A DNA stretch of 62,177 bases, filler included, from Jimgerdemannia flammicorona (lineage: Eukaryota), in assembly GCA_003990765.1 (NCBI GenBank). It is 3 parts of 3 records of this genome, joined end to end, with 100 filler letters (N's around TTAATTAATTAA, not from the genome) between each part and the next. Parts side by side here need not be neighbours in the genome. Positions count along the whole stretch, not along the records: positions 20,762 to 41,421 come from RBNJ01001625.1; 2 more parts are not named here. The stretch is one strand, 5' to 3'. The position numbers were made by a program, and so were the translations under genes. The notes under the pieces are model-generated. The model searched no databases. It saw nothing but the letters and a program-made list of their open reading frames with translations, and had not been told where the DNA came from. Of the stretch, positions 1 to 62,177 are shown in pieces (position 1 is the first letter of the stretch; each line of letters starts with the position of its first letter).

Positions 1-409
1 ATAAATTTTTTTTTTTAGATTTTTTTTTAAAGATAAAATAAAAATTTAAAAACAATAAATTTAATATTTTTAAATATCTCTAATATAAAACTATAATATA
101 TTATAATATAAAATATATTTATTTAGAGTATTTTTATTTAAATAATTAAAATATAAAATTTAATAAAACATTGGTTCAGTTTTGGAACATACTGTACTAC
201 AAAAAGTCTGCCTTTATAAAATCAAGATATATTATATACAATATATTAATGATTGCTATCAATACACTAACAAAATTAAGGAGATCTACTACCAAAGAAG
301 ATAGAAGGCCCTAAAGAAATAGACAAGAGAGAAGAAAGAAGAAAAAAATGAAAAAAAGGATAATGAACCACCAGTCTTTTTAAAAGATAGTAATAATGAA
401 GAAGAAATC

Positions 410-835
410 AAGATCAAGATTCAAAAAATCTACTCTGATATAGTACTATCAGAATATAAGTCTGAGAATGTAGTAGAAATAGATATTGCTATAGTAGAGA
501 AAAATATACTCAAGCCCCAGATAACTACCCTACTTGCAACTAGTCTAGAAATAACTATTCTAAAGAACTATATTAGAATTCTCAAGATAAAAAGCAATCT
601 GGCTAGAAGCAAAATTACTATTGAAGGAGAAGTCATTAATTCATATTATACTATAGAAATACTACTCATTACTAAGAACTATAATTCTACAATTCTATTT
701 TCAATTAAGAAGAAAAACTAATTAGTATAGATATTGATCTTCTTAGTTCTATAGCTAAAGATCATAGAAGTTAAGAATTTAAAGGAAATAAATAGAGAAA
801 AGAAAGGATTCAGATCTACAGAAAGAGGAATTTTC
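410..835 (+). pseudogene. dUTPase domain remnant of element A
   Basis: Decayed dUTPase motifs (KSNLARSKITIEGEVINSYYTIEI, REKKGFRST) colinear with the intact copy at 30460-30864. Confidence 0.75.
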
Positions 836-2718
836 ATCAGTATTAAGATCACCAAACTGGATCACAAGAAGGAGGAAACCATGAATAAGTATAGCTATAC
901 TATCAAGAATAAATTTCTACTCAAGAAGAAACTCAAGAAGATACTCTACAAATTTGAGAATATCCTTGCTATAGACTTCAAGAATATCAAAGAAAAGATA
1001 TCATACTACTTATGATATAGATATAGAGAACACTGAACCAATCTATCAAAAGATAAGACCCATTCTACCAGCTTACTATAAATAACTCAGAGAAGAAATC
1101 AAGCAAATGGAAGAAGTCAGTATTATCAAAGAAGTCAGTAGTTCTTGGGCTTTATCAGTTATACTAGTCTTAAAAAAAGAAAGCAAACCTAGAGAATTCA
1201 CTCCAAGACTCTGTACTGATTATAGAAAGCTCAATCTGATTACTAAAAAGAATTATCAACTACTATTACTCATTAGTAATATCCTTATAACTCTGGGAGA
1301 TAAAGTACAATATTATAGTATCTTAGATTTATATTCAGAATTCTACTAAATCAGTCTTATAGAAATAATAAGTAAAAAGTCAGCCTTCATCACTTCAGAT
1401 AAAATCTATATTTATCTATAAATATTATTCAGAATATACAATATACTAGTAAGCTTCTAGCAAATAATAAATAAAATATTTCACTATGATATAAGAAGAT
1501 AGATGATAATTTATATAGATGATATTATTATCTATAGTAAGATAGTACAAGACTATCTATAGTATATCCAATAGATAATAGAGAAATTGAAAAACTATGA
1601 CTTATATATTAAGCCTAAGAAGTATAAGTTTGTAGAAATTGAGATTTCCTATCTTAACTATATTATTAATTGAGATGGAATATATATAGACCTTCTTAAG
1701 ATTTAAGCAGTAGTAGCATATTTAAGACCTACTACTATTATAAAAGCTCAAATCTTCATAGAACTTACCTCATACTATTGCAGATTTATTAGAGAATTCT
1801 TCAATATTACAGATCCAATCTATGAACTCAACAAGAAGAATATCAAATTTCAGTAGACTGGTAGACAACGGAAAGTATTTAATAAGCTCAAGATTAGGCT
1901 AACTCAAGCACCTATTCTCAGAAAATTAGATTGATCTTAGAAATTTATTCTACAGATAGATATTGTGGCATTGGTTATGTATAATTAACTTCGACTGCAC
2001 GACTCAATGTGTGCCACAGGAGAAGCATACGATGGATAACTGAATGTGTTGGTGACATTCGTGGGTCAATGATCATGTGACAGGTCGTTCGATTCATGCA
2101 GTAATAATAGCGGGAGGTTGTTCGATGATAGTGGCTCAATTGTTTAGTGGATGAGGTCATTTAATTGTTCAATGGCTCAATATCCAGTAGAAAAGGGCAT
2201 TCCTGGTGGCAAACTTGAATTTATGCAGCAATGACGGGCTTGCTCTTTATGTGGTTAATTAAAGTGGTCCATGGCACAGTAGGTCGGGAATCGGTCGACG
2301 GCTCACTTGTCCATCTTGGTTAACTTGAAAGGTTCCTAGTGGTCATTCAGGTCTTTGGCAGCAGTCTTGTCTCCTTTGGCTGGGTAACTTGGGTTCCTTG
2401 GGTCTTTTAGCTGTATTGCCGGGGTCTTGAATCTCGAATAGCGGTCGAATTACACAGTCTGAATGGTGGTCTGAATGCGTGGCGGTCATGGTCTTGAATC
2501 CTTGGGTTTCCGGGTCTCGAATGGCAGTGGTTGGTCTTTGGTGGTCTAGTGCAGCTTTCCTTAGTGGCAGGTCTTGAACGTTTTCTTTCTGTGGCAAGAG
2601 AAAATTCTTTAACTCAAACTTCTGAGCGATCTGTTGCTCTAGGTTGTTATCTTGTTCTCAGAATTTATCTGGTCTCTTGGAGGCAGTGTGTTTTCTCTGT
2701 AAAACTGTCTGGCTGAGG

Positions 2719-2752
2719 TTTATTCACTCTAAGAATATGGGTTATTTATACA
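2719..2752 (-). promoter_or_regulatory. LTR TATA box plus polyadenylation signal
   Basis: Minus strand reads TGTATAAATA-N16-TGAATAAA; same layout in the LTRs at 27998-28032 and 40773-40807. Confidence 0.6.
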
Positions 2753-2859
2753 AGTTTGCTAGCTAGGGGGGGGAGGCACAACTAAGGCTAAGGTATACTA
2801 CGTTGTGGCGAACTTCGCTATGCTATTGGCTTGCATGATGCAAGGTGCAGGCTATTGTT

Positions 2860-3130
2860 TACTACAGATTGGGTTATAGGGGATAGCAATGCTGAAAACG
2901 GGTGTGACAATTGTTTGCGCTGAATAGGGATAAGATGAGTACTAGTGCTGGATATGGATGTTGTGGGTGGTAACACTGGATTCAGACTTGCTGACATGAT
3001 ACGATGATTGTTGCCAGAAACGGTTGTGGAGGGTAGTAATGCTGAAAACGGACTTGCTGACAAAAATGCTGAAAACAGTGGCACTGGATAGTAACACCAG
3101 ATTTGGACTTGCTGACTTGCTGACATGAAG
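2860..3130 (-). repeat. Degenerate short direct repeats in LTR U3 upstream of the TATA box
   Basis: Recurrent GACTTGCTGACA and AATGCTGAAAAC motifs on the + strand. Confidence 0.6.
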
Positions 3131-3206
3131 GCTGCACAATTCTCACAGCTGACAGGTGGTACTTCTAGAGGGAATAGTAGTACCCTTCGTCCACGGTGGG
3201 CAAATC

Positions 3207-4154
3207 TTACTGGGTTGTGATTTCTTCTTCATCATGTCTCTCCTCAAAGGGGGGGAGTGCTGGCCAAGAGGTGAGGGGGTAGAAAAGTGGCCAGTCATCT
3301 TCAATAATATTCTCCAACCCTTGAACAGCTTGAATGCGGACAGAGGACTGGTAGACTCTCTGTTGCTCCTCTTCTTCTTCTGAAAACTCATCAGTTTCAG
3401 TGTCAGAGGGAGTTTCTTCAGGGGCAGGGTCTTGGGGTTCTTGGACTTCCTCTTTAAAGACAGGGATCTCTTGGGCTTCTTCTTGATTCAGTTCCCAAAT
3501 GATGAGATGTGAATTGTGGCTGACAGGGTGGTGGGTGGTTGGGGTAGCTCCAACGGGTGCTTCTATGGTAATGGGCGGTTCTTCAAATATCTCCATAAGA
3601 CTCATTAGGTGATCTTGATGGTTGTCTTAGAGTGGGGTGGTGTGGAAACCTGGTTGAGTAGGTTCGGTTTGTTGGCTTCCTACAGCAACGTGGTTGCTGC
3701 CAGTAGAGTTGGCTACTTCAGATTCTATCCAGTCAGCATCTTCAGTTGTAAGGCAGGAGAGGCTGCCAGCTGTTACTCCTTGCAGGTGTGCTATAGCCCA
3801 GAGAATATGGCGGAAGATTTGATGGACACGGAGGGCTCTCTTGATTAGCCAGCTGGTGGTTAACATTTTGGCAATGAGGTCTTCTCGGTCATCTTCTTGA
3901 GTCTCTTTGTGAAGGCGGTGTCCGATTTCGTAGTCATGCCAGAGGGTCATTTGTTCAGTAGTGTCTTTGAGCTGTTGGGTCATTATATACTGATAGTTGA
4001 TGAAGTGTCCAAGGTCCTCAGTGTAGAAGTTCAAGTGTTCAGAAGTACCTGGGCGCCAGATGGCCTTCTTGGTAGCTTCAAAGATCAGGGTCTTTGGGCC
4101 AGGCAAAGGGATAGAGTGGCGGGAGGTCTGGTTGGATCGGCAAATGGGAGGCAT
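3207..4154 (-). pseudogene. LTR-encoded accessory protein (about 315 codons, one internal stop at 3627-3629), unknown function, acidic C-terminus
   Basis: ORFs 3627..4268 and 3207..3605 are in the same frame. Probable start MPPICRSNQTSR. Homologous to the ORFs at 26931-27773, 54508-55329 and 6001-6360. Confidence 0.75.
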
Positions 4155-4740
4155 TGTATAGTGAGTACTTGGTTCTTTGGTGCTGATCCCTGAGGTGGAG
4201 TATGGTTCCTTAAATAACATGGTCTTCATTTTGGCTCGGATCATCTTGTCTTCTTTTGGGGTGATCACCTAATGGGTCAGGCTGTCTATTTGATTGTCAT
4301 GCCATTATGTCGTCTGATCTTAGCAGTCACCGGTACTCCATTGTCAATTGCATACGTCACAATATATATAAGTGCATAAGGACTAAAAGCAGTTCTGATC
4401 TAAAAAAAAGACAAAGTAGAGTATATTATTATATATCTCAGCTGAGAAACCTGAGGAGCTAAAAAAGAATATAAATTATATAAGTTGGAGTATTTTGCAA
4501 TTATCTGAGTTATAGAAAAGTTCTACTACTATCTTATCAGAAGATACTTTATCATTCAGACAGACTATTTAGCTCTTACTTAGTTACTAACTATTGGATA
4601 ATTTAAAGAAATCTATATTAGATAAATTATGAAGTTATAACTCTATAATATAACTATCATGCACTACTCTGAAAGAACCAATGCTAATATAGATATCCTC
4701 TCATAGATATTCTGAAAGACTCTCAACCAGTAAACTAATT

Positions 4741-5915
4741 ATGAATAAGAAGCTCTACTATAGAATTATTACCTACCTGAGACAGCAAAAGATATCCCAA
4801 CATCTGAAAGAATAAATATAAATAATTATAAATAGAATATGAAACTGATAGAGAAATATTAAAAAAAGAAAACTACTAAATATAAGAAAGAGTAAGCAAT
4901 GAAATCAGTATATAAACTTAGCCATCTGAGAGGAACAAATATATATAATAAAGTAAAAAGAATAATATAGTAGTCAGAAATAGAGAAAGATATCAGATAA
5001 TTTATCAAGATCTGTAACAAATATCAGAAATATAAATAAGACTAAAAAATCAGACCCCAGAATCAGTATATATAGAATTAGTATTCTTTATATATTGTGC
5101 AATAGATATAATTAGTTCTCTACTTTTGACTTTAACTAATAACTAATATATATATTATTATTATTATAGACCTTTTTACAAAATAGATAGAAATAAGATC
5201 TCTTAAGAAAGTCAATATATAGTTAATTACTGATTTATTTTACAAAGAAATTATCTATCAATTCAAGACCCAAATATAAGTAACTATAGATAGAGAAATA
5301 GAATTTGTAAACCAGTTCTTTGAGGTTCTTTATAAGAAATATAAGATCTAGTACATTTAGACTATAGCTTATTACTCTCAAAGAAATAGATAAGCAGAGA
5401 ACTAACAAGATCCTCAAGAATGTTATCACTAAGATCTGTAATAACTATGAAAACTGAAATCACTATCTGCTAATAGTATTATCTATTCTTCAAGATATCT
5501 GATTACAAAGTACCTATTTTACTCTTCAAGAAATACTATTTAGAAAAGAAAGTTCTTTAGAAACTCTATTATTCAATAGAAATAATATATGAAAATATAT
5601 AGATATAGATATGTATATAAAAACTATACCAAATTAAAAGAAGACCAAAGATTATATAACTAAGGTGCAGACTCTACAATAGAATAATACAGAGAAGATT
5701 TATAAGCTCTTAGAAATTATTAAGATAAGAGAGAAAATTCTGATATATTAGAATATAGTAGAAGCTTCATAGTTATAAAAACTGAAGTCTAATTGAGAAA
5801 AATCTTACTTTATATAGGATATATATAAAAGGAACTATCTTTTGGCTATAAAAACTCTTAGGTATAATTATCTCTACTACTATCTATTGAAACTGACTTA
5901 AGAAGTATATATCAT
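4741..5915 (+). pseudogene. Integrase ORF of element A (own ATG, MNKKL...)
   Basis: ATG 28 nt after the first base of the RNase H stop (TGA 4713). Decayed HHCC region and core (IDLFTK.IE, YYSQ), C-terminal LKKY. Confidence 0.75.
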
Positions 5916-6000
5916 AATCAACTAATGAAGTAATATCATAACTTTCAAGATTATTAGTACTATATAATAAGTCATAGAAAGACAGTGATATTCTACTGAG

Positions 6001-6360
6001 CTACCAACTATAGAAGAATTCTTTGACAGTATTCAAAGTATAATATATATACACTTGTTATAAATTTTATATTTCAAGACCTATCAGAATTAAACTGAGT
6101 TCTAGAAATACTTCAAGTTAAGACAGCTACTAAACTTAAAGCTAGAAATAGAAAAAGAAGATTAGATTAGAGAGTGTCAGCTCTTCTATACTCAAATTAT
6201 CATCATTAAGAGAGTATATAAGTTATTTAAGAAAGATGAGCCAGCTTTTGCTCATTTCCGAAGAGTAGCTCTAGGAGACTTTAGATATATTAGAAGATAA
6301 TATTAGAAGAATATAATAATATAAATTATACAATATAAAGAGATTTAACTGATTAAGGTC
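6001..6360 (+). pseudogene. Accessory ORF remnant between integrase and PPT, homologous to the LTR-encoded proteins
   Basis: The frame from 6001 reads EF*KYFKLRQLL...IKRVYKLFKKDEPAFAHFRRVALGDFR. It aligns almost gap-free with IWQKYEIGNLL...KKIHQIFRHVSWSIPNLEYVRISDFR. Confidence 0.6.
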
Positions 6361-6416
6361 TAGAAGTTTAAGTGAATAGAATGTTTCAGAGATAAATTAT
6401 CTATTTAGGAGGAAGT

Positions 6417-7030
6417 TGTAATAGTTGATCTGAATTAGAAATATAAATTAGAGAAATAGATATTTGATTATATTATCTAAATTCAATTCTCAAATATAGT
6501 ATAGTCTTATAAATAGTAGTTATTTTACAAATATAGAAACTTTAACAATTGTTAAAGATTCTATAGATATTGAAATTCTTATAATTATCAAAATCTTAAT
6601 AAATATCAAAAGGTTCAATACTTGTAAAAAGTGACTCATAGGAAATATAGTTATAACTTAGCCACTTTATAGCTAGTAAACTATATAAATATTTCAGTAT
6701 TTAGAGTAAATAAATCTCAGATTAAAATAGTTCAAAGCAAAGAAAAAGCAAGAGAACTAGTAAACCTACAGACAGATATACTTTGAATCATATTCTTATA
6801 CTCTGAGAACTCTGTGAGAGTCAGAATAAGATCAAGTTTCAAGATATAAAAATCTGCTATACTTCTGAGATTAGGGATCTGCTATATTATATTATATATT
6901 CTAAACTAAATATAGATAATTATAAACTAAATAGTTATATAATACTATTATACTATATAATTAGAAATAATACTTTAAGTATTATATATTCAAGAACTAT
7001 AATAGTCAAAGAGCTACTAAAGTACTATTA
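6417..7030 (+). repeat. 3' LTR of element A (end approximate)
   Basis: Starts TGTAAT after the polypurine tract; TATATAAATA..AATAAA near 6680-6715. Confidence 0.6.
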
Positions 7031-7830
7031 TGATCTTTTCTTTAAGACTTAAAGAATTTAATAAAACAATTTTCAGATATTTGCAAAAATAATAAGCTTA
7101 TAATATATATCCCTTTAACTGTTTTGTATCTATATTTAGAGGCAAGATTTTAAAAGTTTATAACTTTTAAAATCATAATAGCTTTTAAAAAAAAAATTAT
7201 CAATAATTTTTTATATAATAATTCTACCTTTGGTAAAAATTTTATGGAAAAAAAAAAAAATTGTTTTTAAACAAATTGAGATATATTTTTAACAGAAAAA
7301 CAATGTTTCAAAAAATCATTTTTTTCAAACTTTAATTTGTCTGCTATGTAAATGATTTTAAAAGATGATCTTATCTACAGTCAAAGAGATATCTTCTTTT
7401 TATCAATTATATAAAATTTATATATAGATATCTCAGAGATGTAAAATCTATACTATAATTATTATATTTAATATAGAAACTATATAAGCTAGGTTTTGAA
7501 GTCCAAATCTAATCAGCTTTAAGATTTTATATAGATATATTCAACAAACTTACCTGTGGGTCATTCTTTTCATTTTACTTTATTTCTGATAGTTCTATAT
7601 ATATATAAGTTATGTATGTATATTAAGTCTATATGACTGCTGTAATTTTAAATTATAGTTTTTATATAATATTAATGATTATAGATAGTGGGCACTATAA
7701 CAATATGTACACAACCTTTGATCTGGGCACAAGATAAATTACTGCATTACATTATGTAATAAGCTACTACACATGGATTGGATACATTTTCTTCCATCCA
7801 CCCAATCTGAATCTGAACTGACTCTTAATC

Positions 7831-8785
7831 ATGAACGCTGATAAACTCCAAACGTTTAAACAACTCTTTGCGAAAGGCATCGTCGCCAAAGAGCGAGCTT
7901 TGGTGATACAAGTCAACCAACTCAACTTTCTGAGCAACAACGAGCAACTACGCTTCCATCTGGCAAGGTTGGGTGTGCCTGAGCTCCTCAACCTACACAC
8001 GGGGATTGTCGAGTGGCCGACCGGCTTTGCCTTTCCGACCACTCATACGATTCGACGTAAAGAAACCATCGTTAGATGGAAATATGCATTGAAATTGATT
8101 AATATTAGTATGGCCCACGAGATGAGCTGACGGCAAAATCCTAGCTTTTCTCCCCAATATCCATACCTACATTGTATCTCATCATTGGTCCCGAACCTTT
8201 TTATTTGTCGGTATAGCTGATGGTGGCAACGCACATCTCATATCATACACAAACATACATTGACAATGCTATTACAATGCCTGTGCTCGGACTCTCTCCT
8301 TGTCATGGAGTGCGCGAATGGGAATGTTGAACAAGAACCACTTAATTTCTCGAACTGGACAGAAATCATGACTGCAACCTGGTATATACGAAGCATCATG
8401 GTTTTGCATAAACTAGGGCGACCTTCACCCAGGAAACATTGTCACAAGGGGGAGGTGGCGTCAGCTACGCATCATTGACGTCGGACTCAACGGCGCCACA
8501 CGGCTCGGATGGTGACTACGGCCAGCTTGCACGCGCTCAAATAAATGCTCACTCATGTGTCGGCTTCGAATCGGCGAAGTCGTGCATCGAATATATCGGG
8601 AAGTTGCATGGCGTTGATCTCATCCTTATCACATGCTCAAGTTAAGGCTCACTCGCCATATTTTCATTTTAGCCGGCGAGATTTAGCAGTGTATCGAATG
8701 TGTTGGCTTCGACTCGGCGAAGTTGTGTATCGAATATATCGGCTTCGATTCGACGTTCTTTGACCGCCGCCCTGTCTTTATGAAG
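7831..8785 (+). pseudogene. Protein kinase pseudogene, tandem copy 1 (multiple internal deletions)
   Basis: MNADKLQTFKQLF start is shared with copies 2 and 3. It lacks the Gly-loop segment, the splice donor and most of the C-lobe. Confidence 0.85.
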
Positions 8786-9122
8786 TTGGCTTACATACAC
8801 AAAAAAAAATCCCCCCGTACAATAAATGCTGTTTAACTATTAGGGTATTCCGTCAGAATAAAAATAGATAGGACATTTGCCGGGTCTAGACCGTCCAGCA
8901 TTCATTGCACTGTCCAGTATTATGTAGGACTCTCAACTTTCGGATGATTCGTCATACAGGGTGTCCCTTATAAAGCATATTTATTCCGGCCTGCTGAGCT
9001 GCCCTGGTTCAAACCTGGGCATAAGATAAATTATTGCATTACATAATGTAATAAGCTACCATGCATGGGTCAGATATATATTCTCCTTTCCACTCAATCT
9101 GAATCTGAACCAACTCTTAATT

Positions 9123-9866
9123 ATGAACGCCGACAAACTCCAAACGTTTAAACAACTCTTTGTGAAAGGTGTCGTCGTCCCAGGTCGTGATTTTAACGAT
9201 ACAAGCCAACAAACTCAACTTTCCGAGCAATGATGAGCAGCTGCGTCTCCACCTGGCAAGGTTGGATGTGTCCGAGCTCCTCGAGTACCTTGTGTGGATA
9301 CCGATTGAAAGATTCAATGGCAACTTGAAGGTATTGGGGAAGGGCGGATACTCGACCGTATACACGGGGATCGTCGAGTGGCCGACCGGCTTTGCCTTTC
9401 CAACCATTCATACCATTCGACGTGAGGAAACCATCGTTAGACGAAAATATGCATTGAAGGTAATTGATATCAGTATGGCCCACGAGGTAAGCAGACTGCA
9501 AGATCCTAGCTTTTCTCTCTAACATTGATACCTACATTGTATTTCATCATTGATCCCGAACCATTCTACTTACCGGTATAGGTGATGGTGGCAACGCATA
9601 TCTCATATCATGACCAAAGACATATTGTCACAATGCCTGTGATCGGGCTCTCTCCCGACCCCGACCCTACCTCGAACAACTATCTCCTCGTCATGGAGTG
9701 CGCGAATGGAAATGTTGAACAAGAACCGCTTAATTTCTCGACCTGGACAGAAACCATGATTGCAGCAATCGAACTGGTACGAAGCATCATGGTTTTGCAT
9801 AAACTAGGCGTCATCCATGGGGACCTTCATCCAGGAAACCTTGTCACAAGAGGAAAATGGCGCCAC

Positions 9867-9903
<37 letters not shown>

Positions 9904-10727
9904 AAATGGCGCCAGCTACGCATCATCGACGTCGGACTCAGTGGCGCCATCAACATGCTACACGGCTCACATGGTGTCTACGGCCGGCTTGCGTATCTTC
10001 CGCCTGAAGTCTTCAATGGTGCACCTTATACACAAGCCTCGGATATTTACTGTCTCGGCACTCTGCTATGGCAGCTCGTAACCGGTGTTCCTCCACGGGG
10101 TATCGCCAGTTCAAATAATTGTCTGCGAGAAGAAATGATACCGCACATGCCAACGGCGCTTAAACGGGCATTACAGAATTGTTGGAAAGTTGACCCGGAC
10201 AGCCGACCTTCAGCTACCATTCTATTTGAATCCCTCATGCCATGTCTTGGAACAGCTCCCGGGGAAACAATTATGTACATTGGGAGTGATCATGATACTA
10301 CGTTACCTGTGATACCTTTGTCTTGCAAGACAAGGTCCTTCATAAATGAGAGACGTAAATTGCATTTTGCTCAATCTAAGGCTTCAAGCACAAACACATC
10401 TTTTGTCTTTGGCGAAGCATCTACTACGAGTAGTGAATTTTACACGTATGCCTCTCTCAGGAATCTAAGTCTTTTGGGAGCCGCAGAGGACAATAAGTAT
10501 GTTTTCGCACATATGCATGATGTTCATCTCATACTCACACTTCCTTATTACGCGCTCAAATCAATGCTCACTCGTCATGTCTTCATTTTTACCGAAACAC
10601 TTCAGTAGTGTATCAAATGTGTCGGCTTCGAATCGGCGTAGTCGCGTCTCGAATATATCGGCGAAGTCGTGTATCCAATATATCGGCTTCGATTCGGCGT
10701 TCTTTGGCCGCCGCCCTATCTTTGTAA
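9123..10727 (+). pseudogene. Protein kinase pseudogene, tandem copy 2
   Basis: Extra T near 9191 relative to copy 3. A 49-bp poly(A)/TSD insertion at 9866-9914. Frameshifting deletion in the last exon. Introns 9487-9581 and about 10497-10605. Motifs GKGGYSTVY, YALK, HGDLHPGN, DVG, YLPPE. Confidence 0.85.
9866..9898 (+). mobile_element. Ultra-short LINE 3'-end insertion (CTAT + poly(A)) with a 16-18 bp target-site duplication
   Basis: GAGGAAAATGGCGCCA at 9850-9865 and 9899-9914 flanks CTAT(A)29. CTAT(A)n matches the LINE 3' ends near 31405 (minus), 60828 and 61568. Confidence 0.85.
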
Positions 10728-10998
10728 AAAAAACCTCGTACAATAATTGCTGTTTAACTATTAGGGTATTCCGTCAGAATAAAAATAGATAGGACATTTG
10801 CCGGGTCTAGACCGTCCAGCATTCATTGCACTATCCAATATTATCAACTTTTCATACAGGGTGTCCCTTATAAACATTATTCCGAAATTAGTCACGGCCA
10901 ATTGGTTCAAACCTGGGCATAATGTAATAAGCTACCATGCATGGGTCAGATACATATTCTCCTTTCCACTCAATCTGAATCTGAACCAACTCTTAATT

Positions 10999-12553
10999 AT
11001 GAACGCCGACAAACTCCAAACGTTTAAACAACTCTTTGTGAAAGGTGTCGTCGTCCCAGGTCGTGATTTAACGATACAAGCCAACAAACTCAACTTTCCG
11101 AGCAATGATGAGCAGCTGCGTCTCCACCTAGCAAGGTTGGATGTGTCCGAGCTCCTCGAGTACCTTGTGTGGATACCGATTGAAAGATTCAATGGCAACT
11201 TGAAGGTATTGGGGAAGGGCGGATACTCGACCGTATACACGGGGATCGTCGAGTGGCCGACCGGCTTTGCCTTTCCAACCATTCATACCATTCGACGTGA
11301 GGAAACCATCGTTAGACGAAAATATGCATTGAAGGTCATTGATATCAGTATGGCCCACGAGGTAAGCAGACTGCAAGATCCTAGCTTTTCTCTCCAACAT
11401 TCATACCTACATTGTATCTCATCATTGATCCCGAACCATTCTACTTGCCGGTATAGGTGATGGTGGCAACACATATCTCATATCATGGCCAAAGATATAC
11501 TGTCACAATGCCTGTGATCGGGCTCTCTCCCGACCCCGACCCTACCTCGAACAACTATCTCCTTGTCATGGAGTGCGCGAATGGAAATGTTGAACAAGAA
11601 CCGCTTAATTTCTCAAACTCGGGAGAAATCATGTCTGCTGCTCACGAGCTGGCGCGAGGCGTCGCAGTTTTACATAAACTAGGTGTCATCCATGGCGACC
11701 TTCATCCAGGCAACGTTGTCACAAAAGGAAAATGGCGCCAGCTACGCGTCATCGACGTCGGACTCAGCGGTGCTATCAACATAATGCACAATTCGGAGGG
11801 TGTCTACGGCCGGCTTGCATACCTTCCGCCGGAAGTCTTCAACGGCGCACCTTATACACAAGCCTCTGATATTTACTGTCTTGGCACTCTGCTGTGGCAG
11901 CTTGTGGCTGGTGTGCCTCCACGAGGTATCGCAAGTTCAAATAATTGTCTGCGAGAAGAGATGATACCGCAGCTACCAGTGACGCTTGAACGATTGATAC
12001 GCGATTGTTGGAAAGTTGACCCAGACAAGCGACCTTCCGCTAGCTTTATATACCAAACCCTGATGCGATGGCTTGGAAATACTGACGTAGACGAATATCC
12101 TCGGCCTTTTTTAGAATATGCTGGAAGACCTTTGTCCCCCGAGACAAGAGCCTTCATAAATGGGAGGCGTCAATTGCATTTTGCTCAATCCAAGACTTCG
12201 AGTGCAAATACCTCTTTTGTCTTTGGCGAAGCATCTATTTCGAGCAGTGAGTTTCACACGTATGCCTCTCTCAGGAATCTAAGTCTTTTGGGAGCCGCAG
12301 AGGACAATAAGTATGTTTTCGCACATATGCGTGATGTTCATCTCGTACTCAAACTTCCTTAATACGCGCTCAAATCAATGCTCACTCGTCATATCTTCAT
12401 TTTTACCGGAAATACTTCAGTAGTGTATCAAATGTGTCAGCTTCGAATCGGCGTAGTCATATCTCGAATATATCGGCTTCAACTCGGCGAAGTCGTGTAT
12501 CCAATATATCGGCTTCGATTCGGCGTTCTTTGGCCGCCGCCCTGTCTTTGTGA
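10999..12553 (+). CDS. Ser/Thr or TKL-like protein kinase, non-RD; join(10999..11361,11457..12310,12421..12553), 449 aa
   Basis: LGKGGYSTVY, YALK, HGDLHPGN, IDVGLS, YLPPE, SDIYCLG, CWKVDPDKRP. GT-AG introns give an open frame to TGA at 12551-12553. Confidence 0.85.
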
Positions 12554-14871
12554 AGTTGACTAAATATATTTAATAAACATTTCTATTCTGACGGAATACC
12601 TCAATAGTTAGCCAACTTGTACTATCCAACATCCATTGTACCGTCTAGCATCCATCGCACTGTCATTATTATATGGGACTCTCAGCTTTCGAAAAATGTG
12701 TCATGCAGGGAAAGCTGACCATTAAATAGTCATTCGGTGCTAAAGTTTCGATCGTTTCGTCGTAGTATTTTTTCATGTAAATTTGTACATATTCATATGG
12801 ACGACTGTAAATCCTGATGCTGAAAATGTAATTTCGAGGTTTCGTTATGGCGAAATGCACTGCCTTAACATTGAGCACCGTTGCTTTCACGTACAGCCAT
12901 AGTATATATTCCCGTCTTCGACCCGACTTGGCTTACTTTGAAAGACATTCTTCCGCTGGGCCCAACCAATTATTCCCTCCCATAATTTGGTCTGGTATGC
13001 AAATCGTTGATATTTATAATGTCCCATGTGAATATAACTTAACATTATGTATAAATCTATATTCGTGATCATTTCGCATTGGCATTGCCAATGGATCTGT
13101 TTATCCGCTGTTACGTTTTGCAGAGATTATTACACGCCAAAGATAAAGATAATAATAAAGGTTTGGAGATTCCAAGCCCCAGATTTCGGAATTCCGTGAA
13201 TTGAGGGCCTCTCCCTCACATAGTACCAATAGCCTCCTGGCCTTTTCGCGTAGGGTTTTCGGAAGGCCTCTAGAACTACCTCCCGAATTTCGGCGAGGCC
13301 CCCAAAACCCCTGCGGAGACCCTAGAACGTCGTTTTAATTTCCTGATGTCGGCATCTTTATTATTCGAGCTCACCAACAAGCCAGTAGCTCCCACATGCC
13401 CCACATACGGCATGGGTCAAGCATTTTGGGTCCACCAGTTCGCCTGCCTCCCCTGCCATAAGCTTCCTACCCGCTCCAAACTCACACTCACGGCCAGCGA
13501 TTTCGTCTGTAAGGCTTCGACCGTAGATTCTCCAGATGCCTACGTCAATGTCTACGTCATCATGTTCGTGTGGTTGATTTACAATCCCATCACTTGGCCA
13601 ATCAGCATCAAGCTTGATGTTGAAAAAATTGCTCCATCCACTCGCCATCCCCATCCCACGAAAACGCCCGATCTATAAAAACCCACTGTCCTTCAACTCA
13701 TTTTTCGTTGCTAGAGTACTTCTCTCAAAACAATGTTGCTGAAAGGCATAGAAAACTTGTTTGTTGTTACAATGTAACCTTTATAGGTTTATTGTTATGA
13801 ACTTGTAATCTATAATGAACAAATGTAAAATTATAAACCTAAGGGTTTAACAGCTTGTTCGTTGACATTGGGTTTGGGGCTCTGCTCCTCGACAATAGCG
13901 TTACGCAGGTTGGATTTTATATCTAAAACCCTTAGCGTTATTATCGGGCGAATTTATAAAGAAAAAAAACCAAAAGAATAAATTTTTAAATCGGACGCGC
14001 CAAACACGTGTTTAAGCTCCAAGGACCGTTAATGTCAAAGCACATTCGTGATCTTCCACTATTCTCATCGTAGACGGCTCTTCGATCTACATACACTACT
14101 CAGCCTCTTTTACGGCCGGTTTCTGTAATGCTGTGGTGCTGGCTTTCGTCATTCTCAGGTAGTCTTTCTCCGTCGTTAGTAATGCGCTTGTCGGTTGCTA
14201 TCACCATCGACTAGTCGACGTTTGAAATCGCGTTTATCCCAGGCTGATTGTTGCTGTCGTGCAAGAGGTACTCTATCAACACTAGAGAAGATGCGTTGGT
14301 TTGCGAGTCGTGTGGGTTGCAGACCACCGGGGTTGGTGGTGTGAATGTAGATTTGTGGCTCGTGTGAATGTGGGTTTGTGGCTCGCGTGGTTGTGGGTTT
14401 ATGGCTCGCGTGGATACGGAACATAATATAACGAATTCGATATTCACCTCCTGCTCCTCCCTCTTCCTCCTCCCCAAATACACGCGCAGAACGAGGAGAC
14501 TCTCACGTCATATGGTGAAGACGCTTCCGCAGCGCTTATTGCCGATATCGTCATCATCCTGCAGCTCATGAACCTCGAAGTCTACCTTGACCTCCGTATG
14601 CTCAAAGCTTATGGGGCCCATTCAGACGACGTGCTGTATATGCTGCCCGAACCCTGCATGCCGCCCGAACTCTGGTCATGCAGGAGGAATTTATCAGAGG
14701 GTTGAGAGAGGAATGTGAGAGGAAGGTTAGGTTCATTTCTGTTTTTTGTACGATTGGTGGGTAGTCGTGTCTAGGCGGTTATGGTTTCGGAATGTGAACC
14801 TCTATGCTCATAATTGCGAACGTATACAATCTCTTAGATTATCCTTCATTTTCCCCCCATTATTCTATCAG

Positions 14872-15596
14872 GACATCCCGACGGCCCAATTCACGGATGA
14901 CCAGCTCCACTCCCTCAGCGGCGCGGTCTCCCGCATCGAGTACCTCAACGCCATTACGAGCAGCTCGAAGAGGGTGACGTTGAAGATGAGCAGGCCGTGC
15001 AGTTCATCGGCAGTCTCGTCGATAAGAGGTTCGAGGAGGAGGAACAAGTGCGGTTTTAGATTCGCTTTTGTTTGGCGCGTTGCATTTGTGGGGTTCTGGT
15101 TGCTAATGGATTTTCAACCCTCCTCAGATGGTCGTTTCATGCATCAACACTCTTCGCCAGTATCTCATGTGGAGGTGCCGTGCCATCCAGCCTGGGGAGT
15201 CGGGGCCACGACAGGCTGTCGAGAAGCTCAAGGAGCTCAAGGAGCGCCGTGACTGGGCTCTCGATAATTTCACCAAACTCACCGTCGGAGCGGGGTCTGG
15301 TTCGCAGAGAGCGGTGGGGGGTTTTTTTTTTTTTCTTTTCGTCATCGCGGTGGGGAGGTCAGAATCGGATAACTGACATGTTTGTGGGCACCCTCCTTGT
15401 CTTCATATTCTCAGGCATTCAGGACCCTCGGCGATACCTAGTGGTTCCTCTCGAACGACCTGTTCCGGTCGCCCGACTCACCAACATTCGGCAGCTGTGC
15501 TTGACCTGCCTAATGGACACGCAGGAGCGGTGTATATACGAGGCCGAGACAGAAAGGTTTGAGGCGGGTGAGGGGCGAACCGGAGGAGAGCAATGA
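14872..15596 (+). pseudogene. Probable internal fragment of cohesin subunit Scc3/STAG (three exon remnants)
   Basis: Segments after AG acceptors at 14871, 15127 and 15414 read DDQLHSLSGAVSRIEYL, VVSCINTLRQYLMW..LKELKERRD and AFRTLGDT*WFLSNDL. These resemble consecutive STAG helices from memory. A stop and a frameshift are present. Confidence 0.5.
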
Positions 15597-16980
15597 GTGG
15601 AGGAATAGCGTGATGGACATCATGGTCATCACCAACACCCAGCGCATCTGGGGCACTGTATAACATCATCGTGTTTGTCGACCTCACGGTCGCCATCACA
15701 TTCGATCTGGGCGGCAGGCTCTACTTCCAGCGCATCAACACCCTTTACTGTCACCCTTGCGGTGACTGCGGTCACCAACGTCACGCTACTCTCGACTGTC
15801 GTCCTTCACCAGCTCCCAGAGACCACCGCGGAGGGAACAGCGTTAAACGTAATGTGCATCGCTTGGCCACTTGTGAAGATTGGTGGAAATCCTGAGACAC
15901 ACTCGGGGGGTAGTGGCTGTGGGAGTCTGGTGAGTGATAACACATGCACCAAAAAAATGGTTGCGGTAAATTTGAATCCGTAATTAACATGAATATGTAT
16001 TGACAGGTACCTCGCGCTGCTCGGGCTGTCCGGCCTTGTGACCTCGGCGCCGAGCTTGGAGGCGAGCACTGGGTAGGCCGCGGCAGCCAGGGTTTTCGGG
16101 AATTGAATGTTCGTTGTTTGTATACCCTCAAAAAGCAATGTTCCAAAAGACCTTTTTTAGCTACGCACAGGCGTATTATCACCACGTCTATAGCTCGCAC
16201 GATTCGCTGATATCTCGGCTTCTGGATTTGGCAGATGGACCCGAATACCCGCTGACTTGATTGCAAATTAAATGTTGTAAACAGGCACTATGGAAAACAT
16301 CTACCAAAGCTCGTTCTTTGCTCATGAAAATATAGGGTTTTATTCATTTGATCTACTCACATATCTTATCTAATGGTCATACACACCATGTCCTACCGCC
16401 ACCTTCATTGGCCCTTGCCGTATGGAGACCCGCTCTTGCCATGCGGCCACTGTCCTTTGCCGTGAGCGTGCTCTCCCTTGCCCTGTCATAGGGTACTCAC
16501 CCTTACCCTTGCCATAGGGGTACTTGCTCTTGCCCTTGCGGTATTCACCCTTACCTTGCTGTAGGAGAGTATTCACCAGAGGTTTTCCTCGCCCTTGGCC
16601 TTGTCCTTTGCCTCGGCTTCAAAGCCCTCGGCCTCAACGTCGTAACCGTCCCCGAATGACGTGGTGTCGTGTGAAAAGTAGAAGGGGGGGCTGTCAGCAC
16701 CAGGGCTCGATGTGTGGCTACGGCGACATGTGTTCATTCGCCAACCGGCAAAACCGACCCACCGCGCGACGTGTTGGTTGAAATGTAGCTATGGCGAATC
16801 ACTGACTGGGAATCAAATCGATGTTCATCATAGTGGAGGTTTTTTTTTTTTTTTTTTTCCTCACCAATAAATTGAATGTGCAATGTAATTATCACCTCCA
16901 CACACCAATTGTATCTACGTATCCCGTGGACCAGCTCTTCCCCTCGACACTGGTCCTTTTCTTTACGCTCACCACTCTCG

Positions 16981-18823
16981 TCATTCCTCCTTCTTTTTCA
17001 CCAATGCCTCTATTGACACCACCCACTTCTCATCAAACAGAACCTTCTCCTTACTACGTTTTTCCACCAACTTCAGTTCTATCAGCTGCTCAATCACTCC
17101 TTTCACCCACTCCTCACTCCACCCAATGTCCCCCCGTTGTTTCGCGGCCTTCACCACCTGTTGTACAACGAGTGCCATCGCCGTCGGCAGCTCCATGTAC
17201 TCCGCCAGGTCGATCACGACGGGCACAATGTCCTCGGCGGGGGATGCCGGCTGTGGGAGAGAGCAGCGCAGGACGTCGGGGTCGAGTTCCGAAAGGAGTA
17301 TTTTCAGACTCTTGCAGGAAATCTGGTAGGTTTGGGCGAGGAATTCGACGTCCGAGATGTAGGGTTGGGGTGCCGAGATGGAGGGTTGGGGTGCCGAGAT
17401 GGAGGGTTGGGGTGCCGAGATGGAGGGTTGGGGTGCCGAGATGGAGGGTTGGGTTACCGAGATGGAGGGTTGGGGTACCGAGATGGAGGGTTGGGGTGCC
17501 GAGATGGAGGGTTGGGATGCCGAGATGGAGGGTTGGGGTGCCGAGATGGAGGGTTGGGATGCCGAGATGGAGGGTTGGGGTGCCGAGTCGCCCGAGGGTA
17601 AGGAGGGGGTGGATTTCGTAGGGAGGAGGCGGCCTTCGGCGACAAATTTGCGGAGGACGACGAGGATGCATTGAGTGAGATCAGGTTCGACCATGCTCTT
17701 TTGGAAGCGGGGGTAATTGGCGCGGAGGACTTGGAGGAGGGTTTGGATTGTTTTGGGCTGGAATTTCGCGTGTAGTTGGTGGAGCAGAAAATGCAATTAA
17801 ACGTGAGGGAATAATCTCCGAGTGAAAAAAGTGCAAAACAAACTATGGATGCTGAGTGCCCAAAGGACTTGCGTAAACAAGAAGAATCACATGACTTACT
17901 TGACGTCTAAACCTTTTCACCAAGAACTCCCACACGTCATTCATCTCCGTCACGTTGGTCATCGGAAACCTAATATTATATGGCACCCACTTGGTGTTCT
18001 CCCTCCCATGTAAGATATTAATAAAAATCTGCAGCCCCATAAAGGCATCCCGACTCGAATACTCCACGACCTCATCCGTCAACTCCCTCGCATCAAAATT
18101 CCACTTCAAAAGCTTCTTCCTTTCCTTTACGTCGACGGGCTTGATCAACACTCCCTCCTCCCCGCCCCAAATCTGGCTCATCTCCGCCAACGAGGACACA
18201 GGAAAGCCCTTGGCCCTAGCGAGCATCTCAATATCGATGGCGCCGCGGACGCGCACGCCGTATGAGGTCTCGAGATGCACGGCGTCGTCGGTGGCCTTGC
18301 AGCCGACCTTGAGGATAATCGAGGAGTTGAGGAGGGTGGCGAGGATTGGGGGGAAGAGCGTTCGGTCTCCATCCGTGATGCGGAAGATCTGGATCATAAA
18401 ACAGGCGTCCGGGGTGGCCAGCTGAATAAGCGAAATCATACCGGGGCTTTTCTTGCGGTAGACGGTCGTCTCGGTGTCGAAACCGAGAGCGATGGGGCGG
18501 GAGGCGCGGAGGATGTCGATGGCTCTGGAAGCTGTGATTGGATGGAACGACTGCGAGTATTGAATGGATGCGGCTGGGCATGAGCATTGCATACTATCAA
18601 GAGATCATGACTGACCTTCTGCAATGGTGAAAGGAATGTACACTGGCCTCTCACACCACGGCGCCCGTCTAATGCCTGCCGCTTCGAGCTGCTGAACCAG
18701 GAGAGACGGTGGCGGCCGGTTGTTTGTAGTTGATGTGGTTGCATATCGAGCAATTCTGCCGAGTGTACCAAACGGGAATTCATTACGAACAAAGTTGGAT
18801 CGTAATGTGATTATCCCTAGCAT
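16981..18823 (-). CDS. DEDDy 3'-5' exonuclease (WRN/EXD2-like domain); complement(join(16981..17757,17900..18531,18616..18823)), 538 aa
   Basis: ExoI LGFDTE, LIQLAT, ILKVG..DD and ExoIII YSSRDA. GT-AG introns 18532-18615 and 17758-17899 keep the frame open. Confidence 0.85.
17361..17587 (-). repeat. Coding 21-bp minisatellite, about 11 copies, encoding (APQPSIS)n
   Basis: GGGGTGCCGAGATGGAGGGTT tandem units within exon 3 of the exonuclease gene. Confidence 0.95.
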
Positions 18824-19686
18824 GATTTCGGATAGAGTAGAGAACTCGCGCGCTCAAGCCACCTTGCTGGCAAAGGCCGATCACATGACCACATCCGGTA
18901 TTTAATCACACCTTGTCAAACTTTCCCTGGCTTTTGCTACTGGCCACCCGTTAGTAGAGTGGCTCTGTCTCGTCATATTAGCTTTTGTAGAGCTCAGTCA
19001 GGCTGTTGCTATTGTCGGATGCTCTGATTCTCAAAGATCACCAGCACCCTTTGGTATAACGACTCCGCCTCGTCATACTTGCCCCTGGCTTTTATAAAGT
19101 CCAGCCAGATTGTTTGAGAGTTGCAAGTTGAGAGCATTTCCCGGGTGCCAGCTGTGGTACTTGCTTCAAGAAAATTCATTTATAAAGTCAATACCCAGGT
19201 ATATATAATTAAGAGGCGATCGATGATATCATAGCTCATTTCAATACGCCAGACCAAGACTATTTACAATACTTGATACTCTGTCTATATGTATCATATC
19301 ACAATAGAGGATTACTTATATATTTATCACAAGATGGCTCTATTATTGCCACTTATGTGAAGTTATAGACTAGTAGTCATCCAAGTCTCCAGCCAATTAG
19401 TATCACATGCACCAGATAGCCAGAAGAGTTATATATAACGACCGCCGGGGGAACCCATTTCGATCCACGAAATCACGGAGTAGGTAGTGTCCCGCTATTC
19501 AGATTTGCGAACCGCGACGAATTTTTTATTGAAAGAGCCGGCCTGAGCCGGTGCGCTCTAATGAATGAAGCCAGGGAAGGAGAGGCGGATAGCGGAATAG
19601 ATACAAACATCAAAGAAGGTACAAAAGAATAGGTGAAAAAAAAGAAAAAAATTATACAAGTATCAAAAGTATCAAACCAGTCACGA

Positions 19687-20589
19687 CTAAAACTTGAACT
19701 CCTTCCCTTTTTTCCCCTCCTTCTTAACCTCCTCGACCTTCTTCCTCTTCTTCGCCTGTTTATTGGCATGCTCCGCGACCATATCCGAGAAGTCCTCCTT
19801 AACACCCGCGGTAGCGCCCTCAACCCCCTGCATTTGCTGTTCTTCAAACTTCCTCCTAAGCGTCTCCTCATCTAGCCCCTCCAACTCGCTCGCATCCAGT
19901 GATATCTCAACACCTTCCCCAACAATTTTCCTCTTCGTCCCCGCCGCGCCCGACGGGCCGCCCTTCGCGCTCGACAGATCATACCCGTGCTGTGAACCCA
20001 TGAGCCCGGTGATGTTCCGCTGCACTTCGGGGATGACGGTATACAACTGCCGCGGAGTTTCGTCGGCATCGTCGGCACGCGCACGAGGGTCCTTACGCAG
20101 CTCGATGAAGTCCGGCGTCTCCAGTCCCGACGGGACGGTCGAGGCCACGGAGGCTATGCCCGAGGGTGTGACGAGACCTTCCTTAAGGGCCGCGTCCTCG
20201 ACCATAGGCTCGCCCTCGGATTCTTCCTCGGATTCCTCTTCGGATTCGGATTCTGGGGAAGATGAAGGTAGGCATTGTGTGAAGAGTCGGTCAGAGTAGG
20301 AACACGCGGATGAAGTCCATGGAGTAGCGAAAAACTATCACTCGACCCTCATGAAATATACCTTCTTCCTCGCTCTCCAGCTCGCCCCACAGTTTCCGCT
20401 CAATTGGCTGAATGATCTGCGTTATCGTAGCACAGGATTGTGGCAATAAGTGAGAAAAGATTTTTAAAGCTGCTGCTTCATATTCCCGTCGAAAAAGAAA
20501 CGATAGAAAACAAAATATATACCAACCTCTGGCGGAACCACATCCTGACCCATCATCCCAAATACGTCACCGTACAGTGGCCGATTATA
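19687..20589 (-). CDS. SF3B2: Splicing factor 3B subunit 2 (SAP145/Cus1), 3' part; exons 20527-20589, 20362-20416, 19687-20252; 5' end lost at the contig gap
   Basis: RPLYGDVFG, WGELESEEE, SGLETPDFIELRK, EDFSDMVAEHANKQAKKRK, C-terminal KEFKF; GT-AG introns in frame. Confidence 0.92.
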
Positions 20590-20661
20590 CTGTATTAAAA
20601 AAAAAAAAAAAAAAAACACAAAAAACCACCCACCACACACCCAACCCCCCCCCCACACCCC

Positions 20662-20761
20662 NNNNNNNNNNNNNNNNNNNNNNNNNNNNNNNNNNNNNNN
20701 NNNNNTTAATTAATTAANNNNNNNNNNNNNNNNNNNNNNNNNNNNNNNNNNNNNNNNNNNN
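20662..20761. other. Assembly gap/linker (N-run with TTAATTAATTAA)
   Basis: An identical 100-nt spacer recurs at 41422-41521. Confidence 0.97.
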
Positions 20762-20851
<90 letters not shown>

Positions 20852-20852
<1 letters not shown>

Positions 20853-23800
20853 CAACAGCAGCCACTACTAAAGATTCAAGAGGACCTCATGACAATGCTC
20901 ACCAAACAAATAAAAGACCTAGTCATTGTAGTTGCTCAGTTAAAGAACTAAGAAGAAAGATAATAAGATTATTATTAAGATAATAGATCAGACTACTGGC
21001 AATAAGACAACAGGAGTTCCACTCAGGCTCTACCAGCTGCAACTATGAGTTCACCAGCAACAGGTCTCTATACCCCAACTTGCTTCAACTGTAGAAACCA
21101 AGGTCATATTCAGAGATTTTGTCAGAAGAAACAAATCCTATCTAATGATCAAAATATCAATCTTATTTAAATAAATAAAGAGACTCAAGAAATAGAAGAA
21201 GAAACTACCTGGCTTCATGGTCAAGAGGATACCTATCTATACTATGAAGTCTTTCTCTCCAAGGTGACTTAGGATACAGCACCTGCATAGATCAGAAGAT
21301 GAGGAAGACCTCCAAAAACCCCACTTCTACCACTATTATCAATAACTATATTCACAGGCAAATATCCAAACATGGCCATTCCTTCTCAGATACTACTCAG
21401 AAAAATGACAAGAGAGTCAGAAGAGATACCTCTGAACCAGAAGCCAGTCCATCAAGAGTATCAAGAAGTACCTCTCTACCTGATCTTGAAGAAGATAAGT
21501 ACATGAGTGTAGAATCTTCAGCTGATGAAATGCTCAATAGAAATAAGAGGATTCACTCCAAGGAATCTAGATACCAAAGAAGTACTAAGCCCCATAAAGC
21601 AGTATTACTTTGGAAACATCTCTGTACTAAGAATGTACCAGAAGTTAGATGAAAATTCCTCAAAGAAGCCAAGGAAGATACCAAGAGACTTCCTGTCCAA
21701 GGATCATATACTCTGGAGCCCAGCACTATTTATGCAGTTCATGAACACTGGTACTAAGAACACCAATCCAAAAGTCTGGCTAATGGGAAAGTATATAGTA
21801 TAAATACTAGAATCCTTATTGATACTAGAGAAGTAGTCTGTATTATCACTCAGTAAATGATATAAAGAATTGGATGGAGAATTGATAAAGAAACCAAAGC
21901 AAGAGTTATTATAGCTGATAGATTAGCATCCACCCCCCTTAGACTAGTTAGAGATATACCTATTCAAGTTTGAAAAGCCTGCCTCAATATATTTCAAGTG
22001 TTGTAATCCTAGTGATCTCCTATAATTTGATTTTGGGAACTGATTGGTTGCACTAAGTTGGAGCCAATGTGGATATCAAAAAACAACTCCTGGTTTTTAT
22101 CTTCTTTGATCAAAAGTACAAGATACCAATTGAGTCAAAGGGATCACCAAGGAAAGCAGCTCAGGCCTCCAAGACAGAATAGCAAAGACATGGAGATATA
22201 TCTACTATTACAGAGGATGAAAGCAAAGCACATTTTCTACAAGAACTAGGAAGTGATTTTGATACCCCCAGAGACCCTGAAAGAAGTCAAGACCTTTTTA
22301 TTGGTATTATCAATACTAAAAGTCTGGAGTAAAGCATTCAATAGAATATCAGTAAAGAAGAAGTACTTGAATTTGTGAGACCATCTATATAACCACCACT
22401 ACCTTTGAAGGAAAACTGAATCATGCAAGCCTTCTGCCTAGATATGTGTGAACACTACAACTATTTTTATTCAAAGAGATAATTATAGCAACTACTGAAT
22501 TCTTGATCTCAAAAAGGCTTCAATGTTAGTAATTGAAGATAAGAATGAGTTAAAATGAGCCCCAGTCATTATATGAACATTATCACCCACTCCAAAGACT
22601 TTCAAGAAGACCTATAAGAAAGAATAGAAGATTCTCTCTCACCAACCTTTGGAGACTCTCACAATTGAAGACAAAAACAATAGCTCTTACACCATTACTC
22701 AGGCTCTACAGATCACTCTACCTACCTATTATAAATATCAAAAGAGATATCTAATAAGTAAGGAAATTAAACAGTGGAATGAGAAATTCATAAAGCAAGG
22801 ATACTGTAATTGTGAAAAGACCTTTATCTGTTATTGGTACAAATATTGAAGTGTTTATCTCAGTAAAGATACCTACAAGAGCTGAGTCAAGAGAAAGGAT
22901 CCCATCTTACAAGAACCTCAAATTTGCTGGGCCTGCCAAAAATGCAAAGAGATCAATTATGAAGGAAACTACAAAGCCAAGAACAAGACCTCTATCTGGG
23001 ATCTACTGCTAGAAATTCTTACCATCATTCATTGGTATTACCAGCTACATCAAGATAAACAAAGAGTCAATCTCACCTTCACTTTTATAGAAACCTTAGA
23101 CCCACTTAGAAGAACTGGATTCAATTATATAAGAAACTCAAAAACTGGAGTATATTGGCCATTCTTCAAGCCAGAATGTATGGAGTTCTCTCCTGCAGCA
23201 GCAACCACTGAGATATTATTTCTCAAGATCCAGCTAATTATTTAAGTCAAGCTATTGTTACCCTGGGCACAACCCCCTCTTATATAAACAGAAAGATCAG
23301 TAGGTTATGACCTCTGTCTCTCCTACCAGGCAATACTCCACTCTAGAACTACCAGGACCTTTGATCTTTAAATTACACTTGCTATACTATCTGGGCAACT
23401 AGTATCAAGATCATCTCTAGCAGCCAAAGAAATTACAGTAGAAGAAGGAGTCATTGATCAGAATTACTAAAGTTCTCTAAAGGTCATTATTTATAACAAT
23501 AGTAGGAACTACCAAGTCTTTAACCCCTTGGAAGCCATCTGTCAAATTCTCTTCATCAAGACATTACAATCTACTATTCAAGAGATAAACAGTTGGACAG
23601 CACTAGGAGAGGACAAGGAGATTTCAGAAGCACTAATAGAACTCTCTCACTACCATATATTGAAGTCTATATAGCAATAGTAGCACAGTTCCACCAAATG
23701 AAATACCACATCTACTGCTCTATCTAAGTAAGAGAAGATAACCTCCTTCAATCATATTAGCAAAAAGGCCTTGATATATATCTATCTGCAGATACTAACT

Positions 23801-26688
23801 ATCTAGTATTCAAGCCATCAATAGAACTCTGAGAAAGATATCACCTCCTTCTGATAGAAGAATAAATCTATGACCAGATATCACTAATTCACATTCCCAT
23901 CTAAAACCGGGGCTTTGAAATAGTGACAATCTCTAAAGGAATAACATTGGGATATTTTGAACTACTGATAGATATCTATGAGGAAGAAGCCTTTGAATTT
24001 TTGGGAAATAGCAAGCCCTTTCCAGTGAAACTAATAATATTAGAGAGGAAGACTCAGCAATCAAAGCCATTAATATCAAAACAACTCTAACTAAGGACCA
24101 GCAACAATAGATACAGAAGTTGATAAAAGAATATGAAGATATATTTATCACTATAATCAATAACTTCCCACTATATCAATATAGAGAATATATTATATAT
24201 AGAAGATACCAAACTAATCCAATAGTGCCCCTACTAAATACCATATTATCTGATTAAGTTCAAATAATAATATATAGATAAAATGCTATAAAATGGAGTT
24301 ATCAGATCCTCATCAAGCCCTTGGACTTTACTAGCAATCATAGTACCAAAGAAAGAAGAATGGAGACTAGTTGTAGATTTCAGGAAACTCAATAAGATTA
24401 CTATAGAAGATACCTACCCACTACTCAGAATTGATGACCTCCTCAATGCTCTAGGAAAAGCCAAGTATATAACCACTACTGATCAGTTTCAAGAATTCCA
24501 AGTAATACCTATTACTGAGAATAATATTTGCAAGATGGCCTCCATTATCAGATAAGGATAGTTTGAATACCTCCAAATGCTATTTAGACTCTATAATATG
24601 TCAGCCTCATTCTAGTGAATGATAAACTATATCTATTAGAACCATATTGGAAAAAATGTACTAGTATATATAGATGATATAATCATCTACTCTGAGACAT
24701 TTGAATAACACTTGTAAGACCTCTGTAAAGTATTTGACACCATCTGAAACTCAGGACTCAGACTCAATACCAAGAAGTACTTCTTTAGAAAACACTAAGT
24801 TAAATATCTGAGATATGTGGTTTCAGCTAAGGAAACCCATACTGATCTACATAAGATAGAGAAAGTTAAGAATTATCCAACTTCTATTTCAGCAAAGGAA
24901 GCTTTATCCTTTCTCATATTGATATCTTACTACTAGTGATTTATTCTAAGATTTTCAGACAAGGCAGTCCCACTATATAATATTTCCAAGAAAGACCAAC
25001 CATTCTACTAGAAAGAAGAACAACAGAAGTCCTTTGACCTACTTAAGAAGGCTCTCACTAAAGCCTCTGTCTTAGTGTAATCAGACTTTGATAAACCATT
25101 CATTCTAACAACTAATATATCTGCTCTTGGACTTAGATCAATTCTATTCCAGTAAGATGATCAGAAGAAAAAATATATCATTGAGTATACTAGTAAGGCC
25201 ACTAACAAAACACAAGTGAACTGTGGAGCTACCAAGCTAGAATGTCTTACAGTAGTATAGGCTATAGATCACTTTAGACACTATCTTTTAGAAAAGAGAT
25301 TTGTTCTTATCACTAACTACTAAGCTTTATAATAGTTGTTCAACAATAGGAATCTTTGCTAGATGGATCATATCTCTGTAAGAATATCAGTTCACTACTA
25401 TCTATAAGAAAGGTATCAAGAATTCCAATATAGATACTCTATCAAGAATTCCATGAACTCAAGTAAAGGAGTTCCTATAAGAAAAGACTGCTTCCTATTT
25501 ATCCAAATAAATCAAGAACTATGCCTTGCTCTCATCTGGAGGCTGTACCACAGAAGCTTCAAGAAAGGAATTCAGCCAGTCCATAAGCTGTTTATTCAAA
25601 GAAATTTTAAGAAATTTCAAGAAGACAATGATAAACTTTAGAGAGTAGAAGGAGATCAATATACCTGAGTTCTATAAGAAGATAAAATACCAAAGATACT
25701 TATAACCAACTATGATCAAAATGCATACTGAGAAATTGAAGCCACTATTACAAGAATCAAGAAGAGATACTGGTGGCCAAAAATGAGAAAATAAATTTCA
25801 ACTTACATTCAACAATGTGATATCTGTCAAAGATACTGATAAAAGCCAACTGATAAAGTATTACTAATACTAATCACAGTATCAGCTAGAGTCTTTTAGA
25901 GACTAAGAATAGATATTATTAGTTCTCTATTAGTAACCTGCTAAGGAAGATGCTATATTCTCACTATTGAAGATCACCTAACAAAATGGCCTAAAGCTTT
26001 CACCATTGAGACTGCTGATGCTCAGACAATTATTGAAATTTTATATAATGAAATTTTCAGCCACTATGGGGTCTCCAAGGAAATCATCACAGACTAAGGC
26101 TGAAAATTTGTCAACAAAGTCATGAAGACCTTAGTAAGCAACTTCAAGATTAAACTATGCCCAACAACAGCCTACTACTCATAAGCCAATAGACTTACTG
26201 AACAAATGAACCAGACCATCAAGTAAGGCCTCAGCAAAACTAGAGATCAGCTAAACTGAGATATATATCTTTCAGTAATCCTATTCAGTATTTATACTTT
26301 AAAGACAACTACTATGCAACAAATCCCTTTTTATTTAGTATATGGCCAAGAAGCACAAGACCCTAATGAGCTAATCCAGTTAAATTTGACAAAACAAGTC
26401 ACTGAAGAGATCATCTGATTATATAAAGTATGCCAACAAGTATAAGGATTTATTGCCAAAGTATAAGAATAGCAAAAGAAGTATTATAACTGCAAAGCTG
26501 ACCTAGAACCTCTACTTATTGATCAATAAGTCTTGGTATATTATACTATCATAGAAGGAAACTAGAGTATCAAACTTGAACTGAAATGAGAAGAACCTTA
26601 TCTCATATATCAAGTATTTATGAATCATACTTATTAACTCAAGATCTTGGATAGAGTTATACTTAAGAGTAAGATATATTATAACTAT
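20852..26688 (+). mobile_element. Decayed Ty3/Gypsy element B: gag knuckle, protease, Cys-rich insert, dUTPase, RT, RNase H, separate integrase; cut by element C
   Basis: CFNCRNQGHIQRFC near 21080, ILIDT near 21812, dUTPase GYDL/EEGVIDQNY at about 23290-23640, RT SSPW/DFRKLN/YIDD at 24310-24680, RNase H 25095-25456, integrase RYWWPKM..CDIC to 26688. Confidence 0.9.
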
Positions 26689-28240
26689 TATAACAGTGAC
26701 TCCAGAATGATGACATCAGTATAGGAGACAGTCTTTTCTTACAAGCTACCATATCAGAGCACAAGAAGATTATACAATATATGAGATAAGTAATGATGAC
26801 CAACTGTAAGTCATTGTGACCACAGTACAAGTATCTTGAGGAATATTAAAGAAGGATCAAGGAACTGCAGTAGCAGCAACCAATAAGACCCACCAATTCC
26901 AAAATAGCTCAAAGATTTACCACAAACAAAATACCTGCTGCCTACCAAACCTAAAGGTCAAGAAACTACCAAGGCATCTCAGTTGAAGAAAGGATATTCC
27001 AAGACATCAGAAGAGCCATGAGGACTCACTCAAGAAGGGCTCCTAGTATCAATCTGAGTACTGGTGACCCTTATCACTATATCCTCTACTGTTGTAAAAT
27101 GGAAACCAGGATCACCATTGCTACTGAATGCCTCTAAATATAGCAGAAGTATGAAATAGGAAACCTCCTCTGCCAGGAGTTTCCACAGGCCAGCCCTCAA
27201 GAGCTACAAAATGCCACTCCCATGGATATATGTAAGGCAAGGATGGCTAAGAAGATCCATCAGATCTTCAGACATGTATCATGGTCAATTCCCAACTTAG
27301 AGTATGTTAGAATCTCAGACTTCAGAGACCTGTTATCTTGCCATATCAATACACTAGAAGCCAGAGTAGCCACAGAAGCCCAGTCCACTATCACCCTCAA
27401 TAGTAATGAAGTAGAAGACTTCTGATATCCCATCCTTCAGAACAAAGACCAATTCCTACAAGGATTGATCTCAGTATTCCAAGGCCCAAGCATCTAGGTT
27501 AGACCTCTCCAAGATCCCACATTTGTTCCCTATTTTGTAGAAAAGAACCTCATAGACTGGAGAGCTCCAGACCTCCTTCCTGCCACCAAACATGATGACA
27601 TCATTGCTGATGACATCATCCCATATAACATATATGAGATATATAATGAAGCATGTAAAGTATATGAAATACACAACCTATGTGATGATGATGAATTTGC
27701 AGACCTCATCTCCTTCAAAGACATCCTGACCTCTGATGATGAAGCCTCTATAGTCTTGAAAATTCTGCTCTAAGTCCCTTGATAATACTGAATAATACCA
27801 GTACCAATATTTTGATATAATACTGAATAATGCCAGCACTGGTATTTGGATGTGACACTGAATTATACTAGCATCTTGAACCTATACAACCATTAGTGCC
27901 AATCCTGGAACTTAGCAGTTTTTCCTGTCCTGGCATTTTATTTTAGTTATTGAATTTATATTTAGCTTTATATCTTAGCAACCATTGAATTATATTTTGT
28001 ATAAATACTCCTCTTATTTCCTCTGAAATAAAGTCAGTTCCTCTCAGTGCAATATATATACTTCCTTGTAAGCAATCTAAGAGATAACAAGACAGTTTAA
28101 AGATAAGAAGTTTGAGGACTATAAGACCTTAGAAAGGCACTCTAATAAAAACTTGCTTATAACAAACTTGAGTTAGTCTAAGAGATATACCTTGAAGAGA
28201 ATCTGGCATATTTGAAGAACTCAGCAACTACTATATGACA
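26689..28240 (+). repeat. 5' LTR of element C (1552 bp)
   Basis: Starts TATAACAGTGAC (decayed TGTAACGG) and ends TGACA. Homologous to 34413-34832, 54023-55582 and 47831-48330. About 38-bp repeats at 27780-27880; TATA/AATAAA at 27998-28032. Confidence 0.9.
26931..27773 (+). pseudogene. LTR U3-encoded accessory protein (281 codons, no frameshift, a few substitution stops)
   Basis: One continuous frame from ATA (ATG in the other copies) CCT GCT to CTG CTC TAA. Includes ORF 27222..27425 with KKIHQIFRH and an acidic tail. Confidence 0.75.
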
Positions 28241-28242
28241 AC

Positions 28243-28260
28243 TTAGTATCCATTGGCTGG
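28243..28260 (+). promoter_or_regulatory. Putative primer-binding site (tRNA not assignable)
   Basis: Directly after the LTR; reads TTGGTGCCCATTGGCTGG in the better preserved copy D (54003-54020, minus). Confidence 0.55.
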
Positions 28261-30459
28261 TGATTCAAGATGAATCCCTCACTTTCAAGCTGAAAAATGA
28301 ACAACCCCCACAACAACTACTCTGACTACAAGAGTTACCCCTGCAAGAATTCAAGATAAGATGAAAATGCATCTCTTCATATTCTATAGATATACTACTG
28401 AAGAGTCAATCCTGACCTTCATTAAAGACTTTGAACAATTTGCCACCATACGAGCCCTTGGTATGGATGCACAATTGGCCCTTCTACCAGTCAGCCTCAG
28501 AGGACCTGTCAGAGACAAGTTCAATGCAGCCACTATTGCTGATAATGGTGCAGCTAAACTTACCAACATGAAGGCCTTCCTCAGAACAATATACTATACT
28601 GAAGAGATCAAGCAAGCTCTCAAGGATCAACTCAATACTATCTACCAAGGACTTAGTGAAGATCCCAACTCATTCTATACCTGAATCTGCCACCAGATTG
28701 TCTTGGCTGGCTATGATAATGCCCTCAAGGAATAAATAGCAAATTCAACCTTCCTTAAAGGAGTTCACTCTGAAATTGCCCTAGCAATCTAGTCTACCCC
28801 AGCTGCACTGACCCTTGATCAGAAAGTGGTCTTTGTATAGAGATATTGAACTATCAGACACTGTGCCAAACATTTAATAGAGAAAATAACTGATATTAAG
28901 ATAGAGCCATCAAAGCTAACTAGTATTATACTGACTATAGTTGTAAACAGACAACTAATCCCACCCACCCCCAAGGTAGCCAAAGCTGACCCAGTGAAAG
29001 ATCTTGCCAAGCAGTTTGCCGAGATGACTGTACCCTTGGTGATATTGTTAGAGAAGTCTGAAGCACCAACAGGAGACCAGTGCAAAGATTTGCAGCTGCT
29101 ACAGAAGAATACAATATTATATGCTTTAGATGTGGAGAAGAAGACCACTATATAAAGAATTGCATAACTGAAACAAGACACAAAGCCCAATCAAGCAATA
29201 CTAGCAGAACCAGAGAACAAACTAATGCAGTAGTCATCGAGGAGATTGGTGATACTGATGATGAAGAAAACTATGAGAAGCTTAAATTCTACCCTGCTAC
29301 TGAAGGTACCAGAACTCAGTCCAAGCTCTATGATAAGAAGAGCAACAGCAAGCCAGTTGGAAGACCAAAGAAGACCCCAGCTGTCACTATTCAAAGCAAG
29401 ACTCAATCTGAGGAGATTGATCAAGACATAGAGTTAGATAAAGCTGTCTGTCAAATTATCAAAGGCATTACTCCAGTCTCAGGAGAAAGCAAAAGCAAGA
29501 AGAAACAGAAGCTGCACAAGACCAAGATCCACCAGTATGATATTTACAAGAACCTTAAGGAATAGAAGGTCAATGTTACTTTTGGACAACTAGCTGAAGT
29601 TTCTGCCTTCAGACAACAGTTGAGAGTAGGACTTGCAACTACCACCAAGAATCAAGAGTACAAGATTATAGAAGCTCACAATATACAGGAAGAATCTGAA
29701 AACTCAGGTGAAGAATCTGAAGACCAGTGCAAGACATCAGCCTATACCCTATGTCAGATCGAAGACTGTATCTTTAATACCATCATTGATACCAGTGCTG
29801 AAGGATGCCTCATGAGCAAGAAGGCAATTGACAGCCTAGGTTGGGATATTGAAGAGTCCACTAAGATGGTCTATGTCATAGCAGATAATATATGAGCTAC
29901 CCTCCTTGGTAAAATCGGAGAAGTCTCCATCAAGATAGGAGGAGCTACTATCCCAGTAGACACGATTGTTATAAGTACCACTAATTATGACATCCTTATT
30001 AGCAACCAATGGCTTCACAAGACCAAGGCTATCATTGACATCAATGCTCAGAAGATATAGATCAATTATAGAGGAAGAAAGGTATGAGTCTCTATCAATG
30101 TCTACAAAGGAGTCCTACCAGATATGGAGAAAGGAGATGAAGAGGATACAGAAGTCTTCATGCACTCAGTGAATAAGAACAAGAACAAGACACTCAAGCT
30201 CACAGATGAGCAGTGGTACAACAAGATCATCAATAGCTATGCCCCTCAAGGAAGATGTCCCCATGGTACTCGAATGTACTGCTCTGAACACCTGAATGAC
30301 TGCTGGTCCTATATCAGTGAAGTCAGGAAAATCTGCCAACAGAAACATAAGCAAGAAGCTGCTGAAGTAAAAAGGAAAGCTGAAGAAGATGACCAGCCCC
30401 CAGAACTTCAGGCTGACAGTGATAATGAGGAGGAACAAGAATCAGACATCACCCTCAAG

Positions 30460-30864
30460 GTCAAGAAGTTTCACCCTGAAGCCAAGATCCCAGAATACAA
30501 GACTGAAGGAGTTATAGGAATGGACCTTGCCAGCATTCAAGATGCTATCCTTAAACCACAGACCACTACCCTACTTGGCACTGGAATTGGAGTCAAGTTG
30601 CCAGAAAACTATACCAGAATTATCAAGACCAGGAGCAGTCTGGCCAAAAGTGAAATCTCAGTTGAAGGAGGGGTAATTGACCCTGATTACACTGGTGAGA
30701 TCTTCCTCATAGTCAGGAATCACAACTCCACCACTCCATTTGAAGTCAAGAAGCATGACAGGATTGGCCAGATGCTGATTTACGAAATCAAGAAATCCAA
30801 GATCACTGAAGCCATCAAACTCATCAAGACCAAGAGAGGAGAACAAGGCTTTGGATCTACTGGA
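30460..30864 (+). CDS. Trimeric dUTPase domain within the Gypsy polyprotein (frame still open)
   Basis: All five motifs present: GMDL, RSSLAK, GVIDPDYTGEI, DRIGQML, RGEQGFGSTG. Confidence 0.92.
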
Positions 30865-31379
30865 AGAGGAGTCTATACCACTACCAAGATTACTGAACTT
30901 GAATACAAGAAAGACAAGGACCAGAACAAGCACACATACACTATTGGAGAAAACCTTCTCCTGGAAGAACAACTTCTCAAGATCCTGCACCAGAATGAAG
31001 AAGTACTTACAATCAAGAACCCAAGTACTACTATGAAGTTGACACTGGTGATACCAAGCCCATCTATCAGAAAGCCAGACCTATACCACCTACCTACAGA
31101 GAATGGCTGTGAGCAGAACTCAAGGAAATGGAAGAAGCCAGAATTATCAAGCAAGCTATTAGTCCCTGGGTTTCACTCATTGTCCTTGCTCCAAAGAAAG
31201 GAAGCAAGCCTGGAGAGTTTGTGTCAAGACTCTGCATTGACTACAGAAAGCTCAATGCCATCACCAAGAAGGATAGGCAGCCCTTGCCAAATATTCAAGA
31301 AATCCTTACCACCCTCAGAAGTGAAGCCAAATACTACACTACCTTGGATCTATTCTCAGGCTTTCATCAGATTGGTCTC

Positions 31380-31859
31380 TTTTTTTTTTTTTTTTTTTTT
31401 TTTATAGTCCCTTGGACTCCATCTTTATTACCAGTCTATGAATAAGTATACAATATCACTGCCCACTAACCGATCCCCATCTGGGGGCCCCACCCCACCT
31501 CTTCACAAATAAAGACCACCCTCTCACCAACAACTCCAACCCTCCCACCACTCTGACCACAGATTTTCACCACCAGGCGGCGCCTCCGACTCCCCTGCAG
31601 CCCCCAACCAAGCCACCAGCCTGTCAAGGTATCCTCCATAAGGAACTGCCACCTTGCCAACCGGCTCCCCAAGCTCTGTCGCTTCTCCTCCTCAAATACA
31701 AACAGCCAGTGGCCGGCCAGCCCAACCCAAATAGCCAATGCCCATCCTAGCATAATCCACTCTTCCCCTACCCCTCCTATCAATCGATCCCTCAGGTCCT
31801 CCCACCTCCCCCTTACATCATCACCCCTATGCCTTACCCCCAATCAGTCCCCAATGGCC
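31380..31859 (-). mobile_element. 5'-truncated LINE insertion with poly(A) tail inside the RT of element C
   Basis: Poly(T) from 31380. Minus-strand end AATAAAGATGGAGTCCAAGGGACTAT(A)n. TSD TTCAT(C/T)AGATTGGTCTC at 31363-31379 and 31860-31876. Confidence 0.92.
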
Positions 31860-32852
31860 TTCATTAGATTGGTCTCACTCAAGATGCCAGTGAGAAATCA
31901 GTCTTTATCATATCTGATATCATCTATATTTATCTGCAAATGCCATTTGGAATGTGCAATATCCCAACAAACTTCCAGTGAATGATGAATAGAGTCTTCA
32001 GCAATGAGATTGGAAAATGGCTCTTTGTCTATGTTGATGATGTGATCATCTTCAGCAATACTATATAGAAACATATCAATCACATACAGCTAGTCCTCAA
32101 GAAGCTCAAGGAGTATGGCCTTTACATCAAGCCCAAGAAATGCTAGTTAGCAGCTCAAGAAATCACCTACCTAGGACACCTCATCAATCAGATCAGAATT
32201 CACACAGACCCCATGAAGATTGAAGCTATTGCAGCCTACCCGAGACTCAGAATGACTACAGAAGACCATACCTTCTTTGGACTGGCCAGCTACTACAGAA
32301 GATTCATCAAAGGATATTCCAACATTACAGCACCTATCTATGAGCTACTGAAGAAGAAAACCAAATTCAAATGGACCAAGGAGTACCAAGAAACCTTCAA
32401 TGAACTCAAGACCAGGTTGACCCAAGTACCTATCCTCAGAAGATCAGATTGGAACCTAGAATTCATCCTGCAGACAGATGCAAGTGGCATAGGACTTGGA
32501 GCAGTCCTAGCTCAGAAGAAATATAGATATAAATATATCATCTCCTATGCAAGCTGAGGTACCTGCAGAGCAGAACAGAACTATGAGTCATGCAAGCTTG
32601 AATGCTTAGCAGTAGTTTGGACAGTAGACAAGTTCCACTACTACCTAGATGGAAAATAATTCACCATTCAAACAGACCATTCTACTCTTGCCTAGCTATT
32701 CCACACTCTGAACCCCAAAGGAATATATACCAGATGGATCTACAGACTGCAAGAGTATGACTGTACTATTAAGTACTACTCAGAAAGAACCAACACCAAT
32801 ACTGATGCACTTTCAAGGATACCCTGAAATACCCCCATCAAGACTATTCAAC

Positions 32853-34050
32853 ATGAATAAGGAGCTACACTATGGATTAATTAGCTACCTTGGACAGCAG
32901 AAGATGCCCAACCACCTTGAACTCTGGACAATCACTATCATCAACTGGACTTGAAAACAGTTTGAACTAGATAATACTATACTCAGAAAAGGAGAAAAGC
33001 TAGTAATATCTGAATACAAGAAGTATCAAGTAATGAAGGAAGTATATGAGCAAGGATATCTAGGAGGAACTAATATATATGATAAAGTAAAAAGAACCAT
33101 GTGGTGGTCCAAGATAGAAGAAGACCTGTACCAATTTGTCAAAGAGTGTGACAAGTGCCAAAAACAGAAATAAGATCAGCAAGACCAGACACCCAGATCA
33201 TTAAGAATAGAGCCTATCCCCTTCTACCACATCACAATGGATATCATTGGGTCACTACCTGTAATACTATCAGGAAACTGCTATATTATAGTTATTGTAG
33301 ACCTCTTCACCAAATGGATAGAGGCAGGAGTATTATAAGAAGTCAATGCCCTCTCTATAGCTGACTTCCTATACTGAGAAATCATCTGCCACTACAAGAC
33401 ACTAAAACAAATCACAACAGACCACAGCACCAAATTTATCAATAGATTCCACAAGATAATGTATCAGAAATATAAGATCTAGCACATCAAGACCACTATA
33501 TACCACTCTCAAGAAAATGGACAGATAGAAAGAACCAACAAGACCCTCTAGAACATCCTGGTGAAGATCTCAGAGATATATGAGAGTTGGGATAATTACC
33601 TCCCAACTGCCCTCTCTGTCCTATGAGACATATGGTCACAGAGCATACACTTTACCCCAAAAGAACTGCTCTTTGGAGAAGAAGATTCTGATGGAACCTC
33701 AGCTACAAATCTAGACCTAACTTGGAGATAGGTTGATGCAGAAATCCAGAGACTACACCAAATCAGAAAGAAGGCTGAAGATTACATTATCAAGTTACAA
33801 GTACTGATAAGAAAGAATACAGAACAGAATCACAAGACCCTAGAACCCATCTGAATCAGAGAAAAGGTCCTACTATATTGAAATATGATAGAAGCCTCAT
33901 AGTCATGAAAACTAGAGCCCAAATAGGAAGAACTCTTCTATATACAAGATATCAAGGAAACTACCTTCTGGCTTAGAAAAATCTCAGAGACCATACTGCC
34001 TACTATGGTATATAGGAACAGACTCAAGAGGTACTACAAACCTATATAAG
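32853..34050 (+). pseudogene. Integrase ORF of element C (own ATG, +1 frame relative to RT-RH)
   Basis: MNKELHYGLISYL..., WWSK..CDKCQ, VDLFTKWIEA, TDHS, YHSQENGQIERTN, NRLKRY. Confidence 0.85.
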
Positions 34051-34412
34051 AGAAGCAAATATAATGACTGCCTGTGAGGTTCTAGTCTACAAATCATAAC
34101 AGCATGTCCTGTGACCAGCAGGCTATCTGTCTAGACCATTCTCTAAGGAATACAGCACCAGCAACTACTTATTCATGAAACTTTCAAAGCTAGAGGAGTT
34201 TGAACTATCAACTGATTGGTCAAGATCAGAATCAGATCCTTGCTCTAAATGAAGGGAGTGACCCTTCACCATCATACCAAAATACAAAGAGAAGATGTTA
34301 GCTCATAAATACCACTTTTCAACCCCTTGCCAGAGATTATGGGATCAGCAAATTTTTCAAAACTGGATCAATGAATAAGGATGCTCAAGAAGATCCTTAT
34401 TTAGGAGGAAGA

Positions 34413-34832
34413 TATAATAGTGACCCCAGAATGATGACATCAATATAGGAGATAGTCTTTCCTTGCAAGCCACCATATCAGAGCACAAGAATATTATATG
34501 GCATACAAGATGAGCAATAATGACCAACTGTGAGTCATTGTGACCACAGTACAAGAATCTTGAGGAATATAAAAGAAGAATCAAGAAACTGCAGTAGCAG
34601 CAACCAACAAGACCCACCAATCCCAAAATAGCTTAAAGACTTACTACAAACAAAATGCCTGCTGCTCACCAAACCTCAAGGTCAAGAAACCACTAAGGTA
34701 TCTCAGTCAAAGAAAGGATGTTCTAAGATATCAGAAGAGCCATAAGGACCCACTCAAGAAGGACTCCTAGTATCAACCTGGATACTGGTGACCTTTATCA
34801 CTATATTCTCTACTACTGTGAAATAGAAACCA
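34413..34832 (+). repeat. Truncated 3' LTR of element C
   Basis: Follows PPT AGGAGGAAGA; matches 26689-27108 and stops abruptly at the LINE. Confidence 0.88.
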
Positions 34833-37800
34833 TAGAGACAATTGTTACCTTTCTCTGATACAATTCACATTACACCAACTTCAAGCAATGGTTTTTTTAC
34901 ATAACTCAGAGGAAAGGTATTATTATAATGTCATCAAGCAAGAGTTCTGACAGATATGCTGGGTCAGGTGGACCTGGGGCTTTTGGCTGACAGTATGTAG
35001 AGAGAGGTTATGGCCTGGGGATGGGGACCTTTAGAGGGTCGAAGGGTGGCAGGGGCTCTGGAGGTGGACCAGTGTCTGGTAGCCATGGAGAGAGGTCTAG
35101 CCCCCCAAGTTTTGCAGATAAGGTGAAGGAGAGTGGGTGGTCAGCTGGGTCTAGGACTGGTGCTGCTGTAGGGAAGGGCAAGGTGAGCCTAGGGAGGGGG
35201 AGAGGTACTCAGGAGGGGGAGGTGAACATAGGTGCTGGAGGTGCTGTGGCTGAGGATGGGACTGCTAATAGCAGTGTGATGGGCAATCAGGAAAAAAAAA
35301 GAGATGTAATAGCTGATGGAGGTGTGGGGCAGGGGTTTCCAATGCAGAAGAGAGACCTGACTGATGGTGTAATGGGGCTGGTGGTGGCACTATTACTCAG
35401 GAAGTCAATCTTGGTGTTTGTAGTAACACTGTGCTTCCGAGGCTTGGCAGTGATGGTAAGGATGGTCCTGGGGCTAGTCTTGAAGCAGGTGGCTGAAGCT
35501 GCCTCAGTGAAGTTCCTGAAGGGCCTAGAGGGAGTTGAGGTGGGCTTTGAGGAGGCAGGCCCACTAGAAGAGGCACTGAAGACTAGAGTGGTAGTTGGTG
35601 AGGTGGTGGTCCCCATGATGCACTGCCTGAGGTGGGACCCCAGGGTAGTGCAGCTGCTGGTGAAGGGGGTGCCTACTGTGATGAAGGAGGAGACTAGGAG
35701 GAGGGTGGAGGAGGTGATGGCAGAGTATAGCAATATAGTGGATATTAGTTTCCAGGTATGAGAGGGGATCTCCATTAGGACTGATGATGTAGAGATATTG
35801 ATTAGACTGGCAGGAAGGGAGGCCACAGAGAAGGCAAGCAACTGGCCCTCAGTGTTGATGTGGGGGGCTTTTGTCTGTAAGGTGTCAAGGGTGAGAGGGA
35901 ATAAAGAGGAGGAAGAGGACTTGTTGGAGGTGCTGGAAGAGTTGAGTGGTGCTGTTGAGAGGAGGGCAAAGATCTGGAAATTATATGAAGAGTTGATGCA
36001 TCTGGAGATTATTGATGGGAAGAGGATTAGAACTGACAAGGGGCAGTGGGAGCAGGCCCAGGGGTGTAAGTAGCAGAGAGAGCTATTGGCAAGTATGAGT
36101 AGAGGGGCTAAGAAGAAGGTAGATAGAGCTGGGGAGGCTGGGGGCATTGAAGCCAGTGTCTGGACTAATAAAGGAGGAGGGGAGGTGGAGGCAAACAAGG
36201 AAGGGGCTGAGAAGGTGCCAAACAAGGACCCCTATGCAGATGGTACATTCGAAGTCTGGGAGAAGAAGTTGGATGCCATCCCCCCCCCCTCTTATCAGGA
36301 GGGACTTGGTGGCAAAGAGAGGGGCAGCAGAAGATATGCTGATGAAGGGGGCTCAGCAAGTACACTTTAGAGTTCCTGATGTGGTGAAAGGAGGACAGAT
36401 GGTGGCAGTTGGTGAGGATGAGCTGGTGGATGTCTCAGAGAAGGAGTGGGATAAGACTGCCAGTGTAAGAGCTGATACCACAATGTTGGATGCAGGGCAG
36501 CCAGAGACTCTGGGAGGGAAGGAGGTGGAGAACCTGCTGTAGATGAGCAAGGTGATGGATAACCTTGCAGCTGAGGAGTTGGGAGAAGTGGACCTGTGTG
36601 TGATGTCTGAGGAGCATTGGGCAAGGATTCTGCATGAAGATGGAGTGGTGGAGGCACTGAAGATAGAGATTCTTGCGATTTTCCTAGAGGAGGAGGGATA
36701 TGAGGTTGATGAGATAAGAAAGGTGGGGCTGGCAGTTATTGCTGGTGAGAGGACTGCCTACTGTTGGGCAGAGTGTCATAGTTTGCAGCTCTAGCAGAAG
36801 GCCTGTCTGGAGTACCATAAGGACTTTGAGGAGAGAGAAGATGGGGCAATGGTAGAACTTCTGAGAGGGTTGGTGGCACAGGAAGCTGGAGAGAAGGAAC
36901 TAGCTACTGAGCATGACTTGGACTTGATGCAGGAAGAGTTGAATGTAGATTTGTAGAGGATGGGATTGATATATAACATCATTTCTTATGAACAGTACAA
37001 CTAACATTTTCTCTTTGAATGTAAATGGGTTAAGGGGTTCTGGGCAGCATAAGAACATTTTTACTTGACTCAAGGAATTGGAGGCTGATCTTTTTTTACT
37101 ACAGGATGTATGGTGTGAGAATGAGGACAATTGGATGGAGTGGACTAGAGAATGGAGTGGAGCTACTGCTTGGTTTGGCAAGGTGGCAATTCTGGTGCAA
37201 AAGGGTAGTGAAAACCTGGGGGGAATCAGGAGCTGGGGTGATTGATTTGTCTGGGGTGATTGGCATCAACCTGGGTGGGAATCGGTGAGAGTTGGCTCCT
37301 GCTACTGCCCTGCAGTTAGGAGTGAGAGGATTGCATGGATTAAGGAGCTGCTGGAGGGGGGTATTCTCTTGGAGGAAGGAGTTGATGTTCTGGATGGTGA
37401 TTTCAATATAGTTTGGGATTTGTACCTGGATAGAACTGATGGTGGGAGGAATGTGGATGGGAGGAGTGGTGGCCTGGATGCATGGGAGGAGATAGAGCAT
37501 TTCAGCTCCTTAGGGGATATAGACAGAATATGGTGGGGCAACACCAGGGTCTACATACATTAGGTGAATGAGTTAGGTATGAGGATAGACTGGATACTTA
37601 CAGCTGAATGTTGGGGTGCTGATGTTTGGAAGACTTTGGAGGTGGAGTGGTGCCCTTGGATCACTGGGGACTGTTGGGGCAGGGGCAGTTTGGGGGGAGT
37701 GGAGATGGACCCAGACATTGGCACCTTAACTCCTCCCTGCTGGCCAAGAAGAGGTTATGGAACTCATGGGTGGAGGACATATGGGCAAAGGTTCATATCT

Positions 37801-40800
37801 GGAGGTATGAGGGTTTGTCTGTAGGTATCTAGTAGATGAGATTAAAGGAGACTGCAAGGGTTTATTGAGGAGAAGCTGATAGGGAGGCTGGGTGACAGAG
37901 GAGGAAGTGCATATGGTGTGCTTCAAACAGACTGGTGAGATTGTAGATAGAATGAGCTGTTCTGCTTTCTTCTATTGAGGTGGAAGATTGGAGGTTAGAG
38001 AGGGCAAAATTGGAGGTAGTAGAGTTGCAATGAGTGTTGAGAGAGGAGGAAGAGATTCATATGTGAGGAATGGCTGTCAGGTTATAGTGGCAGGAGCTTG
38101 AGGAGGGAGAGCAGACTACTAGGTACTTGTCTAGGCTACTCAAAGCCAGGAGGGTGTAATATTGGTGAGATAGGGTCTTGGATGCCGAAGGGGATATGGT
38201 GCATAGCACACAGCAGATCTTGGGGGTTTTGAAGGAGAGATGGTGGGGTCTGTGAAGTGAGGAAGAAGGGAGTGTGGAGGAAGAGGCAATTGGAGATACA
38301 CTGGAGGAGTGGGAGCTGCCACAGGTAGAGAGACTGGGTGACTTGATCTTGCCAGTCCAAGAGGAGAAGATCCAGGGAGTCCTTGCAGCAACTAAGCTTG
38401 GGACAGCACCAGGGGAGGATGGGCTACCTTGGGACTTCTGGAAGAAGATGGCAAAGGTCATAGGAGTGTTAGGAGAGATGGCTGCCCTCTGTGACCATGT
38501 TCTTCTGAATGGCAAGTGGGTCAGTGAGCAAGACTTGGGGCTAGTGGCCTTACTGTACAATGATAAGGGCAGGTAAGAGGACTGGAAGAACTGGAGGCCC
38601 ATAATGCTTCTGAATATAGACCGGAAGATAGTGACTAAGGTGATTGTTGTAAGGCTACAGAAGATTGCTCAACAGGTGATAGGAGAGGAGCAGTGGAGCT
38701 TTGTAGGAGGTAGACTTATCAGAGATGGGACTGCCTGGGTGCATGGCATCATAGAAGGGGCCCGGGCTTGTGGACTGAATGGTAGATTGATCTTTCTGGA
38801 CCAGGAGAAGACCTATGACCATGTTTGGCAGGTATGGTTGGGCAAGGTTTTGGATAGAATTGGTGTTTCTTTGTGGTTTCAGACTTCTATGTTAAATTTG
38901 TTGGAGGGAAGTAGAGCAGCATTGATGTATAATGGCTACAGGGGTTTGGTGTTTCCCTTGGAGAGAGGAGTTCCTCAAGGAGACCTGCTGTCTTCTATCC
39001 TTTATGCTCTTTCACTGGAACCTTTGATGGATAGGATCTGTTGGAAGGTAGCTGGGCTCTCTATGTATGGTGTGGTGTGGAAGGTAGGGGCATTTACAGA
39101 TGATATGGTAGTTGGACTTGGATCAGTTGTAGATGTCAAAGCACTTAAGGAGACAGTGGAATGGTATGAGGCTAGGGTGAAACTCAATTGGCATAAATGT
39201 GAGATAATGGTGTTGGGGAATAGACTAGTGAGAGGGGATGTCATTGGAACAATTGTCCCCACAGGAGAGGTGGTGTGGTATCTTGGGATCTTTCTTTCTG
39301 TGTATGGGTCAGTCCTTTCAAGGGTGTGGTGAGAGAGGAGGGTGGCCATTTAGGGAGAGGCTCTGAGAGGTTGGGGGGGTCATCATATCTCTCTGGCAGG
39401 GCAGGTGTCAATCCTGAATATATACTGGTTTCCCAAGCTGTGATATGTGGCATATCACTTAGACTTTCCAGCCTGGGTGGTGAAAAGGCTGATGAAACTG
39501 GCTAGAGAGTGGATTTGGGCAGGAAGAAGATCTCAGATCAGTTGGGATACCCTTGTGGTATCAGTGATTAGAGGAGGCCTAGATCTTGTAGACTTTTCTA
39601 AGCATCTATACTGTGTGCAAGCATGGTGGTTGAAAAGGACAGTTGAATTACAGGGAGGAGGTTGGGTACCACTGATGCAGAAGGTGTGGGAGATGAGATT
39701 CTCCTCTCAAGGTTCCTCAGGAGACTTGCTCTCTCTGGTGGGTCTGAATGGAAGCCAGCAGATGCAGTATAAGGGCTTCTGGTGGGAAGTGATAGATGGA
39801 GCATATCAGATTGGCCTACACTAGTATAGCAATGAGGGGGAGGTGGTGTGGGGTCCTGCTATATGGTAGTGGGACTGACTGCTTCTAGGGGGGAGTCTGC
39901 TGGCAGAATTTGACATTGGTGATAGAGTGGAGTATTAGTAGGGTCTTGGCCAGAATCTTTGATTGAGTAGTTAGCAGATAGTGAGGATTGGTGAGGAGTG
40001 GGACTGGGCAGGAATCTGGTCCTGGAGTGCTGAGGTGTGGCAGTGGCTTCCTCCCAAGTTCTGGGTGGTTTGGTAGTGAATGCTGAGGAGGAATGTTATG
40101 TTAAATTTCTATGCAATCTGGTGGAGGGGGGCCAACTGGATTGTGAGAAGTGTTATAACATCAGGCAAGCTGGGGGATTTGTGCAGATGCCAGAACATTG
40201 GCTGGGGGAGTGTGAGGTTTTGGGGGACTTTTGGATAGCTATAGGGAAATGGCTGAGTGTAGAGAGGAGGCCAGATAGAGAGAGAGGCCATTGGGAGGAT
40301 TTAAGATCTTGACTAGTGAGAGGTGTTGGCAATGGGTGGCTTACTGTAGGATGGGTTGTAGTGGTGTAGGTAGGGCTGGCTGGGCTGGTCATTGGTTTTT
40401 TGTTTTTGAGGAAGGGCAACAGATAGGGTTGCAGGAGAAGTTATTGAGATAGTGTAATAGAACGAACGAATGAGTGAACAGAAGGGATGTGACGAGACGA
40501 ACGATCATGTGACCTGGCAATAATGTTATCATACGATCGAGCGCGGCATATGAATAACGAATGATGCAAAATGATGTGGAAAATGATATCCAGCTTATCC
40601 CCAATAATCAGCACCGCAGCAACAGTTGCCACAGTGATCATTGCCTAGTAATTAAGGTCCTGATCATAAAGATATTCTTTACCAAAAACCACCTAACAAA
40701 GGTCATGATCACAAACCTCATTATAGTTACCAAATTAGTCACTCATATTTAGTCAGAAATCATGGACCAACTTGTATAAATACCCCCCAGTTTTCATCTG

Positions 40801-41421
40801 AAATAAAGCAGTTTTAGTTCAGTCCTTGATACAAGAATCAAGTTTCCCCCACACACACACATTCCCCTAAGTCTTAGTAATGATATCTAAGTGACTCTAG
40901 TGTTTCTGACTAAACTCCAGAAGTCTAACTAACTTCTGCCAGAACTGAGACCAGTATATAAATCCCCAAAGACTTAAGTAAACCCATTGAACCTGAATTC
41001 CAAGATGAATTCAGTCTGTACACAGCAAAGAACAAGACCCTCAAAATAGGGCACAAGAGAAAGACCTTCGAAACAGAAGGCAAACCAGAAAAAGACCTTT
41101 GAAAGAGAAGACACTGCTGCTACACTTACTTATAAGTGAGTGTTTCCTCAAACTGAAGGCTTCTTAGTATACATTGTGTACTAAGTCCCTAAGTAATAGT
41201 CCACTTCCCTAATTATCCAAAGGATAAGAGAGGAGTAGAAGTAAGAGTTATTACAGGTAGGAGGAGTTGTTGGGGGATCTACTGACTGAGTGGTGGGTTG
41301 GTTGGAGTCTCCAGGGTGGGTGACATTGCTGTCTGGTGGAGGAGATTTGTGGGTGAAGTAGTGGATAGGTGGAGATGGTGTTAGACAAAGTGGTCTTTCA
41401 TCAGGAGGGGGTGAGGGAGGG
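34833..41421 (+). mobile_element. L1/Tx1-like LINE, near full length, decayed; 3' end lost in the gap
   Basis: ORF1 about 35021-36980. ORF2 from ATG 36988 (MNSTTNIFSLNVNGL, APE), then PGEDGLP, WRPIMLLNIDRK, LDQEKTYD, GVPQGD, FTDD, and C-terminal CEKC..H..C. Confidence 0.92.
40453..41255 (+). mobile_element. 803-bp solo LTR inserted in the LINE 3' region
   Basis: Perfect 7-bp inverted termini TGTAATA...TATTACA. Flanks GATAG/GGTAG (5-bp TSD, one mismatch). TGTATAAATA..AATAAA at 40773-40807. LINE-like sequence resumes after it. Confidence 0.85.
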
Positions 41422-41521
41422 NNNNNNNNNNNNNNNNNNNNNNNNNNNNNNNNNNNNNNNNNNNNTTAATTAATTAANNNNNNNNNNNNNNNNNNNNNNN
41501 NNNNNNNNNNNNNNNNNNNNN
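41422..41521. other. Assembly gap/linker
   Basis: N-run with TTAATTAATTAA. Confidence 0.97.
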
Positions 41522-44210
41522 GCAACCCCCAGTGATCAGACTATGGACACCATATGACTCCCAGCACTGTCCAGACATCTGCTCCCCAACACTCTGCTGT
41601 TAGAACCCAGTCAATCCTAGAGCCCAGTCCTGCTGCCCAATGGGTATATACCTGCCAATCAGCCTAAAAATGTCTCCCTGAGTCCACTAAAGAACACAAC
41701 CTTTCCATCTCCAACCAGTCCGCCAACCCACCACTTTCACCTCGCATGCCTCTTCCTCTATCAGTTCTGTCCAACTCCTTATCCCATACCATGTTGAAGT
41801 CCCCCCCCCATACAGTCCAACCCAACTTCTCCCAATAAACCAGTCTCTTTCAATCTGTGAATCCAATCCACTCTCTCCCCTCTCTCAGCCGGGCAGTAAC
41901 AAGACCCAACCATCAGCGAGCCCCATCCAGGCCTCTTCCATACTCCCCACACCACCTGCGATCCCCAATGTCCAATGTCCCCAATGTCCCCCATCTCTTT
42001 CTGAATAAGAATACCCACTTTCCTCCTCCAAACTGCTGCACCCCCCCATTCCTTAGTCCAATCCTGTAAATCCACATCTGCATCATACCGAACATCCTGT
42101 AACAAGAAGAGGTCTGCATCCAGACCCCGAAGCTAACCAAAGATGTACTTTCTCCTAGCCACCCCCCATAACCCATTAACATTTAATGAGAATATCCTAG
42201 TTGTACTGTTCATATTGAGTAGACATTGTAGAAGAGACCTCAACCTATAATTCTATGCTCATCTCATCCCTCGCCAAGTCCAAGAGCCGCTCAGCTTCCA
42301 ATTCACCCTCTGCAATATCCTGAGCATCCAGTGCCCCCAAAATTTCCTAACACTCCACCCTGTCCACCTCCTCCATATCCACCCTGTAATCCAAGCAGAC
42401 TGCGTGCCACTTCTCTAGTCCCTTCCTCGAGTTCCACAAGACAAGTGCCCTGTCACTTGCAATCCTTCTAAGCTCCTCCTCTCGCTGATCATCAACCTGA
42501 TACTCAACAGACTCCAGGAGGACAGCCAGGATCTCATTTCTCATCTTCCTCGGCACCTCTTCCTCACGCCGAATCTCCTCCCAATGCCTCTCCTCCATCA
42601 CCCTGAAGTCCTCACCCCCCAGCTCTTCAGCCGCTACCCCTTCCAGGGTCTTCCACATTCACTTCTCCTCATCTACCGCCTCTGCTGCCCCCTGAGCAAT
42701 TTGTCCCCCATCCACCTTGGGGTCCACCAGTGCACTCCTCCTCACTGACTCATCCCACTCCTCATCTGGCACATCCATCAGCTCCTCCTTGCCTCCTGCC
42801 CCATTCAGAACACTATACTGAGGGCGCCCACCTTTGCCCATTTCAGCATCCACCTCCAAGTTATCCTCCCTCCCCTCCCCAACTCCAATCTGAGCCCTGC
42901 CCTGGGCCATCTCTCCCCCTTCAGCCCAGACACTCTCCTGCAACCCTGCAGCCCCCTCTCCAGAGCTTCCACCAGCCCTACCCTCGCCCAACTTCGCCAA
43001 CAACTCCTTCTGAATTCTCCTCCCCTGCATCTTCTCCCAGGCCCCCTTCTCTATCCAAACCCTCTTCCCATCCACCTCCCCCACCACCGTCCTGGCCTCA
43101 AACTCCTTCCAGGCTAATCTCCTCCTCACAACTGCCCCTTCCAGGTCCTCCAGAGCCTCCAACAGGTCCTCCTCCTCCTCCTGAGTCCCCTTCACCCTAG
43201 TGACCTTACACTCCACCAGTCCCCACCTCAGCATTGCTGGCCAGTCCCTCAACTTCCCCATATTCTCCTTTCCAGCCAGTCTCACCCTGACATCGACATC
43301 TCCAGTTCTAAGCTCTGTGCCCTCCCAGACCTTGAACCCAACATCCACAATCTCGCCATACTCCTTGATCGCCTTTACAACCAACTCTCTGGTCCTTTCC
43401 TTCGACACTGTAGAAAGGTCTAACACTGTCAACTACACCACCCAGGGGTCCCAGTGCATACACCGGGCCATAGAGACCACAACCCCACCAACCATCACCC
43501 CCTTCTCCATAGCTACCAACAAGGCATCTTCCTCCTCAAACCCCACCTCAACCCCTTCCTTTCCCCTCAAGAACTTCACCGACACTGCTCCCTTAGCCTC
43601 CTGCACCACCAGCCCCAAAATCATCCTCGCTGTCACTGCCAAGCCCCAGAAGCACATCATGACTGTGAATTCGGACCTCGACTTCTTGAGTAACGGGGCT
43701 GACACCATGCCCGTCATCCCATCCACCAGGTCCCCGGGCCTCATGCCCACTCCAAGTCCCAAATTGCCAACCACCGTCACATCTGGATTTTTTGCCAGAT
43801 CCCCAGTCACAGCCCCATCAACAGTCACATCTCCAGCCCCTACTCCGGCCCCTTCCCTACCACCAGAAGTACCCTGGGGTGCACCTCCCTGACCCCCAGC
43901 AGTAGCCATCATGCCTTCCCCAGGCCCAACCAACTATCCAGCCCAGAAGCCATCTTTCCCATCCTGACCTTATCAGCAAAGGTCGACCTCTCCCCTCCTC
44001 TCTGCCTCAGACCTCCCCTTCCTCTGCCACCGGGGCCTCGGCTAGCCATCGAGGCCCCTGGCATCTCCAAACCATCTCCCCTCCTCCCCACCTGCTGCCA
44101 GCCAAAGGCGCCATCCCTCCCCTGGCCAGTACGCTCACCAGATCGATCATTGCCATCCATGTTGTTAGTCGTCGGACACCGAAAATGTTGTAAAAAGTGT
44201 TGTCTGAGTC
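41522..44210 (-). mobile_element. 5' half of a related L1/Tx1-like LINE (ORF1 and APE start), less decayed
   Basis: ORFs 43433..43933, 42659..43432 and 42347..42658 are homologous to ORF1 at 35021-36790. ORF2 ATG at 42213 (MNSTTRIFSLNVNG). Confidence 0.9.
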
Positions 44211-44229
44211 TTGTGTCACCTGAATGTTA

Positions 44230-47200
44230 CTGGTGAAAGGGTGGACCTTCGTCCTTCTGGTCGTCCGCTTCTCTCCCAGTTCCAGTCAGTTCTTGCCCTC
44301 TCTGCCAAGAAGGCTCGTCTCCGCCACGACATTGATGTTATTGCTCTGCCCACCATCCGCTACTCCATTCTTCCTGAGGCCTGCCGCCAAGCCCTCTCTG
44401 AAGAGGTTCGCACTGCTACTGCTGCCGCCAAGCTCACCGCCGCTGATGCTGCCGCCACTTCCGCCACTGCCACCTCTGCCTCCTTCCACCGCACCTGTGC
44501 CGCTTTCATGGCCTTCACCTCCTCTCGTCTTTTGGATGCCACCCCCTTCTATGGCTTCAACATCCGCGATGTTCCTTCTGTCGCCACTGACATCAATGCT
44601 GTGTGTCATTTCCTCCTCGCTGGCACCTCTTTTATTGCTCACCTTCATGAGCAGGAGACATCACATGCTGCCGCTACTGCTCGCACCACCGCCACTGCTC
44701 CCCTGCCCATCTCCCCTGAGGTTTCGGTCTCTGAGGCCATTCGTGCCGAAGCTCATACCACTGCTTGTGCTGAGGTTCATTTCTTTACCACCACTGCTGC
44801 CAAGGTCTCCTCCAAGACCCCTGCCAAGACCCCCACCAAGCCCAACCAGGCTTCGTCAGCCTCTTCCCAGTCTCTCTTCCCTGCCAAGGCTTCCTCCTCC
44901 ATTCCCCCTACTCCCAAGCATGGCTGCCAACTTGGTTCTCGCCCTGTCAGGGCCTGGCCTTGCGCTGTCTACTCCAGTCACCTCCACCATGCCTCTGGTA
45001 CCCAGCCAAGTCCGTCTGCCCTCATGGTGGTGTTCCTCGTGCTGCTGCCCCCTTGGCTGCTCACTCGCCCTCAGCCTCCTCTGCCGGTTCCTCCTCTGCC
45101 TCCTCCACCCATGCCTCTGAATATAAGCCTGTGGCTGCAAGGTCTGGCACTCTGATGGGGTGTGCTCCTGCTCATCGGGCTCGCCGCCTTCAAAAAAAGT
45201 CAGAGGGAAGGGGAAGGCCTCCTGCTCTTAAACTTCCCCCTGGTGTGGTTCTCCCCCAGTGTCTCCATCCCTTCTCGGATTCTGTCATCACTTCTGGTGT
45301 GCCCTGAGTGGTTCCTCATGCTGTCCCCCCTTTACCTTTCCCAGTTGCTTGTTCCGAACTTTTGGGTTTATTCTTCTCTTGGAGCTCTTTTGTCTCCTCC
45401 TTTTTCTTCAGCTGACTGCCCTCTTTCTCCCCTTCAAGTCTTTGCCTTATCCTTGGGTCCTTGCTTTGTTTTCCCTGTGACTCCCTCACAATTCTCTTTC
45501 ACCAATCTGGCTCATCTCACACGTTTTCATCATGCTCTTGACCTTGCTATTTACTTTTAAGATCATGGTGAGATATCCTCTTGCTATTTCATTTCTAGCA
45601 ATTGGGTCCTCCCTCCCAATGTCTCTTTACACTGCATATTCCTCGACATGGCTTGCTTACTGTCCATTCCAGGATGTGCTCGCTCTTGCTTGATTTTGGA
45701 CCATGCCATACATACTGTGCTTAAATCAGTCAAGCAATTGCCTATGCATTTGCTCACAGTCACTGATAAGAATCAGGGTTTTGCACTTATTCCCAAGTCG
45801 CTGGCCTTTCTGCCCTCCTTCAAGCCATGGCTTACAAGCCTAGTGCTCTTGGATTGGATGAGATTCTCACTCTTCTTTGGGTTTCTCTGGCTCATGCCAG
45901 GTCACTTTCGGACTCCCTGTTCATGAACCCTATTTTTAACTTCTTCCAGGACTCTTTGTCCTCTCCAGATGTTTCTCTTCCAGTTTTTTATACTCTTTCT
46001 AAAGTTCACAAGCCTATTTTGGCTTGGCGTCCCATTATGGCTACCTACAGTTCTCCTATCACTGAGATTTCAAAATGGTTATCCTGTTTCTTTCTCTCTT
46101 GGATGGCTCTCTTACAACACCGTCTTGGGCCTGAGTATACTATTCTTCATGATACTCAGGAGCTCACCCTTCTCTGCTCCACCATTGTGCCTGTTCATTG
46201 TTTTTCCCATTTGGCCTCTGGTGACTTTTCCTCTTTTTATACTACTATTCGTTTTGATGAGATCAATGATTGCCTTTGCTTCTTGGGTTCCTTGGTTTTT
46301 CCTTTGGATTCCCCAGTTTCATTGGCTTCCATTGTTGAGCTTACACTCCTTGTCTGCAGCTCTAATTATTTTGAGTCAGTCCTTGGCTCCTTTCACCTGA
46401 CTTCTAGTATTACCATGGGAACGAATTATGCCCCCACCCTTGCCAACCTTGTTGGCCTGGCCCATGAACTGTGTGTATTACATGATATTACTTCACCTCT
46501 TTCCATTGCGTTCCGGGCTGGAAATATCTTCTTTCGCCGTTATATTGATGACTTTATTGTCTTTGCTGTTGCTGGTATTGATATCCCTAGTGTGTTCCTG
46601 GGCATCTACCCTCTCCACCATTCCATTACCTGGGTGTGTAGTATGACTAGTATTCCCTTTTTGGATCTTTCCATTTCTCTTTCTCCTTTCTGAACTGTTG
46701 TTTATTCTCGTTTTCCCTGTTCCAAACAGTTCTCTGACTTCTTGTCCAATCATCCTTATTGCACTCTTCTTGAATATGTTCAGGGTGAGGCTCGTCATCT
46801 TATATTATGCTGCTCCCGTCGCTCTGATTGGGTGTCTGCTGTTTGGGTTCTTGGCAACTTCATGGTCTATCATTGTGCCTACCCTATTTCTATCATTTGC
46901 GATCTGCTTGCTTCTGTTGAATGGTCTGTTGTTCGCTCTTCCCTCCTCTCTCCTCTTTATCCCCCATCCCTTCTCTCTCTCCTCCCTTACCCTCTCCATA
47001 CCCCCTCTTCTTTCCCACCCCCAATTCTTGTTGTACCATTCGATCATGCTTGCTGGGTCACTCAATGCCCTGATACCATCCTGCGCTCTTCTCTTTCACA
47101 CCATGGACTTTCATCTCTTTCCCGACACTCTCTGATTGCTCATTCGTGTCTTCCTTTTATTTCTTCTTTAATCCATTGCTCTCATTTTGCATTTTCGTCA

Positions 47201-47620
47201 CCTTCTGGTGCCTCTGGCTCTGCCAGAGAGGATTAAAAAACATCCTTGCCCCCTCCGGGGTCTCGCGCTCACTCCAGGGTCTCAGCCTTACTCTGCTCCC
47301 CTCCACTACCTTTGGCCCCTTTCTTCGCTCAGGCTCACTGTGGCTCACTCCATTTCAGCCTCACCCCTCGCTCACGCTCACCCCTCCGGGGTCTGCAGAT
47401 GTTTTTTAATCTTGATTTGGATTTGTTTTGTTTGTGTTTGTTTGTGATTTTTATCCTGCAACTGGGATTGGCTCCCCCTTTATCTCTGCCTATCTCTGGC
47501 AGTCATGTGGTTCCTAATTTGGTTTGCCCCGAGTTGTGGCATGTCCTCCCTTTTGGGACGTCATATTTTGTATATAAGGACCATGTTTTTATGTAGCAAT
47601 AAATGGCTGATGCATTTTTA
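44230..47620 (+). mobile_element. Penelope-like retroelement (PLE): Ala-rich ORF1 plus decayed RT ORF, no GIY-YIG endonuclease seen
   Basis: DKNQG, FYTLSKVHK..WRPI, DFSSFYT, MGTNYAPTLANL, RYIDD, PFLDL and thumb SNHP..GE..CS..YP. AATAAA near 47599. Boundaries approximate. Confidence 0.8.
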
Positions 47621-47721
47621 GTTATATTCTTTGTTTGTCCCCCTTATACACATGTCTTCCATTTGCTTTGACACTGGCTTTGGGTTTGCTCCCTTGGCTC
47701 CTGCTGGGCCTTCTTTCTCCT

Positions 47722-47830
47722 CTGATTTGATTCAAACTCAATTCAAATTGAAAAATCCCCAATTTGATTCGATTTGAATGACCCTTAATTTGATTTGATT
47801 TGAATTGATTCGATTCATTTGGGAGCACTA
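47722..47830 (-). mobile_element. Terminus of a hAT-like DNA transposon (TIR plus subterminal repeats)
   Basis: Minus strand begins TAGTGCTCCCAA and is followed by clustered AATCG/AATCA pentamers. It lies exactly at the break of the element D LTR. The other end was not found. Confidence 0.5.
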
Positions 47831-50800
47831 CCTGGCAGAGAAGGTTTTCTATTTTGTACTTCTGCTATATTTGAAGATATTCAGTAGCAATAGTGATCCT
47901 TGTTTCCATTTCATAGTGGTAGAGAATAAAGTGATAAGGATCTGCAGTACCCAGGTTGAGGCTAGGAGTTCTTCTTATATGGGTCCTCATGGCTCTTCTG
48001 ATGTCTTGGAACATCCTTTCTTCAACTGAGATACCTTGGTAGTTTCTTGATCTTGAGGTTTGGCAAGCAGCAGATATTTTATTTGTAGTAAGTCTTTGAG
48101 CTATTTTGGGATTGATGGGTCTTGTTGAGTTACTGCTACTACAGTTCCTTGATTCTTCTTTTATATTCCTCAAGATGCCTGAACTGTGGTCACAATGACT
48201 CACAGTTGATCATTATTACTCATCTCATAGTCTGAGTCATGCTATATGATCTTCTTGTGTTCTGATCTGGTGGCTTATAAGGAAAGGCTGTCTCTTGTAC
48301 TGATGTCATCATTTTGAGGTTATTATTACATCTTTCTTCTAAATGAGGATCTTCTTGAATATCCTTATTTATTAGTCCAGTCCTGAAAAATTTGCTGATC
48401 TCATAACCTCTGACAGGGGGTTAAAAAGTGATGTTTATGGGCTAGCATCTTCTCTATATATTTTGGCATAATAGTGAAGAGTTATTCCCTTCATATAGAG
48501 TAAGGGCCTGATTCTGATCTTGACTAATCAGTTGATGGTTCAAACTTCTCTGGCTTTGAAAGTCTCATAAGTAGTTGCTGGTGCTATATCTCTTAGAGAA
48601 TGGTCCAGACAGATAGCCTGCTAGTCATAGGATATGCTGTTATGATTTGCAGACTAGAACCTCACAGGCAGTCATCATGTTTTGCTTCTCTTATATAGGT
48701 TTATAGTACTTCTTGAGTCTGTTTATATATACTGTGGTAGGCAGTATGGTCCCTGAGATTTTTCTAAGTCAGAAGGTAGTTCTCTTGATATCTTGCATAT
48801 AGAAGGGTCCTTTCTATTTAGGCTCCAGTTTTCATAACTATGAGGCTTCTACCATATTTTGATATAGTAGGACCTTTTCTCCAATTTGGATAGGTTCTAG
48901 GGTCTTGTGATTCTTTTCTGTATTCTTTTTTGTCAGTGCTTGTAACTTGATAATATAATCTTCAGCCTTCTTCCTGATTTGGTATAGTCTCTGGATTTTT
49001 ACATCAACCTATCTCTAAGTTAGATCTAGATTTGTAGCTGAGGTTCCATCAGAATCTTCTTCTCTAAAGAGCAGTTCTCTTGGAGTAAAGTGTGTGCTCT
49101 GTGATTATATGTCTTATAGGACAGAGAGGGCAGTTGGAAGGTAGTTATTCCAATTCTCATATGTCTGAGATCTTCATCAGAATGTTTTTAAGGGTCTTGT
49201 TAGTTCTTTCTGTCTATCTATTTCCTTGAGAGTGGTATGTGGTGGTCTTGATGTACTGAATCCTGTATTTCTGATACATTATCTCATGGAATCCATTGAC
49301 AAATTCTGTGCCATGGTCTGTGGTGATTTGCCTTGGTGTCTTGTAGTAGTAGATGATTTCTTGGTGCAGAAAGTTAGCTATAGAGAGGGCATTGGCTTCT
49401 TGTAATGCTCCTGCTTCTATCCATTTGGTAAAGAGGTCTACAATAACTATAATATAGCACTTTCCTGATAGTGTTACTGGTAGTGGCCCAATGATATCCA
49501 TTGTGATGTGGTGAAAAAGGATAGGCTCAATTCTTGATAACCCAGATGTCTGGTCTTGCTGATATTGATTCTGTTTTTGGCACTTATCACACCCTTTGAC
49601 AAATTGGTACAGGTCTTCTTCTATCTTAGACCACTATATGGTTCTTTTTACCTTATCATATATGTTGGTTCCTCCTAGGTGTCCTTTATATACTTCCTTT
49701 ATTACTTGATACTTCTTTTGTTCAGATATTATAAGCTTTCCTCTTTTTCTAAGTGTGGTATTGTCTAGTTCAAACTGTTTCCAAGTCTGGTTAATGATAG
49801 TGATTGTCCAGGGTTTGAGATAGTTGGATATCTTTTGCTGCTCAAGATAGCTGATTAATCCATAGTATAACTTCTTATTTATATTGAATAGTCTTGATGA
49901 GAGTGTTTTAGGATATCCTTGAGAGTGCATCAGTATTGGTATTGGTTCTCTCTGAGTAGTGCTTGACAGTACAATCATACTCTTACAGCCTGTAGATCTA
50001 TCTGATATGTATTCCTTTAGAGTTTAGAGTATGAAATAGCCAGGCAAGAGCAGAATGGTCTGTTTGAATGGTGAAGTATTTCTCAGCTAGGTAGTAGTGG
50101 AACTTATCTACTATCCAAACTACTACTAAGTATTCAAGCTTACATGACTCATAGTTCTGTTCTACTCTGCAAGTACCTTGACTTACATAGGAGATGACAT
50201 ATTTATATCCATCTTTCTTCTGAGCTAGGACTGCTCTAAGTCCTATAGTGCTTACATCTGTCTGCAGAATGAATTCTAGGTTCCAATCTGGTCTTTTGAG
50301 GATAGGTATTTGGGTCAACCTGGTCTTGAGTTCATTGAAGGTTTCTTGGTATTCCTTGGTTCATTCAAATTTGGTTTCCTTCTTCAGTAGCTCATAGATA
50401 GGTGCTGTAATATTAGAGTATCCTTTGATAAATCTTCTGTAGTAGCTGGCCAGTCCAAGGAAGACATGGACTTCTATAGTCATTCTGGATCTCAGGTAGG
50501 CTACAATAGCCTCAATCTTCATAAAGTCTGTATGGATTCCAGTCTGGTTGATGAGGTATCCTTGGTAGGCAATTTCCTGAGCTGCAAACTTGCATTTCTT
50601 GGACTTGATGTAGAGGCCATACTCCTTGAGCTTCTTGAGGGCTAGCTATATATAGTTGATATATTTCTGTGCAGTGTTGCTGAAGATAATCATATTATCA
50701 ACATAGACAAAGAGCTATTTTCCAATCTCATTGCTGAAGACTCTGTTCATCATTTGCTGAAAACTTGCTGGGGTATTGTACATTCCAAATAGTATTCACA

Positions 50801-53800
50801 GGTAGATATAGGTGGCATTAGGTGTAATGAAGACTGATTTCTTACTGGTATCTTGAGTGAGACCAATCTGATGGAAGCCTGAGAACAGATCTAAGGTGGT
50901 GTAGTATTTGGCTTTACTTCCAAGAGTGGTAAGGATTTCTTGAATATTTGGCAAGAGCTGCCTATCCTTCTTGGTGATTGTATTGAGCTTCCTGTAATCA
51001 ATGCAGAGTCTTGGGGCAAACTCTCCAGACTTGCTTCCTTTCTTCAGGATAAGGATAATGAGTGAAGCCCAGGGACTAATAGCTTGCTTGATGATTTTGA
51101 CTTTTTTCATTTCTTTGAGTTCTACTTGCAGCCATTCTCTGTAGACAGGTGGTATAGATCTGGCTTTCTGATAGATGGGCTTGGTATTGCCAGTGTCAAC
51201 TTTATGATAGTACTTGGGTTCTTGATTGTGGATATCTCTGAAGTCTGTAGCAAGTACTCCTTTATTCTAGTATAGGATCTTGAGAAGTTGTTCTTCCAGG
51301 GGAAAGTTTTCTCCAATGGTATATATGTGCTTATTTGGATCCTTGTCTTTCTTGTACTCAAGTTTGGTAATCTTAGTAGTGGTATAGACTCTTCTTCTAG
51401 TAGATTCAAAGCCTTGTTCTCCTCTCTTGGTCTTGATGAGTTTGATGGCTTCAGTGATCTTGGGCTTCATGATTTCATGGATCAGCATCTGGCCAATCCT
51501 ATCATACTTCTTGACTTTGAATGAAGTGGTGAAGTTGTGATTCCTGACTATGAGAAAGATCTGCCAGTGTAATCAGGATCAATTACTCCTCCTTTAACTG
51601 AGATTTTGCTTTTGGCCAGACTGCTTCTGGACTTGATAATTCCAGCATGGTTCTCTGACAACTTGACTCCAATTCTAGTACCAAGTAGGGTGGTGGTCTG
51701 TGGTTTGAGAGTAGCATCTTGAATACTGGCAAGATCTATTCCTATAGCTCCTTTAGTCTTGTATTCTGGGATCTTGGCTTCAGAGTGAAACTTCTTGACC
51801 TTGAGAGTGATGTCTGGTTCTTATTCCTCCTCATTATCACTGTCAGCTTGAAGCTTTGGGGGCTGGTCATCTTCTTTGGCTTTCCTTTTTGCTTCAGCAA
51901 CTTCTTGCTTATACTTCTGTTGGCAGATTTTTCTGACTTCACTGATACAGGACCAGCAGTCATTTAGGTGTTCAGAGCAGTATATCCTAGTACCATGGGG
52001 GCATCTTTCTTGAGGGGCATAGTTATCAATAATCATGTTATACCACTGCTCATCTGTAAGCTTGGGTGTTTTGTTCTTATTCTTGTTCACTGAGTGCATG
52101 AAGACTTCTGTGTCCTCTTCATCTCCTTCCTCTATATCTGGTAGAACTCCTTTGTGGACATTGATAGAGACTTGTACCTTTCTTCCTCTATAGTTGATCT
52201 GCATCTTCTGGGTATTGAGATCAATGATGGCCTTGGTCTTGTAAAGCCATTGGTTGTCAATGAGGATATTATAGTTGGTGGTACTTGTAACAATCACATC
52301 TACTAGGATGGTAGCTCCTCCTATCTTGATGGAGACTTCTCAGATTTTGCTAAAAGGGATAGCTTATATATCATCTGCTGTAACATAGACCATCTTGGTG
52401 GACTCTTCAATGTCTCAGTCTAAGCAGTCAATTGTCTTCTTACTCATAAGACATCCTCTAGCACCAGTATAATGATGGCATCAAAGATACAATCTTTAAT
52501 CTGATATGGGGTATAGGCTGATATCTTATGCTGGTCTTCAGATTCTTTGCCTAAGTCTTCTTAATCATCTTCTTATGTATTGTGAGCTTCTATAATCTTA
52601 TACTCTTGATTCTTAGCAGTAGTTACAAGTCTTACTATTAACTGCTGTCTAAAGGCAGAGACTTTGGCTAGTTATCTAAAAGTAGCATTGACCTTCTGTT
52701 TTTTGAGGTCCTTGTAGATATCATACTGATAGATTTTAGTCTTGTATAACTTCTGTTCCTTCTTGCTTTCACTTTCTCCTAAAACTAGAGTAGTGTCTTC
52801 AATAATTTAGTAGGTAGCTTCATCTAACTCCATGTCTTGATCAATCTTCTTAAGTTGGGTCTTGCTTTAAATAGTGACAGCTGGGGTCTTCTTTGGTCTT
52901 CTAACTGGCTTGCTGTTGCTCTTCTTGTCATAGGGCTTTGACTGAGTTCTGGTACCTTCAGTAGCAGGGTAGAATTTGAGCTCCTCATAGTATTCTTTAT
53001 CATCAGTATCACCAATCTCCTTGATGACTACTGTATTGGTTTGTTCTCTGGTTCTGCTAGCATTACTTGGTTGGGCTTTACATCTTGTTTCAGTTATGCA
53101 ACTCTTTGCATAGTGGTCTTCTTCTCTATATCTGAAGCATATGATATTGCATTCTTCTGTAGTAGCTGCAAATCTCTATACTGATCTCCTGTTGGTGCTT
53201 CAGACTTCTTTAACAACATTATTAAGGTGTGTAGTCATCTCAGCAAACTGCTTGGCAAGTTCCTCCACTGGATCAGCTTTGATTACCTTAGGGGTAGGTG
53301 GAGGTAGTTGTCTGTTTACAACTGTAGTGAGTATGATACTAGTTGGCTTTGATGACTCTATCTTGATACCTGTTATTTTCTCCATTGAGTATTCAGTGGG
53401 ATGTCTAGCAGTCCAATATCTCTGTATAAAGATCACTTTCTAATCAAGGGTCAGTATAGAGCTAGGGTAGATCAGATTGCTAGGATAATTTCAGGGTGTA
53501 CTCTTTTGAGGAAGATTGAATCTGCTATTTGTTCCTTGAGGGCATCATCATAGCTAGCTAAGACAATCTGGTGGCAGATTCAGATATAGAATGAGTTGGG
53601 ATCTTCACTGAGTCCCTGGCAGATAGTATTGAGTTGATCCTTGAGAGCTTGCTTGATCTCTTCAGTATAGTATGTTATTCTGAGGAAGGCCTTCATGTTG
53701 GCAAGTTTGGCTATATCATTATTAGTAATAGTGGCTATATTGAACTTATCTCTGGCAGGTCCTCTGAGGCTGACTGGTAGAAGGACCAATTGTGCATCTA

Positions 53801-55582
53801 CACTAAGGACTTATATGGTGGCAAATTGTTCAAAGTCTTCAATAAAGACCAGGATTAACTCTTCAGTAATATATCTATAGAATATAGGGGGATGCATTTC
53901 CATCTTATCTTGAATTCTTGCAGGGGTAACTCTTATAGTTAGGTAGTTATTGTGGTAGTTATTCATTTTTCAGCTTGAAAGTGAGAGATTCATCTTGAAT
54001 CACCAGCCAATGGGCACCAAGTTATCATATAGTGATTACTGAGTCCTTCAAATATATCAGATTCTCTTCAAGGTATATCTCTTAGACTAACTCAAGTTTG
54101 TTATAAGTAAGTTCTTATTGGAGTACCTTCCTAAGATCTTATAGTTCTCAAACTTCTTATCTTTAAACTGTCTTATTATTTCTTGCAAGAAATTGTATAT
54201 AAGTAAACTTAACTAACTTTATTTCAGAGGAAATAAGAAGGATATTTATATAAAATATAATTCAATGGTTGCTAAGATATGAAGCTAAATATAAATTCTA
54301 ATAATCAAATAAAATGCTGGAACACAGAAAACTGCAAAGTTCTAGGGTCAGCACAAATGGTTGCACAGGTTTAGAATGCTGATATAATTTCAGTGATATA
54401 GGAAAATGGTGCTGGAATAATTCTGAGTCACAAGATCAGAATACCAGTAGATGAATAGCTGTTATATAGGAAAAGGATGCTGGTATAATTCAGTGTAACT
54501 AAAGGACTTAGAGCAGAAAGTTCAGGACTATGAGGGCTTCATCCTCATCATTGCTGTCCTCAAAGGAGATGAGGTTTGCAACTATTTCAGTCTCATCATA
54601 TAGGTCATGTATTTTATATGCTTCATATATATTATATGGAATAATATCATTACTGATGATGTCATCACATTTGGTGGTGGAGAAATCAGGGACTCTCCAA
54701 TCTATGAGGTTCTCTTCCACAAAATAAGGAACAAATATGGAATCTTGGAAAGATCTAACCTAGATGCTTGGGCCTTAGAATATTGAGATCAATCCTTATA
54801 GAAATTGATCTGGGTTGTTCTGGAAGATGAGATGCCAGAAGTCTTCTACTTCATTACTATTGAGAGTGATAGTGGACTGGGCTTCTATTGCCACCCTGAC
54901 TTCTAGTGCATTGATATAGTAGGCTAACAGATCTCTGAAATCTGAGATTCTAATATACTCCAAGTTAGGGATCAACTATGGTGTATATCTGAAGATCTGA
55001 TGAATCTTCTTTACTATCCTTGTTTCATATATATCCATGGAAGTGATATCTTATAACGCTTGAGGGCTGGCCTGTGGGAACTCTCAGTAGAGAAGGTTTC
55101 CTATTTTGTACTCCTGCTACATTTAGATACATTTGATAGTAATAGTGATTCTTGTTTCCATTTTATAGTAGTAGAGGATAAAGTAATAAGGATCTGCAGT
55201 ACTTAGATTGAGACTAGGAGTTCTTCTTGTATGAGTCCTCATGGCTCTTCTGATGTCTTAGAATATCCTTTCTTCAACTGAGATGCCTTAGTGGTTCCTT
55301 GACCTTGAGGTTTAGTGAGCAGCAGGCATTTCATTTGTGGTAAGTCTTTGAGCTATTTTGGGATTGGTGGGTCTTATTGAGTTGCTACTACTATGGTTCC
55401 TTGATCCTTCTTTTATATTCCTCAAGATATCTGAACTGTGGTCACAATGACTTACAGTTAGTCATTATTACTCATCTCATAGCCTGAGTTATACTATATG
55501 ATCTTCTTGTGTTCTGATCTGGTGGCTTGTAAGAAAAGGCTGTCTCTTGTACTGATGTCATCATTCTGAGGTCACCATTACA
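47831..55582 (-). mobile_element. Ty3/Gypsy element D, same family as C, opposite strand
   Basis: 5' LTR 54023-55582 starts TGTAATGGTGAC. Truncated 3' LTR 47831-48330 follows the PPT. gag about 52700-53900, dUTPase about 51400-51800, RT about 50450-51110, RNase H about 49910-50290, integrase 48690-49882. Confidence 0.93.
54508..55329 (-). pseudogene. LTR U3-encoded accessory protein in the element D 5' LTR (274 codons)
   Basis: ATG CCT GCT at 55329 is in frame with ORF 54508..54720; homologous to 26931-27773. Confidence 0.75.
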
Positions 55583-55679
55583 TTATATAAATAATAAGGG
55601 TAAGCTAAGCTACATGGGTATTTTTTATGAAAAGTAATATATTTTCAAGTTTTCACTTTATCTATATTGGTGTACTAGG

Positions 55680-58600
55680 TATAGTAAGAGTCTAATAACA
55701 ATAGTTGTACTATACATAAGTCTCATCATAGATACCCTGCCATCTCTACCTTGATATTCTTGACCATGAGCCTCTTCTCCAGAGCCTTTACCATTGTCTT
55801 CTTCTTGATAAAGCCAATCTCAACAGTTTCTACTGATGGAATAAATCTCAGTAATTCAGCCCCCACAATCTTCTTACTCACTAATTGCAGTACTTCTCTT
55901 ACTGATAGCCCTAGGTTCAAGAAATTAGTAAAGACTGCCTATATCAATACTGACATGTGAAAGAATAGATATACTACCAGCTCACTAGTTCTCATAGCCA
56001 GAGTTGTCTTGCTCTTACTCTCAGAAACACTAGCCACTATTTTATCAGAAACTATTGCACCACCAGCAGTCACACTCCCAGCTACTGTTCCAGCCTCAGA
56101 AAAGTCAGTCCCAGCAGTCCTACCCTCAGATGACCCTGCTGGGCACCTGACCAGTCAGCTGACAAGTCATCTGACTTCCACTTCTGTCAATACTATATCT
56201 TCCCTACTCTTCCACTGCAGGCCTAGAGGTAACCCTCTCACCCCCCATCACTATATATCAGCTGTCTACTCCAGTTGTCAGTCTCTGACCACTAGTCTAC
56301 CTTCCTAACTTACTAGCTTCAGCAGCTGCTACAAAACTCTTAGAGAGATCCAGGCCAGATCTTCTCCTCAAGTACTCAGAACTTAATGAATTTTAGTTCA
56401 TCAATATATAAAAACTTGACAGATTTTGATAAACTTATTATATATTAGAGCAAGATTGATCTGAGATCATTTATATTGGAGAGCAAGAGTATTGAGTTTA
56501 AAGGAGAATAGGCTCTGAGTGAGAGAAGGAAGAATTGTTGATTATCCTAGAGGAATATGATGAAGCAGAGGCCTTGCAGAAGAGAAAGTAGGAGGAGTTT
56601 ACTAAGAATTGGGTCTGGATTGAGACTGATGAGAAGAGGAGGTAATGATATAAAGAGAATTGAGAATATTTGCAGATAGTGCTATAGGAATTGATAGAGA
56701 AAGAGACCATGAGAGTTATACTTAATAGAAATCAAATAGAAAAGATGAAGGCAGCTGAAGTGTCCTTCTCACAATTGGGGAGTGTGGAAGATTATGTATA
56801 TGCACCAGTGAAAGAGAAGTAAGCTAATAGAGAGAAGGTTAAGAAGACAGGAAGTTGAGGTAGTCCCAGAGACTCAGGTAGTAGATGTGTATATGGTAGG
56901 GACTACAAATGTACACTGGGAATACCCTGAGGCCAGTGAGATAGTATAGCTAGATAAAGTCTCTGAGGAGGATAACTTGATGGAGGTGGCTTCTGATATA
57001 TATATCAGCAGATAGAGAATTGCTTCAGGAGTTATATAGGACCCTTAGGCCTGCCACCCTAGGGCCTTTGGTAATAGCAGTAGATGGTTGGTTCCAGGTA
57101 GTCCTTGAGGAGCTGGCAGAGGAAGACATTAAGGAAGTTGATGTATTTCAGAGTTTTCTAGAGTTTTCTCAATATAGCAATGTAGGGGCCAAAGTTGGTA
57201 ATAGCTATAATAGCAGCCCTTCTGGAGGATGAAGGATATGAGATAGATGATATCAGGATGGCAGATATCAAGAAGGTAGCTTCAGAGCAGGTGGACTTCT
57301 TCTGTAATAGTATAAATAGTAACTACATCTGAAGAGCAGTTTTTGAGAAATATTGAGATATTATCAAGAGTAGAACTAAGAAGGTAGTGGTAGTGATGGC
57401 TGATCTTTAAACTCTCTATTTATGATAAAGAATAATCTACAAATTTTATCACTCAATATCAATAGTCTATAAGATGGGGTCAAGTAGCAGTATCTTTTCT
57501 AGTAGCTAAAGGTCTGAAAATATAATGTGGTATTTCTTCAGGATGTTCAGATATATAATGTATAGAACTATAAAGAGTGGAGTAGGAAATAGTTTGGTAG
57601 TGTTGGTTGGAATAGGCAGGTTGATATTATAGTTAGTATTAGTAAGAGTGAGCTAGTAGATGTGGAAAACTTTAGTAGTTAACTGGTGTGAGGAAAGCTG
57701 AAGAGAGGGACTTTTGGTGGGCTCAGTGTATCTACTAGCAGTTAGTAGAGAGTGAAAGCAATAAGTGGAGAAGTGATTGGCTTGGAAGAGATGGGCAGCT
57801 ATTGGGTTGGATATTTTGGAGAAAGATTTCAATATAGTATAAGATTAGATACTGGACTATTCTGATGGTAGAGCTGGTACAGCTGTATCTCAAGGGCTGT
57901 TTCAGTGGCTTCAGATAGAGAAAGATATGGAACTGATAGATAGTATATGTCTGTAAGTAGGGGACAGGTCAGAGTTCTTCACTAGGTGGCACCTAGTGGG
58001 TAATGGATTGGTGGGGATAAGAATTGACTGAATGCTAGTAGCAGAACATTGGAGTAATATGCTAGATACTATAGAGATATAGTAGTATCTATAGTTTGAC
58101 CATTAGAGAGTGGAAGTGGGTAGAAGGTTCCAGGTAGTTAGTGGAGGAAGAGGGCATTGATATCTTAATGTGGTCTTGTTAAGGTGATCAGTAGAGAGGA
58201 AACAGTTTGTGGTAGTGGTAAGGTAGGAGGTGATAAGGTGGGTAGATAGTGGTCTGTCTGTTGCTGAATAGTGAAGAAGGTTTAAATACTTAGTAGGTGC
58301 TTATTAGTTGAATATTGGGGAGGTGGCTGGAAAGAAGCAGAAGGATAAAGAGAGGAAAGTTGAGAGGGGCCTGAGGTGGAGGCTGCAATTATTAGAAAGT
58401 GGGGTGCTGACAAGAGAGAAATAGTACCAGCTAGTTAAGGAGAGAGTCAGTTTGCAGTCAGATATGAGAGAGGTGGAGGACTGAGTGATGGATGGCCTTT
58501 TAGCTCACCTGAGGACCTGATATTTAAAAGAAAGAGAGTGTCTGACAAAGTATCTATCTGGTGTCTTAAAAGCTAGAAAGGTGTAGCATAGCTGGGCTTC

Positions 58601-61585
58601 CATTCTGTAAGAAGATAGAATCAAGGTCTCTGGACAATGGTAGGCCCTCTGGAGTGATGAGGGGGAGAGAGAGAGTGAAGTTATATATTATATCAAGAAT
58701 ACTCCTTTAGTATAAGACTGGTCAGTGATGACTTTACCAGAGATGGGAACTTTAGTGATGGGTTGAGTATCCTTAGAGAAATTGTTAAAAGTCCTGCAGA
58801 AGATATCAGATAGTTTATCACCTAGAGAGAATGGACTCTCCTGGGAATTTTGGAAGGAGTTTCAGACTGAGTTTGGTACTTAACTTGTAGAAATAGTCAA
58901 CTTTGTACTAGTGAAGGACTAGTAGATTAGTAATAGTGACTTAGGGTTAGTCTCTCTATTGTATAAGGAGAAAGACAACAGAAGGGTGTGACAAAACTAG
59001 AGGTTGATAATGTTGTTAAATATAGATAGGAAGTTGGCCTTGAAGATCTTGGTAGGAAAGATATAACAGTAGGTTAACAGATTGATAGGAGAGGAGCAGT
59101 GGGGCTTTGTGAAGGAATGGCAGATCAGGAACAGTATAGCTTGGGTGTAGAATATTTTGAAGGACTGTAGGAGCTGTAGAGTAGATGGGAGGATGGTCTT
59201 CTTAGATCAACAGAAGACATATAATAGGGTGAGGTAGTATTATCTAGAGGTGGTATTGTATAAGATCAGATTTAGTATAGAAGAGGTTGGAAGACTTATG
59301 GGACTGGTACATGGCTATAAAGGGGCAGTTCTGATGAATGGCTAGTATAGTCTAGAGTTTACTTTGGATAGAAGAGTTTCACAGAGAGACTCCCACTCCC
59401 CTCTCCTCTATATTCTCTTCTTAGAGTCAGTATTGGTCTAGCTGAGGAAATGACTGACTGGATTGTGAATGAGAGATATGGTGTGAAAGCTAGGGGTCTT
59501 TTCAGATGATATAGTGGTAGAGTTAGATAGTATTGAGGATGTAGACATTTTGCAAGAAGAAATAGGACAGTATGAGGGGCTAATTGAAGCAAAGTTAAAT
59601 TGGGAAAAGTGTGAGACTTTGGAGCTTGATACTGGTTTAGAGGCTGAGAGTGGGTTTGGACAGATTATACCTACTGGGGAGGCTGTCAGATATTTGAATA
59701 TCTGGTTCATGGTATTTGGGACAGTTCTGCCAAAAGAGTGATAGTGTGGGATAGTATAGAAATAGGAAGACATTGACAGATTGGTCTGAATATAGCTTTT
59801 CTCTAGTGGGAAAGGTGGTGGTTTTGAATATATACTGGCAAACTAAAGTTATAGTATCTGGATTATTACTTGGACTTTTCTGAGTGAGTAGTGTAGCAGC
59901 TGAAGTAAGCTGTTAAAGGGTGGCTTTGGTGAAGAAAATAACTACAGATTGGATGAGAGTCATTAGTACTACCAATTGCTGATAAGAGCCTGGGGCTGGT
60001 GGACTTTCAGTGACAGCTGAAGGCCCTTAGGGGCTGGTGAAGATATGTACTATCTGATGGAGATAGGAGAGAGAGGCTGGGGCAGATTAGTAATAGACAA
60101 TTGAGAGATTAGATTCTACCTCAGGAGTAAGGAGTGGAAGAATATAAGGAGGTTTCTCCAGATTGGAATAGTTGATAGGTTATAGTATAAAGGGTTCTGG
60201 TAGAGTATTGTGGAGGCCTGGCTAGCCATAGGATTGGCAGAGCCTGAGGTGGAGGAGATTGTTGACTCTGAGAAATAGTAGTAGAGGTTGGAGTTGCTCA
60301 GAGTAGGTAGTAGGACATTGAAGAAATATTCATTAGTTAAGACTATAGAATGGATTGAGATAGGTCCACTGGAGAGATAGCCAGTTGATTGGCAGATAGC
60401 TGAGATTGGATAGATGTGAGAGTAGAGTTAGGTTGAGATCTCGGCTAGTGGGGGGGGGTGGGTAATAGCTGGCTCACTATCGGGTAAGTGTTAGCAGTTT
60501 GGGTGGGTCTGGTGGGTCATTGGCTATTTGTGTTTGAGGAGGGGCGGCAGATGAGCCTGTAAGAGAAGGTTGTAAGGTGGGAGGAGCTGTTGGGGGACCT
60601 GTTGACTTGATGGTGGATAGATTGGGGTCCCTTAGGGGGGTGGTGGCATGGTTTGGTGACAAGGATATGCAAACAGAGTGGTGGGAGGATGGGAATTATA
60701 TTCGATAGAGTAGTGTTTCATTGAGATGGGGTAGGAGGGAGGGGCCCCCCTAGGGGGATTGGATAGGGGGTGGGTGTATTGTATTTATATCAGATAGATG
60801 GGTGTAATAAAGGATGAGTCCAAGTGACTATAAAAAAAAAAAAAAGGAGTAGAGTTAGGTCTAGAGTTAGATAGCTAAGTTGTATTGAATGGTACCCTCT
60901 AGATATTGGATAGTGTGGTAGCAATTCTTGAGAAGAAATATTATATTAAACTATCAGACAAGTTGAATAGAGGTCAATAGATATTGGAATTGTGAATAGT
61001 ATACTGAAATCTCTAGAGAGGTAGTTCAGACTCTAGAGTATGTCTTGGTGATCTGCTCTGAAGTAAAAGATTATTAGCAGATCTTAGAGGAGTACTGAGA
61101 TACTAGAGAAGAGAGGCTGGGGGACTCTATCAGTATGGTTATTCAGAGGAGGCTAGTGGGAGATATTAGTGATATCTGGAGAAATATTAGACAGATTATG
61201 AGAGTGTGGGTCCTGATGGTTACATACTAGCAGTGGGTCTTTAAGGGTAAAAGTTGAATGGGAATTGGTGAATTAGTAGAGTAATGATACTAACTTATAA
61301 GAGAGATGGTACAAGAGTAGTAGTGTTAGAGGAGGCAGTGGGAGCTGAGAGCAGTAAAGAAGATATACATAGGATATTATTTTAGAGAGCCAAGACCAGT
61401 TGATTTTGGAAGATAGAGGAGTATAATGGAAGATTGGTATTAGTTAAAAAGACCTTTTAGAGAGGTTTAGCTGATTTTCTTTGAGATGAGTTGTTGATAG
61501 TTGATGGGATCTATGATTTGTATATTGTTTTTATAGAGTTATTTTGATAATAAAGGAGTCTAAGCAACTATAAAAAAAAAAAAAA
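55680..61585 (+). mobile_element. Strongly decayed L1/Tx1-like LINE with poly(A) tail; its 5' part (about 55680-56440) is inverted
   Basis: ORF1 N-terminal homology on the minus strand (55726..55920). ORF1 C-terminus, APE and RT remnants on the plus strand (LNIDRK, FSDD). Ends GAGTCTAAGCAACTAT(A)n. Confidence 0.8.
60434..60845 (+). mobile_element. 5'-truncated LINE nested within the older LINE
   Basis: Ends AATAAAGGATGAGTCCAAGTGACTAT(A)n. TSD GAGTAGAGTTAGGT at 60420-60433 and 60847-60860. Confidence 0.88.
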
Positions 61586-61599
61586 TTATATGTATAAAT

Positions 61600-62177
61600 A
61601 ATTGAAACTTGAGATTAGTTAGTTAGAAAGAATCAATATTATAATTTTTGTCTACTATTTTTAGTCTACAATTTATACTCTAGAATTAATGATATTCTCT
61701 AATATTAACCTACTAGTCTATTTATATTTAATATCTAATACTATCTTATCTCTATATATTTCTTATCATCAGTATACAGAAGGAGCTGGCTTACTCTATT
61801 ATTAGTAGAACATATTTTATTCTCTCCTCTAGTTCAATCTGACCATGAGTCTAGAATTATCAGTTCTATTATCCTTGACCCTATCTTACTATATCTACTT
61901 ATTGAGAAATCTATCTCTTATATATATAAGAAATAATAACTTATAATTTTTTGAATTTATTATTAATAATTTTATATAAAAATATTCATCTAATTTATAT
62001 AGTATTGATTAGAATAGAGTCTTTTCTTTTTCATTATTGAATTAGTTTATATTTATATTAAAGATTAAAGCTTAATATTGACTAATTAGAAAGAATTAAT
62101 ATCAAGTACCATATAATATTTACTAAATTATTTTTTATAGTTTCTATCTACTATTATCAGTATAAGTTTTTTTTTTT
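61600..62177 (-). mobile_element. Possible very decayed Gypsy RNase H remnant
   Basis: Minus strand gives LLLYTDDK and KNYNIDSF, reminiscent of TDHK and NADALSR; extremely AT-rich. Confidence 0.35.

Follow-up and report, generated by a model that had tools for sequence, protein, structure and literature searches.

Long terminal repeats (LTRs) of retrotransposons are regarded as non-coding control regions and are masked by annotation pipelines, and protein genes inside an LTR are, to our knowledge, textbook material only for a few complex vertebrate retroviruses. The locus investigated here raises the question of whether the LTR of a fungal Gypsy element carries such a gene. In the window, namely the whole stretch of 62,177 nucleotides (filler included) from the Jimgerdemannia flammicorona assembly GCA_003990765.1, a sequence-only reading had described a frame-intact ORF in the 1.55-kb LTRs of two elements, C and D, together with a homolog in a 2.4-kb solo LTR, and had proposed that selection conserves the encoded protein. 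Our analysis indicates that the ORF is probably a genuine LTR-resident accessory protein gene of a dUTPase-bearing Ty3/Gypsy lineage, sited in U3 and expressed from its own TATA box as a self-contained mRNA. All three full copies in the window are dead and are not functional genes. The best named hits of a neighbouring kinase agree with the host group considered in the sequence-only reading (Mucoromycota/Glomeromycota), and the host of the elements is probably an Endogonales-like member of the Mucoromycota living in soil.

Gypsy elements and ORF copies in the window

The ORF-bearing elements C and D have (i) a gag zinc knuckle and (ii) the pol order RT, RNase H, and integrase, which assigns them to Ty3/Gypsy (Metaviridae). 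Their domains and LTRs, and the LTRs of two further families, are located as follows.

29062-29565, CCHC zinc knuckle of element C
30088-31407, ORF of element C that includes the dUTPase
31113 onward, RT of element C
32147 onward, RNase H of element C
51266-50799, minus strand, RT of element D
50360-50001, minus strand, RNase H of element D
49633-49217, minus strand, integrase of element D
26689-28252, plus strand, 5′ LTR of element C (end uncertain, 28240-28252)
34413-34832, plus strand, truncated 3′ LTR of element C, directly 3′ of the polypurine tract (PPT)
54011-55583, minus strand, 5′ LTR of element D
47831-48331, minus strand, truncated 3′ LTR of element D, after the PPT
1966-4362, minus strand, solo LTR of 2.4 kb from a third family, which is younger (CpG o/e 0.42)
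6419-6900, plus strand, 3′ LTR of element A, the host of the solo LTR, with PPT, LTR start, and TATA-AATAAA module as in the ORF-bearing LTRs

The start of the C 5′ LTR (CpG o/e 0.0) is homologous to the sequence after the PPT at 34413, and a CA, after which comes a TGG-starting, primer-binding-site (PBS)-like site conserved with D, marks its end. A PPT and an LTR start are present at the 3′ copies of both elements; these copies break off after 420-500 bp, leaving the window without a full C or D LTR pair. Because the 3′ LTRs are truncated, the 1.55-kb length of the C/D LTRs is defined by the PPT and LTR start, the TATA/AATAAA module, and the PBS-like site.

The solo LTR interrupts the pol region of another Gypsy element, A (450-1961 and 4513-5911). 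In soil-metagenome contigs, high depth was confined to 1966-4362, the limits of the solo LTR. One flank, a purine-rich tract (on the element strand) adjoining the LTR start, was identical in five X1 contigs and one X2 contig, and the other, a 3-nt spacer followed by a TGG-starting stretch, was identical in two X1 contigs and one X2 contig. Read by hand, this stretch is the complement of a tRNA T-stem, acceptor stem, discriminator base, and CCA. The 2.4-kb unit is a real LTR, because in the soil contigs it is preceded by a polypurine tract and followed by a tRNA-complementary primer site.

A family HMM, built from a 21-sequence alignment (A2) and run on the six-frame translation of the window, found exactly five copies of the ORF, in the LTRs of C, D, and the solo family and in both 3′ LTR remnants, which bears out the positions originally read by eye.

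26931-27773, plus strand, LTR ORF copy C (HMM match 26934-27767, i-E 3.6e-105)
54508-55329, minus strand, LTR ORF copy D (HMM match 55329-54514, i-E 2.8e-99)
3207-4154, minus strand, LTR ORF solo copy (HMM match 4154-3270, i-E 1.9e-110)
34655-34831, plus strand, N-terminal piece in the C 3′ LTR, first ∼59 codons
48068-47831, minus strand, N-terminal piece in the D 3′ LTR, first ∼80 codons (HMM match to 47811)

The 3′ LTR of element A, whose U3 measures only ∼270 bp, showed no ORF homologue with the same HMM and six-frame translation. An old deletion of the ORF may have occurred here, in a region that is very decayed (GC 23%). A weak HMM match at 6073-6297 (i-E 1.1) was dismissed, as it precedes the LTR start of element A. 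Because element A has the LTR ends and the module without the ORF, the latter would be dispensable for at least some relatives.

The earlier description of the ORF as frame-intact stood with respect to frameshifts, of which the three full copies have none, since each was matched in a single frame, but not with respect to stops. Copy C (280 codons) is a pseudogene with 5 in-frame stops (standard code) and an ATA replacing its ATG, and copy D (273 codons) is a pseudogene with 11 in-frame stops and its ATG retained. The solo copy (315 codons) has a single internal TAA (codon 176, 3627-3629), which is a sense codon in every soil contig covering the site; at its terminal TAA (3207-3209), too, soil copies have a sense codon. 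The longest truly open stretch is 67 aa in C and 205 aa in the solo LTR, and no ATG-started sense-strand ORF of at least 60 aa was found in copy D among the ORFs listed. At 15 of the 16 stop positions of C and D, intact relatives have Q, W, or R in the alignment. The stops of the window copies are almost all of the C-to-T or G-to-A type, as expected in a CpG-depleted, methylated repeat (CpG o/e 0.0-0.07 in the old copies). One of them, a TAG at codon 71 (W in relatives), is common to three copies, namely C 5′, D 5′, and D 3′; the C/D ancestor may already have been broken yet transposing, or the site may have been hit in parallel.

Homologues and selection on the protein

The homology of the two LTR ORF types, seen by eye in the sequence-only reading, proved true at the protein level (C versus solo copy: BLASTP E 2e-14, 25% identity over 176 aa), whereas the DNA of the C/D and solo LTR types is no longer alignable. 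Copy D matches the intact relative P0001 at E 3e-13, and the motifs originally listed (LN..T.D..HF, YEIG, HQIFRH, and the acidic tail) are conserved columns in A2.

A profile search of 1.84 billion representative proteins retrieved 11 relatives, 6 of them at E <= 1e-10, all from short metagenome contigs and none with an informative name or an NCBI/UniRef record; no host-gene homologue was found among these representatives. Intact family members measure 247, 259, 342, 325, 331, 246, 205, and 286 aa. Frames of 205-342 codons are open in about seven lineages with pairwise identities of 21-56%, a sample of metagenome ORFs that is biased because only open frames get called. Copy C is 74% identical to the intact metagenome protein P0012 (247 aa), and the solo copy is 77% identical to P0001 (325 aa). 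A metagenome contig scan with P0014 as the query found one locus, L001, which has an intact 291-codon ORF in CpG-rich (GC-rich) DNA; the scan with the family alignment as the query gave no match, as did a viral contig scan for the family. Among the sequencing runs listed, matches came from two soil-metagenome DNA runs of one study, with small shares, and from no RNA run.

Searches against known families were negative. Pfam gave no family for single ORFs and, for all 21 members at E <= 1, six unrelated families on one or two members each and no retroviral family, and a sequence profile search of the PDB had no match at E <= 10; by these Pfam and PDB searches, the protein does not belong to a known retroviral accessory-protein family. 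The best ESM Atlas score, 0.88, was to unnamed clusters and lies below the level treated as evidence. The possibility that the ORF is a copy of gag was rejected, as hhalign gave probabilities of 0.8 and 0.07 when the family profile was compared with the gag pieces of C.

Indels between C and D are all multiples of three inside the ORF (5 of 5; 3, 3, 3, 21, and 3 nt), as compared with 2 of 7 outside it (10, 1, 30, 1, 4, 9, and 1 nt). Among the soil copies of the solo family, all 10 listed indels fall outside the ORF, which makes up 40% of the LTR. The NG86 dN/dS of C versus D was 0.32-0.33, the lowest of the six frames, but it is weak on its own because the control frames reach 0.5 (0.50, 0.51, 0.51, 1.09, and 1.75). 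For C or D versus L001, it was 0.17-0.23, with dS saturated. Differences between C and D are distributed 54/30/58 over the codon positions, without the classic third-position excess. The 24 listed differences between the solo copy and the soil copies comprise 16 non-synonymous and 8 synonymous changes (codon positions, 9/8/7), and this flat, neutral-looking pattern suggests decay of the window's own copy. Selection on the protein, as originally proposed, is supported at the family level, where the intact ORFs of about seven metagenome lineages, the in-frame indels, and a dN far below dS between lineages all point to purifying selection.

These data also bear on a reading in which the frame has no protein function and either reflects DNA or RNA constraint on U3 (enhancers, packaging, or priming signals) or is a captured host-gene passenger, which we consider very improbable. 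While all window copies are broken, one stop is common to three C/D copies, and the family has neither a known Pfam domain nor an RNA run among the sequencing runs listed, this reading is opposed by proteins that align at E 2e-14 where the LTR DNA does not, by indels that keep the frame, by the open frames in some seven divergent lineages, and by a confident AlphaFold core obtained from just 21-22 sequences. The absence of a host-gene homologue among the 1.84 billion representatives likewise speaks against a captured passenger.

Position of the ORF in the LTR and its putative transcription

The ORF starts ∼210-240 nt from the 5′ end of the LTR, with repeats, a TATA box, and AATAAA downstream of it. 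Like Sag of mouse mammary tumour virus (MMTV), it is contained wholly inside the LTR, and its N-terminus is found again in each of the 3′ LTR remnants, which follow the PPT directly. From this location, it follows that the ORF is duplicated with the LTR and is left behind in solo LTRs. The surrounding features are the following.

26844-26851, plus strand, upstream TATA position in the C 5′ LTR, mutated here (TATTAAAG)
34568-34575, plus strand, upstream TATAAAAG in the C 3′ LTR
4209-4216, minus strand, TATA-like box TATTTAAG in the solo LTR, 62 nt upstream of the ORF ATG
27782-27873, plus strand, 35-bp tandem repeat (x2.6) directly after the copy C stop
28000-28032, plus strand, downstream module in the C 5′ LTR (TATAAATA at 28000-28007, AATAAA at 28027-28032)
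2719-2750, minus strand, downstream module in the solo LTR (TATAAATA at 2750-2743, AATAAA at 2724-2719)

Upstream of the ORF, three of the four C/D copies (C 3′, D 5′, and D 3′) contain TATAAAAG 87 nt before the ATG, and the soil contig L001 has the same box 80 nt before its ATG. An upstream TATA box is therefore found 60-90 nt before the ATG in three lineages, and the 17-20 nt leader preceding the ATG is conserved between C/D and L001. Downstream, the TATA/AATAAA box that had been reported for both LTR types is present in both with equal spacing, and of the tandem repeats reported after the ORF, those of C were recovered, whereas the solo LTR has short repeats only. The TATA-to-AATAAA spacing is 25-27 nt in the C, solo, and element A LTRs, and the modules of the solo and element A LTRs align at 80% over 54 nt.

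The downstream TATAAATA and AATAAA are presumed to be the genomic promoter and poly(A) module, and we infer, only from the TATA and AATAAA positions, that the ORF is situated in U3, upstream of the genomic transcription start. Because the TATA of the genomic promoter lies 25-27 nt before AATAAA, the poly(A) signal would be read only in the 3′ LTR. The ORF would have a promoter of its own in the TATA box 60-90 nt before the ATG, and from this box and the LTR's own AATAAA, any LTR (5′, 3′, or solo) could yield a monocistronic mRNA of 1.2-1.5 kb that ends at the LTR's own poly(A) signal. In agreement with the earlier proposal that solo LTRs carry the whole unit, the TATA-like box, the ORF, and AATAAA were all found in the solo LTR.

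It appears unlikely that the ORF lies instead in R, with the upstream TATA as the element's only promoter and the downstream TATA/AATAAA block as a 3′-end signal only, in which case the genomic RNA would begin with the ORF as its first cistron and carry it at both ends. The downstream block could correspond to a fungal poly(A) site, which comprises a UAUAUA-like element and AAUAAA, and the conservation of the upstream TATA and leader across lineages also suits this placement. However, R would then measure ∼1.15 kb, and transcription would have to pass the 5′ poly(A) signal, at 1.1 kb from the cap, without using it. Moreover, the fixed 25-27 nt spacing in three LTR types fits a start site at or just after AATAAA, and element A retains the TATA-AATAAA module without any ORF.

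Expression from a spliced subgenomic RNA, with the 3′ LTR copy as the template and the upstream TATA as an incidental feature, is quite unlikely. In the genomic RNA, the ORF follows pol at the 3′ end, as nef, sag, and bel do, and an AG is present ∼25 nt upstream of the ATG in the C/D copies. Yet splicing would need an intron of ∼6 kb, which is long for a fungus; the position of the AG differs in L001; and the TATA distance is kept in the GC-rich L001, which is improbable by chance.

The predicted protein, its candidate role, and known systems

The product of the ORF is predicted to comprise an all-helical core of ∼140 residues and an acidic disordered tail of 58-149 residues. Two AlphaFold models, built from 21-22 sequences only, share the same helix order, with a pLDDT of mostly 75-94 in the core and below 50 in the tail. 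In six of the eight members examined, the tail has a net charge of -16 to -26 and a D+E content of 19-31%; in the other two, the motif marking the tail start was not found. An acidic-hydrophobic motif ends the tail in several lineages (alignment A2), and the protein thus has a disordered acidic C-terminal region with hydrophobic residues of the VP16 or Tas kind. The net charge of the core ranges from neutral to acidic (0 to -8), and acidity extends over the protein as a whole.

Foldseek found nothing at E <= 0.001 in the PDB for either model or in the BFVD viral library for model 1, and the best Z in the VIA wide fold search was only 4.2-4.4. Residues 47-134 of model 1 matched SopB at Z 4.2 (80 aa, rmsd 4.6), and model 1 also matched VirB (Z 3.6), P1 ParB (3.1), KorB (2.8 and 2.7), and Spo0J (2.7), all below the meaningful level for helical models. 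These ParB-like matches were not reproduced with model 2, for which a low-confidence C-terminal hairpin filled the list. Hence, of the HMM and structure checks suggested in the sequence-only reading, the helical core was confidently predicted, but no known family or fold was recognised.

The most likely role is that of a trans-acting activator of the element's own LTR, although this is a guess that we hold tentatively. Docking on DNA or a host factor would fall to the helical core, and the acidic tail would bring in the transcription machinery, a division of labour like that of VP16 or foamy-virus Tas. The tail fits such an activator, whereas the net charge of the core is unlike that of most DNA-binding domains and counts against DNA docking. 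It is also possible, at a similarly modest level of confidence, that the protein is real and is not an activator, acting either as a silencing blocker, through contacts of its acidic tail with basic chromatin or RNAi proteins, or as a Rev/CERV-like RNA export or packaging factor. The acidity spans the whole protein, no DNA-binding fold was confirmed, and the repeats are heavily mutated and presumably methylated by the host, as the CpG o/e of 0.0-0.07 in old copies suggests. A Gypsy-type precedent is available in Cer1 of C. elegans, whose CERV is described, in the part of the report on which we draw, as an RNA-export protein (PMC10309623). The LTR ORF protein has no RNA-binding or known suppressor motif, and nothing specific stands against such functions.

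The full combination, in which the LTR is a complete gene (promoter, ORF, and poly(A) site) for a new element-specific transcription activator, we regard as rather doubtful. If it held, every 5′, 3′, and solo LTR would be a source of a trans-acting factor, and solo LTRs, usually deemed dead, could sustain the activity of the family or be recruited by the host. The existence of the gene itself, if true, would mean that the gene-in-LTR layout arose outside retroviruses, that solo LTRs are able to spread and keep a whole gene, and that the "repeats" of mycorrhiza-related Mucoromycota conceal an orphan protein family with an unrecognised fold. It would also provide a concrete candidate for how the element handles host silencing or boosts its own transcription.

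A full-text literature search, with subscription-only papers outside its scope, found no such fungal LTR gene and returned only retroviral cases and internal extra ORFs. By this search, the fungal Gypsy LTR gene is previously undescribed. Within the excerpts of the reports considered, ORF0 of rice Retrosat2/RIRE is a lineage-specific extra ORF of the internal region (PMC3485330), and ORF3 of bdelloid Juno/Vesta is an accessory ORF of the internal region, in elements that carry a dUTPase between PR and RT, a feature for which the same paper names basidiomycete elements as the only other reported case (PMC5408684). As these excerpts present them, ORF0, ORF3, and Cer1 CERV resemble the LTR ORF in being lineage-specific accessory ORFs, of unknown or regulatory function, that were added to gag-pol, and Juno/Vesta further resemble the ORF-bearing Gypsy lineage in carrying a dUTPase. 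In contrast to the LTR ORF, ORF0 and ORF3 are described there as standing before gag or after pol, and because they are internal, solo LTRs would be without them. Being internal in the excerpts considered, Retrosat2 ORF0 (PMC3485330) and einkorn Quinta "DUF1" were rejected as precedents. Judged from the 11 relatives in the profile search, none of which bears an informative name or an NCBI/UniRef record, the extra ORFs of Retrosat2/RIRE, Juno/Vesta, and Cer1 have no sequence relationship to the LTR ORF family.

HSV VP16 combines a structured core that has little DNA affinity of its own with an acidic disordered C-terminal activation domain rich in bulky hydrophobics, and its likeness to the LTR ORF protein is one of architecture and composition only, with no fold match. 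MMTV sag, a superantigen gene in U3 of the viral LTR that encodes a membrane glycoprotein, is alike in being a gene of ∼300 codons wholly within a long LTR and hence in both LTRs. The likeness would extend to a position upstream of the genomic promoter and to a poly(A) signal that leaves R very short. MMTV sag differs in belonging to a vertebrate retrovirus rather than a fungal Gypsy element and in having no sequence or fold similarity to the LTR ORF protein (Pfam, PDB, and BFVD searches), which is helical, acidic, and without a hydrophobic anchor in the models.

The foamy-virus genes tas/bel1 and bet are 3′-end accessory genes that run into U3 and have a second, internal promoter, and Tas is a transactivator of the element's own promoters with an acidic C-terminal activation domain. 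Unlike in the LTR ORF, the internal promoter is located in env rather than in the LTR, and the genes overlap U3 only partly; Tas has no homology to the LTR ORF protein, for which activation is only proposed. With these differences, tas/bel1 and bet would still be the closest match to the mechanism proposed here for the LTR ORF.

Retroelement setting and LTR residence of the ORF

The window (GC content, 41%; CpG observed/expected [o/e] ratio, 0.36) is a eukaryotic nest of retroelements, among them the following:

26689-34832 (+), element C, a Gypsy retrotransposon
55583-47831 (-), element D, a Gypsy retrotransposon
450-1961 and 4513-5911, continuing to ∼6900, element A, a very AT-rich relative of C and D
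6419-6900, the 3' LTR of element A, with a ∼270-bp U3 before the TATA box

Elements C and D are 84-86% identical, and both carry a gag zinc knuckle, dUTPase, RT, RNase H, and integrase, in the order of Gypsy elements. Element A is interrupted by a 2.4-kb insert (1966-4362), the solo unit. The sequence-only reading had placed a protein-coding frame, the LTR ORF, inside the LTRs of C and D and inside the solo LTR, and this location is borne out directly for the solo unit by its flanks in soil contigs and for C and D by recurrence after the polypurine tract.

For the solo unit, the contigs compared with positions 1700-4700 came from two soil-metagenome runs of a single study (X1 and X2). Their summed depth reached up to 386 within 1966-4362 and was 3-26 outside. 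At 4361, all contigs (five from X1 and one from X2) run on into one common sequence, which on the element strand is a tract rich in purines that directly adjoins the start of the LTR. At 1964-1973, contigs (two from X1 and one from X2) run on into another, consisting of a 3-nt spacer and then a TGG-starting stretch that, read by hand, is the complement of a tRNA T-stem, acceptor stem, discriminator base, and CCA. In one soil copy, the last eight LTR bases are the inverted repeat of the first eight. The depth limits and common flanks thus identify the 2.4-kb unit as the LTR of a full-length, high-copy element, with the ORF wholly inside it.

At the 3' end of both C and D, the polypurine tract is followed directly by a second copy of the opening 420-500 bp of the unit, which takes in the initial 59-80 codons of the ORF; both 3' LTRs are then truncated, at different points, and followed by unrelated DNA. 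Because both are cut off, the 1.55-kb LTR length is deduced from the TATA/AATAAA module together with a TGG-starting site that follows CA at ∼28240-28252 and is conserved in the two elements.

The truncated 3' LTRs of C and D point toward each other in inverted orientation, are both cut within ∼70 bp of a common point in the LTR, and enclose 13 kb of G+C-rich DNA (34833-47830). Long overlapping frames occupy both strands of this DNA, which also holds a separate reverse transcriptase at 38577-39329 (RVT_1, E 3e-20) and an internal inverted match of 67% (35354-35965 versus 43732-43121). Protein-kinase gene copies form a tandem array at 7723-12554 (repeat units 77-83% identical), and the top named relatives of the kinase ORF near the elements are from Endogone sp. 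and Jimgerdemannia flammicorona (34-42% identity), followed by Diversispora epigaea (28%). Judged from this one gene family, a soil fungus of the Mucoromycota is the most likely host. An ORF at 17843-18604 (-) encodes a DNA_pol_A_exo1 3'-5' exonuclease domain (E 2.4e-15) and is surrounded at 14.7-20.3 kb by overlapping long frames on both strands; a paper on bdelloid elements (PMC5408684) describes DEDDy exonuclease ORFs on retroelements. The same N pattern (44 N, 12 bases, 44 N) occurs at 20662-20761 and 41422-41521, and these are probably masked or gap stretches.

Homology, decay, and selection

A family HMM search of the window returned exactly the five copies that had been recognized by eye, the full ones being:

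26931-27773 (+), LTR ORF copy C, start codon ATA, 5 in-frame stops
54508-55329 (-), LTR ORF copy D, start codon ATG, 11 in-frame stops
3207-4154 (-), LTR ORF solo copy, start codon ATG, 1 in-frame stop

While these copies had been called frame-intact, which holds insofar as each full copy stays in a single frame, none of the copies in the window is open. The proposed homology of the two LTR ORF types stands (BLASTP E 2e-14, with 25% identity over 176 aa, and E 3e-13), as does the statement that their LTRs cannot be aligned as DNA, no match between them having been found in a self-BLAST of the window at E 1e-20.

Together, C and D have 16 stops, of which 15 are opposite Q, W, or R in intact relatives and one is opposite S. 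A stop can arise from codons for Q, W, and R through one or two changes of the C-to-T or G-to-A kind, and these positions are consistent with the total CpG loss in the C and D LTRs (CpG o/e, 0.0 and 0.02). Many C/D stops are CAA-to-TAA changes, that is, outside the CpG context. A TAG at codon 71 is common to the C 5', D 5', and D 3' copies, reflecting either a broken ancestor or parallel hits. The two TAA codons of the solo copy, one internal and one terminal, are both sense codons in soil copies. GC content is 23-24% in element A (CpG o/e, 0), 35-41% in C/D, and 46% in the solo LTR, which is young. The older the copy, the further GC has decayed to AT, a gradient that resembles a C-to-T process of a RIP-like kind or one driven by methylation.

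Intact relatives come from metagenome assemblies throughout, and no NCBI or UniRef record was found for any family match. In JGI and ENA metagenome assemblies, the solo ORF has protein matches that are 324-331 aa long and 73-77% identical to it. Further, a profile search of 1.84 billion representatives yielded 11 proteins, of which 6 reach E ≤ 1e-10 and 4 reach E ≤ 1e-30. With their cluster mates, the 11 fall into about seven lineages, with intact members of 247, 259, 342, 325/331, 246, 205, and 286 aa. One of these relatives, P0012, is 247 aa long and shares 74% identity with copy C, with sense codons in place of C's stops. The single DNA locus retrieved, L001, is a 1535-bp soil contig of CpG-rich DNA with an open 291-codon frame. 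A 33-nt motif flanks this frame, upstream at 170-202 and downstream at 1481-1513 (82% identity). It could be a regulatory site bordering the gene, or it may mean that the contig passes out of one LTR unit and into another.

Selection at the protein level, proposed from conservation across divergent LTRs, is upheld for the family. In its favor, each of the five C-versus-D indels in the ORF (3, 3, 3, 21, and 3) has a length divisible by three, as opposed to two of seven in the rest of the LTR (10, 1, 30, 1, 4, 9, and 1), and the ORF, which makes up 40% of the LTR, contains none of the 10 indels listed for soil copies of the solo family. Moreover, NG86 dN/dS is 0.32-0.33 for C versus D and, with dS saturated in the L001 comparisons, 0.17-0.23 for C or D versus L001 and 0.40 for solo versus L001. 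Against reading too much into this, dN/dS in the five control frames of the C/D alignment is 0.50, 0.51, 0.51, 1.09, and 1.75, so that the true frame is lowest by a small margin; C-versus-D differences by codon position number 54/30/58; and the 24 best-supported differences between the solo copy and soil copies comprise 16 non-synonymous and 8 synonymous changes (codon positions 9/8/7), which is the pattern of a dead copy in decay. Between solo and soil (X1) sequences, G or C in soil is A or T in the window at 72 places, and the opposite holds at 35. In our reading, the family is under purifying selection for as long as its copies are active, and the window copies have all decayed.

LTR anatomy, candidate transcripts, and the predicted protein

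The three ORF-bearing LTR types have a common plan, namely LTR start, a leader region of ∼210-240 nt, ORF, repeats, TATAAATA, and AATAAA, the last 25-27 nt past TATAAATA, with the terminal CA 200-750 nt further on. Tandem repeats and a TATA/AATAAA box after the ORF were thus rightly noted, the repeats being a 35-bp unit (×2.6) in C and short repeats in the solo LTR. Element A keeps the polypurine tract, the LTR start, and the TATA-AATAAA module (80% identical to the solo module over 54 nt), and the family HMM search of the window found no ORF homologue in its LTR. The gene is therefore present in some related families and absent from others, and the ORF behaves as an optional block in the putative U3, since A retains the module and LTR ends without it.

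A second TATA box lies upstream of the ORF: TATAAAAG is found 87 nt before the ATG in three of the four C/D copies (mutated in the fourth) and 80 nt before it in the GC-rich L001, and in the solo LTR, TATTTAAG precedes the ATG by 62 nt. C/D and L001 also match almost completely over the 17-20 nt directly before the ATG. The simplest model, inferred from these motifs, would be one LTR with two promoters. The upstream promoter would give a short ORF mRNA ending at the poly(A) site of the same LTR, and would be active alike in 5', 3', and solo LTRs. With AATAAA at the expected transcription start, the poly(A) signal would be read in the 3' LTR only, as in retroviruses with a very short R. Such an expression model appears coherent.

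AlphaFold models of P0012 and P0014, two metagenome relatives (21-22-sequence alignments), agree with each other and comprise one long helix, five or six shorter helices, a small hairpin, and a tail, with pLDDT mostly 75-94 in the core and below 50 in the tail. Net charge is -16 to -26 in the tails and 0 to -8 in the cores, and in several lineages the C-terminal end consists of an acidic run and then a short hydrophobic motif. No match was found in Pfam families, PDB sequences, or Foldseek. The one theme to recur was a group of weak matches in the VIA structure search, between residues 47-134 of one model and ParB/SopB/VirB/KorB DNA-binding domains (Z 4.2 to 2.7, under the tool's noise guide), which were not recovered with the second model. 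A gag origin was ruled out, the protein showing no relationship to gag. The favored function would be that of an acidic activator, an idea drawn solely from the architecture of a folded core with an acidic hydrophobic tail.

Comparison with known systems

In the C/D lineage, the dUTPase domain lies in the pol ORF immediately upstream of RT (30088-31407, +), and P0028, a dUTPase-RT protein from a JGI metagenome contig, is 86% identical to it. A dUTPase between PR and RT is, according to PMC5408684, known solely from bdelloid and basidiomycete elements, a record to which a Mucoromycota lineage would be a small addition. Extra ORFs of LTR retrotransposons, for example rice Retrosat2 ORF0 (as described in PMC3485330) and the bdelloid ORF3 types (as described in PMC5408684), lie in the internal region and not in the LTR. 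Our search of the openly accessible full-text literature found no LTR-resident gene in a non-retroviral element. The LTR ORF represents a real and, by this search, previously undescribed LTR-resident gene family, present in the window as pseudogenes only.

Among retroviruses, MMTV sag is located wholly in U3, and foamy-virus tas is an acidic activator with a second promoter, overlapping U3. While the LTR ORF has no sequence or fold relation to either and is carried by a fungal Gypsy element, these two would be its nearest parallels in mode of working, sag in the residence of the whole gene in U3 and tas in its second promoter, acidic activator, and U3 overlap.

What the first reader, a model, noticed from the sequence alone, without database searches (positions are those of the whole stretch)
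32810..32900. Integrase encoded as a separate ORF with its own start codon in all four Gypsy elements
Seen: RNase H ends LSRIP-stop or a decayed equivalent (TGA 4713, TGA 25454, TGA 32825, TAA 49910 minus). The integrase frame starts MN(K/Q)(E/K)L downstream (ATG 4741, ATA 25507, ATG 32853, ATA 49882). The offset is 28 nt (+1 frame) in A, C and D and 53 nt (+2 frame) in B, so IN is out of frame with RT-RH in three families. C-to-T decay cannot change a frame. In element C, gag through dUTPase lies in one frame. Established: canonical Ty3/Gypsy integrase is cleaved from a single Pol polyprotein. Inference: IN is made by reinitiation, internal initiation or a subgenomic RNA and must be packaged independently of Gag-Pol.
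Basis: partly seen in the sequence, partly recalled or inferred. Interest (0 to 1): 0.78.

Follow-up and report, generated by a model that had tools for sequence, protein, structure and literature searches.

The report
Gypsy retrotransposons with stand-alone integrase gene
The four dead Gypsy-type jumping genes in this fungal DNA belong to a large group whose integrase is a separate gene starting on top of the stop codon of the preceding gene, instead of being cut out of one long polyprotein as in textbook elements.

Summary
But the stops after LSRIP are decay products. Intact relatives of family C/D end pol 14 residues after ALSR, at ...TIQHE (3 of 3). That is the TAA inside ATGAATAA, 8 bases overlapping the integrase ATG (A 4741-4748, C 32853-32860, D decayed). 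B carries a decayed ATGA-type overlap.

The split itself is real. Six of six intact integrases of the same family keep the MNKEL methionine. An uninterrupted metagenome element has a 1577-codon CCHC-protease-dUTPase-RT-RNase H frame, then a 418-residue integrase ORF joined by ATGA. On an RT-RNase H tree, 55 proteins without fused integrase, plus copy D, form one supported clade with no fused member. It includes Rhizophagus and Rhizopus proteins.

How integrase is translated is not shown. Termination-coupled reinitiation fits the overlapping junctions here. A subgenomic RNA is the main rival, because relatives have spacers of up to 521 bases. No slippery heptamer or unusual fold was found.

This scan reported the same layout at least eight times on other pieces of this genome. 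Seven paper searches found no description of it.

The parts
32853..32860 (+). Element C junction: integrase ATG (32853-32855) and the pol-frame TAA (32858-32860) within ATGAATAA, an 8-nt stop/start overlap
   Evidence: Intact relatives P0277, P0402 and P0403 end ...TIQHE at this position.
32825..32827 (+). It aligns with Arg in intact relatives.
   Evidence: P0277 reads ...SRTPRNTPIKTIQHE and P0016 reads ...SRIPRN....
32853..34067 (+). Element C integrase ORF (decayed, 16 in-frame stops): N-terminal extension, H2C2 zinc finger and rve core
   Evidence: (78% identity to intact P0001)
31862..32860 (+). Element C RT (3' part) and RNase H, pol frame up to the overlapping TAA
   Evidence: (84% identity to P0277)
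29062..31407 (+). Element C CCHC knuckle, aspartic protease and dUTPase in one phase. The gag N-terminal part (28340-29065) and the RT start (31026-31379) lie in other phases through private indels.
26689..26988 (+). Element C 5' LTR (the part reported by the repeat finder)
   Evidence: family D5, 88% identity to 34413-34712
34413..34712 (+). Element C 3' LTR (the part reported)
   Evidence: family D5
4741..4748 (+). Element A junction ATGAATAA: integrase ATG 4741, pol-frame TAA 4746. Upstream decay stops include the TGA at 4713.
   Evidence: The pol tail has the same length as in clusters 2 and 3 and ends ...YE-stop.
4741..5908 (+). Element A integrase remnant, heavily decayed, in several frames
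25507..25510 (+). Element B junction ATAA: decayed start ATA 25507 with pol-frame TAA 25508-25510, the shape of an ATGA overlap. Two earlier in-frame stops, including the TGA at 25454.
   Evidence: The pol tail resembles P0028 and L002 (...FLERLPKRGPFL...).
25507..26685 (+). Element B integrase remnant
   Evidence: 30% identity to P0001
49875..49882 (-). Element D junction ATAAATAA: decayed start ATA 49882-49880 and pol-frame TAA 49877-49875. Premature TAA at 49910-49908.
48652..49882 (-). Element D integrase remnant, with one private frame break near 49100
49878..53903 (-). Element D gag-protease-dUTPase-RT-RNase H remnant. dUTPase (from P0016 residue 942) to the RNase H end is one frame. Private frame breaks lie further upstream.

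Best explanation
The four copies are dead members of three families within one clade of Ty3/gypsy LTR retrotransposons. In this clade pol ends a few residues after the RNase H motif ...ADALSR, and integrase is its own cistron. In fused elements a variable linker connects RNase H to the integrase N-terminal helix. Here that linker is replaced by a stop and a conserved AUG placed 2-3 residues before the helix (M-N/D-x-x-L-Y..YL..G..P).

In the families of this window the AUG overlaps the pol stop: AUGAAUAA in A, C and D, and an AUGA type in B. I take the most likely route to be termination-coupled reinitiation on the full-length RNA. The ribosome ends the roughly 1500-codon gag-to-RNase H frame, and a fraction restarts at the AUG a few bases back. 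That would give integrase in lower amounts than Gag-Pol, as a free protein that must join the particle or the cDNA non-covalently.

Shown: the separate ORF, the conserved start, the overlap, and the spread across the clade. Inferred: reinitiation, stoichiometry and recruitment.

My odds: separate cistron with its own start about 0.85; reinitiation as the route in these tight-junction families about 0.45. The confidence given for this explanation is for the whole statement, mechanism included.
For: Same family, intact.
- 3 of 3 pol fragments that are 90% or more identical to each other (P0277, P0402, P0403) end ...TIQHE. P0277 is 84% identical to copy C.
- 6 of 6 integrases of cluster 1 contain MNKELYYGLISYL. 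Three were called from that Met and three from upstream Mets in the same frame.
- In the sister family, the 3 cluster-3 proteins that reach the C-terminus end ...YNHHE, and its integrases read ...IIMNKELYYG. The shared HE-stop and MNKEL are what the same ATGAATAA overlap would give; no DNA of these relatives was read.

Intact element L001. A 1577-codon open frame (CCHC, protease, dUTPase, RT, RNase H) is followed by a 418-residue integrase ORF with an ATGA overlap.

Eleven metagenome junctions with both RNase H and the integrase N-terminus. All have a stop, then an ATG-led integrase ORF. Integrase lies in the -1 frame in 6 (L001, L002, L004, L005, L008, L016), the +1 frame in 1 (L036) and the same frame in 4 (L009, L012, L013, L027). 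The gap from stop to ATG is -4, 2, 9, 30, 63, 63, 74, 89, 136, 158 and 521 nt. There is a purine at -3 in 9 of 11 and G at +4 in 9 of 11.

Library-wide search with P0001. Of the 150 best hits, 14 align to query residues before 25. All 14 are 632 aa or shorter, and 12 of them begin within their own first 6 residues. No protein over 700 aa aligns before query residue 49.

Alignment of 14 stand-alone integrases: the Met is invariant.

RT-RNase H tree. It held 94 rows; 26 of the 120 hits were dropped because my motif regex missed them or the segment was too short. One clade (SH-aLRT 98) holds 41 short-tail proteins, 14 with a C-terminal extension but no integrase, and copy D, with 0 fused. Outside it, 33 of 38 are fused. 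The clade includes named Rhizophagus irregularis and Rhizopus proteins.

Reinitiation after long ORFs at AUGA or UAAUG junctions is established for several viruses, for hypovirus CHV1 in a fungus, and for the SART1 retrotransposon (PMC10275272, passages; PMC2699510, abstract start in the listing).
Against: No RNA or protein data. No RNA run was available, so nothing shows which RNA is translated or where integrase starts.

Relatives in the same clade have spacers of 74-521 nt, and 4 of these 5 contain 1 to 8 intervening ATGs; L004 (89 nt) has none. Simple reinitiation explains these poorly, so one mechanism may not fit the whole clade.

Relatives also carry a third ORF after integrase at variable distances. 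That hints at subgenomic RNAs.

No unusually stable fold surrounds five junctions (z from -1.24 to +0.27). I did not find or test any rRNA-complementary element.

In intact copies of this family the integrase frame stays open for at least 32 codons upstream of the AUG and holds other Mets (P0401). The true start is therefore not proven.

I could not read the DNA of the intact same-family contigs. The overlap in intact copies is deduced from the two protein ends plus the decayed window copies.
Confidence: 0.45

Rival explanations
1. Integrase is a separate cistron but is translated from its own subgenomic RNA, made by splicing or from an internal promoter, as env is in retroviruses and errantiviruses. 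The stop/start overlap in this window is just tight packing.
For: Spacers of 74-521 nt occur in relatives of the same clade, and 4 of these 5 hold 1-8 intervening ATGs (L004, 89 nt, has none). A third ORF follows integrase in L001-L004 and L013 at variable distance, so these elements are polycistronic anyway. A conserved motif of about 45 nt sits just upstream of the integrase ATG in L003, L020 and L030 while the rest of the spacer varies. It could be a promoter or acceptor element.
Against: No transcript data of any kind. I identified no splice acceptor or promoter. In C there is no GT between the ALSR codons and 30 nt past the ATG, and I saw no clear acceptor there. Six of 11 junctions are 63 nt or less with no intervening ATG, which fits a ribosome-coupled route. 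I recall no subgenomic RNA for a pol domain in LTR elements.
Confidence: 0.3
2. Integrase is made as a Gag-Pol-IN fusion by programmed ribosomal frameshifting in the overlap: +1 in A, C and D, and -1 in B, L001 and L002.
For: The two frames overlap by at least 96 nt in intact copies of this family (P0401 has 32 codons upstream of the Met), by 118 nt in L002 and by 34 nt in L001. Ty1 and Ty3 use +1 and retroviruses use -1 frameshifting at gag-pol (PMC5911963 passage, for Ty3).
Against: No X_XXY_YYZ heptamer lies in the pol frame of the overlaps of L001, L002 or B. No unusually stable structure was found. In L004, L005, L008, L016 and L036 the integrase frame opens only downstream of the pol stop, so the frames do not overlap and a single shift cannot work; in L009, L012, L013 and L027 integrase is in the same frame behind a stop (two in L009). 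The Met is conserved at the homology boundary in all of them. I did not test +1 shift sites rigorously.
Confidence: 0.08
3. A short intron spans the junction, and splicing restores a continuous RNase H-integrase frame.
For: The hosts are eukaryotes. Metagenome gene callers ignore introns. Some spacers are AT-rich and 63-158 nt long, which is intron-sized.
Against: In L001, L002 and the window families the conserved RNase H tail and the conserved integrase N-terminus are only about 24-45 nt apart or overlap. That leaves no room for an intron without deleting conserved residues. The junction of C has no GT at all. The relative frame differs among relatives, yet the ATG is always kept.
Confidence: 0.03
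4. There is no biology here: one inherited indel in dead copies makes the frames differ.
For: C and D do carry private frame-breaking indels and many stops.
Against: Intact relatives at every distance show the same split. The trait maps to one clade with 0 fused members among 56 rows.
Confidence: 0.03

Closest known systems
Canonical Ty3/gypsy (Metaviridae) elements, including dUTPase-bearing fungal families such as PosPlaTy3-5 of Postia placenta (PMC2864245, passages) and the dUTPase-bearing Juno, Vesta and TelKA elements of rotifers (PMC5408684, passages)
   Same: LTRs; CCHC gag; domain order protease, dUTPase, RT, RNase H, integrase; H2C2 and rve integrase. dUTPase lies between protease and RT, as in PosPlaTy3-5 and the rotifer families.
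   Different: [quoted passage not shown] Here pol stops 1-30 residues after ADALSR and integrase has its own ATG.
Termination-reinitiation after long ORFs: calicivirus VP1/VP2, influenza B, hypovirus CHV1 UAAUG (PMC2699510, abstract start in listing), non-LTR retrotransposon SART1 UAAUG (cited in PMC10275272, passages), and victorivirus AUGA (recalled, no call)
   Same: The stop of a long upstream ORF overlaps or abuts the AUG of the next ORF (AUGA, AUGnnUAA). Two of the known cases are in a fungal host or in a retrotransposon.
   Different: None of those concerns an LTR element or an integrase. The cis elements those systems need (TURBS, pseudoknot, downstream structure) were not found here. 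Dependence on termination is untested.
Foamy viruses (Spumaretrovirinae): Pol is made from its own spliced mRNA, not as a Gag-Pol fusion (recalled, no call)
   Same: A replication enzyme of a retroelement is made apart from Gag and has to be recruited to the particle on its own.
   Different: There the whole Pol (protease, RT, integrase) is separate, and the route is a spliced RNA. Here only integrase is separate and the route is unknown.
Elements with other breaks in gag-pol: CsRn1-like elements with fused, separate or -1 overlapping gag/pol ORFs (PMC2582038, abstract passage); Tj1 with stop-codon suppression (PMC5911963, passage)
   Same: The expression strategy at an ORF boundary varies between related LTR elements.
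   Different: Those breaks are between gag and pol, not between RNase H and integrase.

Membership tests
Ty3/gypsy (Metaviridae) LTR retrotransposon | Flanking long terminal repeats | tested here: met
   C: 26689-26988 against 34413-34712, 88% identity. D: 47837-48136 against 55089-55388, 87%. No LTRs were identified for A or B.
Ty3/gypsy (Metaviridae) LTR retrotransposon | Domain order protease, RT, RNase H, integrase (integrase after RT) | tested here: met
   Pfam hits in order on C, tblastn map of all four copies, and intact L001.
Ty3/gypsy (Metaviridae) LTR retrotransposon | Gag with a CCHC zinc knuckle | tested here: met
   In C the hit is weak (17.4 bits, below the cutoff of 20.8). In intact L001 it scores 29.1 bits, above the cutoff.
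Ty3/gypsy (Metaviridae) LTR retrotransposon | Integrase released from one Pol polyprotein (the usual layout, not a formal criterion) | tested here: not met
   Pol ends 14 residues after ALSR in intact same-family proteins. Integrase is a separate ORF in 11 of 11 junctions resolved in this clade.
Ty3/gypsy (Metaviridae) LTR retrotransposon | Primer-binding site, polypurine tract, target-site duplication | not tested
   Not examined.
Termination-reinitiation (stop/restart) systems | Stop of the upstream ORF overlapping or within a few bases of the downstream AUG | tested here: met
   ATGAATAA in A and C and its decayed form in D; an ATGA-type remnant in B. L001 has ATGA and L002 has TGAtcATG. 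Not met in relatives with 74-521 nt spacers.
Termination-reinitiation (stop/restart) systems | A cis RNA element near the junction that holds the ribosome (TURBS, pseudoknot or downstream structure) | tested here: inconclusive
   Five 150-nt windows around junctions fold no better than shuffles (z from -1.24 to +0.27). There are too few alignable intact sequences for covariation. I did not test rRNA complementarity.
Termination-reinitiation (stop/restart) systems | Downstream translation depends on termination at the upstream stop | not testable with these tools
   Needs reporter assays.
Programmed ribosomal frameshifting | Slippery site in the overlap of the two frames | tested here: not met
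   No X_XXY_YYZ heptamer in the overlaps of L001, L002 or B. I did not scan rigorously for +1 sites. Five relatives (L004, L005, L008, L016, L036) have no overlap at all.
Programmed ribosomal frameshifting | The downstream frame has no conserved start of its own | tested here: not met
   The Met is invariant in 14 of 14 aligned integrases and present at all 11 junctions.
dUTPase-bearing Gypsy elements | dUTPase domain inside gag-pol | tested here: met
   PF00692: 91.8 bits in C, between protease and RT; 111.4 bits in L001.

The most novel reading that the evidence does not exclude
An old and species-rich clade of Ty3/gypsy elements of Mucoromycota-type fungi (Rhizophagus, Rhizopus, this genome and many soil contigs) has given up the Pol-integrase fusion altogether. 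It makes integrase by ribosomal stop-and-restart after a frame of about 4.5 kb. If so, the amount of integrase is set by reinitiation efficiency, and free integrase must find the particle or the cDNA without being tethered to Gag. That would be the first LTR retroelement lineage of this kind, and a natural eukaryotic model for reinitiation after very long ORFs.
Probability: 0.35. Interest if true: 0.75.

Novelty: new variant of a known kind. Interest (0 to 1): 0.6.

Why it matters
Textbook LTR retrotransposons and retroviruses deliver integrase into the particle as part of Gag-Pol. That fixes how much integrase there is and guarantees it is packaged. A whole clade that encodes integrase as a free-standing cistron raises three questions. 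How is a downstream ORF translated in a eukaryote? How is the dose of integrase set? How does the enzyme reach the reverse-transcription complex?

There are practical consequences too. Annotation pipelines that expect a fused Pol will call such elements truncated or non-autonomous. Stand-alone integrase ORFs get labelled as bacterial-type transposases: two of the stand-alone integrases are named 'transposase InsO family protein' by their source.

The clade includes elements of arbuscular mycorrhizal fungi and Mucorales, so experiments are feasible.

Tried and rejected
- **Whole genome of the window:** none is held. Copies elsewhere in this genome could not be surveyed.
- **RNA evidence:** The look-up of sequencing runs on the whole of element C listed no RNA holder. 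Read laying was therefore not used. This says nothing about expression.
- **DNA of the intact same-family contigs** (P0001, P0277, P0399): not obtainable. A viral-contig scan with P0001 found nothing.
- **Frameshift signals:** no -1 slippery heptamer in three overlaps.
- **RNA structure:** five junction windows are no more stable than shuffles.
- **Stop/start coupling between integrase and the third ORF in relatives:** no consistent pattern; first in-frame ATG at -122, -26, +35, +115 and +132 nt from the first base of the integrase stop.
- **Scanning after termination:** counts of intervening ATGs against shuffles were not significant for any single locus (P of zero ATGs 0.09-0.85).
- **Which frame codes in the overlap:** comparing conservation of the pol-frame tail and the integrase-frame extension between the two sister families, by eye, gave 5 of 13 against 3 of 11 identities. 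That is too few to tell.
- **Literature:** seven searches and passages of six papers gave no description of a stand-alone integrase ORF in a Ty3/gypsy element. Subscription journals, Repbase entries and supplements (for example Additional file 1 of PMC2864245, a .doc I did not open) were not seen and may hold such structures. One search was rejected for a slash in a term and repeated. PMC1190309 (SART1) is not held.
- **Tree:** 26 of the 120 proteins were left out because my regex did not find the RNase H end motif (24) or the segment was under 380 residues (2).
Full report
**What is in the window**

The window holds four decayed Ty3/gypsy copies.

Element C lies on the plus strand. Its LTR parts are 26689-26988 and 34413-34712, 88% identical. 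It reads as follows:
- gag N-terminal part, 28340-29065;
- CCHC knuckle, aspartic protease and dUTPase, 29062-31407;
- RT start, 31026-31379;
- a 476-nt foreign insert;
- RT and RNase H, 31862-32860;
- integrase, 32853-34067.

Element D lies on the minus strand. Its LTR parts are 47837-48136 and 55089-55388. It is the same family as C: 87% identity over RNase H and integrase, with 181 transitions against 16 transversions.

Element A is AT-rich. Its pol runs 449-2003, is interrupted, and resumes as RNase H at 4371. Its integrase is 4741-5908. It is a related family, 62-64% identical to C and D with 221-223 transversions. Element B (pol 24295-25476, integrase 25507-26685) is distant, about 51% identical.

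Earlier notes of this scan call the genome an Endogonales fungus. I did not test that.

**Checking the observation**

Integrase is in the +1 frame relative to RNase H in A, C and D, and in the -1 frame in B.

The stops after LSRIP are not the ends of pol, however. Read through them, the RNase H frame continues for 10 more codons in C (NTPIKTIQHE). It ends at a TAA that lies inside ATGAATAA, so stop and start overlap by 8 nt: A 4741-4748, C 32853-32860, and D 49882-49875 with the start decayed to ATA. In B the frame ends at a TAA that shares two bases with the decayed start ATA (25507-25510), which is the shape of an ATGA overlap.

I noticed this overlap after reading earlier notes of the scan that describe CATGAATAA junctions elsewhere in this genome. 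I then tested it independently.

**The decisive test: intact relatives of the same family**

A search with the RNase H tail of C found P0277, 84% identical, whose C-terminus is ...NADALSRTPRNTPIKTIQHE. All 3 members of its 90% cluster end in ...TIQHE. They have Arg where C has TGA 32825.

A search with the integrase of C found P0001, 78% identical and with no stops. All 6 members of its cluster contain MNKELYYGLISYL. Three were called from this Met and three from Mets further upstream in the same frame.

In the sister family (62% identity in RNase H), the 3 proteins that reach the end read ...RRTQ(P/T)PYNHHE, and the integrases read ...HTIIMNKELYYG. The shared HE-stop and MNKEL are what the same overlap would give.

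The listing also suggests that pol end and integrase start share contigs. P0277 and P0399 are both on a contig of 1529 nt. P0409 and P0427 are both on one of 6479 nt. I could not read those contigs.

**The copies also carry private indels**

That is true, but these copies have indels too. C changes phase near 29.06 kb and near 31.0 kb, where D and intact relatives do not. D changes phase at other places. The claim that gag through dUTPase lies in one frame in C is therefore wrong. A frame difference seen only in dead copies would not have been enough. The intact relatives carry the argument.

**How wide the trait is**

Among the 120 best longer proteins matching the RT-RNase H of C:
- 43 end 35 residues or fewer after the ADALSR-type motif;
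- 18 have longer tails without an integrase zinc finger;
- 35 are fused to integrase;
- in 24 my regex did not find the motif.

The short-tail set includes named Rhizophagus irregularis proteins (...ADALSRII; one cluster has 96 members) and Rhizopus proteins (...SRLGY).

I built an RT-RNase H tree of 93 of these proteins plus copy D (IQ-TREE quick, LG+G4). One branch with SH-aLRT 98 unites 41 short-tail proteins, 14 extension proteins and copy D, with no fused protein among them. Outside it, 33 of 38 are fused. Copy D sits in a fully supported group of 6 rows with five dUTPase-bearing proteins. The method is the quick one, and copy D has a long branch, so the placement of single rows is less sure than the overall pattern.

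A search of the 1.84-billion-protein library with P0001 points the same way. The five most similar stand-alone proteins (43-48% identity) begin exactly at the query's Met 19. Of the 150 best hits, 14 align before query residue 25; all 14 are short, and 12 start within their first six residues. Long, fused proteins align only from residue 49 onward.

**Junction DNA in relatives**

The metagenome scan returned 80 loci. By my regex:
- 16 are fused, with the RNase H motif in the same ORF as integrase;
- 11 have the RNase H motif, then a stop, then an ATG-led integrase ORF;
- L003 has pol with a long extension, then a stop, then integrase;
- the rest are at contig ends or were not resolved.

In the 11 split loci the gap from stop to ATG is -4 (ATGA, L001), 2, 9, 30, 63, 63, 74, 89, 136, 158 and 521 nt. 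Integrase is in the -1 frame in six, the +1 frame in one and the same frame in four. A purine is at -3 in 9 of 11 and G at +4 in 9 of 11. Six junctions of 63 nt or less hold no intervening ATG. Four of the five longer ones hold 1 to 8; L004 (89 nt) holds none.

L001 is an uninterrupted example. It has 1577 open codons with CCHC, protease, dUTPase, RT and RNase H, followed by a 418-residue integrase with H2C2 and rve domains.

**Anatomy of the split**

In fused outgroups, RNase H is followed by a variable linker of roughly 40-70 residues. Then comes a helix of the type ...DP.L..I..YL....LP..., then the HHCC finger (for example P0065 and P0077). In the split clade the Met sits 2-3 residues before that helix (M-N/D-x-x-L-Y...YL..G..P), and pol ends inside what used to be the linker. 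The break therefore lies exactly at a domain boundary.

**How integrase is made**

The one constant across all junction types is the ATG at the start of the homologous region. The relative frame and the spacing vary.

- *Frameshifting.* It cannot be general. In five relatives (L004, L005, L008, L016, L036) the integrase frame opens only downstream of the pol stop, so the two frames do not overlap. In four more, integrase is in the same frame behind a stop (two in L009). No -1 slippery heptamer lies in the overlaps of L001, L002 or B.
- *An intron that restores the fusion.* It has no room in the tight junctions, and the junction of C has no GT.

So integrase starts at its own AUG, which I put at about 0.85.

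For the families in this window, where the AUG overlaps the stop, the best-known precedent is termination-coupled reinitiation. It is documented for caliciviruses, the fungal hypovirus CHV1 and the SART1 retrotransposon (PMC10275272 passages; PMC2699510 listing). I put this at about 0.45.

Several things argue against it:
- I found no special RNA fold.
- Relatives have long spacers containing ATGs.
- Relatives carry a third ORF after integrase at variable distance. That would fit subgenomic RNAs, which I put at about 0.3.

No RNA run could be listed for this DNA, so the question stays open.

That free integrase must be recruited to the particle without a Gag tether follows from the layout. It is inference.

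**Novelty**

Seven full-text searches and the passages I read describe fungal and other Gypsy elements with one ORF, or with gag and pol ORFs and integrase inside pol (PMC2864245, PMC5408684). None describes a stand-alone integrase. Subscription papers, Repbase and supplements were not seen.

The scan itself has reported this layout at least eight times on other pieces of this genome. My calls agree with those notes and add three things for this window: the same-family proof that the named stops are decay products, the RT-RNase H clade test, and the range of junction spacings.

Noticed in passing
window 31380-31855 (flanks 31359-31379 and 31856-31876): A 476-nt insert splits the RT of element C. 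It begins with a run of 24 T and is flanked by a 21-nt direct duplication of the RT sequence (19 of 21 identical). This looks like a poly(A)-tailed retroposed sequence on the minus strand with a target-site duplication. It accounts for one phase change in C.
   Followed up: partly
window 2004-4370: Element A's pol is interrupted between RT (ends 2003) and RNase H (resumes 4371) by about 2.4 kb of much more GC-rich DNA (46% against 25-28%). It holds a 213-codon open frame on the minus strand (3627-4268) with no Pfam hit.
   Followed up: partly
window about 7750-12560: About three tandem copies of a unit of about 1.87 kb (repeat families D2-D12, 79-99% identity). Their open frames carry protein kinase domains (9808-10608, 11457-12362).
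   Followed up: partly
window 17289-17629: Twelve or more tandem copies of a 21-nt unit lie inside a 271-codon open frame (16806-17621) with no Pfam hit. Next to it, on the minus strand, is a 3'-5' exonuclease domain ORF (17843-18604).
   Followed up: no
window 34000-47000 and 56000-62000: Stretches with extreme GC skew (+0.43 to +0.49, then -0.53). A reverse transcriptase ORF at 38577-39332 belongs to none of the four Gypsy copies.
   Followed up: no
window 20662-20761 and 41422-41521: Two pairs of 44-base runs of N (masked or withheld stretches).
   Followed up: no
L001 5951-6652; L002 2403-3119; L003 5842-6333; L004 2239-2715; L013 2011-2484: Relatives carry a third open frame of about 120-230 codons after integrase, with no Pfam hit. 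Its first in-frame ATG lies at -122, -26, +35, +115 or +132 nt from the first base of the integrase stop. Element C has no room for it between integrase and the 3' LTR.
   Followed up: partly
L003 4455-4500; L020 1-48; L030 about 497-540: A conserved motif of about 45 nt (GGTGAAAGCG.AAGTGT...GTGA..ACAGCC) lies just upstream of the integrase ATG in three loci whose spacers otherwise differ. It could be a cis element for integrase expression in that subfamily.
   Followed up: partly
proteins P0024, P0026, P0030, P0042, P0046, P0051, P0071, P0075, P0094; L003, L030: One subclade has a Cys/His-rich C-terminal extension of up to about 360 residues after RNase H in place of integrase (CD.ENHH.H..C..C motif). 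Integrase is again a separate ORF downstream.
   Followed up: partly
proteins P0130 and P0137: Two stand-alone integrases of this clade are named 'transposase InsO family protein' by their source. Automatic annotation is mistaking them for bacterial IS transposases.
   Followed up: no
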